From NCBI GenBank assembly GCA_951406725.2, contig OX597836.1, forward strand, positions 31,558,001 through 31,622,000: a stretch of 64,000 nucleotides of DNA. The letters are read 5' to 3'. The notes under the pieces were generated by a model, which was not told the origin of the DNA, searched no databases, and saw only the letters and a program-made list of their open reading frames with translations. Numbering within the stretch: the first letter of the stretch is position 1; every line of letters begins with the position of its first letter. Below are positions 1 through 64,000 of the stretch, one piece after another. This DNA comes from Octopus vulgaris (taxonomy: Eukaryota). Position numbers and translations under genes: made by a program.

Positions 1-1682
1 GAAACAGGTGAGGGTGGGCGACAGGAAGGGTATCTGATTGTAGAAAATCTGCCTCAATAAACTCTGTTTAACCCATGCAAATTGGGAAAGGTGGGCGTTA
101 AAATGATGATTTTCATATCTACCTAAATTTCTATGAACTTGATATTTTAAGTTTACAGCAGTTGTTTCCCTTGATTCAGTGAGTACACCAGAACTTATTT
201 TTAGAACCTCATATCTAATGATTCGTAGCCAAATACTCTGACCGAATGGTTAAGCCACGTGCCTTCGTGAGTCATTTACATTACTATGAGAAAATCTGTT
301 TTTATGTCGTCGTCGCCATCAGAAAATATTGAATAGTGGCGAAAAGCAAAATTAAAAAAAGTCCAACCTAAACACACGCATCCTGACCGCGTGGCTGCGG
401 CGGAAAAAACCTCACAAAGAACACGAAGAAATATTTATTTCATTTAGGCAGTTACTATAAACGCAAATAAATAAACATGGAACACTACATGTTTTGATAA
501 ACAAATACAACACTATTGCAAAAATAATTTTATAACAACGATTCAAGGGAGAGAACTTAGTTATAAAATATATAAAGTTATTCCCCCTGTTTTCTGTACT
601 GAATATCGGTTTCGGCATACCTACTTGAATATGTCCTACCTAATTTTATTTCCTCATTCCTTTCAAAAAGATATTTTGTAGTATATTTGCAACAAATACA
701 TTTCAGATGATGTAGATTCTGATTAAGCAGAAATTTGTGACGGAAAAGCTTTTCGTAGTGGAGGGGGAGAAGAGGATAATTCGCACAAGCCAACATTGTT
801 TTCTCACGATTAGGAAGATGGGTATTTTTTTTGTGCATTTCCTCCAAATACCTTTCAGATGTTATAGATTACGGTCATATTGGAATTTAAGGTGAAAACA
901 AAAGAAAATATCGGTGGTCGCATACTCATACATAACGACACATCACATTTTTACCCCCAAGATTTCAGGTTTCATTGTATGTGTGTGTACGTGTGTTAGT
1001 TTACCTATGTGCACGCCCCGAATTTTGGTCAAAATTGTGACCCCTTCAAAGCGGTATCCAGCGCATGTGCCCTGCTTGCCCAACCCTATCTACACCCCTG
1101 AGGACAATGTCTGACTCTACAATTGCTTCAAATTCATTGTGTCTTTGGTCAGCTCCAGACACAAGTCCTTTCTGGGTTGTCATTAAAAACTCGTCAAAAT
1201 AATGCTTGAAATATAAAATACACTCAGGTTTGCATACTCAAACTCTCCAACAAAGGAAACTCTACATAGCAGTGACTGACATAAAAGAAATAGCAACCAA
1301 ATATCACTCAAATCCCAGCCTCACCATCACCATCATTGTAGCCTTAACATTCATTTTTGCATGCTTGCATGGGTCAGATAATATACTGATGCAAATTTTT
1401 CTCTGCTAAATATCAATAACGTCAATAACTTCAGCATTAACATCTTAACAGTAACTGAAATTCAGTTAGCAAGAAACAGTACATAGTAGGGTGTAAAGCT
1501 TGGTGGTTGAACAGGTTTTAAGGTTATAGTGTGTGTAATTCCTTGTCTTTTATACATTGGGTTATATAAGTTAACTCTACAGCAAACAGTTCATTTGATA
1601 TATACACATTTAACCCTTTAGCAGTCAGATCACTCGGCCAAATGTAATGCTTATTTATTCAAATTGCTTTGAATTAACCATG

Positions 1683-2260
1683 TGTAAGAATTAACACTTC
1701 CTTCTCTAAGCCTAGATTCGAAACCGAATCCAAGAATTCTCGGTTGTTCAAACCATGACGATCAACAAGCGCGATAAAAGGTTTTCTTTGTTCTGTCAAA
1801 AATTGATTGATCATTTCCCTTTGACCTGCGACCTCAGCCATGTCGGGCAAAGTTCAACTGGACAGGCGTTGACCTATATAGGTACTAACTCTGCTGCAGT
1901 ATGTCTGTTTTTCTAGCTGCCACAAATATTATAAAACCAAGTGAAACAGGAGAGACAGCAGACAATCGCAGCAGAGACGGGAGCAGACAGATAAGATAGA
2001 TTTATCTACGACCCAAGGTTTTTGGCAGACGACAGAGACAGAGGGAAATGCTTGAAGTGCCGATCGACTACTGTTTCGAATGAAACACGCACACACACAA
2101 ACATATTCATTCCTAATATGTACTCTGTATTTCTAGCAACTCGTAGCAGTTGCCTACATTTTGTATGTAGTGACCAGTCACTAAACCAACACTGTAAATA
2201 AATGCTTTTCAATCATAAATCGGTTTACGTATTTGTTTACATACACACTTAACCACTACA
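1683..2260 (+). mobile_element. Probable solo LTR (578 bp) nested in a piggyBac-like MITE
   Basis: TGTA...TACA termini, 4-bp target-site duplication (TSD) CATG on both sides, internal TATATATA (~1875) and AATAAA (~2197). Confidence 0.7.
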
Positions 2261-2605
2261 CATGTGTTACCTTGTAGCTTTGAGATTTCAATGATGTGAA
2301 TATTTTTCGAATGACATTGTAGGGTAGGTGTGAGAAGCTAGATCTGATCAATTTGAACACGAAACAGGTAGAATATTTGGGTTGGATATCACTGGTTTAA
2401 ATGGTTAAGGGGTTTAATTTTACAAGCATACAATGAAAGACATAGTCAAGAAAAACCAATGAACATATTTAAGGCATATGCAATAACTATATAGGCTACC
2501 TCTGTGCCATAGGTTTGCTCCAGTAGGGCTGGTTAATGTTACTCTAAAATAAAGACAGTCAAAACAAAAACAGCAAAGTTTTCTTTTATCTAAGATGAAA
2601 CTTAC

Positions 2606-2735
2606 CCTGCAATATGAATGATCTCCAAGATCAGTGGGTAGGATGTACGCGACACTGTTTTCCAAATCAGACTTTGTGTGATTGTAGGAGGTAAGTACAA
2701 GGAAAACGTGTGTTGGAACTGTTTCAGGAGAAAAC
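2606..2735 (-). CDS. ENPP module B exon: [16 protein letters not shown]...[15 protein letters not shown] (following exon not found in window)
   Basis: PTH.F.VLTS and ILP motifs; cttcag/gtaagt; phase 2 to 0. Confidence 0.9.
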
Positions 2736-3248
2736 CTGAAGTTGGAAAATATAAAATTATTTTAGAAAGCAAAATATCCATAATATATTATATTCACTGA
2801 AACAGAGTAACTGTAAACTATAGTGTGTTTCATCTTTTGTTGTTGTTTTCTTTTCATCTTTTAAATTTAGTGTTAATTCTGATTGATCACCTGCTTAGTA
2901 GCAAGGTCGTGAAAGAAAGCATCTTGTTTTGTTCATATTGGGTTGTCCGGAGAGTTCGTGCTGATTTTTAAAGTAAAGATAAAGGTCAATAAATTCTTGC
3001 CATTACATTTTTAATGTATATTTTCATTCAAATATATATTTGCTAGACATCGTTTACTTGTTTCAGTCATGTGACTGTGGCCATGCTGGAGCACCGCCTT
3101 TAGTCGAGCAAATCGACCCCAGGACTTATTCTTTGGAAGCCTAGTACCAGTCTCTTTTGCCGAACCGCTAAGTTACAGGGACATAAACACACCAGCATCG
3201 GTTGTCAAGCAATGCTAGGTGGGGACAAACACACAAACACATACACAC

Positions 3249-3289
<41 letters not shown>

Positions 3290-3770
3290 TGAATAAATGA
3301 AAGAATGGAGTCAAACGAAGATTTTAACAAAATTCCTTTACTCTCAACACATGTTTTGAAGACTGCATACTCTTAATTCCGAAGGGATAAAGGGTGCATT
3401 ATGCTGTCTTCTCATCCGGAAAGACAAGGAACCTCTATCAGCCTCAAGACGAACAAAAACTTTTTGCTGACTTTTTGTTCGTCTTGAGGCTGATAGAGGT
3501 TCCTTGTCTTTCCTGATGAGAAGATGGCATAATGCACCTTTTATTCCTTCGGAATTAAGAGTATGCAGTCTTCGAAACATGTGTTGAGAGTAAAGGAATT
3601 TTGTTAAAATCTTCGTTCGACTCCATTCTTTCATATAAAAAACACACAAATTTCCACACAAGAACACGGGGTTTCTGTCCTTGGCATGTAGCTTCAACTG
3701 TGTTTTCTGACGTGAATTTGCTACCCAGGTATTGATTAACCGAATTATCCATACTAGGATAATTCATTCA

Positions 3771-3803
<33 letters not shown>

Positions 3804-4562
3804 GACGGCCTTCTTTCAGTTTCTGCCAACCAAATCCACTCGCAAGGCATTGACCGACCCAAGGCTATAGTAGAAGACACTTGCCCAAGGTGCCACGCAG
3901 TGGGACTGAACCCGGAACCATGTGGCTGGTAAGCAAACTACTTACCACACAGCCACTCCTACGCCTATATCTCTGAACAAAAATAATATCGGATAATATG
4001 TTAAGAGGTTGAAGTTGAAAAAGACTTAACTTAAAGCAAAAAAAAAAAGAAGATCACATCACACAATGTCTGTTAACTTATGTTGACAACGTAAGTTGAG
4101 GTAAGCTTGTAGATGTTTTCTTCAAGATTTTGACACCTTTAAATATACCAGAATGAAAACTTACTTCCATATTGTTTCTTGATCATCAGCTCTTCCATCC
4201 AAATCATAATCAAATATTGGTCCACTGAACATATTGATCTCTGAGTAAGTGTTTAACCATTCAGAAATCTTGTTTAATGCTTCATCCCACAAATCTAAAA
4301 ATATAAAGATATAAAAAAAATGTAGAAATGAGGATTGTTGTAAATATTGATCTTTTGTTTAACTTGAAATGAAGCCAATTCTTGTATATTTAAAAAAAAA
4401 AAAGAAAAAATAATGGAGAGAGAGAGAGAGAGAGAGAGATGTGGAGGGAGAGAGAGAGAAATGTGTTGGTGTTGGTTGAACTAACTCAAGTATTTTTTGG
4501 TACTCCTTTTTGTTACTGCCTGAGGAATGGAAAATGAAGTGAACGAAAAATGGAAATTAAAC

Positions 4563-4622
<60 letters not shown>

Positions 4623-4703
4623 CTGTGTGTGCATGTGAGTGTGTGTGAGAAAGAGAGAGAGAGATAAAGAAAGAGAGACTATGTGTGTAAGAGTGAGAGA
4701 GAC

Positions 4704-4744
<41 letters not shown>

Positions 4745-4821
4745 GTGTGCATGTGAGTGTGCATGAGAAAGAGAGAGACAGAGAAAGAAAGAGAGACTGT
4801 GTGTGTAAGAGTGAGAGAGAC

Positions 4822-4859
<38 letters not shown>

Positions 4860-6831
4860 GTTTCACAAATACTTTACCATTTCAGGTATTTTGTTATAAG
4901 TATTTAATTCTTTTTGATGAGCTACAGGATTAAATCAACTCCAGTAAGGAACCGCTAAGTGCCGAACTGCTAAATGAAGGGGACATAAACACACCAGCAT
5001 CGGTTGTCAACTGATGTTGGGGGACCAAAACAGACACACAAACATACACACACACACACATATATATACGATGTGCTTCTTTCAGTTTCCCTCTACCAAA
5101 TCCATTCACAAGGATTTAGTTGGCCTGAAGCTATAGTAGAAGACACTTGACCACGGTGCCATGCAGTGGGACTGAACCCAGAACCATGTGGTTGGTAAGC
5201 AAGCTACTTACCACACAGCCAAAGAAATACAGCTTTCAAGTTAACTTACCAGAAACAAATTTATATGGAACAGGAATACAGCTCGATGACAGATTTAAAA
5301 TAATCTTTTTATCATCAGTGATGAAATCTAGAAAAAGATTGCACAAGAAGTATTAAATTACAGAATTACAGAAAAACACATATAATAGCTATCTATTGAA
5401 AAAAGGTGATGTAGTGGATTGGATGGGTATTTATGAAGGAGTAAAAAACCCTGAAATATGGCATACATGGCCATCACTATTTTCCCATCTTTGATCTCGT
5501 TGGTGTTTACATTAGGTGTCTTGGATAAGAAACATCACAATGAAATCACTGCTGGCTGTAATTTCTATAGAAAGTCTATAGAAATAACCTTAAGACGTGC
5601 AGAAGAACCGTGACACAACAGCTGCACTGAACACAAAACAAAATTTCCTTTACGTTTACTGCAGCTGGTTCTGTCCATTCCTTATTGGCCTAATAGGCCC
5701 CCAATGAGCCTGCAGTTAACATGAATGGCCCTCTTCATAAACCTTTGTTTGGGAAAGCAAACCATGATATATAAAATCAATTGATAAATGAAATCTTTAA
5801 CAAATGATTAATGAAATGTAATGAAGATGAAAGATTATACCAGATGGATACAAATTCATCCAAGTTAAGTTGTCCATTTTGGAAGCTTCCTGGGAACAAT
5901 TTGGGAGGTACTTTGACTGACCAGTCAATCTAGGATCAGGGATGAAACAGCTGACATCTTTAGAGCTCTTTTGTTTCAACTGTGGGAAGAGAAAAAGATA
6001 AACACATTTTTACTGGCAAATATAGATTTTGGTACAAGGTCGGTAATTTCAGGGGACAGGGTGAGTTGATTACATCAACCCCAGTGCTCAAATGGTACTT
6101 ATTTTATCGACCCTGAAAGGATTAAAGGCAAAGTCAACCTGGGTGGAATTTGAACTCAGAATGTTAAGACAGATGAAATACCACTAAGCATTTTTCTTGG
6201 AATGATAATGATTTTGCCAGCTTGCCACTATAGTAAAAAAAAAAAAGAGAATCTTGAATGTTGTGCCCCAGCATGGCCATAGTTCAATGAGTGAAACAAA
6301 TAAAAAGTAGAAGATACACATACGCACACTCACACACAAACACACACACACACGCACACACATTCCCATACCTTGTTCTCCTTGGTTAATGTGGTAGCAA
6401 TAAAGGTCGGAAGCTTGATGTCAGAATCGTAAACAGTTACATGGGAAGTATGAGGTAGGAGTAACGCCGTCGTGTTAGATGCAGGCAAACCAAAAGATTT
6501 AGTCCCTTTAAAATCCGTGTGGTTGTTTGAGTCATTCAGTAAGACAAATAATCCCTTCACCTGCAAATGGAAATGTGACTCGTTTTTTTTTTTTTTTTTA
6601 ATATATTTATCACAACAAGAATAAATAACAAAGCAATTAACTCTAGAAAAAAAAAAAGAAAGGAGAAGTGGCTGTGTGGTAAGAAGCTTGCTTCCCAACC
6701 ACATGGTTCCGGGTTCAGTCCCACTGCGTGGCACCTTGGGCAAGTGTCTTCTACTATAACCTCAGGCCTTGTGAGTGGATTTGGTGGATGGAAACTGAAA
6801 GAAGCACCTTATATATATATATATATATTGC

Positions 6832-6871
<40 letters not shown>

Positions 6872-7356
6872 CATCATCATCATCACAATTGCAGCATGGA
6901 AAGTGTTTATAAGCCATTTAAGAAACACACAAAAACCGTTAGATTCACTTCAACGAGGATTTGGTTGGCCCAAGGTTATAGTAGAAGATACTTGCCCAAG
7001 GTGCCACGCTGTGGGTCTGAACCCGGAACCATGTGGTTCGTAAGCAAGCTTCTTACCACACAGCCACTCCTACGCCTAGTACATTGGTACATTATGTAGA
7101 AGTATATTTACCATTTTGCTGAATACTGGGGAGTTAGGACAATCGTTATCTTGAAGAAATTGCTTCAACTTCACAAGTGACATATTGAAAGGTGTTTTCA
7201 AATATTGGCCCATCAGACTCTGTTTGTTCCTTATTGGTGGTGAATGTAAAATGCTATCCAAACGGCCCACAGTTCCATTGTTTGGAGCACCGCTAACATT
7301 GAAGATATCTGAAGAAAGAAGTAGAAATTATCTTTATTTTCTCATTCAATTTTTTG

Positions 7357-7389
<33 letters not shown>

Positions 7390-7391
7390 CA

Positions 7392-7424
<33 letters not shown>

Positions 7425-8432
7425 TTGTGTGTGTGTATGTATGTATATAGATGTATGTGCCTATGTCTGTGTCTGCATTTGCACCCCTGCCACCACTGCT
7501 TGACAATTGGTGCTGGTGTGTATAAGTCATAACTTAGTGGTTTAGCAAAAGTGATTGATGCAATAAGTACTAGGCTTTTAAAAATGTCAAAGAAACAAGT
7601 AAAGCAAAAATAAAAGAAACAACCTATAAGATGGGCTTCTTTCAATTTCCATCTACAAGGCCTTTGTTGGCCTGGGGACACAGCCACATCTACTCATATA
7701 ACATTGATATGCCTGCAACTATACACAGATATACCTACACCCCTGCACAGCCATACCTGTGTCTTTTGAAAATATGGAATGCTTAATATAACTGATACGA
7801 TATTTATTACTTAAAAATATGAACAAAATATGGGAATAGAACAAAAAAAAAAATAAAAAAAAATCAGCGATTACTCACCAGTAAACAGATTATAAAGTTC
7901 AATATTTTCAAAAGGTTTGATTGTCAAGTTTTGCTTGAAATCTGGCCCGTAAGCAAGGAATAAGCTCTGTTGTTTAATATAAAATGATACAGCATGTAAA
8001 TATATAAATATACACACACACATGAAAGATTGAAATGGAATATAGAAATGATTAACAGAAAAGGACAAAGGACAAATAAACATAGAGATCCTCTCATCAG
8101 CCATGCAGACCATGCTCAGTGTAGTTTCAGTATGTATAAACTCCAATGACTTTGAATTCTATAGTACTCTTCTCCTCTGGTTGCTCTAGAGATATAGGAG
8201 ATATCACTGAGGTGATGGTCAAACAAACGCTAAAAGTGAAGGACAACCACATACTAGTGGGATGGAAAACTGCACTTTTAAAATATGTTTATTCACTTGA
8301 CCGGTTTCACTTTTTTAATCTTTTTCTAAAAAAGTGAAACTGGTCAAGAGAATAAACATCTTTTAAAAGTGCATTTTCAAACCTTCTTTCAAATATAATT
8401 CCACTCATGTGGTACCTTACAACTCCACTTTG

Positions 8433-8473
<41 letters not shown>

Positions 8474-10019
8474 TGCAAAGTATGTACAAGTGATAGTTTT
8501 TGAGATTAGGTATGGAAAAATGCAACACTGACTGAGAATGGTTGAGTGAAGAAAATAAGGAGAGATTAAGGGGTCATACAGTAAGAAGAAAGGATAAGAA
8601 TTAAAGAGTGAGTTCAATGAAAGTTTCAATTGAAAAGACAGAATGGGAGTGAAGATCTTGGGGATTGCCTCACAGTGGTGGTGGCAATGAGTAGGGGAAT
8701 AGTGAGAGAAACAAAGAAAGAGAATAATAAGTGTGAAAGAGAACATGTGAAGAATGAAGAGAAGTACAGAAAGGAATTTTGAAAGAGGAAAAAAGCAAAA
8801 CATTAGTAGCAAGGAGAACAAGATAGAAATGTTAAGTGGCAAAGAAGAAATAAAATTTAACCCTTTTACTGCAGAAATCAGATATATCCTATCAAAATTT
8901 CATTAGCCTTTAACTGCCGAAATCAGTTTTATATTCCAATTAATCTTTTGTTGAGGAACGTCATGTTTGAAATTAATTTCTTTTATGATATACTAGCAGT
9001 ATCATCTGGCGTTGCTCGGGTTGTAAGGGAAATAACTATAAAGCATTTTTAGAGAGTTATAGCCAAAAAATAGCAAAAAAATGCATTAAAAATGGAAAAA
9101 AATGATGGTAAATTTTTTTTTAAATCGTTGACTCATCGTAGACATTTTTAGAGAGTTACTTCCCTTATATAATAGCGAAAAAATGCATTAAAATGGAAAA
9201 AAATGATGGTAAATTATTTTTAAAATCGTAGACTCATCGTAGACGCGCGCTAATACCCAGAAGGGCTCGATATGAATCACGATTATAAGATACCCGGTTT
9301 TGGTTAAACTGCACCGCAAAATGTGGGAGTAGTTAGGAATCTAAATCATTGGAGACAGACACACAACTTCACTTTTATATATAAAGATTAAGTTTATTAA
9401 GGCAATGTTACTTTGCAGAAAATAGCAATTCTATTTTTTTGGTAGATATTTAACATCATTAATGAAATAACTTTGAAATTTAAGTTTGCTGTTAAAGGGT
9501 CAAGAGATCTCATCAAACTTGTGATCAAAGGCAATCCATTCATGACTGTCCTACTTTCTATCCAGAAACATTGAACTCAGGACCACATTATTCAATGGCC
9601 CCTACTTTCATTTTAACCCCTTTTAATGTGGAAATCAGCTATGTTCACTCAAAATTTCATTACTCTTAATCACAGAAAGCAATTTTATATACCAATCTAT
9701 CTTTTGTTGAGGAAGGTCATGTTTGGAACCATTTGCTGTCGAGATATGTCAAGTTTACTTCAGCAATGTGATTTGCAGAAAATACAATTATATTTTTTGG
9801 TAGACTACCACCACCACCACCACCGCCACCACCACTGCTGCCACCGCCACCACCACCGCCGCCTCTGCCGCCGCCGCTTCCGCCGCTGCTGCCGCTTCCG
9901 CCGCCGCTGCCGCTTCCGCCGCCGCTGCCGCTGCCGCTTCCGCCGCCGCTGCCGCTTCGCTTCCGCCGCCGCTGCCGCTTCCGCCGCCGCTGCCGCTTCC
10001 GCCGCCGCTGCCGCTTCCA

Positions 10020-10050
<31 letters not shown>

Positions 10051-13000
10051 CGCCGCCGCTACCGCCGCCGCTGCCGCTGCCCCCGCCTATGCCGTCGCTG
10101 CCGCCGCTGCCGCCGCCGCAGCCGCCACTACCGCCACCACCACCAATTAATTTCAATTAATTTTAAATATAACTAAAAATTTAGTAAAATAACTTAGTTA
10201 TCATTAAGCTAGTGGAGGTGCGTGGCTTAGTGGTTAGGGTGTTGAACTCATGATCGTAAGGTTGCGGTTTCGATTCTTGGATTGGGGGATGCATTGTGAT
10301 CTTGAGCAAAACACTTCATTTCACGTTGCTCCAGTCGACTCAGTTGGCAAAAATGAGTAACGCTGCGATGGACTGGCGTCCCGTCCAGGTGGGGAACACA
10401 CACGCCATTGAAACCGGGAAACCAGGCCCATGAACCTGGCTAGGCTTTAAAAAAGGGTGCATATATTTTATTTTATATCATTAAGCTAGTGTTAGGAACA
10501 TAAATTGTGACTAAGGTTTGGTGGAAGATTTCAATGCAAAATTTATGAAAACAAGACATTTGTACTACAGAGCCAGAGCAGGTTTCAGCCGGGTTGGTAT
10601 CAAAAGGGTTAAATATAACAAAGAATTTAGTAAAATAACTCAGTTATCATTTAGCTAGTGTTTGGAACATAAATTGTGACTAAGGTTTGGTGGAAGATTT
10701 CAATGCAAAACTTATGAAAATAAGACATTTGTACTACAGAGCCAGAGCAGGTTTCAGCCGGGTTGGTATCAAAAGCGTTAAATATAACAAAGAATTTAGT
10801 AAAATAACTCAGTTATCATTTAGCTAGTGTTTGGAACATAAATTGTGACTAAGGTTTGGTGGAAGATTTCAATGCAAAACTTATGAAAACAAGACATTTG
10901 TACTACAGAGCCAGAGCAGGTTTCAGCCGGGTTGGTATCAAAAGGGTTAAATATAACAAAGAATTTAGTAAAATAACTCAGTTATCATTTAGCTAGTGTT
11001 TGGAACATAAATTGTGACTAAGGTTTGGTGGAAGATTTCAATGCAAAACTTATGAAAACAAGACATTTGTACTACAGAGCCAGAGCAGGTTTCAGCCGGG
11101 TTGGTATCAAAAGGGTTAAACATTTATTATTTAGTATCAAAATTTTCATCACAGTAAATGTGACCATGTCACTGATAAGATTCTTGCCAGTGATCAGGTC
11201 GATGAAAATTTTGACACCAAATAATAAATGTTGATGTGAAGTTAATCGTCTTTGAGAGTTAAAGTAATTGAATTGTTAAAATGCATCTTGCATTATGATT
11301 AAAACAAAAATACTGAAAAATAAAGTAAATTCATAAAATTTTACCCTCATGCTTCTGTATCGGTTGTCATAACCATGGCTTCCTTTATCTGTATATAAAG
11401 CTATATCCCTGAGGAAAAGAGAAAGATTTTAATTAATACTTCATTTCAAATTACTTCAGTTTACCGAGCTGTAAAAGGGTATAACCTGTGAAGGAGTAGT
11501 CTTCTGACCAGAGACAATGTTGGCCTGCTCACCTACCCAGCAGGGTGGCTTAATTTGAAAGCTAAAATGATCTAAAGCACATTGTGACCAGTGATGTATA
11601 ACAACATCTGATAGTCTGATTGATCGAGTGATATACATATATATATATATATATATATACACACGCATATATATATACATACATACATATATATATATAT
11701 ATAAATATATATATGTGTGTGTGTATATAAATTAGAGAAGACCCACCATGTAGCAATTCAACAATGATATACTTAAATCATACCATATAGAAAAAAATTA
11801 AAGATACAATAAAACATCTACCTAGAACTAAATAAAGTCTGAAATAATGAATAATTAGTATATAATTAGTAAATAGACTACACGTGTTTTGTGGCTATAT
11901 TTTCAAATTGATAACAATAAAATCAATTCAATTTAAATATAGTCACTCATCAGGTCTAAGATAAAAATAATAAAATAATCAACTGTATATATATATATGG
12001 CTGTGTGGTAAAAAGCTTGCTTCCCATCCATATGATTCTGGGTTCAGTCCCACTGTGTGGCACCTTGTGCAGATGTCTTCTTCTGTAGCCTTGGGCTATA
12101 TATATATATATTAATGTGTGTGTGTCTGTGTTTGTAACCACACCATCACTTGACAACTGATGCATGTTCATGTCCCTGTAACTTAGTAGTTCAGCAAAAG
12201 AGACTGATAGAATAAGTACTAGGCTTATAAAAAATAAGTCCTGGGGTTGCTTTTTCGACTAAAACCCCTTAAGGCAGTGCTCCAGCATGGGTGCAGTCAA
12301 ATGACTGAAACAGATAAGAGAATAAAACATAGGTGCAGGAGTGGCAGTGTGGTAAGTAGCTTGCTTCCCAACCACATGGTTCTGGTTTCAGTCCCACTGT
12401 GTGACACATTGGGCAAGTGTCTTCTACTATAACCTCAGGATGACGAAAGCCTTGTGAGTGGATTTTGTAGATGGAAGCGTAAAGAAGCCCATAGTATATA
12501 TATATATATGTATATGTTTCTGTGTGCGTGTTTGTTCCCCACCATTGCTTGACAACCAATGTTGGTGTGTTTACATCCCCGTAACTTAGCGGTTCGGCAA
12601 AATAGATTGATAGAATAAGTACTACGCTTACAAAGAATAAGTCCTGGGGTCGATTCATTTGACTAAAGGTGGTGATCCAGCATGGCCACAGTCAAATGAC
12701 TGAAATAATTAAAAGAAAAGAAATAAAACAATATATACACACTCACTTCTTATATGCATACATGTGTTCACACACACACATATACACGCACACAGAGCAT
12801 CAGGCTGACCAAAGCTGTGCATTGGGATTGAACCTTAGACGATATGGATGCAAAGCAAGCTTCTTAACCATGCGGCCACAATGCCACACCTGCACTTATG
12901 ATGATAAAAATAAATAAATAAAATATTTACAAAAAACTTCCACGAACTTTTATTCTCATATTGGAAAAGTTGAAAAGAAAAAGAAAATAATGGTTGCCAA

Positions 13001-16000
13001 CATCAATAAGGTAATTGTGGTGAAGCTGCTAAAAATAAATATGATTAGCCATTGAAGAGTCTACCTAAAAAGTGGACAGCTACAAAATTAGTATAATTAG
13101 TCATCAGTCAGAAATTTAATTACATTTTTTTTTTTTTTTTTTTTTTACTTTCCACAACCTTACTAATTAACTGAGACAGACTCACAAACACACATATTCT
13201 AGAATTTAGTTAAAGCTGGTTTGCTTTCATCATAAGTTAACAAAGTAAAAATGGCTATAACAACAAATGAAACAACAGACAACAACAATAGCAACAGCAA
13301 CAACAGCAACAACAACAACAACAACAAAAAAAATGTCTTGATGCAGTTTCAGGCAGTGGCTCTCATGGCTTCTGATCTTAACTGATTGGAAGTGTTATCA
13401 CGTACATTGTTTTGTCTTGGTATAAAAGATGGGCTACAGCAAATATTCTGCTCAATACTCCAGATTTGCTTGTCAGTTACTTTACCTTAACCAGTTGACC
13501 ATATTCCTTAGTAGCTGAAGATATGTGCATCTCTGATCACGAGCAGAAGTAGTGGGGGAGCATCATAGCCATGTGTTGAAAGGAATTCTTTGGGGTTTGA
13601 ATAATTCACCTCTGGAAACATGGATGTTACATTCAATATCTGTAAACAACCCTTATTCAGGGACCTTTTGAGCAAGATGGGCTACTCAACCTGAAGAAAA
13701 TTCTAACTGGGCCCCACCTACAAGGTCATGTGCTGTTTATCTTGATATGAGATCACCATGTTGTGCACATATGGTTGTGATGCATGTGCCTAGTGTACCC
13801 TTATCAGACACCAAAAGCTCCATGAGGCTCCAGCAGGGGATGGTGGTGAACCCTGCTGTACTCTTTTACCACAACTTTCTCTCACTCTTTCTTCCTGCTT
13901 CTGCTGTACCTGTATTTCAAAGGACCAGCCTTGTCACACTGAATCTCCCCGAGAGCTACATTAAGGGTACACGTATCTGTGGAGCACTCAGCCACTTGCA
14001 TGTTAATTTCACAAGCATGCTGTTCCATTGATTGGATCAACTGGAATCCTCATTGTCATAACCGACGGAGTGCCACAACATATATATATATAAGCTCAGC
14101 AAAAATTTAGATTCAGATGAATATGATACTTGAGTTAAAGGCACCAGAATTTGGTATGGTATTATCCATATAAATCAAATGGGGTGATTATAATCAAAAT
14201 AAGCAACAAGGATGTCCAAAGGTAGTGTAGTACAATCGTTTCATACTACTTCATTTAATTAAAACAATGTAAGTATTACATCAGTTTTAAAATTTAGAGC
14301 ACTCATCAGACACATATGGAATTCTTTTAAAAATTAAATCGACAAGTTCAATTTTCTGCTTAATTCCATTTGCCAACATTACAAAGAGGGTAGGTATATA
14401 GACAGAGAGGTGAATTTCATCAATAAAAACATGGTAGTAGATCTTAACTCATGGGCAGATTTTTTATCACTGAGTTCACTTTGTTATTTAGATTTACCAA
14501 TGGGGATAGGGTTTTTCTATTAAGTTCAGTGGAGACAATCAAGAATTTTCCTATCTATAGATAGAGGAAGGGGCAGTTTAAATCCAACCCTTTTATGAGG
14601 GATTTAACTCTCCCCATTGGTAAATCTAAGACAAGGAAATATACATCTGACAATACATACTTGAGTGAAGGTCCCAGTTGTGCATATACATATATATGGA
14701 GTGGATTGGATTGCCCATGTTCAGTTTACTGCAGGACAAAGGTTTCAACATATTTGCTCCACCAGCCACGTTCTGATGTGGAGGTCATGGATTTGAGCTT
14801 GAGATCATACTGGTTTGCTGAGCCTACTCTACTACACTGGCTTGACATGGCAAAGGGGCCCAGTTTTTATACTCTTGCCCACAAGTAGTTAAGTTGATTA
14901 CATTGATTGCTATGCTTAACGGGTTCTTTAACAGGTATTTTATCGATCCCAAAAGGATGAAAGGCAAAAACTGACCTTGGCAGAATTTGAACTCAGAATG
15001 TAAAGCTGGTCAAAATACTGCAAAGTATTTCACTCAGTGGGCTAATGATTCTGCCAGCTTGCCTTACACACACACACACACACACACATGCACACATGAG
15101 CAGTGCTACCAGAACTCAGTTCTGTCGAGGTGGGCAGGTCTTCTCATGAACCACATATTGCCAGTCATCCCCCAAATCATCCTCATTATCATCATCATCA
15201 TCATCATCATCGTTTAACGTCCGTTTTCCATGCTGGCATGGGTTGGACGATTCGACCGGGGTCTTGGAAGCCAGGAGGCTGCACCAGGCTCCCATCTGAT
15301 CTGACAGTGTTTCTACAGCTGGATGCCCTTCCCAATGCCAACCACTCCATGAGTGTAGTGGGTGCTTTTTATGTGCTACTGGCACAGGGGCCAGAGGAAG
15401 CTGGCAACGACCACAATCGATTGGTGCTTTTTACATGCCACCGGCACGGATGCCAGTCAAGGCGGTGCTGGCATCAGCCACGTTCGGATGGTGCTTTTTA
15501 CGTGCCAGGTGAAATGGTCATGACTGGAACACCTCTGATCATAGGTCTGCTTGATTAGGACTGGGCTTGTGTTAAAAACCATCATCATCATCTCAACATT
15601 TTTTTTAGAGCTTAGCAAATTATAACTCAACCAGAACCATCTGGCTGAAACACTGACCACACAATACACACACACACACACACATATATCTCTCTATATA
15701 TAAACAGCAGTTTGTCTGTGCGTTTTCTGTGTGTCTGTTTTCTCGTACCCTCACTCTGACCACGGCTTTCAACCGATTCTGATGAAACTTGACACACACA
15801 TAACCCAATGTCATAATTCAAAACTAACGCAGCGAAAATTTTGAAAAGTTCCCCCAGTTCTGAAAAAAATCGATAAATTCGACATGGGGTCGAGAATCAG
15901 AAACCCAAACCACAGACCGTCTAGGGGACGCAACTCCACCTTTTTTAACTCTCAAAAAAAATTTACCATCATTTTTTTCCCATTTCTTTGCTATTTTTTG

Positions 16001-18380
16001 GCTATAACTCTCTAAAAATGCTTTATAGTTATTTCCCTTACAAACCCGAGCAACGCCGGGCGATACTGCTAGTATATATATATATATATATACATATATA
16101 CGACAGGCTTCTTTCAGTTTCCATCTACAAAATCCACTCACAAGGCATTGGTCGGCCCGGGGCTATAGCAGAAGACACTTGCCCAAGATGCCATGCAGTG
16201 GGACTGAACCTGGAACCATGTGGTTGGTTAGCAAGCTACTTACCACACAGCCAGTCCTGTGCCTCAACATTTTTTTTAGAGCTTAGCAAATTATAACTCA
16301 ACCAGAACCATCTGGCTGAAACACTGACCACACAACACACACACTGTGCAACAAAAGAACACTTACTTTACAACAGACCATTTGTCTTCTGGTAGAATAA
16401 TCACATCTTCAATTCTTATGTTGTTAGCATAGTGAAGAACTTTAGGCAAATGTCTTTTGGCATAAACATTCATGTGTGGACTTTGACATTTCAGGTCAGA
16501 TAACAACTCTTCTTCGGAAACTTTATCTTCTGTAAGTAAGAAAAGGAAAAAAATCTCTGATGTAATTATTCTTTCTTTTTTTGAAATTTTCTTATGTATT
16601 TAAAGGACAAATTTATTCAGAGAATAAATCTTGACAAAGAGGTATTAAAATTAGTATCAATTCTTTGGTCCTTTAGCATTCAGTTATTTCTTCAAACGGC
16701 TCTGGATGAATCATGCATTATCTTCTAGCTTTGAAATTTCAATAATGTGACTCTCTTTTTTCTCTCTTTTTCTTGTTTCAGTCATTTGACTGTGGCCATG
16801 CTGGAGCACTGCCTTTAGTCGAGCAAATCGACTCCAGGACTTATTCTTTGTAAGCCTAGTACTTATTCTATCGGTCTCTTTTGCCGAACCGCTAAGTTAC
16901 GGGGATGTAAACACACAGCATCGATTGTCAAGTGATGTTGAGGGACAAACACAGACATACAAACACACACATATATATATACATATACATATATATGACG
17001 GGCTTCTTTCAGTTTCCATCAACCAAATCCACTCACAAGGCTTTGGTCAGCCCAAGGCTATAGTAGAAGATACTTGCCCAAGGTGCCACGCAGTGGGACT
17101 GAACCCGAAACCATGTGGCTGGTTGGTCTGAATGTAAAACAGGGGACTGGATGTGGCCAAATTAAATGCTAAAGCAGTGGTTTGTGACCATGTTTTTACC
17201 TATGGATCCTGTTTGATCCTGATTTTATTCTGACAGAACCCCATAACCACTGGATGTTGAAAAACTAGCTTTTATAGATACATGTTCAAAAATTAAAATT
17301 TTTTTTTCGTGTGTTCATTCATGTAGGGATTTGCAATTTCATTCTTTGAGGGAACATGTTTCAGTATCTGGAAACATGTTGAATTATGGTAAAGCATTTG
17401 AGAAAGCCAACCAGTGGCTTCTTGTAATATACACACCTAAAGCAAAAAAATGTTTCAGGAACTCCTAAAATACTACCTAGGCCCCACCCTCAATTTACTA
17501 TTTTGCCCATGTGGATTCCCACCACTAAAAATCTTATATGGACCCCCAGGGGTCAAATGGACCTTGGTTGAGAACCACTGTACTAAAGAATTTAAAGGGT
17601 AAAGATCCCCTTTGGTCACGAATGGTCATGGGTTTGCACCTAGAAAGTTCCCCTCTGAGGCAAAAGTCTGGGCAAGGTTGTTTGTGGAAGACCAGCAGTT
17701 ACCCAGGCATAACAGCCTCTCCTCTCCACATCACCGATGTTGTCCAAGAAACAGGCAAAGACCGATGCAGCTTGGCACCAGTGATGTCACAACTCATTTC
17801 TACATGAAATAAAGTGTCTTGCTCAAGAACACAACACACAATGTAGTCCAGAAATCAAACTCACTACCTCACGATTGTAAACCTAACACTTGAACCACTG
17901 AGCCATGCTAAACGGTTAAACTTTTCTATAACGCCGTCACACTGAAGACTGCCTTTGCTTTTATGATACACCAACTGCTTGTATCACAGTATTCAACTTC
18001 AAGTCACTATGACATTTCAGTTGTATGTAAAGTACTTTCTTTTTTGCTAATTACAAACAGCAGATTACGCTGAAGTTAGTTACGTTTTACTAAATCCTTT
18101 CAGCTTCTCATTTTCAAAATTAATTAAAACACACAGGTAATGTATTTTGTTAGAACTTGGGTTAAGATAATATAATCCACACATGCCTTGTTTTATGATT
18201 TTACTTTTATAAAGAAAGTTCTTTTTACATTGTGCAGGCAGAGCTGTGTAGTAAGAAGTTTGCTTCCCAACCACATGGTTCCGGGTTCAGTCCCACAGCA
18301 TGGCACCTTGGGCAAGTGTCTTCTACCATAGCTTCGGACCGACCAAAGTCCCGTGAGTGAATTTGCTAAGATGGACACAC

Positions 18381-18424
<44 letters not shown>

Positions 18425-20024
18425 GTGTGTACTCTTTGCAACACCTGTCTGTGTTCAGATTGTCCTTGCACAGGAGCCATCCGGCTAAAGATAATCTCAA
18501 CTTACTTGTTTCATTGGTGAACATCTCTGTTCCGTTATTTTCCTTTTTGTACTTGGCTGAGATCCTCACTAAGGCGCCAATAGACATCACTTGCTTAAGA
18601 GCTGCCTCGTTTAGAAAGTCAGAGAGTTCAACAACTCGCTCTAGTGAAATATCCGTCATACCTGGAAATAATGAGAATTAAATAAAAAAAACATGGTAAA
18701 GGTTAGCATCCAGGAAATGACAGGCACCCTCAACTATACCCTGTTGTGTGTATGTGTGTACATGTGTGTGTGAGTGTGTGTGTGAGTGTGTGTGTGTGTA
18801 AGTGTGTGTGTGTGAGTGTGTAGGAGTGTGTGTGTATGAATCAAATAGGATTTGACTACATCTCCATTTAGAGCATAGTTTAAGCTATCTTTTCGTGGAA
18901 GAAGGTTTATGTTCCTATAACCTGTGTTAATTCTGTAATCCTTTAAAATGGAAGATAAGAAAGTTCATTTTCGGCACTTGATGCTTTGGGATCCAGACAA
19001 AAATTGCTGCAGCTTGGCTGGGATGTGTTACCCCACCCTCCATATTCATCAGATATTGCTACATCTGATTTCCACTTATTCATGTCTCTGCAGAATAGTC
19101 TTAATGGTAAAAATTTCAATTCCTTGGATGACGTAAAAAGATACCTTGATGAATTCTTTGCCATGAAACCATCCTCAATTCTGGGAAGAGGGGTATTTTC
19201 AAGTTAAAGGAAAGATGGAGATGCTTTGTGCAACAAAATTATTCATATTTGGTTGATTAAAAATGTCATGGCAAGTATTTATTGACCTTTTTCTTTCCTT
19301 TAAAAATTGGCACAAACTTTCCAGACAACCCAATATTTGCATGATAATAATCAGTTAAGAAATATTTTCAGATGCTTTTGATAATTGGGAAAACTCACCA
19401 TGATCTGCTACAATGACGATGTCAATACAGTTCTCAAGTCTTTCTTCATATAATTCATCCATCAGTACTCCAATGATACTATCAATTGTTTGTAGAGCCT
19501 TAACAACCTGAGAAGTTAAAAATATATATTATTGGGGTTTATAAATATTTGTTTAGGAATTTGATTTCATAGATATATATATATGCAAGAGAGAAAGCTG
19601 ACAAAAGTTATAATGGAGCAACAAGTGCTACATTCAAAGCCAGATGTGGAGCACATGTTCACTTGCTTATAAAGAACACAACATTTCTATTGAAGCACTT
19701 TGCGATCTAAATGACAAAAATGTGCCAGTGGCACGTAAAAAGCACCATCCGAATGTGGCCAATGCCAGCGCTGCTTTGACTAGCTTCTGTGCTGGTGGCA
19801 CGTAAAAAGCACCAACCGATCGTGGCCGCTGCCAGCCTCCCCTGGCTCCTGTGCTGGTGGCACGTAAAAAGCACCCACTACACTCACGGAGTGGTTGGCA
19901 TTAGGAAGGGTATCCAGCTGTAGAAACACTGCCAGATCAGACTGGAGTCTGGTGCAGCCTCCTGGCTTCCCAGACCCCGGTTGAACTGTCCAACCCGTGC
20001 TAGCACGGAAAACTGACATTAAAC

Positions 20025-20066
<42 letters not shown>

Positions 20067-23000
20067 ATAAAGTGGGCAATGAAAGCTAGAATAACCAATT
20101 GCATTTATGATCCCAAGACATATTCCTGTCTATTGCTGAAAAGCATAGCATAATCATAGAACAAATATCTTACTTGACAGGGGAAATATGGTAATATTCA
20201 TTTTTAAAAACAGTTCGCAAATGCATACGTTGTAAACATCTGATGATGTAATAACAACAAGGAATACATCATAAATATACAATGTTATAACCAATGGAAT
20301 AAGGGATAAGATATTGCTCTGAGATGAAAACCTAAGAACCAACAAACTGTCTTCTGAAAATAAGAGTTTAATAACATTCCACCAGAAGGATATTTAGCAA
20401 CATATGATAAAACACAAACACAGTCAAATCTGGCTTCAATGGAATAATATAGAGAAACTAGATACAGCTCAAACTGAAAAACAGCATGACACCAAAGTAA
20501 TAATATTTAGTGACATGAGAAAGACTTGTCACAAAGTCCAAGTTGACACCAACAGAATAATAATTCAGACAAATTAGAAACAATAATGAAATCAACCGGT
20601 GAAAGCGAAATGACAAATGAAAATGATTAACAATTTAACGAAACCGGATCTAACAATGAAATCTATCAGTAAAAACAAAGTGACCAACAAATTAACAAAG
20701 GAAAGCAACCTGACATTAAACAATGAGATAGCACTCTAGCAGAATATTATCTAATGACTAACGAAGGAAAATGATAGCCATATGCAAAATGAATCTGCTT
20801 GATTATATGAAATATTCAAATACAATCTCTTGAACTGTCACCAAACGAACTGAAGTCATGGCAAAATTAATTTACTTCAAATAAGCAATGTATCTTTTTA
20901 ATCTTTTATCTTTTACTTGTTGCTGTCAGTAGACTATGGCCATGCTGGAGCATTGCTTTGAAGGGTTTTAGTCAAATGAATGCTTTGTGTTTTTTCCTTA
21001 TGAAAGTCAATCTTTCATTAAGCTTTAAACTGTAGAAGTTATTTATATTTCTTGTTTCCACATCAAAAGCACCTGTGCTGGTGCCACATGAAAGCAGCTG
21101 TGTTAGTGCCACATGAAAGCAGCTGTGTTAGTGCCACATGAAAGCACTCAACCTGATTCTACATGAGAGCACCCATGTAGGTTCCACATAAAAGCAGCTG
21201 TGTTAGTGCCACATGAAAGCACCTATGCTGGTGCCACATGAAAGCACTCAACCTGATTCCACATGAGAGCACCCATGCTGGTGCCACATGAAGGCTGCTG
21301 TTTTAGTGCCATATGAAAGCACCTATGCTGGTGCCACATGAAAGCACTCAACCTGATTCCACATGAGAGCACCCATGCTGGTGCCACATGAAGGCTGCTG
21401 TGTTAGTGCCATATGAAAGCACCTATGCTGGTGCCACATGAAAGCACTCAACCTGATTCCACATGAGAGCACCCATGCTGGTTCCACATGAAGGCAGCTG
21501 TGTTAGTACCACATGAAAGCACCAGTGCTGGTGTCACATAAAGGTGCCTGTACTGGTGCCACATGAAAGCACCTGTTCTGGTGCCATGTAAAAAGAATCC
21601 AGTACACTCTGCAAAGTGGTTGCTATTAAGGAAGAGTATCCAGCCATAGAAACCTTTTCAAAACAGACGACTGGAGCCTGGTACAGCTCTCTGGCTTGTC
21701 AGCTCCTGTCAAGCCATCCAACTCATGCCAGTATGGAAAATAGATGTATGATGAAGATGATGATGATGATGATGTAATCAACAGAGCCTAAATTTACAAA
21801 GAAAAATCTGACTGCATACAAGGACTCTTAAGGCAGACAACTGACCTGCTAAAAATACCAACCAAATTCCTCTCAAATCACATTGTATTCATTTATCAAA
21901 AAATGGAAAATACCCAGAAACCCGGGTCTGTCTGTATCACGTCAGGTTGGCGATGGGAAGGATGGCTTCCCTTTGCAAATACTGATAGGGCACAGAAAGT
22001 GTGTCAATAGCCAGCTGGAGAAGATGTTCTCCTGGGGCTACAAGCTACAGTAGCATCCACCCTTAGTGGTTAGCCACATTTAAGTGGCAAATATACTTCA
22101 CATTGTCGTGCAGCTACTGTTTATACCTCGTTCAGGTATATTGAAAATAAAGATATGAGTGGCTGTGTGGTAAGTAGCTTGTTTACCAACCACATGGTTC
22201 CGGGTTCAGTCCTACTGCGTGGCACCTTGGGCAAGTGTCATCTTCTATAGCCTCGGGCTGACCAAAGCCTTGTGAGTGGATTTGGTAGACGGAAACTGAA
22301 AGAAGCCCGTCGTATATATGTATATAATATGTATGTGTGTGTGTGTGTTTGTGTGTCTGTGTTTGTCCCCCTAGCATTGCTTAACAACCGATGCTGGTGT
22401 GTTTACGTCCCCGTCACTTAGCAGTTCGGCAAAAGAGACCGATAGAATAAGTACTGGGCTTACAAAGAATAAGTCCCGGGGTCGATTTGCTCGATTAAAG
22501 GCGGTGCTCCAGCATGGCCGCAGTCAAATGACTGAAACAAGTTAAAGAGTAAAAGAGTAAAAGAGTAACTGGTCAAAATTGTCTTTGTTATACAAAACAT
22601 AAAGTATAATCGTAAACTAAAATGCTTTTCACCAGAGTTTGGCTCAAACACAAAATTTGAAAATTCACGATGGAAATATGACAAAAAAAAAAAAAATTAA
22701 TGAAAAAAAATCTCTTAAAAAACCTGTTTCAACAAACCTTTGCTGAATTAGGTCCACGTCTATGACCCGATTCATCTGGTTGTTCAAAATAAAGGGCAAC
22801 AAATCTCACTCCATTTTTAATCCATGCAACAGCTTTATCCATATTATCTTCAAAAGATTTCACCCTGGAAACAGAAACAAGAAGTTTTCATTGAATTTTG
22901 GCTGAATTTCTGAAATGAGTAAATATCAGTATTATGTACATTATTTACATTATTTACATTCGACAGATTTTTGTCCTCATCTTGTTTCTTGTTAACACAA

Positions 23001-23819
23001 CATTTCGGCTGATGTACCCTCCTGCCTTCATCAGGTGTCTTGGGGAAATTTCGAACCTGGGTTCTCATTCCTAAGGTATTTTTCGATGTTATTATTGTTA
23101 TTATTATTATTATTGAGTGAGCGAGCAGAGCATGCCATCGAAGTGACACTGGGGTCAAATATACGAAGCCCAGTGTACCCATCATGACTACCCGTCTGAT
23201 AAGGGTACACCAGGCACATGCATCACAACCATATGTGCGCGACATGGTGATCTCATATCAAGATAAACAGCACATGACCTTGCAGGTGGAGCCCAGTTAG
23301 AATTTTCTTCAGATCGAGTAACCCATCCCGCTCAAAAGGTCCCTGAATAAGGCTTGTTTAAGGATGTTGAACGAAACACCCATGTTTCCAGAGGTGAATT
23401 ATTCAAACCCCAAAGAATCCTTCTCAACACATGGCTATGATGCTCCCCCACTACTTCTGCTCGTGATCAGAGATGCACATATCGTCAGCCACTAAGGGAC
23501 ATGCTCAACTGGTTAAGGTCAAACAACTGACAAGCAAATCTGTGGTATTGAGCAGAATATTTGCTGCAGCCCATCTTTTATACCAAGACAAAACAATGTA
23601 CATGATAACACTTCCAATCAGTTAAGATCAGAAGCCATGAGAGCCACTGCCTGTATTATTATTATTATTATTATTATTCAGGTCACTGCCTGGAATCGAA
23701 CTCGGGATCTTGGGGTTACTAGCCCGTGTTCTTAACCACTATCCCATATACCCGTGTGTGTTGTGGTTAAGAGCACGGGCTACTAACCCCAACATTCCAA
23801 GTTCAATTCCAGGCAGTGA

Positions 23820-23887
<68 letters not shown>

Positions 23888-24468
23888 TTGAAAAATACCT
23901 TAGGAATGAGAACCTAGGTTCAAAATTTCTGCAAGACACCTGATGAAGGTTGGAGGGTATATCAGCCGAAACATTGTGTTAACAACAAACAAGGTGAAGA
24001 CAAATATCTGTCAAATGTAAATAATGTAAATAATGTAAATAATGTACATAAACCCCATCTCTTAAATATAGAACTGTATGAGTATTATGACATGATGTCT
24101 TATCCTTCTGGGTGTTAATAAAACAAGGAAAACAAGGGAAACTATGATGTTTGTTTCCTTGTAACATAGATGCAAGAGTGGCTGTATGGTAAGAAATAGG
24201 GGCTTGTAATGCTGCTAAGATGACCCAGGACAATAACACGATTCATAATGAAAACATCAGGATTCTAAGGGATAACATAGGATTCAGAGGGGTAACAGAT
24301 ACATAGGACAAAAATGCAACAAACATACAAAAAAAAAATACTCACGGAGTATATTTCTCATAATTATCTGGGTGATATTCTGAAAGAAAATAAAGGTGAA
24401 AAGTAAGTAGTGTGTGTTTATGTATATATGAGGTGTATGTATGCATATACATATATATGTATGTATGC

Positions 24469-24505
<37 letters not shown>

Positions 24506-24514
24506 CATATATAT

Positions 24515-24588
<74 letters not shown>

Positions 24589-24738
24589 TATATTGTATAT
24601 ATATATACTATATTAGTCCAACCCATGCTAGCATGGAGAACGGACGTTAAACGACGATGATGATGTGTGGAATTTGATTTAGTATTTCTAAATTGAATTC
24701 TTTTTCCTTGTAAGTTTGGATTTTATTCCCTCAAATAA

Positions 24739-24786
<48 letters not shown>

Positions 24787-26864
24787 CATACATGTATATA
24801 TATATTTCTTTACTACCCACAAGGGGCTAAACACAGAGGAGACAAACAAGGACAGACATAGGTATTAAGTCGATTACATCGACCCCAGTGCATAACTGGT
24901 ACTTTATTTATCGACCCCGAAAGGATGAAAGGCAAAGTCGACCTTGGCAGAATTTGAACTCAGAACGTAGTGGCAGACGAAATACCGCTAAGCATTTCGC
25001 CCGGCGCGCTAACGTTTCTGCCAGCTCGCCGCCTTGTATATATACATGTATATATATGTATGTATGTATGTATACACATGAACACGCACATGCACACACA
25101 CTCACGCATGCACGATGTGGTACTGAAAAGTTCCTGGCTTTGGGTAAAAGAAAATACAGGAGGATCAGTTAATTATGATCCTGTTCAACGTATTCCTCTC
25201 CCAGATTTACACACTTATTGCAGCACAGAAACACACATAAAGAAACACACATGTACACACACACTAGAGGGTGCTGAAAAGTTCATCAGTTAATTATGAT
25301 TTTATTAAACATATTCCTCTCTCAGATTCACACCCTTATTGCAGTGGCCTTCAGTTTTTCTAGGCCCTATAAAAGAACTCAAAAGATGGGGCCTCCAGTC
25401 AGGTCTTTTGTGATACCCTCAAAGCCAGGAACTTTTCAGCGCCTCCTAGTTTGTGTGTATATATCAATCTATTTTCATATATATAAATATATGCATAGAA
25501 GCATGGCTGTGTGGCAAGAAAAGTGTGACACGGCTGGCCCTTTGAAATCAGGTACAACAGAAACAGGAAGAAAGAGTGAGAGAAAGTTGTGGTGAAAGAG
25601 TACAGCAGGGTTCACCACCACCTGCTGCCAGAGATTTGTGGAGCTTTAGATATATAAGGATGAAAAGGAACACATGAGTTGATATATATAAAAATATATA
25701 TTCAGGATAGAAAATGCTAAAATAATTTTATAAAGAACATTTCAGTACCGGTTTCAGTCATTGAGACCTTTTCAAATGTAACAATTAAATAATTAAATTT
25801 AGAAAAATTAAAAGAAAAGTTTTTTTAAAAGAATATTTGTATAGTATTCAAATATAAGTGGCATTTTCCTTGTTTCTGCCTTTCTCTGTCTCTCTTGTTT
25901 ACACTTGTGGGTTCGAGGTCATATATTATATATTTATATTGTTTTTGTGCGTGTATGTATGTATGTATGTATGTATGTATGTATGTATGTATGTATGTAT
26001 GAATGAATGAGGAACTTACTCAGTACAGTACTTCCAGGATAGAGAGCTGCTGTTTTTATTCCATTGTCTGACAATCGTTTCCAAATCTATAGAATAAACA
26101 GAGAAATCATTACTGAAGGATCCCTTCCCAAAGGAACAACAAAAAATAATAGAACAGAATTAAACAAAACAACACAGTCTAAAATTCATCTTGATTTAGA
26201 TTTAAAAAGTCTGATACTTATTCTATTGGCCATTTTTGCTGAGCTGCTTAGTTACAAGGATGTCAACAAACCAGCACCAGTTGTCAAATAATGTGAGTGT
26301 GTATGTTTGTGTACTAGCACAGACTCAAAGACACACATGTATATGAATGTGCACATACATACATATATAATTATATGTGTATGTGTGTGTGTGTGTGTGT
26401 GTGTATGTGTGTGAAACTAATTAGTAGCTTGAGTTTAAATACTGTGTATATGAAATGATATATATATATATATATAAATACAGAGTACATTTAAACACAT
26501 AAGAGGCATCCATCATAGGACACCTTGCATTCTAGAAAGAACAGTCAAATTCCAAACCAGTATTAGGGATAAAACTTTGAAGGGAATGAAAAATAAAAAC
26601 ATTTACCATCTAACTCCTGGACTTATTTTTAGCAAATAAAATAATTTGCTAGGTGAAATCTTCTTCAGCAGGTACACCCTAGATTAAACATATATGTATG
26701 AAGCAATCCAGTATATGTCCCATGTGTTTAAATGTACACTGTTTATTTATATGAATAATATATAGTCTATTGACTAAATTTTTTACATGCTAGGCCACTG
26801 GTAGAAGAAATTTCTAATATTTCTTATTACCCTTGATATTATTAATTATATATATATACATACA

Positions 26865-26924
<60 letters not shown>

Positions 26925-28536
26925 CACACATGCACACATGTATATGTTTTTATGTTCAGTTATAATACACACAATTTTACATTAATCTGATGGGTTACTC
27001 TATACTTTTGTAGAGTACAAATTTATTCTTCTTAAACAAAGATATTATGGAGAGTGACTTTGATGTCCAGTCGACCAGTTGAGCCATCATTGGACTGCAG
27101 TCTGATGGTTATTCAACTGACTAAAACTTTGAAGTCACTCTCAATAATATTCTTGTTTAAAAATAACACACATACACACACACACATGATGAGCTTCCAT
27201 ACAGTTTCTGTCTATCAAATCCACTCGCAAGGCATTGTTTGATCTAGGTTTATAGTAGAGGACACTTGTCTATAGTGACATGCAATGGGACTGAAACTGG
27301 AACCTCGTTGCTACAAGGCAAGCTTCGGAAAACATATAAGCAAAACATATTTTTTGAGTTGTGTCTGGGAAGAGTCATTTTCTTTTTGTGCCTTATAATG
27401 TAACACACTCACTGGTAATATCTGATATGGTCCCAAATAGGGACCATCGATATTAAACTGATTTTTAGAATGAGGCGAAGAGTTAGGGGCTTGCTCCGCC
27501 TTTGCCATGGGTTGGTCTGGTATAGCAATATTTCCAGGATTCAGCCCATTATTAGAGAGATGGTCAAGACTATTGAAAAGGTTGCAAGGCGCAACAAAAA
27601 TTTTAGGAAAATATAAATAAGAAATAAGTGGAAATTTTACCAGTGAGAGTGTGTTACATTATAAGGCACAAAAAGAAAATGACTCTCCCCAGACACAACA
27701 GAATATGCTTCAACACACGAACTCATATAAAGAATCTTGCAAGCCAAATCCAAAAACGAAATTATTTTTTGAGGTTTAACCCTTTTGTTACTGTATTTAT
27801 TTTGAGATGCTCTGTGTTCCTTTCAATTACTTTAAATATAACAAAGAATTTAGTAAAATGACTTAGTTATCATTAAGCTAGTGTTAGGAACATAAATTGT
27901 GACTAAGGTTTGTTGGAAGGTTTTAATTTAGAACTTATGAAAACAAGATATTTGTATTCAGAACCAGAGCTGGTTTCAGCCGGGTTGGTAACAAAAGGGT
28001 TAAAGTGAAAAAAAAATTTTAAAATAAATTTTCTATATTTAACCGAGTTATTTGCAGAATATTTAAATATCTAAGGAAGGTCAAACACCAATTGTTATAA
28101 GATATGGAATAAGAATTCTTCCTTACCGGTTCTGCATTCCACCACTTGCTATCAATATTACCTGTCTTGAAAGAGTCGTTATACTTGATATCAAACATGC
28201 GGTTGGCAATAATTCCATGAGTTTCTGGATAGAGTCCCTGTTAATTAAGAAATGGCAATTAATAAGCTTCTAGAATTATTATGTCTTCTTTTGTTAATAT
28301 TCTTTTATTCTTTTTATTGTTTTATTCATTTCAGCCATGCGGTTGCGGTCATGCTGGAGCACCACCCTCAAGAAATTTTAGTTGAATGCATTGAGCCTAG
28401 TACTTAATCTATTGATCTCTTTTGCTGAGCTGCTAGGTGATGGGGATGTAAACATAACAACACCAATTGTCAAGTGGCAGCGTGGGGATGACAAGCACAG
28501 ACACACACAGGTATGTATACACACACACACATACTG

Positions 28537-28597
<61 letters not shown>

Positions 28598-31514
28598 ATA
28601 TATATATATATATACATATGTATATGTATGTATCTGTGTAGAGATAGATATGTATGTATGGATGTATATATATATATGTTTATACACACACATACATACA
28701 CACACACACACACATATTTATTAACACATGCATACATATTTATATAATGGGCTTCTTTCAGTTTCTGTTTACCAAATCCACTCACAAAGCTTTGTTTAGC
28801 CTGAGGCTATGGTAGAGTACACTTGTCCAAGGTGCCATACAGTGTGACTGAACCCGGAACCATGTGGTTGGAAAGCAAGCTTCTTACCACACAACCACAT
28901 CTGCACTTTAAAAACAGATAATGGCTGTATTTGCATATTCCAAGAGTTCTCTCTCCTTCTTCAGTGCCAAGTACCTGGATGTGTCTTTGTTATCATTCCC
29001 AAGGTTCCTTTTATTTAAGGGTTTGCTTAACCTTTTAGCATTCAAATTACTCTATGAAATGTAATGTTTATTTATTCACATTGTTTGGAAGTAATCATAT
29101 ACAGGGTGTTCAAAAAGTCTCTCCGCAGTGAATTTTATTTTCTCCAAGATGTATTTCAAAACAGGTGTAGAAGAGTCAACTTATGTATTGAAAATGAAGG
29201 ACAACACTTTCAACACCTCTTATAAAGTTTTTAAAATCTTGTAAAGTCTAATATATTCTTTTGTAGTCTTATTCCATCTTATAAATATTTATTTTGCAAT
29301 AAAATACTTACTGCGGAGAGACTTTTTGAACACCCTTTTTTACCTTGTAGCCTTGAAATTTTAATGATGTGACTGTATATTCATTTGTCTAATATTGTAG
29401 GGTAGGTGTGAGAGGCTGGATCTGGCCAGTTTGTGCATAAAATCAGGAAGAATATCTTGCCTGGATAGGGCTGCTTTAAATGCTAAGAGGTTAATGTCTT
29501 CAGTCCTCACATTCTGGTTATCTCTATTTTCAGATCTTTATATTTATATGATTAATTACTCCATTGCCATGTCAAAACCTGAATCTTTGGACTCAGTTGT
29601 GTTCCAGTATTTTTAAAAAATTTATTTTTTGCCTCTGTGATCTTATGTATCATCATCACAAACATCATCACCTTTTTAATGTCCATTTTCTATGCTTGTA
29701 TGGGACAGACAGAATTTATTGAGAGGTGTAGGAGTGGCTGTGTGGTAAGTAGCTTGCTTACCAGCCACATGGTTCTGGGTTCAGTCCCACTGCGTGGCAC
29801 CTTGGGCAAGTGTCTTCTACTATAGCCTCAGGCAGACCAAAGCCTTGTGAGTTGATTTGGTGGATGGAAACTGAAAGAAGCCTGTCGTATATATGTATAT
29901 ATGTATCTCTCTCTCTCTCGCTTGACAACCGATGCTGGTGTGTTCAGCAAAAGAGACTGATACAATAAGTACTAGGCTTACAAACAATAAGTCCTGGTGT
30001 CAATTTGCTCGACTAAAAGGTGGTGCTCCAGCATGGTCACAGTCAAATGACTGAAGCAAGTAAAAGAATAAAAGAGTAGGTTTTCTACAGCTGGATGCTC
30101 TTCCTGTCACCAACCCTCACCTGTTTCCAAGTAAGGTGATATTCCCTATGACCAGAAAATGCTTTTATGGAAGACTGGATATAAATGACACTGCTAACAT
30201 AACAGTGGCACTTGTTTACAGCTATCACATTAAGTCAAGGCGAGGAGACAGTAAAACACACACACATTTTTGGTACCTTACTGTACTGGTGTCTTGCTGT
30301 ACTCAAGAAGACCTGTACTCTGCTGCAGAAGTGTTATGACTGGTCTCTCTGGTGGCGCAAAGTGCCCATGTGGTGTCATGTAAAAGTGCCTGTGTGATTT
30401 CACATAAACGTGCCAGTGCAGCACCACATAAAAGTGCCTTGTGCAGTGCCACACAAAAAAGTACCCTGCACACTCTGCAAAGTGGTTGGCATCAGGAAGG
30501 GCATCCAGCCATAGAAACCAAGCCAAAACAGACCGGAGTCTGGTGCAGCTCCCTAGCTGGCCAGCTCTGGTCAAACCGTCCAACCCATGCCAGCATGGAC
30601 AATAACCATTAAACGATGATGACGACGATGATGATGATACATATATGATAGGCTTCTTTCAATTTCTATCTACCAAATACACTCACAAGGCTTTGATAGG
30701 CCTGAAGCTGAGTGTAATAAAAGTCATTTGCCCAAGGTGCCACATGGTAGGACTGAACCCTGAACCATGTGGTTGGTAAGCAAATTTTCCATCACACAAC
30801 CACACCTTTTCCTATAAGTAATTACATTAATACAAAAAATAGGTCTTGTTTTGTCTCATGAAAAATACTCACAGTGGCCATACTGAAATGATTTGGGAAA
30901 GTTTTTGATGGAAACGCTGGTTTCATGTAAGGGCTATGGACTCCACATTCTCTGAGACGACTGATTACAGGTGTAACATGTCTGTTGAGATAACTCACTC
31001 GGAATCCATCCAATGAGATGAATATTAAAGTTGGACCACTGTAATAAAGAAAATACATTTTAAATATTTTAAAAATCAGCATTTATCTTTTATCTTTTAC
31101 TTCTTCCAGTCATTGGATAACAGCCTTGCTGGGATTACTAGCACTGAAGGGCTGAGTTGAACAAATTGACCCTGAAGGAGGCGAGCTGGCAGAATCATTA
31201 GCACACTGGGTGAAATGCTTAGCGGTATTTCATCTGCCGCTACGTTCTGAGTTCAGATTCTGCTGAAGTCCACTTTGCCTTTCATCCTTTCGGGGTCGAT
31301 TAAATAAGTACCACTTATTCACTGGGGTTGATGTAATCGACTTCATCCCTTTGTGTGTCCTTGTTTGTCTCTTCTATGTTTAGCCCTTTGTGGGCAATAA
31401 AGAATTAAATTGACACTAGTATTATTTCAACAGTCTCTTTTTTTATCAAACTTTTAAGTTACAGGGATGCAAACAAACCAAAACCAGCTGTAAAGTGGTG
31501 ATGGAGTACAAACA

Positions 31515-31560
<46 letters not shown>

Positions 31561-33039
31561 GGGCTTCTTTCAGTTTCTAATTTCTTTATTGCCCACAAGG
31601 GGCTAAAGATATAGGGGACAAACAAGGACAGACAAAGGGATTAAGTCGATTACATCGACCCCAGTGTGTAACTGGTATTTAATTTATTGACCCCGAAAGG
31701 ATGAAAGGCAAAGTCGACCTCGGTGGAATTTGACTCAGAGCGTAATGGCAGACGAAATACCGCTAAGCATTTCACCTGGTATGCTAACATTCCTGCCAGC
31801 TCGCCGCCTCTTTTCAGTTTCTGCCTATCAAATCCATTTACAAGTCTTTGTTTGGCCAAGGAACCATGATAAAAGAAACTTGCCCAAGATGCTATGCGGT
31901 GGATCTGATGTAACAACTGGTGTGTTTACGTCTACGTAACTTAGTGGTTCGGCAACAGAGACCAATAGAATAAGTACTAGGCTTACAAAAAATAAGTCCT
32001 GGGGACGATTTGCTCGACTAAAGGCAGTGCTCCAGCATGGCTACAGTCAAATGACTGAAACAAGTAAAAGTGTAAAAAGAGTAAAAGAGTATATATATAT
32101 ACACACACACAACATGACAACAGATGTTGGTTTATGTCTCCACAACTTAGTGGTTCAGCAGAAGAGACCAACAGAATAAAGTTACAAAAGCACCAAGCTT
32201 TTGAAAAATAAGTACTGGATTCAATTGGTTTGACTAACACCCTTCAAGAAGGTACCCCCAGCATGGTCGCAGCCCAGTGACTGAAACAAGTAAAAAGACA
32301 AAAGACCTGAATGTACCAGTAATTATTGGGTGTGGCCTTCAATGCATTTCTAAATCCAGAACATTGAGAACCATTGGCCGATGCTAGCCACGCCTGGCAC
32401 CAGTGCAGGTGGCACGTAAAAAGCACCCACTACACTCACGGAGTGGTTGGCGTTAGGAAGGGCATCCAGCTGTAGAAACATTGCCAGATAAGACCGGAGC
32501 CTGGTGCAGCCTTCTGGTTTCCCAGATCCCCGGTCGAACCGTCCAACCCATGCTAGCATGGAGAACGGACGTTAAACGATGATGATGATGATGATGATGA
32601 TTGCTCTGGATATTTAGATTTTCTTGGGAAGTTAAGTAACGGTAGATAAAGCAGTAAGATAATCATAGAAGCAGAAGGGGGATGTTGCTAGGAACATCTG
32701 CTAAGTCTTTAGCAAATAACAGTAAACTATTTTTCAAAATTGGAAAATACATTATATGATATATTCTTAGATGTACTATGTCTGAAAAAAAAAAAAAAAA
32801 AAAAAAGGTAAACGAAAGAGATGATCGTGACTGCAATGCTTTTGATCATATATCTGCTTGACAACAGGAAGTTTCGGTTAAGGACAATACGAAGCTAAAC
32901 AATATTGGCTAACAGCATGTTGTCATGATTACTATAACATTAAACAAACTATGAATTCCATTTCTTACAGCTGCTTATAGTCCAGGGTATTTAATAATAA
33001 TGCGTATTTAATAAAAGTAGTAATAGTAGCAATAATAAC

Positions 33040-33105
<66 letters not shown>

Positions 33106-33728
33106 CATCATCACCATCATCATTTAGCATCTGCTTTCCATGCTAGCATAGGTTGGGCGGTTCAACTGGGGTCTGGGAAGCCAGAAGGCTGCACCAGGCC
33201 CAGTCTGATCTGGCAATGTTTCTACAGCTGGATGCCCTTCCTAACACCAAGATGCCCTTCCTAAATAATAATAATAATAATCGTCATCGTTTAATGTCCG
33301 CTTTCCATGCTAGCATGGGTTGGACGATTTGACTTGAGGACTGGCGAACCAGATGGCTGCACCAGGCTCCAATCTGATCTGGCAGAGTTTCTACAGCTGG
33401 ATGCCCTTCCTAATGCCAACCACTCCAAGAGTGTAGTGGGTGCTTTTATGTGCCACTGGCATGAGGGCCAGTCAGGTGGTACTGGTAATGGCCATGCTCA
33501 AGTAGTGTTTTTTATGTGCCACCTGCACAGGAGCCAGTCCAACGGCACTGGCAACAACCTCGCTCGAATGTTTTTCACGTGCCAGTAAGGTGACACTAGT
33601 AATGATCCTGTTTGAATGGTGCTTTTTATGTGCCACTGGTATGGAAGCCAGTCAGCTGTAGCAGCGATCACGCTCGGATGGTGTTCTTAGTGCTCCACTG
33701 GCATGGGTGCCAGTCAATAATAATAATG

Positions 33729-33764
<36 letters not shown>

Positions 33765-33995
33765 GTTACAAATTTTGCTACAAGGGCAGCAATTTTTGGG
33801 GAGGGTGTTAGTCAATTACATCGACCTCAGTGTTCAACTGGTACTTGTTTTATCAACCGCAATATGATGAAAGGTAAAGTCAACCTCAACGGAACTTGAA
33901 ATCAGATTAGAATAACGGGCAAAATTCTGCTAAGCATATTGTCCAGCATGCTAATGATTCTGCCAGCTCACCACCTCAGTGATAATAATAATAAC

Positions 33996-34044
<49 letters not shown>

Positions 34045-34505
34045 GTTTCAAATATTGCTATGAGGGCAGAAATTTTGGGGGAGGGGGCTAGTCGATTACA
34101 TCAACCCCAGTGTTCAATTGGTACATATTTTATCGACCCCGAAAGATGAAAGGCAAAGTCAACCATGGCAGAATTTGAACTCAGAACATAGTGATGGGTG
34201 AAATAGAGCTAAACATTTTGTCCAGTGCACTAATGATTCTGCCAGTTTGTCACCTTAATAATAATAATGTCACCGTGCCGGTGACATGTAAAAAGCACCA
34301 ACCAATCGTGGCTGTTTGCCAGCCTCCTCTGGCCCCTAGAGGAATAAATAAATGGAGTAAATGCAGGTGCTATTCAAATTTTTATACTTCTGACATATAC
34401 TTCTGGAATAATACCAATGTCTTCTTCGAAACATATGTTGGAAGTATAAAGATTTGAATAACACCTGTGTTTAACTCCATTTACATATATAAAATATATT
34501 AAACA

Positions 34506-34550
<45 letters not shown>

Positions 34551-37022
34551 TTAATTAATTAAAAAAAGCAGAGGAAAAGACAAGAAAAAACAATAATGTC
34601 AGGATGTAGTATTAATAAGATGCTTGAAGAAGGAAAAGAGTAGTTGGTTTACTTTCGAGTATAGCTCTTCTTCAGAAACAGGAAAAATAGGAAAGTCCAA
34701 AGGAAAAGGAGGGAGGAAAAAATCGCCAGTAGTCCACGTGTAGTTACATTTTGAAGTGAGCGGAAGTAGGACAAAGAGAAAGTGCTTTCAGGAACAGGAG
34801 AGTGTGAAGATGCTGTGTATGTTTGTGTGTGTGTATGTGTGGTGGCATGTGTGTGTGTGTGTGTGTGTGTGATAATGTGTGTATATATGGTAGTGTCTGT
34901 GTGGAAGTAACTGTGTGTGCTTGGTAACATGTGTGTATGGTAGCGTGTGTGCATGGTAGTGTGTGTGCATGTGGTGGTAACTGTGTGTGTGTGGTATTAA
35001 CTGTTTGTATGTGTTAGTATTTGTGTGAGTAGTCTGTGTGTGTTTTTGTGCTTGTGTGAGTAGGCTGTGTGCGTTAATGTCCCTCTGAGATGTCAGCAGC
35101 TATAGTAACAGGAGTGTGTATGGTAGTGTGCATCTGTGTATGTGTGTTTTTGCATGTGTGTGTGTGTAGATGGAATGATCAATAGTGAGTCAGGGTAGTC
35201 TGAAGGGTGTGTGGAAGGCATGGGTGTGGCTGTATGTATGTGTGTGCGTGTTGGCATGTGTACGTAGATGGAGTGGGAATGTGTGTGTGAACATGTGTAT
35301 GGGTGCATGTGTATGTCTCTCTCTCTCCATATGTGTGTGTGTGTGTGTACGTGTGTGTGGCGATGTGTGTGTGTCTATGTGCATGTGAGTGAGTGTGGAA
35401 GTGTATGTATGTGTGTATATATGAGTACATGTGTGTGTGTTGTGTGTTTGTTGTGTGTGTGGAGGTATATGTGTGTGTGCATGTGTGTGTATGTGTGTGT
35501 GTGTGTGTGCATGGGCTTCTTTCAGTTACCATCTACCGAATCCACTCACAAGGCTTTGGTCAACCCAGGGCTGTAGTAGATGACACCTGCCTAAGGAGCC
35601 GCGCAATAAGACTGAACCCAGAACCAAGTGTTTCGGAAGCAAGCTTCTTACCACACAGCCACGCCTACACCTATAAACATACATACAATAAAAGTTTCAA
35701 CACAACATGGCTATGAATAAATGATGTTCATTGTCAGTTATCAAAACAGTTATGGTTTATGCCTAGTTTATGTTTTCACAGCAAGACTAAAACCTCATTG
35801 CTAATAAACTTCAGAAATAACACGAAAACATCACGTTCTCTTGAGAAAGACACATTTTAAAATTTGGCATAGAAACCTTTTTTTTTTGTTTGTTTTTTTT
35901 TGTACTTGTTTCAGTCATTTGACTGCGGCCATGCTGGAGCACCGCCTTTAGAGTGGTGAAAGAGTACAGCAGGGATCACCACCATCCCCTGCCGGAGCCT
36001 CGTGGAGCTTTTAGGTGTTTTTTTCGCTCAATAAACACACACAACGCTCGGTCTGGGAATCGAAACCGCGATCCTCCGACCGCAAGTCCGCTGCCCTAAC
36101 CACTGGGCCATTGTTTTTTTGTTTTTATGTTTAGCTTCTCTGTAATACAAAACTATGCTAATTTATCTGTACGCTGAGTGTCACATATAAAGCTTTCAAA
36201 GAAAGAAACTGGAGAACTTAGATATTAATTATACATAGCCAATAAACCAATGGCTTTTTAAGGATGTATGACTGTTGAATTTATTAACACAATATTGGCG
36301 ATTCCAGATCACTCAGCTGTAGAAATGAGTCCTGATGTCACTGGTGCCAAGCTGTATTGGCCTTTGCCTTTCTCTTGGATAACATCGGTGGCATAGAGAT
36401 GGGAGGCTGGTATGCAGGGGCAACTGCTGGTCATCCATAAACAAACTTACCTGGACTTGTGCCTCAGAGGGTAACTCTCAAGGTGCAATCCTGTGACTGA
36501 AGGGGGTCTTTACCCATTTTTAAATATCTATATGCCATTTTGCAGAATACTGAAAGCACAAGCTCCACTGGGTTGGACACGTTACAAGGTTCACAGACAC
36601 CAGATGGACCCATGCAGTTGTTGTGTGGTATCCAAGGGATTGAAAAAGGCCACTTGGAAGGCCACCAATATGACGGAAGATGATTTGGTCAAGCAATTTG
36701 AAGAAAGATGGCAAAGAATGGTGCAGTCAAGGCAGAACTGGAAGTGCATTGTAACCAGGGGTGTATAACAACATCTAGTCTGGTCGGTGCTGTGATACTG
36801 TGATATCCATATACCATATTTTCCAGCACACAAACTGAATTATTCAAATAAAAATTTACAGGCATAGGAGTGGTTGTGTGGTAAGTAGCTTGCTAACCAG
36901 CCACATGGTTCTGGGTTAAGTCCCACTGCGTGGCATCTTGGGCAAGTGTCTTCTGCTATAGCCCCGGGCCGACCAATGCCTTGTGAGTGGATTTGGTAGA
37001 CGGAAACTGAAAGAAGCCTGTC

Positions 37023-37063
<41 letters not shown>

Positions 37064-37271
37064 TTAATCCAAACGGGAAAACAGAAAAAACAACAACACG
37101 TGGAACAATTACAGTATTATTATTATTAGGCGCTCAGGAAAATGGAAGAAGGAGGGTATGACGTTTCGAGCGGAGCTCTTCGTCGGAAACATAGGAGAAA
37201 GAAAGATCCCGAGACGGGAGGACAGAGGAAAAAAAAATTGCAGGTAGTCTTCACGAGGTCACATACTAAAA

Positions 37272-37331
<60 letters not shown>

Positions 37332-38269
37332 GTTTGTCCCCCTAGCATTGCTTGACAACCGATGCAGGTGTGTTTATGTCCCCGTAACTTAGTGGTTCGG
37401 CAAAAGAGACCGATAAAATAAGTACTGGGCTTACAAAGAATAAGTGCCGGGGTCGATTTGCTCGACTAAAAGGCGGTGCTCCAGCATGGCCGCAGTCAAA
37501 TGACTGAAACAAGTAAAAGAGTAAAAGAGAGAGAGAGCCCAAAAAAGGTTGGCTTATGTGCCAAAACAACTTTTTGGAGGACCAAAAATTCCATGTGAAA
37601 TGCAACAAAATTTGGGAAGATAGCAACAATGTTTCAATATTTACCACTAAGAAAGGAATGTTCTCAAAAAAATTTAGCAAATGCCAGAACATAAGTGAAC
37701 AAGACAAATGAAAAGATACAAAATATAAATTAATTTCATTTGTCTTGCTTGCTTACGTTCTGGCATTTGCTAAATTTTCTTGAAAACATTCCTTTCTTAG
37801 TGGTAAGACCATAGCGGATCTTCTTCTAGCATAATGGATGTCCACTTACAGGTCATCCCTCTTATATGTATTGCATTAGGAGATGTATGTGTATGTCACA
37901 AAGGAGAGTAAGCTACAATAAGTTGAGTAGTAGTAGTGGTGGTAATGGTGGTGGTGGTCGTCGTCACCGTCATCATTATCGTTATAGTAGTAGTGGTAAG
38001 CATGGCTTAGTGGCGAGGGTATTGCACTTATGATCGCGAGGTCATGGTTTCAGTTCCTAGACTGGCTGGTGCATTGTGTTCTTGAGCAAAACCCTTCATC
38101 TCACTTTGCTCTGCTATCACATTGACCCCTGACATGTGGCACACTGTACACCTGTGCAGAGCAATGTCAATTCGATGGCAGGAGGGAGCCAATGTATGGC
38201 ACATACATTTGATCACTCTAAACAAATCATTTGTGCAGGTCATTCAGCAAATGCTGAACACTCACACAT

Positions 38270-38304
<35 letters not shown>

Positions 38305-39449
38305 ACTGTGATAGTATATGACAAGCAAGGGATGCTAGCATGAGATAGAAATAAGTGTTAAAATAATAATGATAAATATAATCTATTATATAAAATCTGT
38401 TCTGTCTGTCTGTATGTGTGTCTTATCGGATCTTGGGCATCCTCCATCCGATTGCGTTCAAATTTGATATGTAGATAGCGACGGTATCAGGGCATGTATA
38501 AGTCTTGAAAAAATTACAAAAATCGATTCCAGGTGAGAATGCAATCGATAAAGCCATGGGAACATGCATTTGTATGCACTAGTACATCAGCTGTTGCGTT
38601 CGATATTATGCATATGTGAGAAAAATGCATGGTGTCTCAAATTTAGGTTAAATCAGTGTTTCTCAAAGGGGAGGTGTATGGGACGGTCAGACAAGTTGTT
38701 TTTGAGAAAATTTGGTTTAAATGTTTGACAACTCATCACCTTCCATTGGAAGGGGGGGGGGGGGAGTTTTGCTCGTATGATATTATAGGTGCAGGTGAGG
38801 CTGTGTGGTAAGAAGTTTGCTTCCCAATCACTTGGTTCCAAGTTCAGTCCCACTGCGCAGCTCCTTGGGTAAATTTCTTCTACTACGGCCCTGGCGAACT
38901 AAAAGCTTATGAGTGGAATTGGCTGTCAGAAAGTGAAAGAAGCCCATCGTACACTATGTGAGTGTGTGTGTGTGTGTTTGTATTTGTCCTGCCCTTTTCA
39001 CAGTAGTAGTTTGCTTGTGTCACTACCACTTAGTGGTTCAGCAAAAGAGACTAATAGAACAAGCACCAGTGTCTAAGAAGAAGTACTGGAGTCAATTCAT
39101 TCGATGAAAAATATTCAAGGCAGTGCCCCAGTATGGCCACAGTCCAATAACTAAAAGCAAGTAAAAGATGAAAGATAAAAGATAAATTTTATCGACTATA
39201 AATTTGTTAAGACTACATGCAAAATATTTTGATTAACAATGATTTATCAGGCATCTCTATAAATCTTTTTGAAAGAAATTGGCAATGATAAAATATTGCA
39301 CTAAACTCTGTCTTGAAAGAAAATTAGTCAAAAATGAACATAAAAATTTTCTTTATGTCTTTCCATTGTATTTACTTTATGTTCAATAAGGATTATAGAC
39401 ATTAAAAAAAAAAAAAATTCTTTTAAATTTCATTTCTAGTCCTTTTCCG

Positions 39450-39480
<31 letters not shown>

Positions 39481-40179
39481 AGAAAGAGATTTTAATATCT
39501 AAACTGCCTGTTGATGATAATCGAGAACTGTTTCATTTATTTGTAGATTAAAACTACCATTCTCCCTCAACTCACACCTTTTGCTTTACATTTTCAAGAA
39601 TTATGCTTCATTAACTTCCATCAAGTTAGTTTTTTTTTTTATTCAGATCCAAAACTGGCTGTCACTGCCCCCCACCCCACAACCACCACTGTCACCTCCA
39701 TTATTATTTTTATTATCACCATTATCATTCACAGTTAGGATATTCTATACTCCTCAATCATTTATAAATATTTTGCTATTACTATGGCAGTCACATATAG
39801 TATTTTTATGTTGTTCTATTGTTGAGCCCATTTTATCATTATTATTATTATTATGATTATTCAGTAGTTTTATTTTTATAGCATGCTTTCACTTTACTAC
39901 CAAGTGCAGCTCTGTGTGCCTTGGGTATGTGCTGTGATTTGTTGTGATGCTCTGATGGTTACTGTATTGAAAGTGTTTATTATTATTATTATTATTATCA
40001 TCATCATCAGACGTAGAAGTGGCTGTGTGATAAGTAGCTTGCTTACGAACCACATGGTTCTGGGTTCAGTCCTACTGCATGGCACCTTGGACAAGTGTTT
40101 TCTACTATAGCCTCAGGCCGACCAAAGCCTTGTGAGTGGATTTGGTAGATGGAAACTGAAAGAAGCCTGTCGTATTTAT

Positions 40180-40213
<34 letters not shown>

Positions 40214-43209
40214 GTGTGTGCATATGTTTGTGTCTGTGTTTGTCCCCCCAACATCGCTTGACAACCGATGCTGGTGTATTTACATCCCCGTAACTTAGCG
40301 ATTCGGCAAAAAAAGACCGATAGAATAAGAACTAGGCTTATAAAGAATAAGTACTCGAGTAAAGGCGGTGCTCCAGCATGGCCACAGTCAAATGACTGAA
40401 ACAAGGAAAGAGTATTATCATCATTATCATCATCATCATCATTATTTTTTTGTTTTGTTTCAGGTAGTTATTTTAATCAGCTTGAGATCTTGTATTAGAA
40501 TGATGATAAAAGATGTCCATTTAGATATCTTCTATAAGGTGCTAAACTAAGAGAAAAGAAAAAGATGAACTTCATAATTCTTCTATAGCAAATGAAAGTT
40601 GCAATGTATCATTAAAACATGATTGCAAAGCAGATAACTTAGTTAGAAAGCAAACTGCTTTGGCGCTGCTCTACAAATCACCCCTACCCAGATAAGACTG
40701 GTTGATATTTAAATGATAAAGTGTTTTATTATTCAAGGAATGACACCACCTGAACAGCAACACCATACAAGTGACGTAGTTTGTTTCCAATCTTCTGTGA
40801 AAAATCGTGCCTGGCAATTGGGAAATGTTACCCAACTTGGAAACAAGTGTGGGTTCGCAGGGTACGCAACAAGGAGGACATCTGACCATAAAGCAGTCTG
40901 CCTCAAAAATATTCTGTCTGGCCCATGTAAGTATGGAAAAGCAGGTGTTAATTGATGATAAACATATGGTGTGAAACCTGGACACTTTTTGGAAATATAT
41001 AAAATGGTTGCAATACTTCCATTAGACAAAGCTGGAAAGAAGAAGAAGGAGGAGGAGGAGGGGGAGGAAGAGGAGGCGGAGAAGAAGAATAGGGGGATGT
41101 GGCTGCATAAGCAATGAGTACATTGGAGATAAAGTACTTACTTTGACATATTTTTGCATTGACTTGTATCAATTTTTTCACAGAATGGCCGATTCATCCA
41201 AGAGGATGCACGTTTTCCTTCCCAAAGTTTTGACGGCAAAAATGTTCTGAGCCTGACAGAATCAGATTTTGAGAGATTTGTCAAAAATTCAGTACCAGTC
41301 AAAATTTCGACATCTCTTATTCGAGAACGATATTCTTCAATATATTTCCTGGGCCTCTAAAACAGAAATATTTTGGGGGCAAAAAGAGAAATATTTAAAG
41401 GTTTTAATACATAATAAATGAATAAAGGATTTTTAAAATGCTGTATTAATGACCAAAAGAGCACAATCACAAATATCACTGGCCAAAATGGGGTTTCTCC
41501 AAAGAATCACTGGAGTAACGCTCCTCAACAGAGTATGAAGCTTGGAAATCAAGGAATCTCTCTATGCTGAGCCATCACTTCTTCGCATAAAGAGATCACA
41601 GCTCTTGTACATCCACATGTGATTAAAATGTTACAAGAAAGAATTACAGAATGGAATCTTGAAGCTGAGCCAGTTGGCAAGAGACCCAGGAGGCGAGCTG
41701 GCAGAAACATTAGCACGCCGGGTGAAATGCTTAGTGATGTTTTGTCTGTCTTTATGTTCTGAGTTCAAATTCTGCCAAGGTCGACTTTGCTTTTCATCCT
41801 TTCAGGGTTGATAAATTAAGTACCAGTTATGCACTGGGGTCGATGTAATCGATTTAAACTCTTTGTCTGTCCTTGTTTGTCCCCTCTGTATTTAGCCCCT
41901 TGTGGGCAATAAAGAAATAAGAGACCCAGGAGTAAACCAAAAATGAAACAGTTGGATAATATCAATAGCTTCAGTTGGTCATACTTAGAAGCAACTGTGT
42001 AGAGGCTTTTTCAATCATCATCATCATCCAGTGTTTTAAATCTGGGCTTTGTCCCTGTCAACGGGGGTGGCCAGATCTACCTCAATGCCAAAGCAACCGA
42101 GGTAGGCAGGTGCAGCCCACCCCAACCTTTCAGCTGGTTGGTGCCAATTCTTCTTTGCTATCATAAGGCTTTTTTGGAGCTGGATTTTCTATGGGGAGCA
42201 AGCCCTTACTTACCCCCAACCTTAGTTTCTAGACAGGAGTGGTCCCGAGACCAAAGCCTCTACCATGATTTTTAAGAAATATGGTGGAAAACTAGCTCAA
42301 GAAGGCAGGGATGCTACTCCCTAAGCCCCCTTTCGGAGCCCCTTACCTAATATTTAATACAATATTTAGTACAGTACTATGAGTTATTGATGGTGCCTGT
42401 ATGTGATTGCTCAAACTTCAAGTAAAAGCAGTTAAATCTCTTTCATATTACATACCACATCTTCAAAAGGAAAATAAGGTTTGTTAAGTCAAGGTTGATT
42501 TGGGGATAAACAATAATAACTTTATGGTATCACAGTGCAGTAATTGTTGTAAGCTGTTTTTACTTTGTTCATTGTTAGCCCTGTTTGAGCAAACATAGAA
42601 TCAAAGTTGTTCCATTCTTGACCATCTTGTCCTTTTTCAGGTATTGTCTTTGTATGACTCCATAGTATAATGTGTGCAAGCTTATTTTTTAAGACAGTTG
42701 GGTACAATATGAAGGACATTCAGTTGGTATTTCTTGCAGATCAAGAAACTGTATAGAGGCATTCTTAGTGGTTGCTAAAATATAGAAATTTTTTTATCTC
42801 TTAGTCAGGAGGGAAAGGTATACCCATGACCCTTTGCAGTGCCTGTGAGGCTAGTGAGCAGGAGAGAAGGAGGAAGGGATCTCCAAACCAGAGAGGAAGA
42901 GCCTAAATGCTTGCTTATAACAGAGCGGACTCCACTAAAGGTGCCCAAAGAGCCAGTTGGTGGTGTTAAACTGGGCAATGGATTAATTATATTATCCCCA
43001 AATCCAGTGATTATTGCAAATATTTCATAAATTAAATTCTCATGCAAATAACGAGGTGCAGGCATGGTTATGTGGTAAGAAGTTTGCTTCCCAACCACAT
43101 GATTCCAGGTTCGGTCCCACTGTGTGACACCTTGGGCAAGTATTTTCTACTATAGGATTGGGTTGACCAGAGCCTTGTGAGTGGATTTGGTAGAAATGAG
43201 CGCATTGTA

Positions 43210-43253
<44 letters not shown>

Positions 43254-45009
43254 CGCGTTCGTGTGTCTGTCATTGTTCCCCATCACTGCTTGACAACCGG
43301 TGTTGGTGTGTTTATGTCTCTGTAACTTAGCAGTTCAACCAATGAGTCTGATAGAATAAGTACCAGGTTTTAAAAATAATAAAGTCTACTAGGGTTGACT
43401 CATCTAACTAAAGATTTTTCAAGGCAGTGCCCCAGCATGGCCACAGTCTAATGACTAAAATAAGAAAAAGAATAAAAGATAATGGCAGTGATGGGATAAG
43501 ATAATAGTGAGAGATACATATTGTTTTTAACAATTCCAGAATCGAATAAATATGATAGCCTTCAGCACCTACCTTACAATTGGCAGTTTCTTGGGTGTGA
43601 GGAAGAATGACTGACATTATTTCAGTATGGTTTCGGCAGTCTTGGAAGTCGCCATCTGATTGGCATTTGCCCAAAATAAGATAAAAATGGCTTGGAACAG
43701 AAAAAGTAGTTCTGTTTTCTTCCGATCTGAAATTAGAAAATACATATATATTTTATGTTTTTAAATTTTTCTTGAGCCCTATTACTCAAAACTGTTACCT
43801 GGTTTCCATGGCATGTATGCGACTGAGATAATATCATTCCCCTTGAACAGGATGCCATTCTGTTGTAGTGTTCAAAGCCAGCAATTTTTGAGTGGGGGGA
43901 ATAAGTTAACCCTTTTGATTTTGACCCGGCTGAAACCAGCTCTGGCTCTGAGTACAAATGTCTTGTTTTCATAAATTCTGAATTAGAATCTTCCATCAAA
44001 CCTTAGTCACAATTTATGTTCCTAACACTAGCTTAATGATAACTGAGTTATTTTACTAAATCCTTTGTTATATTTAAAATTATTTGAAACACAGAGCATC
44101 TCAAAATAAATACAGTAACGAAAGGGTTAATTACATCGACCCCAGTACTTGACTGGCATTTTATTTTATCGACCCTGAAGGGATGAAAGGCAAAATTGAT
44201 CTTGGTGGGATTTGAACTAAGAACATAAAGACCCAGAAGAAATACTGCATAGCATTTTGTCTGAGGTGTTAATCCCAACCCTAACCCTAACCCTAATCTC
44301 CAACATAAAAATAACAAAGATTTCTTCCAGAAAAAGTTGACTGAGATAAAGTCTAGAAATTTACGACCTGTAGGGACACTGTATTTTGTTATGCAACCAC
44401 AATATGCTACAAAGTATATTAAACGTTTTTATAAGTCAATAGCATGTTCTACTGTGTTAGCAGTGCTATTAAATCATGTATTATGGTCATCTCTTCAGAT
44501 TTTCTTCTATAATGATAGCCAACACCTGATTTTATTAACTTTTGTAACCAAGATCTCATTATTGTTTACATCAGGCATCGTGGATATGAAATGTAATAAA
44601 ATCAGTACTGGCTATAATTTTTACAGAAAATCTGTAGAGGTGATCTGAATAATAAAGTATAAAAACTGTCAATTTTCTATTCTCTTTAATCTCTTTTACT
44701 CTTTTACTTGTTTCAGTCATTTGACTGTGGCTATGCTGGAGCACTACCTTTAGTCGAGCAAATCGACCCCAGGTTCCAATCTGATCTGGCAGAGTTTCTA
44801 CAGCTGGATGCCATTCCTAATGGCAACCACTCTGAGAGTGTAGTGGGTGCTTTTACGTGCCACCAGCATGAGGGCCAGCCAGGTGGTACTGGCAATGGCC
44901 ATGCTCAAAGGGTGTTTTTTTTATGTACCACCTGCACAGGAGCCAGACCAGCAGCACTGGCAATGACCTCGCTTGAATATTTTTTCATGTGCCAATAAGG
45001 TTTGCTGGT

Positions 45010-45067
<58 letters not shown>

Positions 45068-48000
45068 CATATTTTATGTCGCCTTACTGGCACCTGTGCT
45101 GGTGGCATGTGTAAAAAGATTCGAGCGAGGTTGTTGCCAGTACCGCCTGACTGACCCCCCCGTGCCAGTGGCACATAAAAAGCACCCACTACACTCTCGG
45201 AGTGGTTGGCGTTAGGAAGGGCATCCAGCTGTAGAAACTCTGCCAAATCAAGATTGGAGCCTGGTGCTGCCATCTGGTTCGCCAGTCCTCAGTCAAATCG
45301 TCCAACCCATGCTAGCATGGAAAGCGGACGTTAAATGATGATGATGATTAAAGGAAAGTATACTGCATATGGCTAATGAAATAATAACACACTGCAGAGA
45401 AAAGCTGACTCCTTACATTTGTCTCGTGGTTGCAACAGTAGCATCATCAACATCTTCACCAACTGTTATATTCTCGAAAATCGGACCAGCTACAGCATTT
45501 ATTAATGAATATTTTCTCCTATACTCATTAATTAAATTGTGAATTTCTTTCCAAATTCCTTCGAAAGGAGGAAAAAAAAAAGTGAATGATTAAATAAAAA
45601 GCAACAAGATATTTAAAGCAGTCATTTCAATATCAAAAATAATTAAATTATAAAAGTTTTACATTGAATTAGTTATATGTAATAAGGGTGTTGGGGTATT
45701 AGGAAAACTTCTAATGGCCTGTGGCATTATTAAAGTTCCACATATATGACTGTACCACACTGAAGAGATCTAACGAGACTGAAACAAGCCTGGGGCTGTC
45801 ACTGTACCTGCCAAATATCTGATTTACTTATTTAAAAGTTTAGCATTTAAACGTGGATGCGCGTAGCTTAGTGGTTAGGGTGTCAGCATCATGATCGTAA
45901 GATTGTGGTTTCGATTCCTGGATTGGGCGATGCGTTGTTCTTGAGCAAAACACTTAATTTCATGTTGTTCCAGTCCACTCAGCTGGCAAAAATGAGTAAC
46001 ACTGCGATGGACTGGCGTCCCATCCAGCTGGGGAACACATATGCCATTGAAATCAGGAAACCGGGCCCATGAGCCTGGCTAGGCTTTAAAAGGGTGCATT
46101 TATTTATTTAGTGGAGGTGCGTGGCTTAGTGGTTAGGGTGTCAGCACCATGATTGTAAGATTGTGGCTTCGATTCCTGGATCGGGCGATGCGTTGTGTTC
46201 TTGAGCAAAACACTTAGAGCATTTTTCCAATCAGTTACATTCTGAGTTCAAATTCCACCAGTATTCAACAGGTATTTATTTTATTGTCTCCTAAAAGGAT
46301 GAAAGACAAAGTCAACCTCGGTAGAACTTGAACTTGGAATGTAAAACTGGAAAAAACAATTCTGAGCATTTTGTCCAGCAGAATAACAATTCTGTCAGCT
46401 TGTTACAACAATAGAAGCAATAACAGCAGCAGTAGCAGCAGCAGCAACAACAACAGCAGTGGAAGTGCAATGGCCCAGTGGTTAGGGCAGTGAACTCATG
46501 GTCGTAAGAATGAGGTTTCGATTCCCAGACTGGACATTGTGAGTGTTTATTGAGCAAAAACACCTAAGCTCCATGAGGTTCCAGCGGAGGTGGGTGGGTG
46601 GGTGAACCCCACTGTACTCTTTCACCACAACTTTCTGTCACCCTTTCTTCCTACTTCTGCCACAAAGCAGAGGAACCATGGTGTAACCCACTATGGTGTA
46701 GTAAACTTTCAGATCCTAGTCTAGATTGCGAATCCTCTGTACCCCAGGATGGTTCAGCTCTCCACCCGTTAAAAGCCGCTGTTTACAGAATGAGGATAAC
46801 AATGCGCCCGTGCAACCGTCAGTCTATTGCATGTGGTGGGTGGATCTTCAAGTTGCCACACACATTCTTAGTAGCTTAGAGTAGGCTCGAATTAGAGATT
46901 ATTCTTTGTGGCTAATGGCGTGAGTCCTGATTGGAAGAAGAAGAAGAAGAAGAAGAAGAACAACAACAACAACAGCACCAGGAACAACAGCTTCAAATTT
47001 TGGCATAAGGCTAGCAATTTTTAGAGGAAGAAAGTGTTAGTTGATTACAGTGACTGTAAAAGCATTGAAGATATTTCCTCACCATTTTTGAATCCTTCAA
47101 ACATAGGAACAGCAGTCTTCATATAATGTTCATCTACAAAACGACCAAAGGGATATTTAAGTCAATTACAGCATGGAAAACTCCTGATAAAACTCATTTA
47201 AAGACATACACATACTATTACATTAATTTTTAATTCTTTGTTAGTATAACAATCAACTCAACCATTTCATTTTTATTACTATAATCACATATCACTTGTC
47301 ATATGACATATGTACTTTAAAACATGCCTTCTTCACTCTAAATATACTGGGTGTCCCAGAAGTTGCACACCACCCTGGATTTTTAAAAGAATACACTCTT
47401 ACTGATTTCAAAAACACATTATTGAAATTAATTATGACAAATACTCGAATTGAGCACCCTCTACAATAAAATATGCTGAAAAAGTATATAATAAAATAAA
47501 ATGCTTTAATTATTTTTAATGAAAACCAGAACGGTGCACGACTTCTGGGACACCCTGTATATAATTTGTGGTGCAAGTGTAGCAAAGAACCCTTTACTCA
47601 TGTAATGTCATCTAGGAATGCTATCATGTGATAGGACCAAATTGTTGTTTCCACCAAAATGTAGACCAGCTTAGTAACAACCAAGGAAGCTCAACTTGCC
47701 AATCAGTAACTGTTCTTCTGGGCCTCTTCTGCAGTTAAAAAGCAGAGCATACAAGAGCTGGCTTTGGCTTGTGGCCTGGTAACATTCCGAATGTATATTA
47801 GCATTCTCTCCCTTTGAAGCAACACCCCCCCCCACCAGATACATATACATGTTATCATATAAGTGCAGGTGTGGTTGAATGGTAGGTAAGTTGCTTGCTT
47901 TACAAAGCAGCGAACTGGCAGAATTGTTAGCACACCGGGCAAAATGCTTAGCAGTATTTCGTCTACCGTTATGTTCTGAGTTCAAATTCTGCCAAGGTTG

Positions 48001-49355
48001 ACTTTGCCTTTCATGCTTTCAGGGTCGATAAATTAAGTACCAGTTATACACTGGGGTCGATGTAATCGAATTAATCCTTTTGTCTGTTCTTGTTTATCCC
48101 CTCTATGTTTAGCCCCTTGTGGGCAATAAAGAAATAAGAAGCTTGCTTCCAAACCACATGGTTCTGGGTTCAGCCCCACTGCATAGCACACTGGGCAAGT
48201 ATCTTCTATTGTACCCCCATGCCCACCAAACCTTGCGAGTGGATTTGGTAGATGGAAATCGAAAGAAAGCCATTGCATATATCATCATCACCATTATCAT
48301 TATCCTCATAATGGGTTGGACTACTGGCATTTGAATAGAATGTCTCAGGAAAGAATTGTGAACTGGCAGTTGATCATGCTTGGAAATCCAACTAGAATGT
48401 CTAATGACTGTTGCTTCAAATAGAACCCTATGGAGAAGGTGCCTGAGGACTTTACTCCCATAACCCTCCCAGAAATAATGGGCAAAGAAGACGGGTGAAT
48501 TATTGATGGATTTTAGCAGGGTTTATTAATTCTCACTATATCCAGAATCTGGCTGAGTGTCAAGTGTGAAATTTCCAGTAAAGTGAGAATATGATCTGAG
48601 CAAGTTAATGACTATATGTGAGATCAGAAGATGAATGAGTATTGATGATGTTAGAAGTAGAAGTGGGAGTATTACATGTTAGCACAACTGTTAAGTGGAA
48701 GAATGTCCTGTATTCTTATTCTTATTGGAAAGTAGAGGAAGTGGTGAGATTTTAACTGAGGAAATAAGGTCTTACTGACAAGATGATGGAGAATGGCTGA
48801 GTGCATCTAACCTGCCACTCTCAGACACATCCAACCAGAAACAGATGTTATAATTGATGGTAATGATGATGACTGCGGTTGCAGTGAAAATGGTGATGGT
48901 AGGGATAATGATGACGAAGGCATCAAGTGATGATGAAAATGACGGTGGTAGTAGTGATAGTGATGGTGATGATGGTGATGATGATGATGATGATGATGAT
49001 GACGATGACGACAGCAGAGGTGTTAACAATGACAAGGAGGATTACAATGAAAATAATTTTCTGAAATTAAAAATAAAAATTAATCACTCACCATCAACGT
49101 AAGGCAGAAGGTATCCTGTAGAGATATTTGAAGTGTCGCTGTTATATTTGAAGCAATTAGTTGATGAGATGTCTGACTGGGAAACTGGATGAGGTGGCTT
49201 TGTTGTGCTTCTAACCTTTAAAATTTTAATTGTCAAGAAGAAATGAAAATAATATTATTAATAAATAATTATAATTAATGTATAATAATAATAATAATAA
49301 AAAAGAAAGAAAAATAACAATAATAATAATAATATTAACAATTAAAAAGAAAGAA

Positions 49356-49405
<50 letters not shown>

Positions 49406-50337
49406 ATTATACTGAAAGACTTCAGACAAAAATCATGCCTCCTCATTGATATCACTGTCCCAATCGATATAAATGTATCTGTCAAGACCAAAAACTGAGC
49501 AAGTATAAAGATCTTGAAATAGAACTTGGCAAAATATGGAACCTCAAAGCTAAAACAATACCTATTGTCATAGGTAACCTAGGACTGATAGCAAAAGGGG
49601 CTGACTGCTATCTAGCTCAGATACCAGGAAACTCCAAAATGGTAGAAATTCAAAGGGTAGTGCTCATGGGAACTGCCCATATCCTACGTAAAATACTGTC
49701 TATGTAATCTCAAATTTTAAATCAAACTCATTATTTTCTCATGCTTTCTTAAACATTCTCTAGAATACTTTGTGCAAAACCAAATATATGACACCCTAGG
49801 CATAACACCAACATGAACTTCTAACTTGTTGTCTCTTGAGGTCTCTGTGTGAGACTTGGAGTCAACTTGTATGAATACAAAGCAAAAGTCAAACAAAACA
49901 ATAATAATAATGATAATAATAATAATAATTCTTTCTATTATTGGCACAAAGTCTGAAATTTTTTTGGGAGGTGGGGGTGGCTAGTCAAGTACATTGGCCT
50001 CAGTACTCAATTGGTATTTATTTTATTGACACCCCCACAACTAAACTCTTCAAGGTGGTGCCCCAGACTGGCCACAATCTTTTGACTGAAACAAGAAAAA
50101 GATAAACAATACAAACATGACATTAGTTAACTTTGAGAAAACATATGTTGATATGAAATTACAGTTATAATTCTTTTATTATTATTTTTCTTGAAATATA
50201 AGATACAAAACCATTTTTCTTTGAAGTTCTTACATCACATATAAAACTACACAGACAAAATATCTTTCAATCAACATCAAAATATATATAAATGTGTGTG
50301 TGTGTGTGTGTGTGTATACTTACATACATACACACAC

Positions 50338-50368
<31 letters not shown>

Positions 50369-51002
50369 TATAAATATATATATATAAATAAATATATAAA
50401 TATATATATATATATAATATATATATATATATATACTCTTATATAAATATATATATATATACTCTTTTACTCTTTTACTTGTTTCAGTCATTTGACTGCG
50501 GCCATGCTGGAGCACCACCTTTAATCGAGCAACTCAACCCCGGAACTTATTCTTTTTTGTAAGCCCAGTACTTATTTTATTGGTCTCTTTTGCCAAACCG
50601 CTAAGTAACGGGGACATAAACACACCACCATCGGTTGTCAAGCAATGCTAGGGGGACAAACACAGACACACAAACACACACACGCATATATATATATATA
50701 CATATATACGATGGGCTTCTTTCAGTTTCCGTCTACCAAATCCACTGACAAGGCTTTGGTCAGCCCGAGGCTATAGTAGAAGACACTTGCCCAAGGTGCC
50801 ACGTAGTGGGGCTGAACCCGGAACCATGTGGTTGGTAAACAAGCTACTTACCACACAGCCACTCCTGTGCCTATATGTATAAATATATAAATAAATAAAT
50901 AGATATACATATATATATATATAAATAAATATAAATAAATAAATAAATATAAATAGATAAATAGATATACATATATATATATAAATAAATATAAATAAAT
51001 AA

Positions 51003-51033
<31 letters not shown>

Positions 51034-51036
51034 TAA

Positions 51037-51086
<50 letters not shown>

Positions 51087-51285
51087 AGAGCATAGTATAG
51101 TTTCTGAGAAAGATAGTTCCATTCTAAATATATTTTTAAAGAATTTCCGACTGTTCATTATTTTTTTAAATAAATAAATGAATAAATAAAAAAAAAGAAA
51201 CGAAAGAAATTCCAGAACTATGTCTGATAAAAGGATATTTAAATGATAAAAATGATTTAACACTATATTTTAGAATCTGAAATGT

Positions 51286-51331
<46 letters not shown>

Positions 51332-52861
51332 GCACACACACATACGCACACACACATGTGTGTACACATTTTGGCTCATGTGTTGTTACGTGATTATGAT
51401 GCTCTCTTCCTAACTACTTGATATCAGGTTCAATCTCACTGATTAGTACCTTGGGCAAGTGTCTACTATCACCTTGGGGTAACCAATGCCACATGAATCG
51501 ATTTGGTAGATGGAAACTGAAAGAAGTCTGTGTGTGTACTTATAAGTATGTATGTATGTGTGTGTGTCTGTGAGAGATAGAGAGATATAGAGAGGGTGTG
51601 TGTGTGTGAGAGAGAGAGAGATAGAGAGTGTGTGTGTACTTATAAGTATGTATGTGTGTGTGTGTGTGTCTGTGAGAGAGAGAGAGATAGAGAGTGTGTG
51701 TGTGTGTGTGAGAGAGCGAGAGTGTGTGTGAGTGTGTGTGTGTGTGTGCGTGTGTGTGCGCGTGTGTCCACCCTGACATCACAAGACAATTGTAAATGAG
51801 TGTCCCTGTCATACCAGAGGTGTAATTATGTTTCTAATCTTCTGTAAAATTATGTCTGGTCATGAAGAAATATTGGCTTCAAGTTATGACACAAGGCCAA
51901 CAACTTCCAGGGTGGGGTGTGGTCAAGTTGATTACATCGACCCCAGTGCTCAACTGGTACCTAATTTTTTGACCCTGAAAGGATGAAAGGCAAAGTCAAC
52001 CTCGACAGAATTTGAACTCAGAACGTAAAGACAGAGAAAATCCTGCTAAGCATTTTACCTGGCATGGTAATGGTTCTGCCATCTTGCCACCTTAGAGGTC
52101 ATGAAGAAATATTAGCTTGCGTGGCAGTGAGCTGGCAGAAACAGCACGCCGGATGAAATGCTTAGCGGTATTTCGCCTGTCTTTACGTTCTGAGTTCAAA
52201 TTCCACTGAGGTTGACTTTGCCTTTCATCCTTTCAGGGTCGATAAATTAAGTACCAGTTATGCTACTGGGGTCGATGTAATCGACTTAATCCCTTTGTCT
52301 GTCCTTGTTTGTCCCCTCTGTGTTTAGCCCCTTGTGGGCTATAAAGAAATATGAAATATTAGTTTGCAGGAGTGGCTGTGTGGTAAGTAGCTTGCTTACC
52401 AGCCACATGGTTCCAGGTTCAGTCCCACTGCATGGCACCTTGGGCAAGTGTCTTCTACAATAGCCTTGGGCCGACCAAAGCCTTGTGAGTGGATTTGGTA
52501 GACAGAAACTGAAAGAAGCCTGTCGTATATATGTATATATATGTATGTATGTGTAAATGTTTGTGCGTCTGTATTTGTTCCCCCAACATCGCTTGACAAC
52601 CAATGCTGGTGTGTTTACATCCCTGTAACTTAGCAGTTTGGTAAGAGAGACCGATAGGATAAGTACTAGGCTTACAAAGAATAAGTCCTGGGGTTGATTT
52701 GCTCGACTAAAGGTGGTGCTCCAGCATGGCCGCAGTCAAATGACTGAAACAAGTAAAAGTGTTAGAGATGGGTGAGAAAATTGGTGACAGCATGGGCATC
52801 TGGCCATAAGAAAGCTACTTCAACAAATTCCATCTGATGGACGGGAAGCATGATGATGGCA

Positions 52862-52893
<32 letters not shown>

Positions 52894-53674
52894 GAATCAT
52901 GTACAAATTTGGGTCAAACAGAAAAATCGGAATATTGGTGCCTTTGCATAAAAATGGCAAATCTGGCTATGGCTTACAAAAGAATAAAATGCAAAGAGAC
53001 AGATGAATTGACTGATCTGCTTTATGTTGTAGAAGCTCTATTTATGCATGTGTGCTTGTGTGTATGTGTGTGTGCACTTGTACTTGTGTGTGTGTGTGTA
53101 AAAGCATGTGTGTATAATGTGAGACAACGTTGCTTACCAAATTACAATCAGCATTATGGAATGGATCCACTGATAAGGATGACAGAGATTATTGAGGATT
53201 CTGCATGTTAGAATGGCTTCCTGTTATCTTTTGCAGTTCTATAGGAACAGACTTATTGGCAGCGAATTAACGGAGTTGTTAGAATGTTGGATAGAATGTC
53301 TTGCAATATTCACACCAACCCTCAGCACTCCGAGTTCAAATCCCACCAAAGTCAGCTTTGCTATTTGTCCTTTTGGGGTCAAGTACTATGTATGGGTCGA
53401 GTACTACAGTGTATCATGGCATGGCTGTGTGATTGAGAAGCTTGCTTTCCAACCACATGGTTCTGGGTTCAATCCCACTGTATGGATGGCATCTTAAATG
53501 AATGTCTTCTACTGTAGCCCTGGGCCAACCAAAGCCTTTTCAGTGGATGTGGCAGAAGGAAACTGGATGAAACCCATTGTGTGTGTGTGTGTGTGTGTGA
53601 GTGAGTGTGTGTGTGTGAGTGAGTGTGTGTGTGTATGAGTGAGTGTGTGTGTGTGTGAGTGAGTGAGTGTGTGT

Positions 53675-53705
<31 letters not shown>

Positions 53706-54093
53706 AGTGAGTGTGTGAGTGAGTGTGTGTGTGTGAGTGTGAGTGTGTGTGTGTGTGTAAGTGAGTGTGTGTGTATGAGTGTGTGTGTGTGCATATGTGT
53801 TTGCATGTGTATATGCTTCAGTGTGTGTGCGCACACGTGTGCGCGCGCGTGTGTGTTGGTGTATGGTGTCTCCTTGTTTTGACATTGCATGATTGTTCTG
53901 AGTTTTACCATCAAATAAATGGCATCTTTAGTTTCCAGTCTTCCACAAAAACATGTCAAGCCAAAGGAGAAATATTACCTTGCTTGGAAACAGGTGAGAG
54001 TTGGTGAGAGGAAGAGCAACAGGCTCCAGAAAATCTGCCTCAACAAATTCTGTGTGACCCATGCAAGCATGCAAAAGAGGACATTAAATTATA

Positions 54094-54132
<39 letters not shown>

Positions 54133-54508
54133 TATACAGACTTGAGTATATAAAGAAAAAGGGGGGAAAAAGAAACAATGTAAAACATACCTTTTTCATT
54201 GTAGAAGAGACCCACTTTGGCATTTGTAATTCAGAATCAAATGCAAAGACAAAAGATTTGGAAAATTGAAGGCAATTTTTTCCAGAATGTTCTTCTAAAT
54301 ATGGGAGACCAAACGGTAAATGCTCATTGAAAGTATCTGCATAAATCTGTGATTCACTTGAAAGTAACTGTGAAAGAAGGAAACTCAAAGTAATCAAACA
54401 TAAAAAGCAATTCAAATTGAGGTGTGTTTGCTTTGTAAAATGTTTTAGTATGATCTACTTGCCTAAGGATATGTCATGCTGATGATTTCAAATAGGGGCG
54501 AAATGGTG

Positions 54509-54576
<68 letters not shown>

Positions 54577-54878
54577 ATTCACTGTTACCGACCAGGCTAT
54601 CAGATGTTGCTACACATCGCTGGTCACAATGCACTTCGCATTGCTTTAGCCTTCAAATGATGCCACCCTGCTGGCTAAGTGAGCAGGCCAACAGAAAAAA
54701 GAGTGAGAGAAAGTTGTGATGAAAGAGTACAGCAGGGATCGCCACTACCCCTGCTGGAGCCTCATGGAGCTTTAGGTGTTTTCGCTCAATAAACACTCAC
54801 ACCGCCCGGTCTGGAGATCGAAACCATGATCCTATAACTGCGAGTTCGCTGACCTAACCATTGGGCCGTTGCACCTCA

Positions 54879-54940
<62 letters not shown>

Positions 54941-56331
54941 GTTACCTATAACTAACGAATATTTAAGATCTTTGTAACAAGTAATAAAATATATTGAATA
55001 TGCATATTCTGCGCATCTTCTTTGTTACTCTTTGATCTAAAATTAAAACTTCTAACTGCACCATGATTTATCTAGAACTTCTGCTAAGGCATCATGTTTA
55101 AACCTGTCTAATTTAAAATCAGTAGTTTGCATTTCAGTTGTTTTTTTTATTCCTTCAAGTTAAATGAAATTAATACCAGAGCACATGAAAGGGAGGGGGA
55201 GAAGTAAAAGGGGGGTAAAGGAAGAAAGAGTGATTTTAGTGCAACAGTACTGAGTTGTGTAGATGCTGTCTCATAGTGATCTTATATTTAAGTTGCAGTT
55301 GACAAACGATAGTGTCTCTGGATGCCGGCTTTCAATGGGCAACTGGTTCACAGCATTTCTGACAGCAAGAACGACATTAGAGTGCCTATAATTCATTGTT
55401 GAATAAATAACTTGAGGAACTTCAAGTTATTTTGCCAAAATGTATATCTTTCATCGCTGAGTATTTTCAAAAAATACATACACACACACACACTCTCTCT
55501 CTTTTACATGCATGCATCACTGAAACCTTTATCATTCTTCCTCTGTTTATTTTCTCTTATTCCTTTCTGCTGAAGAGCATAGGCTTGAAATGTAAAAGAT
55601 TTTCTCATTTTCCCAAATGTCAAACTATTACACTTGCTTGTTGTTCACACACCTGTCCTCGTCTTTTGTTTTTCTACATATAAATGTGTATAATTTAGAG
55701 AAAAACCACTATTAAACAATTCAATAAAGAAAAATGTTATTCACACCATATAGAAAACATATACTATAAAAATACAATAAACAGTAAATAGTAGTAAAAA
55801 GACTACGCATGTTGCATGGCTATATTTTCAAATAGATAATAATAATAAAATCAATTCGATTCAAAATTAAATGTGTGTATATATATATATAGATATTACA
55901 TATGTACGTATGTATGTATGTATGTAGTTGAAAACAGGTTAAGAATCCTTACAAATCAAAGTTACAGGTAAAAAGTGAAAGTAGAAATATTTCAGCTGAT
56001 ATACCCTCTAACTTTCATCAGGTATCTCGGGGTAATTTCGAACCTGGGTTCTCATTCCTGAGGTATTTTTCGATGTTGTTATTATTATTATTCAGGCTAC
56101 TGCCTGGAATCACAACCTCAGAATCTTTGGGTTAGTAGCCCATGCTCTTAACCATTACGCCATATGCCCGTGGGCATGCATGTATGTGTATATATATATA
56201 TATATAAACTTGCTTGGAGAAAAGAAACGAAACGACGCGAGGGCGCTCAGTCATATAATAATTTAATAAATAAAATATATGCATACATACATACATATAT
56301 GTGCGTACCTACATCTATATGTATATATACA

Positions 56332-56388
<57 letters not shown>

Positions 56389-56646
56389 TTGTTGTAGTGC
56401 AAGATTTTACTGTGATCTCATAATACTCTGGTTTTATGTGTAGCATTATTTCTAGTGTTTCCCTTGGAAATACTTACTTGGGGGCAAACGTTTGTTTTAG
56501 TCACATTGGACCATTGGCACAATGTATAGTTAGCTTGTTTTGGTGTCTCCTGTGGAAATGAAGCATTCTTCAGTAACATGGCATTTAGTGCACCCTCAGT
56601 ACCATTATTTGGAGCTGGTTCAATTTTCAAGAGGTCTGGTAAAAGA

Positions 56647-56721
<75 letters not shown>

Positions 56722-57162
56722 TAATAATAAAAATTCTACTATTTGTTTCTAATATATGCACAAGGCCTGAAATTTGGAAGAGACAGTCAGCCAATTACAT
56801 TGGCCTCAGTACCGGACTAGTATTTTGTTTTATCAGGTCAGAAGGACAAAAGACAAAGTTGACTGCAGCAAGATTTGAACTCAGAAAATAATGGTTCTTG
56901 TAGGCTTTTATTTTCCAGTATTCTAATGATTCTGCCAGCCCTGTGCCTTATATTTTCTGCTATAGACAGAAAGCCTGAAATTATGTGGGCATTTGATTAC
57001 TTCGACTCCAGGGCTCAACTGATGCTTTATTTTATCGACTCTGAAAGGATAAAAGACTAAGATGACCTCAGCAGAATTTGAACTCAGAACATAAACAGTC
57101 AGAAAGAAATACTGCTAATCATTTTTTGTCTACCATGCTAATGATTCTGTCACCTTGTTGGC

Positions 57163-57224
<62 letters not shown>

Positions 57225-60200
57225 CTTTTACTCTTTTACTTGCTTCAGTCATTTGACTGTGGCCATGCTGGAGCACCGCCTTTAGTCGAGCAAATCGCTC
57301 CCCCAGGACTTATTCTTTGTAAGCCTAGTATTTATTCTATCGGTCGCTTTTGCCACACCAGCGATGTTGGGGGGGGGGGCAGATACAGACACACAAACAC
57401 ACACACACACACACACATATATTCATATACATATATATGACGGGCTTCTTTCTCTCAAGGCTTAGGTCGGCCCAAGGCTATAGTAGAAGACACTTGCCCA
57501 AGGTGCCACACAGTGGGACTGAACCCGAAACCATGTGGTTGGTAAGCAAGCTACTTAAAACACAGCCACTCCTGCGCAATAACAACAACAACAATAATAA
57601 TAATAATTCTTTCTACTATAGAGACAGGGTCCTGAAAGTTTGAGGAATACCTTTGATGGACATGTTAAATGGAAGTTTATGCAGATACAAATGCTGTGGT
57701 ACAACAATAAACCAGATTTTGTTGGTGGATGACCTCATGTTGTGCACTTCACTGCAGATAATAAGCAACTAAAAACATTACTGCAGACAACACATGGATT
57801 TACTTGAGAAATTGATAGGAGATTTGGATTAGAAAAATGCACCATGGCAACCTTGGTGAAGGGAAAATTAAGAACATTAATATCTTGATAGATAAAGAAA
57901 TTGAGATAAGAAAATTATTACAAACATTGACATACAAAAATCAATGAATTAGACAATGCAAAACACACACATACGCAACAATGAGAGAGATTAAGGGGGA
58001 ATTATTTTAGACGTATTAGGTTAATACCTAAAATAGAGCTAAATGTATGTAAGAAATAAGGTATTGGGTATCAATACCCTGCCTGTCTCAATAACATGTC
58101 AGTTATAATTACCTCAATTGGACACTAAATTAATTAGCAAGATGAGACAGAGAAACATGAGAAATAATGGTTTCTTACATGAGTACAAGACAGGCCATTT
58201 TGAAGGGAGGGATTAAGTGACATCGTTGACCCCACTACATGGTTGCTGTTTTGTTTTATTGGTACCAAAAGGATAAAAGAGAAAGTTGACCATGGTAGGA
58301 TTTGAACCCGGAATGTGAACAGTCAGAAGAACAAATAATGCGAAGCATTTAAAAAAAATTTCTTATTTCTTTACTGCCCACAAGGGGCTACACACAGAGG
58401 GAACAAACAAGGACAGAGAAATGGATTAAATCGATTATATCGACCCCAGTGCGTAACTGGTACTTATTTAATCGACCCTGAAAGGATGAAAGGCAAAGTC
58501 AACCTTGGCGGAATTTGAACTCAAAATGTAGCGGCAGATGAAATACCTATTTCTTTACTACCCACAAGGGGCTAAACACAGAGGGGACAAACAAGGACAG
58601 AGAAATGGATTAAATCGATTATATCGATCTCAGTGCATAACTGGTACTTATTTAATCGACCCCGAAAGGATGAAAGGCAAAGTCAATCTTGGTTGAATTT
58701 GAACTCAGAATGTAGCGGCAGACGAAATACTGCTAAGCATTTCGCTCAGCATGCTAACATTTCTGCCTGCTCACCACCTTATTTTTTTTTTATATTTCTT
58801 ATGTTCTAATGGTCCTGGCAGCTCACTGCCTAGGCAAACATTTAGAAAAATAACGATGGCATTTGGAATATACAACACAAAATCTGACAGAGAAAGATTG
58901 CGTTTATTTATCGCATGCAACTAGAAGACATTCTTTAAAAGACCAAAAAACGTCTAGAGAATAATAATGGAGAACTGATATAAATAGCTAAAGAGCATAA
59001 AAACGAAACGAAACACAGACTGAAATGACAGATGTCATCGTCGTCGTCGTCGTCATCATCATCATCATCATCCTCAATCATCATCATCATCATCATCATC
59101 GTTTTAATGTTTACTTTTCCTTGCTTGCCTGGGTTGGATGAATTTATTGAGGCAGGTTTTCTACAGCTGGATGCCCTTCCTGTTGGACGGTTTGACTGGG
59201 CACTGGCAAGCCAGAAGGCTGCACCAGGCTTCAATCTGACCTAGCAATGTTTCTATAGCTGGATGCCCTTCCTGATGCCAACCACTCTGAGAGTGCAGTG
59301 GGTGCTTAAACACCGCACAAGGCTGATACCAAATTAGTTCTGTTTTGAACTATAATGCAAAACTGTTAATGAATTATCACCAGCAGATTTTTTGGCCAGA
59401 GTCCACTACTGAGTTTAGTATCTAAAAAATCTCACAAGAGGAATTAATATAAAATTTGATTGGTGATGAGGACCAGGGAGAAGTATTAACAAAATAATTT
59501 CTGTATCTACTTATGTAGACATCACAGCACTAATTTTGCATTAAATCGGTTGTGGCGGATGCCCTCAGGTGAGAAATGGGTTGGTCCACTATTAATAAAT
59601 AGGTTCAGGAGTGGTTGTGTGGTAAGTAGCTTGCTCACCAACCACATGGTTCTGGGTTCAGTCCCACTGCGTGGCACCTTGGGCAAGTGTCTTCTACTAT
59701 AGCCTCGGGCCGACCAAAGTCTTGTGAGTGGATTCGGTAGACGGAAACTGAAAGAAGCTTATTGTATATATGTGTATATATATACATATATACAGTTGTC
59801 AAGCAAAGTTGTGGGGACAAACACAGACACACAAACATACACACACAAACACAAACATACATATATACAACTTTGCTTGACAACTGACGCTGCTGTGTTT
59901 ACGTCCCCGTAACTTAGCGGTTCGGCAAAAGAGACCAATAGAATAAGTACTAGGCTTACAAAGAATAAGTCCTGGGGTTGATTTGCTCAACTAAAGGTGG
60001 TGCTCCAGCATGGCCACAGTCAAATAACTGAAACAAGTAAAAGAGCAAAAGAGTAAAGAGTGGGCTGACACGGGCAGTAGAGTCAGTTGGCAAAGGTACA
60101 ACATTCAGACCAGTCCCATAGAGACGAGAAAATTCGTCATCATCATGGGACATATCAGTGGTGACAAGGGTTTGGACGATATCACCAATGGGGCATACCA

Positions 60201-60492
60201 AAATCTTAGTACGAAATATTTTCTTTTCATAGTTTTAGCTTTGCCTCATGTATAAGTTGCAACTCCAGTTTCTGCAGTTAAAATCAAGAATAAAATTGAG
60301 TGATTTGTAAATGTGTAAATACAGCATTCATTTATTGAAAGGCTGTGATTATTTTCTGTGTCTACATGAATGAAATGATAAAAAATACAAGCCAAGAAAC
60401 ATACCTGCCATCATATTGTATAATTCAATATTATCAAATGGTTCGGTGAGAGTGCTATTCACAAAACTTGGTCCAGAAGCCAGGAAAAAGGC
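2606..60492 (-). CDS. ENPP: Spliced ENPP1/3-like ectonucleotide pyrophosphatase/phosphodiesterase with tandem (PDE-NUC)x2 architecture; 24 exons in window, partial at both ends
   Basis: 24 GT-AG exons with matching phases join into a 1,019-codon open frame. Motifs: [76 protein letters not shown]. Orthology to a specific vertebrate ENPP is not determinable from this window. Confidence 0.9.
2936..3015 (-). mobile_element. Terminal fragment of a mariner element
   Basis: tattgggttgtccgga... is the reverse complement of the end of the mariner relic at 19255-19335. Confidence 0.65.
3297..3634. repeat. Fold-back inverted repeat, 163-bp arms, 12-nt spacer
   Basis: 3297-3459 is the reverse complement of 3472-3634 with about 7 mismatches. 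Confidence 0.95.
3500..3598 (+). ncRNA. Type I hammerhead ribozyme (Penelope-like), intact core
   Basis: Stem I 3500-3512/3586-3598; CUGAUGA 3513-3519; long stem II gaaga..gcata/tatgc..tcttc; GAAA 3574-3577; short stem III; GUU site at 3583-3585. Confidence 0.72.
4165..4294 (-). CDS. ENPP module B exon with EF-hand-like loop: [43 protein letters not shown]
   Basis: [11 protein letters not shown] Ca2+-binding motif of the ENPP NUC domain; ttttag/gtaagt. Confidence 0.94.
5250..5327 (-). CDS. ENPP module B exon: [26 protein letters not shown]
   Basis: tttctag/gtaagt; phase 1 to 1; positional paralogue of 47083-47133. Confidence 0.78.
5841..5979 (-). CDS. ENPP module B exon: [18 protein letters not shown]...LPNCSQ...NLYPS
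   Basis: C...D.R and L(Y/F)P pattern of the NUC domain; ccacag/gtataa; phase 0 to 1. Confidence 0.85.
6372..6560 (-). CDS. ENPP module B exon (NUC start): VKGLFVLL...SFGLPAS...[20 protein letters not shown]
   Basis: FGLP and Y.....LP pattern paralogous to 54191-54367; ttgcag/gtatgg; 189 nt. Confidence 0.85.
7112..7308 (-). CDS. ENPP module B exon: [21 protein letters not shown]...FSKM
   Basis: APNNGT.G.L motif; cttcag/gtaaat; phase 1 to 0. Confidence 0.88.
7879..7966 (-). CDS. ENPP module B exon: [29 protein letters not shown]
   Basis: F.A.GP.FK......PFENIE.YNL motif; aacag/gtgagt; 88 nt. Confidence 0.95.
8265..8378. repeat. Fold-back hairpin, ~50-bp arms
   Basis: tgcacttttaaaatatgtttattc..ttgaccggtttcac pairs with gtgaaactggtcaag..gaataaacatcttttaaaagtgca. 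Confidence 0.85.
8861..9499. mobile_element. piggyBac-like MITE with nested Helitron
   Basis: TTAA|CCCTTT...AAAGGG|TCAA ends; a related truncated copy starts at ~9617. Confidence 0.55.
8993..9387 (-). mobile_element. Non-autonomous Helitron
   Basis: On the minus strand: 5' TC(TTTATATATAAA), subterminal GC hairpin remnant, 3' CTAG, inserted between A and T. Confidence 0.75.
9806..10146. repeat. GC-rich (CCG/CCA/CTG) trinucleotide tract with 18-bp sub-period
   Basis: Repeated gccgctgccgcttccgcc units flanked by (CCA)n in an otherwise AT-rich intron. Confidence 0.9.
10151..11119 (+). repeat. Tandem array of four 169-bp units derived from a piggyBac-like MITE
   Basis: Equivalent positions at 10610, 10779, 10948, 11117; sequence matches the MITE at 27780-27999. 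Confidence 0.9.
10215..10475 (+). mobile_element. tRNA-derived SINE family D with 16-bp TSD
   Basis: tggcttagtggttagg / gtttcgattc boxes; direct repeat tatcattaagctagtg at 10199-10214 and 10476-10491; related copies at 45853-46110 and elsewhere. Confidence 0.8.
11345..11408 (-). CDS. ENPP module B exon: [21 protein letters not shown]
   Basis: G.HGYDN...SM zinc-ligand His motif; cctcag/gtaaaa; 64 nt. Confidence 0.93.
11874..11958 (-). ncRNA. Hammerhead ribozyme motif, core-mutated (G12A)
   Basis: tagac-CTGATGA-stem II (gtgactatattt/aaatatagccac)-AAAA-cacgt-GTA-gtcta. Confidence 0.6.
15689..16072 (+). mobile_element. Non-autonomous Helitron
   Basis: 5' TC...TATATAAA, 3' hairpin cccgagcaacgccggg then CTAG|T; 3' part shared with 8993-9387. 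Confidence 0.78.
16367..16529 (-). CDS. ENPP module B exon: [54 protein letters not shown]
   Basis: L.C...H...Y.K..LPK.LHYAN..RI motif; ttacag/gtaagt. Confidence 0.94.
18506..18661 (-). CDS. ENPP module B exon: [17 protein letters not shown]...[10 protein letters not shown]...NET
   Basis: Continues DHGM; ttccag/gtaagt; phase 1 to 1. Confidence 0.88.
18940..19335 (+). mobile_element. Degenerate mariner transposon 3' fragment
   Basis: [23 protein letters not shown] resembles the mariner YSPDLAPSD motif; ends in terminal inverted repeat (TIR) ...ccagacaacccaata. Confidence 0.88.
19399..19507 (-). CDS. ENPP module B exon: [36 protein letters not shown](G)
   Basis: ADHG zinc-ligand motif; ctcag/gtgagt; 109 nt. 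Confidence 0.95.
19722..20065 (+). mobile_element. SINE-like family C copy with (GAT)n tail
   Basis: gtgctggtggcacgtaaaaagcacc repeats, ggaagggcatccagctgtagaaac core, cgttaaac(gat)n end; also at ~15190-15510, 32375-32600, 33290-33715, 45085-45350. Confidence 0.75.
21066..21592 (+). repeat. Minisatellite of ~25-bp monomers with a 100-bp higher-order repeat
   Basis: aaagcactca recurs at 21141, 21241, 21341, 21441; the array runs into a family C body. Confidence 0.9.
22157..22570 (+). mobile_element. Full-length tRNA-derived SINE family A
   Basis: Complete head, internal (TA)/(TG) tract and (gtaaaaga)n tail; similar copies at 36862-37530, 40012-40410, 50460-50870 (-), 52368-52760, 59605-60060. 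Confidence 0.88.
22738..22864 (-). CDS. ENPP module B exon: [42 protein letters not shown]
   Basis: LYF.(E/Q)PD..GH..GP zinc-ligand motif; ttccag/gtttgt. Confidence 0.93.
22932..24050. mobile_element. Head-to-head inverted pair of tRNA-headed, hammerhead-bearing elements; left arm interrupted by a ~540-bp repeat
   Basis: Arms 22932-23113 + 23655-23753 (-) and 23762-24050 (+) are reverse complements. The insert at 23114-23654 also occurs at ~13345-13810. Confidence 0.75.
24346..24379 (-). CDS. ENPP module B 34-nt micro-exon: (K)[10 protein letters not shown](P)
   Basis: tttcag/gtgagt; supplies exactly the phase 1 to 2 bridge needed; aligns with the ENPP P..Y..Y segment. Confidence 0.85.
26020..26086 (-). 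CDS. ENPP module B exon: [22 protein letters not shown]
   Basis: IW......G.K....PGS pattern; ctatag/gtaagt; phase 0 to 1. Confidence 0.88.
27358..27699. mobile_element. MITE-like element with ~60-bp inverted repeats
   Basis: gtgtctgggaagagtcattttctttttgtgccttataatgtaacacactcactggtaa is mirrored at 27637-27699. Confidence 0.7.
27780..27999 (+). mobile_element. piggyBac-like MITE (220 bp)
   Basis: TTAA|CCCTTTTGTTAC...GTAACAAAAGGG|TTAA. Confidence 0.85.
28127..28237 (-). CDS. ENPP module B exon: [37 protein letters not shown]
   Basis: GLYPE.HGII.N and WW..EP motifs; aacag/gtaagg; 111 nt. Confidence 0.95.
29101..29335. mobile_element. Tc1/mariner-type MITE nested in a piggyBac-like MITE (29031-29490)
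   Basis: TIR cagggtgttcaaaaagtctctccgcagt / actgcggagagactttttgaacaccc. Confidence 0.8.
30873..31038 (-). CDS. ENPP module B exon: [17 protein letters not shown]...[16 protein letters not shown] (Zn-ligand Asp, catalytic Thr)
   Basis: Hallmark SLDGFR and KTFPNH; ttacag/gtgagt; 166 nt. Confidence 0.96.
36545..36770 (+). mobile_element. RTE-like LINE 3' ORF relic
   Basis: Frameshifted WxGH...RWT...PR..KR..GRP pattern; similar RTE relics at ~41460-41690 and ~61070-61220 (LEVVDSF.YLGD). Confidence 0.55.
37641..37806. repeat. Fold-back hairpin, ~73-bp arms, ~20-nt loop
   Basis: ttaccactaagaaaggaatg...aagacaaatgaaa mirrored by tttcatttgtctt...cattcctttcttagtggtaa. Confidence 0.88.
41142..41356 (-). 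CDS. Junction exon: end of NUC-A ([13 protein letters not shown]...LRTFLP) plus linker [21 protein letters not shown]
   Basis: ttttag acceptor; 71 codons + AA, then gtaagt donor (phase 2), matching the phase-2 acceptor at 31038. Confidence 0.9.
43573..43726 (-). CDS. ENPP module A exon: [21 protein letters not shown]...DC...[13 protein letters not shown]
   Basis: P(T/S)H(F).....C...C...ILPH motif; tttcag/gtaggt; phase 2 to 0. Confidence 0.9.
43910..44126 (-). mobile_element. piggyBac-like MITE, same family as 27780-27999
   Basis: TTAA flanks; reverse-complement match to the other copy. Confidence 0.82.
45417..45558 (-). CDS. ENPP module A exon: [39 protein letters not shown]...
   Basis: W...N...GP.F motif; polypyrimidine tract plus ag acceptor, gtaagg donor; phase 1 to 2. 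Confidence 0.87.
47083..47133 (-). CDS. ENPP module A exon: [17 protein letters not shown]
   Basis: VPM..(G)F motif (ENPP NIVPMY..F); ttgtag/gtgagg; 51 nt, phase 1 to 1. Confidence 0.83.
47346..47558. mobile_element. Tc1/mariner-type MITE
   Basis: TA-flanked TIR gggtgtcccagaagt / acttctgggacaccc. Confidence 0.75.
49092..49215 (-). CDS. ENPP module A exon: VRSTTKPP...[22 protein letters not shown]
   Basis: C..Y..D...S.G(F/Y)L.P pattern; aag acceptor, gtgagt donor; phase 0 to 1 fits neighbours. Confidence 0.8.
49404..49900 (+). mobile_element. 3' fragment of an RLE-type (R4/Dong-like) non-LTR retrotransposon in (TAA)n
   Basis: [15 protein letters not shown]...[19 protein letters not shown]...PIVIG.LG...TAHILRKIL resembles the restriction-like endonuclease C-terminus; (AAT)n on both sides. 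Confidence 0.75.
54191..54367 (-). CDS. ENPP module A exon (NUC start): LLSSESQ...HLPFGLP...[11 protein letters not shown]
   Basis: HLPFG.P and MP.W.S motifs of the ENPP nuclease-like domain; tcacag/gtatgt; 177 nt. Confidence 0.9.
56478..56635 (-). CDS. ENPP module A exon: [23 protein letters not shown]...VCPQ
   Basis: PAPNNGT motif ending the PDE domain; ttaccag/gtaagt; phase 1 to 0. Confidence 0.92.
57650..58170 (+). mobile_element. Degenerate non-LTR reverse transcriptase fragment
   Basis: xDDL motif followed by FGLEKC; many stops and frameshifts. Confidence 0.5.
60405..60492 (-). CDS. ENPP module A exon (PDE C-terminal part): [29 protein letters not shown]
   Basis: tttcag acceptor, gtatgt donor; 88 nt, same size and phases as its module B paralogue 7879-7966. 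Confidence 0.93.
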
Positions 60493-62411
60493 CTGAAAAA
60501 TTAGAAAAGTAAAAACGAAAAATTTTTGATAAGAAAAAACATGAAATATCTTTCTTGAAAATACATTCACATATTCATCTGGGTTAATTTAGCAAAGTGG
60601 AGGCACATGGCCTAGTGGTTAGAGTAGCGGACTTGCGGTCGAGGGATCGCAAGTTTGAATCTCAGACCGGGTGATGTGTGTGTTTATGAGTGAAACACTT
60701 AAGCTCCACGCAGCTCCAGCAGAAGGTAATGCCGAACCTCTGCTGACTCTTTCGCCACAACTTTCTCTCAATTTTTCCTTCTGCATCTTGCAGCTCACCT
60801 GCGACGGACCGGCGTCCCGTCCAGGTGGGGAACCTATATGCCACGAAACCGGGAAACTGGCCCTTATGAGCCAGGCATGGCTCAAGAAGGAACAAACAAA
60901 ATTTAGCAAAGACCAAAGTATTGGTAAGTAGGAAACAGACAAATCACAAATCCCTTCAGGAAGATAGCTCTGCTCGGTATGTAGGAAAGGTGTTGGGAGA
61001 AACTTCATGAATTGTACCCAGTGCAAGCTATGGACACATAAGAGGTGCAGTGGTGTCACAGGAAAACTAACAGAGAGAGTAGTCTTTACATGAGGCAGAT
61101 GTGCAGGTACATTAAACACCAGGAATGTACAAAAAAATAGACCTCCCCCAATGTTAATGGGGGATCCTTAGAAGTAGTAGACAGTTCCCTTTACTTAGGG
61201 GATGAAGTTGGTAGCGGGGAAAGTCATTTGACTGTGGCCATGCTGGGGCACTGCCTCGAAAAGTTTTAGTTGAACATATCAACCCCAGGACAAGATTTTT
61301 TTAAGCCTAGTACTTACTCTATTGGTTTCTTTTGCCAAACTACTAAGTTATGGGGACATAAACACACCAACACTGGTTGTCGAGTAGTGGTGAAGGACAA
61401 ACACAAACACAAAGACACACACAAACACACACACACATGACGGGCTTTTAGTTTCTGTATACCAAAACCTCTCATAAGGCTTTGGTTGGCTCGAGGCTAT
61501 AAGTAGAAGACACTTGCCCAAGGTGCCACGAAGTGGGACTGAATCCGAAACCATGTGATTGGGAAGCAAGCTTCTTACCACAGAGCTATGCCTTTGCTTG
61601 TATGCTGGAAAATACAGTAAATTTTTCTAACCATAACTGAAGCCAGCTCAAGCAGTTTTGTTTGCTTGTTCCTTCTCAAGCCATGCCTGGCTCATAAGGG
61701 CCGGTTTCCCAGTTTCCTTGGCATATAGGTTCCCCACCTGCAACGGACTGGCGTTCTATCCAGGTAGAACGCCAGTCCGTTGCAGGTGAGCTGCAAGATG
61801 CAGAAGGAAGGAGTGAGAGAAAGTTGTGGCGAAAGAATCAGCAGAAGTTCACCATTACCTTCTGCCGGAGCCACATGGAGATTAGGGGTTTCACTCATAA
61901 ACACACATCGCCTGGTCTGAGATTCGAACCTGCGATCCTTCGACCGTGAGTCCGCTGCTCTAACCACTAGGCCATGTGCCTCCACCAAGCAGCTTTAATC
62001 CTGTCCAAAAACAAGTCCAAACAATGTAGGATTGCAATGTGTGTCATTAAAGGGGCAAGAGAGGGTTATACTGTTGCAAATTAACCGTTAAGTAATTATA
62101 AAATTATATGACTTGTGAAGCTCATTATAAGAAATTGACTCTACTTGAAATGCAGGATACAACTAGTCATAAATAATGTCTTAAAGTATTGTATTAAACA
62201 GCATCTCATTTAAATAGCGACAAATTGTATTGAAATTTATTGAAAGATGGACAAATAAAAAAAAAGAAGAAAAACTATTTTAAAAAAGCAGAAAAGAAAA
62301 GAACAAAAAAAATTTCTATTTTCATTATTATTAATATTATTATATTGGTGGACTTAGTTTTATTAGCCTTGGACATATATATACATATATATATATATAT
62401 AAGTATATATG

Positions 62412-62442
<31 letters not shown>

Positions 62443-62458
62443 ATATATATATATATGT

Positions 62459-62508
<50 letters not shown>

Positions 62509-63114
62509 GCATATACACATATATAGTGCTTTTTGTTTGTTTTTGTCCCATCATACCCCAACCCTACCCCACCTCCACTCAACCCCCCCAATCGACCCCA
62601 CCCTCCCAGTCGACCCCCCATCTCACCCCACCACCATCATCATCATCATGAGCATCATGCATTATTATCATTATTACTAATTTCAATTTTTTTTTTTTCT
62701 TTTATTTCCCCCCCCCCTCGATTTCTTTTTCACACACGTCTAAAAACCAATAATATATGATTTGTACTGCTTCCAGTTTTCACAGTTTGTTCTCCGTTAA
62801 TTTCCTTCCCGGAAATGAACAATTTTTTTTTTTTCCTCTTCCCCCCTTAACTTCCTCTCCGCCGTCCTTTGCACAAATCTTCTTCAAATGCCTCTTATTG
62901 TTGCTCTTCTGCCATTCAGACCAATCACGCTTCAAACAGGAGACTGTCAACAAGTGACAATGGTTGTACATCTCTTGGCATTAAAACTACATCCTCATTC
63001 ATTAGAATTAAAGCTCATGGTGAAGGTTGGTGCCGGAATTATCTCCAAAATGTCCAAGTTTCATAAACTAGATTCTGCATTCAATGAGTATTTATATTTA
63101 ATATTTAACCCTTT

Positions 63115-64000
63115 TAAGGTGGCGAGTTGGCAGAAACATTAGCACATCAGGTGAAAAGCGCAGAAGTATTTCGTCTGTTGCTACATTCTGAGTTCAAATT
63201 CCACCGAGGTCGACTTTGCCTTTCATCCTTTCAGGGTCGATAAATTAAGTACCAGTTGTGTACTGGACTCGATCTAATTAACTGGCCCCACCCCGCAAAA
63301 ATTTCAGGCCTTGTGCCTAGAGTAGAAAAGAATATGTTTGTCTTCTACTGCCTTTTAAGCTGGTGAGCTGGCAGAATCATTAGCACATCAGACGAAAAGC
63401 ATAGCAGTATTTTGTCTGCCGCTATGTTCTGAGTTCAAATTCCACCAAGGTCGACTTTGCCTTTCATCCTTTCGGGGTTAATAAATTAATTACCAGTTAT
63501 GCACTGGGGTCGATGTAATTGATTTATCCATTTGTCTGTCCTTGTTTGTCCCTTCTATGTTTAGCCCCTTGTGGGCAATTAAGAAATAAGAAATGTTAGC
63601 ATGCCGGGTGAAATGCTTAGCAGTATTTTGTCTGCCGTTACGTTCTGAGTTCAAATTCTGCCGAGGTTGACTTTGCCTTTCATCCTTTCAGGGTCGATAA
63701 ATTAAGTATCAGTTATGCACTGGGGTCGATGTAATCGACTTAATCCATTTGTCTGTCCTTGTTTGTCCTCTCTGTGTTTAGCCCCTTGTGGGTAGTAAAG
63801 AAATAAGTATTTTGTCTGCCGTTATGTTCTGAGTTCAAATTCCACCGAGGTCGACTTTGCCTTTCATCCTTTCGGGGTTAATAAATTAAGTATCAGTTAT
63901 GCACTGGGGTTGATGTAATTGACTTAATCCTTGTTTGTGTCTCTATGTTTAGCCCCTTGTGGGCAATAAAGAAATAAGAAACATTAGCATGCCAGGCGAA
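63115..64000 (+). repeat. Tandem cluster of SINE family B copies
   Basis: ttctgagttcaaatt...gactttgcctttcatcctttcggggtcgataaattaagtacc repeated at least 4 times; dispersed copies at 24805-25035, 31175-31410, 41690-41920, 58365-58780. Confidence 0.85.

Follow-up and report, generated by a model that had tools for sequence, protein, structure and literature searches.

The Octopus vulgaris gene that crosses this stretch of DNA codes for a 2163-aa protein with three successive PDE-NUC modules, and our best explanation, to which we give a probability of roughly 0.8, is that it is a type II ecto-nucleotide pyrophosphatase whose membrane-distal module 3 is predicted to be active and whose modules 1 and 2 have been retained as folded, non-catalytic units. 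Here we describe its gene structure, the splice junction between modules 2 and 3, the residue states of the modules and their phylogenetic spread. The first-pass annotation of the window (the whole stretch of 64,000 nucleotides that was analysed) had proposed two fused ENPP modules; the fusion is real, but there are three modules and not two.

Gene structure and domain architecture

The gene has 55 exons over ~327 kb, and 24 of them lie inside the window. In the 55-exon model all introns are GT-AG and the 2163-aa frame is open without a stop; a stop-to-stop listing of open reading frames is uninformative here because the exons are short. The protein is identical to XP_029649912.1 of Octopus sinensis at 2124 of 2163 positions. 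From the N-terminus to the C-terminus it is composed of a cytosolic tail, one predicted transmembrane helix and the three modules, each with a PDE and a NUC region. It had been suggested that further modules could lie outside the window, and indeed exons 1-30, which encode module 1 and part of module 2, are found upstream of it. The features, all on the minus strand and numbered by position in the window unless a contig is named, are as follows:

up to G000:C23:31,882,810, minus, exons 1-30, off-window
60405..60492, minus, exon 31 of 55, module 2, end of degenerate PDE
56478..56635, minus, exon 32, module 2, PDE end and linker
54191..54367, minus, exon 33, module 2, linker and NUC start
49092..49215, minus, exon 34, module 2 NUC
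47083..47133, minus, exon 35, module 2 NUC
45417..45558, minus, exon 36, module 2 NUC, EF-hand-like Ca2+ motif lost
43573..43726, minus, exon 37, module 2 NUC
41142..41356, minus, exon 38, chimeric: NUC2 end (LRTFLP) and pre-PDE W..C..C of module 3, no stop, phase-2 donor
31039..41141, minus, GT-AG intron, phase 2, 10,103 nt
30873..31038, minus, exon 39, first PDE exon of module 3; equivalents of D167 at 31010 and of nucleophile T205 at 30902
28127..28237, minus, exon 40, PDE3; N226 equivalent at 28204; joined to exon 39 in contigs
26020..26086, minus, exon 41, PDE3
24346..24379, minus, exon 42, PDE3; 34 nt in all three modules
22738..22864, minus, exon 43, PDE3; equivalents of zinc ligands D325 / H329 at 22776 / 22764
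19399..19507, minus, exon 44, PDE3; equivalents of zinc ligands D372 / H373 at 19405 / 19402
18506..18661, minus, exon 45, PDE3
16367..16529, minus, exon 46, PDE3
11345..11408, minus, exon 47, PDE3; equivalent of zinc ligand H483 at 11377
7879..7966, minus, exon 48, PDE3
7112..7308, minus, exon 49, PDE3 end and linker
6372..6560, minus, exon 50, linker and NUC3 start
5841..5979, minus, exon 51, NUC3
5250..5327, minus, exon 52, NUC3
4165..4294, minus, exon 53, NUC3; EF-hand-like DYDLDGRAD intact, first D at 4211
2606..2735, minus, exon 54, NUC3
G000:C23:31,556,179-31,556,057, minus, exon 55, TAA stop, just off-window

Each module is made of 17 exons, and the 16 internal intron phases agree across all three, for which the chance is roughly 3e-14. 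A single type II N-terminal anchor is predicted: the hydropathy profile peaks once, from about residue 34 on, and nowhere else, and the helix at residues 33-51 of the structure model would correspond to it. Pfam annotation of the Octopus bimaculoides orthologues shows matches to PF01663 (the alkaline-phosphatase-superfamily PDE domain) and, in the 2111-aa orthologue, three stretches of PF01223 (NUC, after PDE). A PF01223 profile search of the octopus genome misses even the NUC exons of the three-module gene, and is therefore no evidence that other NUC-bearing ENPPs are absent. The modules were expected to be free of somatomedin-B domains, and for these there is neither a Pfam match in the O. 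bimaculoides orthologue nor a tblastn match at E<1 in 464 kb. Several single-module invertebrate relatives are also found without a somatomedin-B annotation. Other PDE loci in the octopus genome are found on C17, C19 and C5.

The junction between modules 2 and 3

The fusion proposed in the first-pass annotation holds at the level of the splice sites. Exon 41356-41142 (minus, 215 nt) has a ttttag acceptor, reads from RPRK through LRTFLP into the linker without a stop and ends at a GTAAGT donor in phase 2; after an intron of 10,103 nt, exon 31038-30873 follows a ttacag acceptor and continues the same frame in phase 2. Exon 38 is thus both the last NUC exon of one module and the carrier of the pre-PDE W..C..C segment of the next, in agreement with a whole-module duplication fused within one exon. 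Contigs from four of four sequencing runs (four studies) cover exactly 30872-31038; these runs are probably RNA, a guess whose one support is that their contigs are spliced. In at least two of the four (X4 and X8) the 30 letters past 31038 are identical to the final 30 of the 41142 exon, as read from loose contig ends at the acceptor exon, among the loose ends listed. Such contigs give the adjacency of exons and not one molecule across all 55. The junction peptide is also present in the RefSeq models XP_052831915.1 and XP_014771948.1 (O. bimaculoides) and XP_029649912.1 (O. sinensis).

Could these nevertheless be separate tandem paralogues, joined by gene predictors or by rare read-through splicing? 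A later RefSeq annotation of O. bimaculoides does split the locus into models of 1005 aa and 1172 aa, and the Octopus vulgaris genome, too, has the alternative end segment of the 1005-aa model. However, the split lies within PDE2, away from the module boundaries, and the junction is retained in the 1172-aa model. In exons 21 and 38 no stop precedes the donor, and ten N-terminal queries detected no transmembrane or first-exon remnant in 31039-41141, where a module with its own anchor exons would have to begin (best tblastn E 0.31). The junction is present in the contigs, its form is identical in every mollusc examined, and a cuttlefish-like cluster holds full-length three-module contigs: among the 15 listed of its 35 members, 11 are proteins of 2129-2135 aa on single contigs of 6.7-7.1 kb. 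We consider separate paralogues very improbable.

Catalytic residues and the state of the modules

To describe the state of the modules we used eight catalytic positions in human ENPP3 numbering, D167, T205, N226, D325, H329, D372, H373 and H483, which form the two-zinc site with its Thr nucleophile. Octopus modules 1, 2 and 3 keep 3/8, 3/8 and 8/8 of these, and modules 1 and 2 are degenerate to the same degree in three octopus species; the counts for the cuttlefish-like protein are 3/8, 5/8 and 8/8. The suggestion of potentially two catalytic heads is therefore not upheld, since the full set is found only in the module that starts at 31038. According to the available part of a preprint on mouse ENPP1, alanine at any zinc ligand except H362 abolishes activity on ATP and cGAMP (bioRxiv 10.1101/2021.05.04.442665), and modules 1 and 2 each lack at least three of the ligands that are essential there. 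From their sequences, both modules are likely non-catalytic, ENPP-derived pseudoenzyme candidates.

A multi-headed enzyme with all fused modules catalytic, as the first reading had it, would fit most other molluscs by sequence, as the 44 non-cephalopod mollusc modules include 39 with 8/8 and two truncated models at 7/8. For the octopus we regard it as improbable, given the 3/8 of modules 1 and 2, the similar state in the cuttlefish-like protein and the inactive single-ligand mutants in that partial ENPP1 account. Module 2 has changed at D167H, T205S, N226E, D325N and H483Y. Its serine might stand in for the threonine as nucleophile; alkaline phosphatase uses a serine in this way. With D372 and H373 kept, and H at 167 and S at 205, module 2 might yet hold a single metal and use serine as its nucleophile, which speaks against our best explanation.

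Retention of the degenerate modules is seen in the comparison with cuttlefish, where the PDE identities of modules 1-3 are 44%, 45% and 48%; modules 1 and 2 are about as conserved there as module 3 with its intact site. Against O. bimaculoides the values are 91%, 93% and 86%. Module 1 of O. bimaculoides, as modelled by AlphaFold, aligns with ENPP1/3 structures over ~715 columns with an E of about 1e-47, at a mean pLDDT of only 59. The structure models are modest overall (pLDDT 59 and 64, pTM 0.59 and 0.53), and their module packing is not reliable. In the NUC domains, module 3 has the complete EF-hand-like Ca2+ motif (DYDLDG) and module 1 a nearly complete one (DQNQDG); module 2 has lost it. 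We also considered whether the NUC domains might be active nucleases, but of the 70 modules only octopus module 1 has the histidine of the nuclease motif in alignment, and we saw no other sign of such an activity.

Distribution across molluscs and other invertebrates

Similar tandem forms had been suspected in other invertebrates, and chains of 2-4 modules are found in a chiton, bivalves, gastropods, annelids and a priapulid. The multi-module architecture is general in the molluscs found and not special to octopus. Public gene models already contain it, with most of the Priapulus, annelid and other mollusc models named 'uncharacterized'. We found no description of multi-module ENPPs in the literature searched, which was mostly that outside subscription journals. 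Two Atlas searches gave ENPP clusters only of single-module length. Cephalopod, bivalve and gastropod last modules group in one clade (FastTree 99, with 7 of 64 modules left out as near-identical O. sinensis copies (3) or truncated (4); SH-aLRT 94 in a quick tree), but a larger tree did not recover them as one supported group.

One pattern in the degenerate modules raises the question whether they have taken on another function. Of 70 aligned modules, four have D167G, and these four are also the only ones with H483S, namely module 1 of octopus, of the cuttlefish-like protein and of Patella, and module 3 of Mactra; three of the four also have N226D. Their positions in the module tree are three and lie apart, with Mactra module 3 inside the heterodont last-module clade at a support of 100, and the shared D167G and H483S of coleoids, limpet and clam are likely due to convergence. 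In addition, D372 and H373 are kept in all seven degenerate full-length modules. We think it rather unlikely, though possible, that modules 1 and 2 are not a passive stalk but have acquired a new, metal-poor function in binding or catalysis; they might, for instance, hold nucleotides or cyclic dinucleotides without cleaving them. The nucleotide pocket of octopus module 1 is partly lost (F206 to S), metal loss may by itself favour small residues at these sites, the independent cases are few and the tree placement of long branches is uncertain. A wider and more speculative proposal would be an accordion-like mollusc family of 2-4 modules, in which modules have repeatedly converged (D167G, N226D and H483S, with D372-H373 kept) on metal-poor nucleotide-binding pseudoenzymes, and the cephalopod protein might then carry, besides its one catalytic head, two heads with a sensing or regulatory role towards extracellular nucleotides, for example cGAMP.

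Proposed function and origin

Under our preferred explanation of one active module and two non-catalytic ones, the Thr of module 3 would attack the alpha-phosphate of extracellular ATP, NAD and dinucleoside polyphosphates to give AMP and pyrophosphate, as expected from homology to ENPP1/3. By the same homology module 3 may cut 2'3'-cGAMP, because it keeps the histidine required for this in mouse ENPP1 (H362, which is H329 in ENPP3 numbering). Selection may hold modules 1 and 2 as a stalk raising the active head off the membrane and as folding (chaperone) or binding partners. The gene probably arose by tandem duplication of a 17-exon unit, joined inside its last exon, before the split of cephalopods, gastropods and bivalves, and single lineages would later have gained, lost or inactivated modules.

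Control of extracellular ATP, of pyrophosphate and of the immune signal cGAMP falls to ENPP1-3, and the structures that we found solved are single-module chains. The mollusc forms offer a natural series in which tandem heads might divide substrates, cooperate or only add reach. The two long-retained degenerate heads of cephalopods, together with the probably convergent substitutions in limpet and clam, are a testable case of pseudoenzyme evolution. Our results also correct the annotation of loci that frequently appear split, are called 'uncharacterized' or are included among venom components. In the zebra mussel, the available part of one report describes an ENPP with a nuclease-like domain that is 4.6-fold up in plasma after poly I:C (PMC7148315); if this is a three-module protein, the family would be shed and linked to antiviral signalling.

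Comparison with known systems

The octopus protein shares with vertebrate ENPP1 and ENPP3 (and ENPP2, autotaxin) the PF01663 PDE, the PF01223 nuclease-like domain and the pre-PDE W..C..C segment. Like ENPP1/3 it has a type II N-terminal anchor, in its case a predicted one, and, in module 3 only, all eight catalytic positions. Its best solved-structure match is ENPP3 (E 1e-122), and the folds match too. In contrast, ENPP1/3 have one PDE-NUC module and about 875 residues, whereas the octopus protein has three modules, two of them catalytically degenerate, and about 2160 residues; vertebrate ENPP1-3 also carry two somatomedin-B domains before the PDE, for which octopus has no match.

Snake venom phosphodiesterase has the same ENPP3-type PDE-NUC unit, but the octopus protein is multi-module and predicted to be membrane-anchored, and its orthologues include those of bivalves and chitons, which are non-venomous. 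It is by similarity only that the octopus protein is automatically named 'venom phosphodiesterase 2-like', and the predicted anchor and non-venomous orthologues do not point to venom secretion. In Paroctopus, 'venom phosphodiesterase' transcripts are reported from the posterior salivary and digestive glands, with a function that the available part of the study calls uncertain (PMC12607849).

Architectural analogues with unrelated folds are lactase-phlorizin hydrolase and sucrase-isomaltase, which are glycosidases and not phosphodiesterases. Sucrase-isomaltase has a type II anchor, a stalk and two modules. The non-catalytic part of lactase is membrane-distal and is cut off, whereas the degenerate octopus modules are membrane-proximal and a search for an R-x-K/R-R furin site able to release modules found none. 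A further close system is formed by the multi-module ENPPs of other molluscs, annelids and Priapulus, with the same anchor, Thr/Ser-rich stalk, (PDE-NUC)n arrangement and junction form. They differ in having 2-4 modules with mostly intact catalytic residues, whereas the coleoid proteins have two degenerate modules.

Gene structure

The window lies at G000:C23:31,558,001-31,622,000. A Pfam search of the genome finds three phosphodiesterase (PDE) starts on the gene's strand. From 464 kb of flanking DNA, with O. sinensis XP_029649912.1 as guide, we built a model of 55 exons running from 31,882,810 to 31,556,057 with 6489 coding nt, GT-AG at every intron, no internal stop and TAA directly after the last codon; 2124 of its 2163 residues are identical to the guide. 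Exon 1, based on an 8-residue match and a donor, is the weakest part. The chain begins with a short tail, followed by a single hydrophobic helix (near residue 34) and a stalk rich in Thr. Then come three modules (M1-M3), each pairing a PDE with a nuclease-like (NUC) domain and carrying 12-16 sequons. The first-pass annotation had proposed two modules fused in one polypeptide; the fusion stands, the number does not. Its suggestion of possible further modules off-window holds for M1, and no somatomedin-B match was found for the gene, as it had proposed for the stretch between modules.

A 17-exon unit is repeated (exons 5-21, 22-38 and 39-55) with the same 16 internal phases in each, and the 34, 109 and 88 nt exons keep identical lengths across all three modules. 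Pairwise identity between the modules is only 28-30%, so the duplications are old. Each junction has a chimeric exon (21 at the first, 38 at the second), in which the last NUC exon is continuous with a pre-PDE W..C..C segment, which bears out the earlier suggestion of a fusion inside one exon.

In O. bimaculoides a later annotation cuts the locus in two inside PDE2. A segment corresponding to exon 28 is absent from the older model (2111 aa), and the split is therefore probably due to gaps in the assembly. The alternative last segment of a 1005-aa model from this species also occurs at G000:C23:31,643,966-31,644,040, in the intron after exon 27, and may represent a truncated minor isoform or else an artefact of annotation.

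The junction between modules 2 and 3

Exons at the junction (window coordinates)
41356-41142, minus strand: exon 38, junction exon; NUC end (...LRTFLP), no stop, then 21 more residues and a phase-2 GTAAGT donor
31038-30873, minus strand: exon 39, first PDE exon of module 3; reading resumes in phase 2

Rereading the sequence confirms these features as first described. With the junction exon as query, we found an O. bimaculoides protein containing the junction at 99% identity; the linker has a pLDDT of about 64-76 in the structure model of a junction-containing protein.

Had the two modules been separate paralogues, module 3 would have its own first exon in the junction intron, where we sought a remnant and found none. 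The predicted joining of 41142 to 31038 in RNA is supported by sequencing runs that contain the junction exon and are probable RNA, none being on record as such. In four of four, from four studies, a contig spans exactly 30872-31038 without any mismatch, and the flanking intron has no depth. Among the loose ends listed, the letters beyond 31038 are the last 30 of the 41142 exon in runs X4 and X8; at the opposite end, the letters agree with exon 40 in X4, X8 and X14. The X8 contig would extend from exon 22 past the stop, provided that contigs are collinear with the gene model, as judged from lengths; contigs report exon adjacency, not single molecules. We conclude that the octopus multi-module ENPP is real.

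Other features
18959-19204, plus strand: open frame within a 737-nt intron, resembling the C-terminal region of mariner transposases
49450-49704 and 36475-36765, plus strand: open frames that we take to resemble ends of non-LTR retrotransposon proteins
G000:C19:53,010,536-53,020,035; C17:55,298,677-55,384,713; C5:30,414,265-30,414,873: further genomic loci with a PF01663 match

None of the three open frames has a Pfam match at E 0.1. At the C19 locus a 297-aa open frame covers most of the PDE domain.

Catalytic residues

Eight catalytic residues were located on human ENPP3 and read across the modules.

Residue states in the order D167, T205, N226, D325, H329, D372, H373, H483
Module 1: G, S, N, V, E, D, H, S (3/8)
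Module 2: H, S, E, N, H, D, H, Y (3/8; the H329 position adjoins an alignment gap and is uncertain)
Module 3: all eight kept (8/8)

The two potential catalytic heads envisaged at first are thus not borne out, module 3 alone being complete. O. sinensis has the same states; modules 1-3 keep 2, 3 and 8 in O. bimaculoides and 3, 5 and 8 in a cuttlefish-like protein (P0010). In mouse ENPP1, alanine at any zinc ligand except H362 abolishes activity on both ATP and cGAMP (bioRxiv 10.1101/2021.05.04.442665). Given this and the lost residues, modules 1 and 2, judged by their sequence, very likely lack nucleotide pyrophosphatase activity. Neither is decaying: octopus and cuttlefish PDE domains are 44% (M1), 45% (M2) and 48% (M3) identical, and about 715 columns of the O. 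bimaculoides module 1 model (mean pLDDT 59) can still be aligned with ENPP1/3 structures. In the model of the junction-containing protein, module 3 matches ENPP structures as well.

Taxonomic distribution and module history

The first search gave 24 long proteins at E 1e-20, and the profile search covered the best 120 of 997. Among the matches listed, three-module chains occur in oysters, mussels, scallops, clams, one freshwater mussel, several gastropods and one chiton, four-module chains in Haliotis, Mya and Littorina, and two-module chains in Patella, Helobdella, Owenia and two proteins grouping with annelids. In Priapulus the second module is partial. The suspicion that other invertebrates have tandem forms was therefore right for molluscs, annelids and Priapulus; the tick, mantis shrimp, amphioxus, hemichordate and vertebrate matches checked have one module each. 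The junction of a two-module model from Caenorhabditis is atypical, and the model may result from fusion during annotation. The NUC-to-PDE junction is present in 11 of the best 150 cluster representatives. In the cuttlefish-like cluster (35 members), 11 of the 15 listed are 2129-2135 aa, each on a single 6.7-7.1 kb contig.

P0075 (Priapulus caudatus XP_014666537.1), P0206, P0237 and P0240 have tandem PDE-NUC-PDE junctions and are either from outside Lophotrochozoa or unnamed proteins. The fish ENPP model P0027 (Hemibagrus) carries a reverse-transcriptase insert within its linker, and P0100 and P0110 (Branchiostoma) are amphioxus ENPPs with an extra PF01390 domain ahead of the PDE.

Cephalopod, bivalve and gastropod last modules form one group (FastTree 99; SH-aLRT 94 in a second tree), a grouping not resolved in a further, larger tree. 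This points to a multi-module gene already present in the common ancestor of these three groups. The inner modules show turnover: identity within species reaches 68% for Mya M1/M2 and 77% for Littorina M2/M3, and M1/M2 of the chiton and of Priapulus pair within species, so some duplications are independent or homogenised. The pairing in Priapulus suggests an independent duplication there.

Among 44 non-cephalopod mollusc modules, 39 keep 8/8, two are truncated models and three are degenerate (Dreissena M2, Mactra M3, Patella M1). D167G and H483S occur together in four of 70 modules and in no other, with N226D in three of those four.

Modules with D167G and H483S
P0062: Mactra M3
P0070: Patella M1
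P0010: cuttlefish-like M1
This gene: M1

These four occupy three separate places in the tree, and D372-H373 is kept in all seven degenerate full-length modules. From the residues, catalysis seems to have been lost repeatedly by one route, which is our best lead for a new function.

Possible function and comparison with known systems

Beyond the observed gene structure, junction splicing, residue states and spread, ENPP1/3 suggest a type II surface glycoprotein whose membrane-distal head, module 3, would hydrolyse extracellular nucleotides via a two-zinc site and a threonine. Since the H362 equivalent is kept, cGAMP may be among the substrates. More tentatively, modules 1 and 2 might serve as a stalk and as partners in folding or binding, in a way that resembles the lactase profragment (PMC6412902), although no furin-type site was found in the octopus protein.

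As indirect physiological context, poly I:C raises an ENPP of zebra mussel plasma 4.6-fold (PMC7148315), and a Paroctopus study lists transcripts named 'venom phosphodiesterase' for the salivary and digestive glands (PMC12607849); both may concern other ENPP genes. The available portions of PMC6635378, PMC6368272, PMC6522055 and 10.64898/2025.12.15.694494 do not mention the architecture. Multi-module ENPP models are already in public databases, mostly named 'uncharacterized', and we found no description of them in the open literature.

Judged by its domains and by module 3, the octopus protein is an ENPP1-3-type enzyme, which departs from the vertebrate ENPP1-3 architecture in module number and in somatomedin-B.
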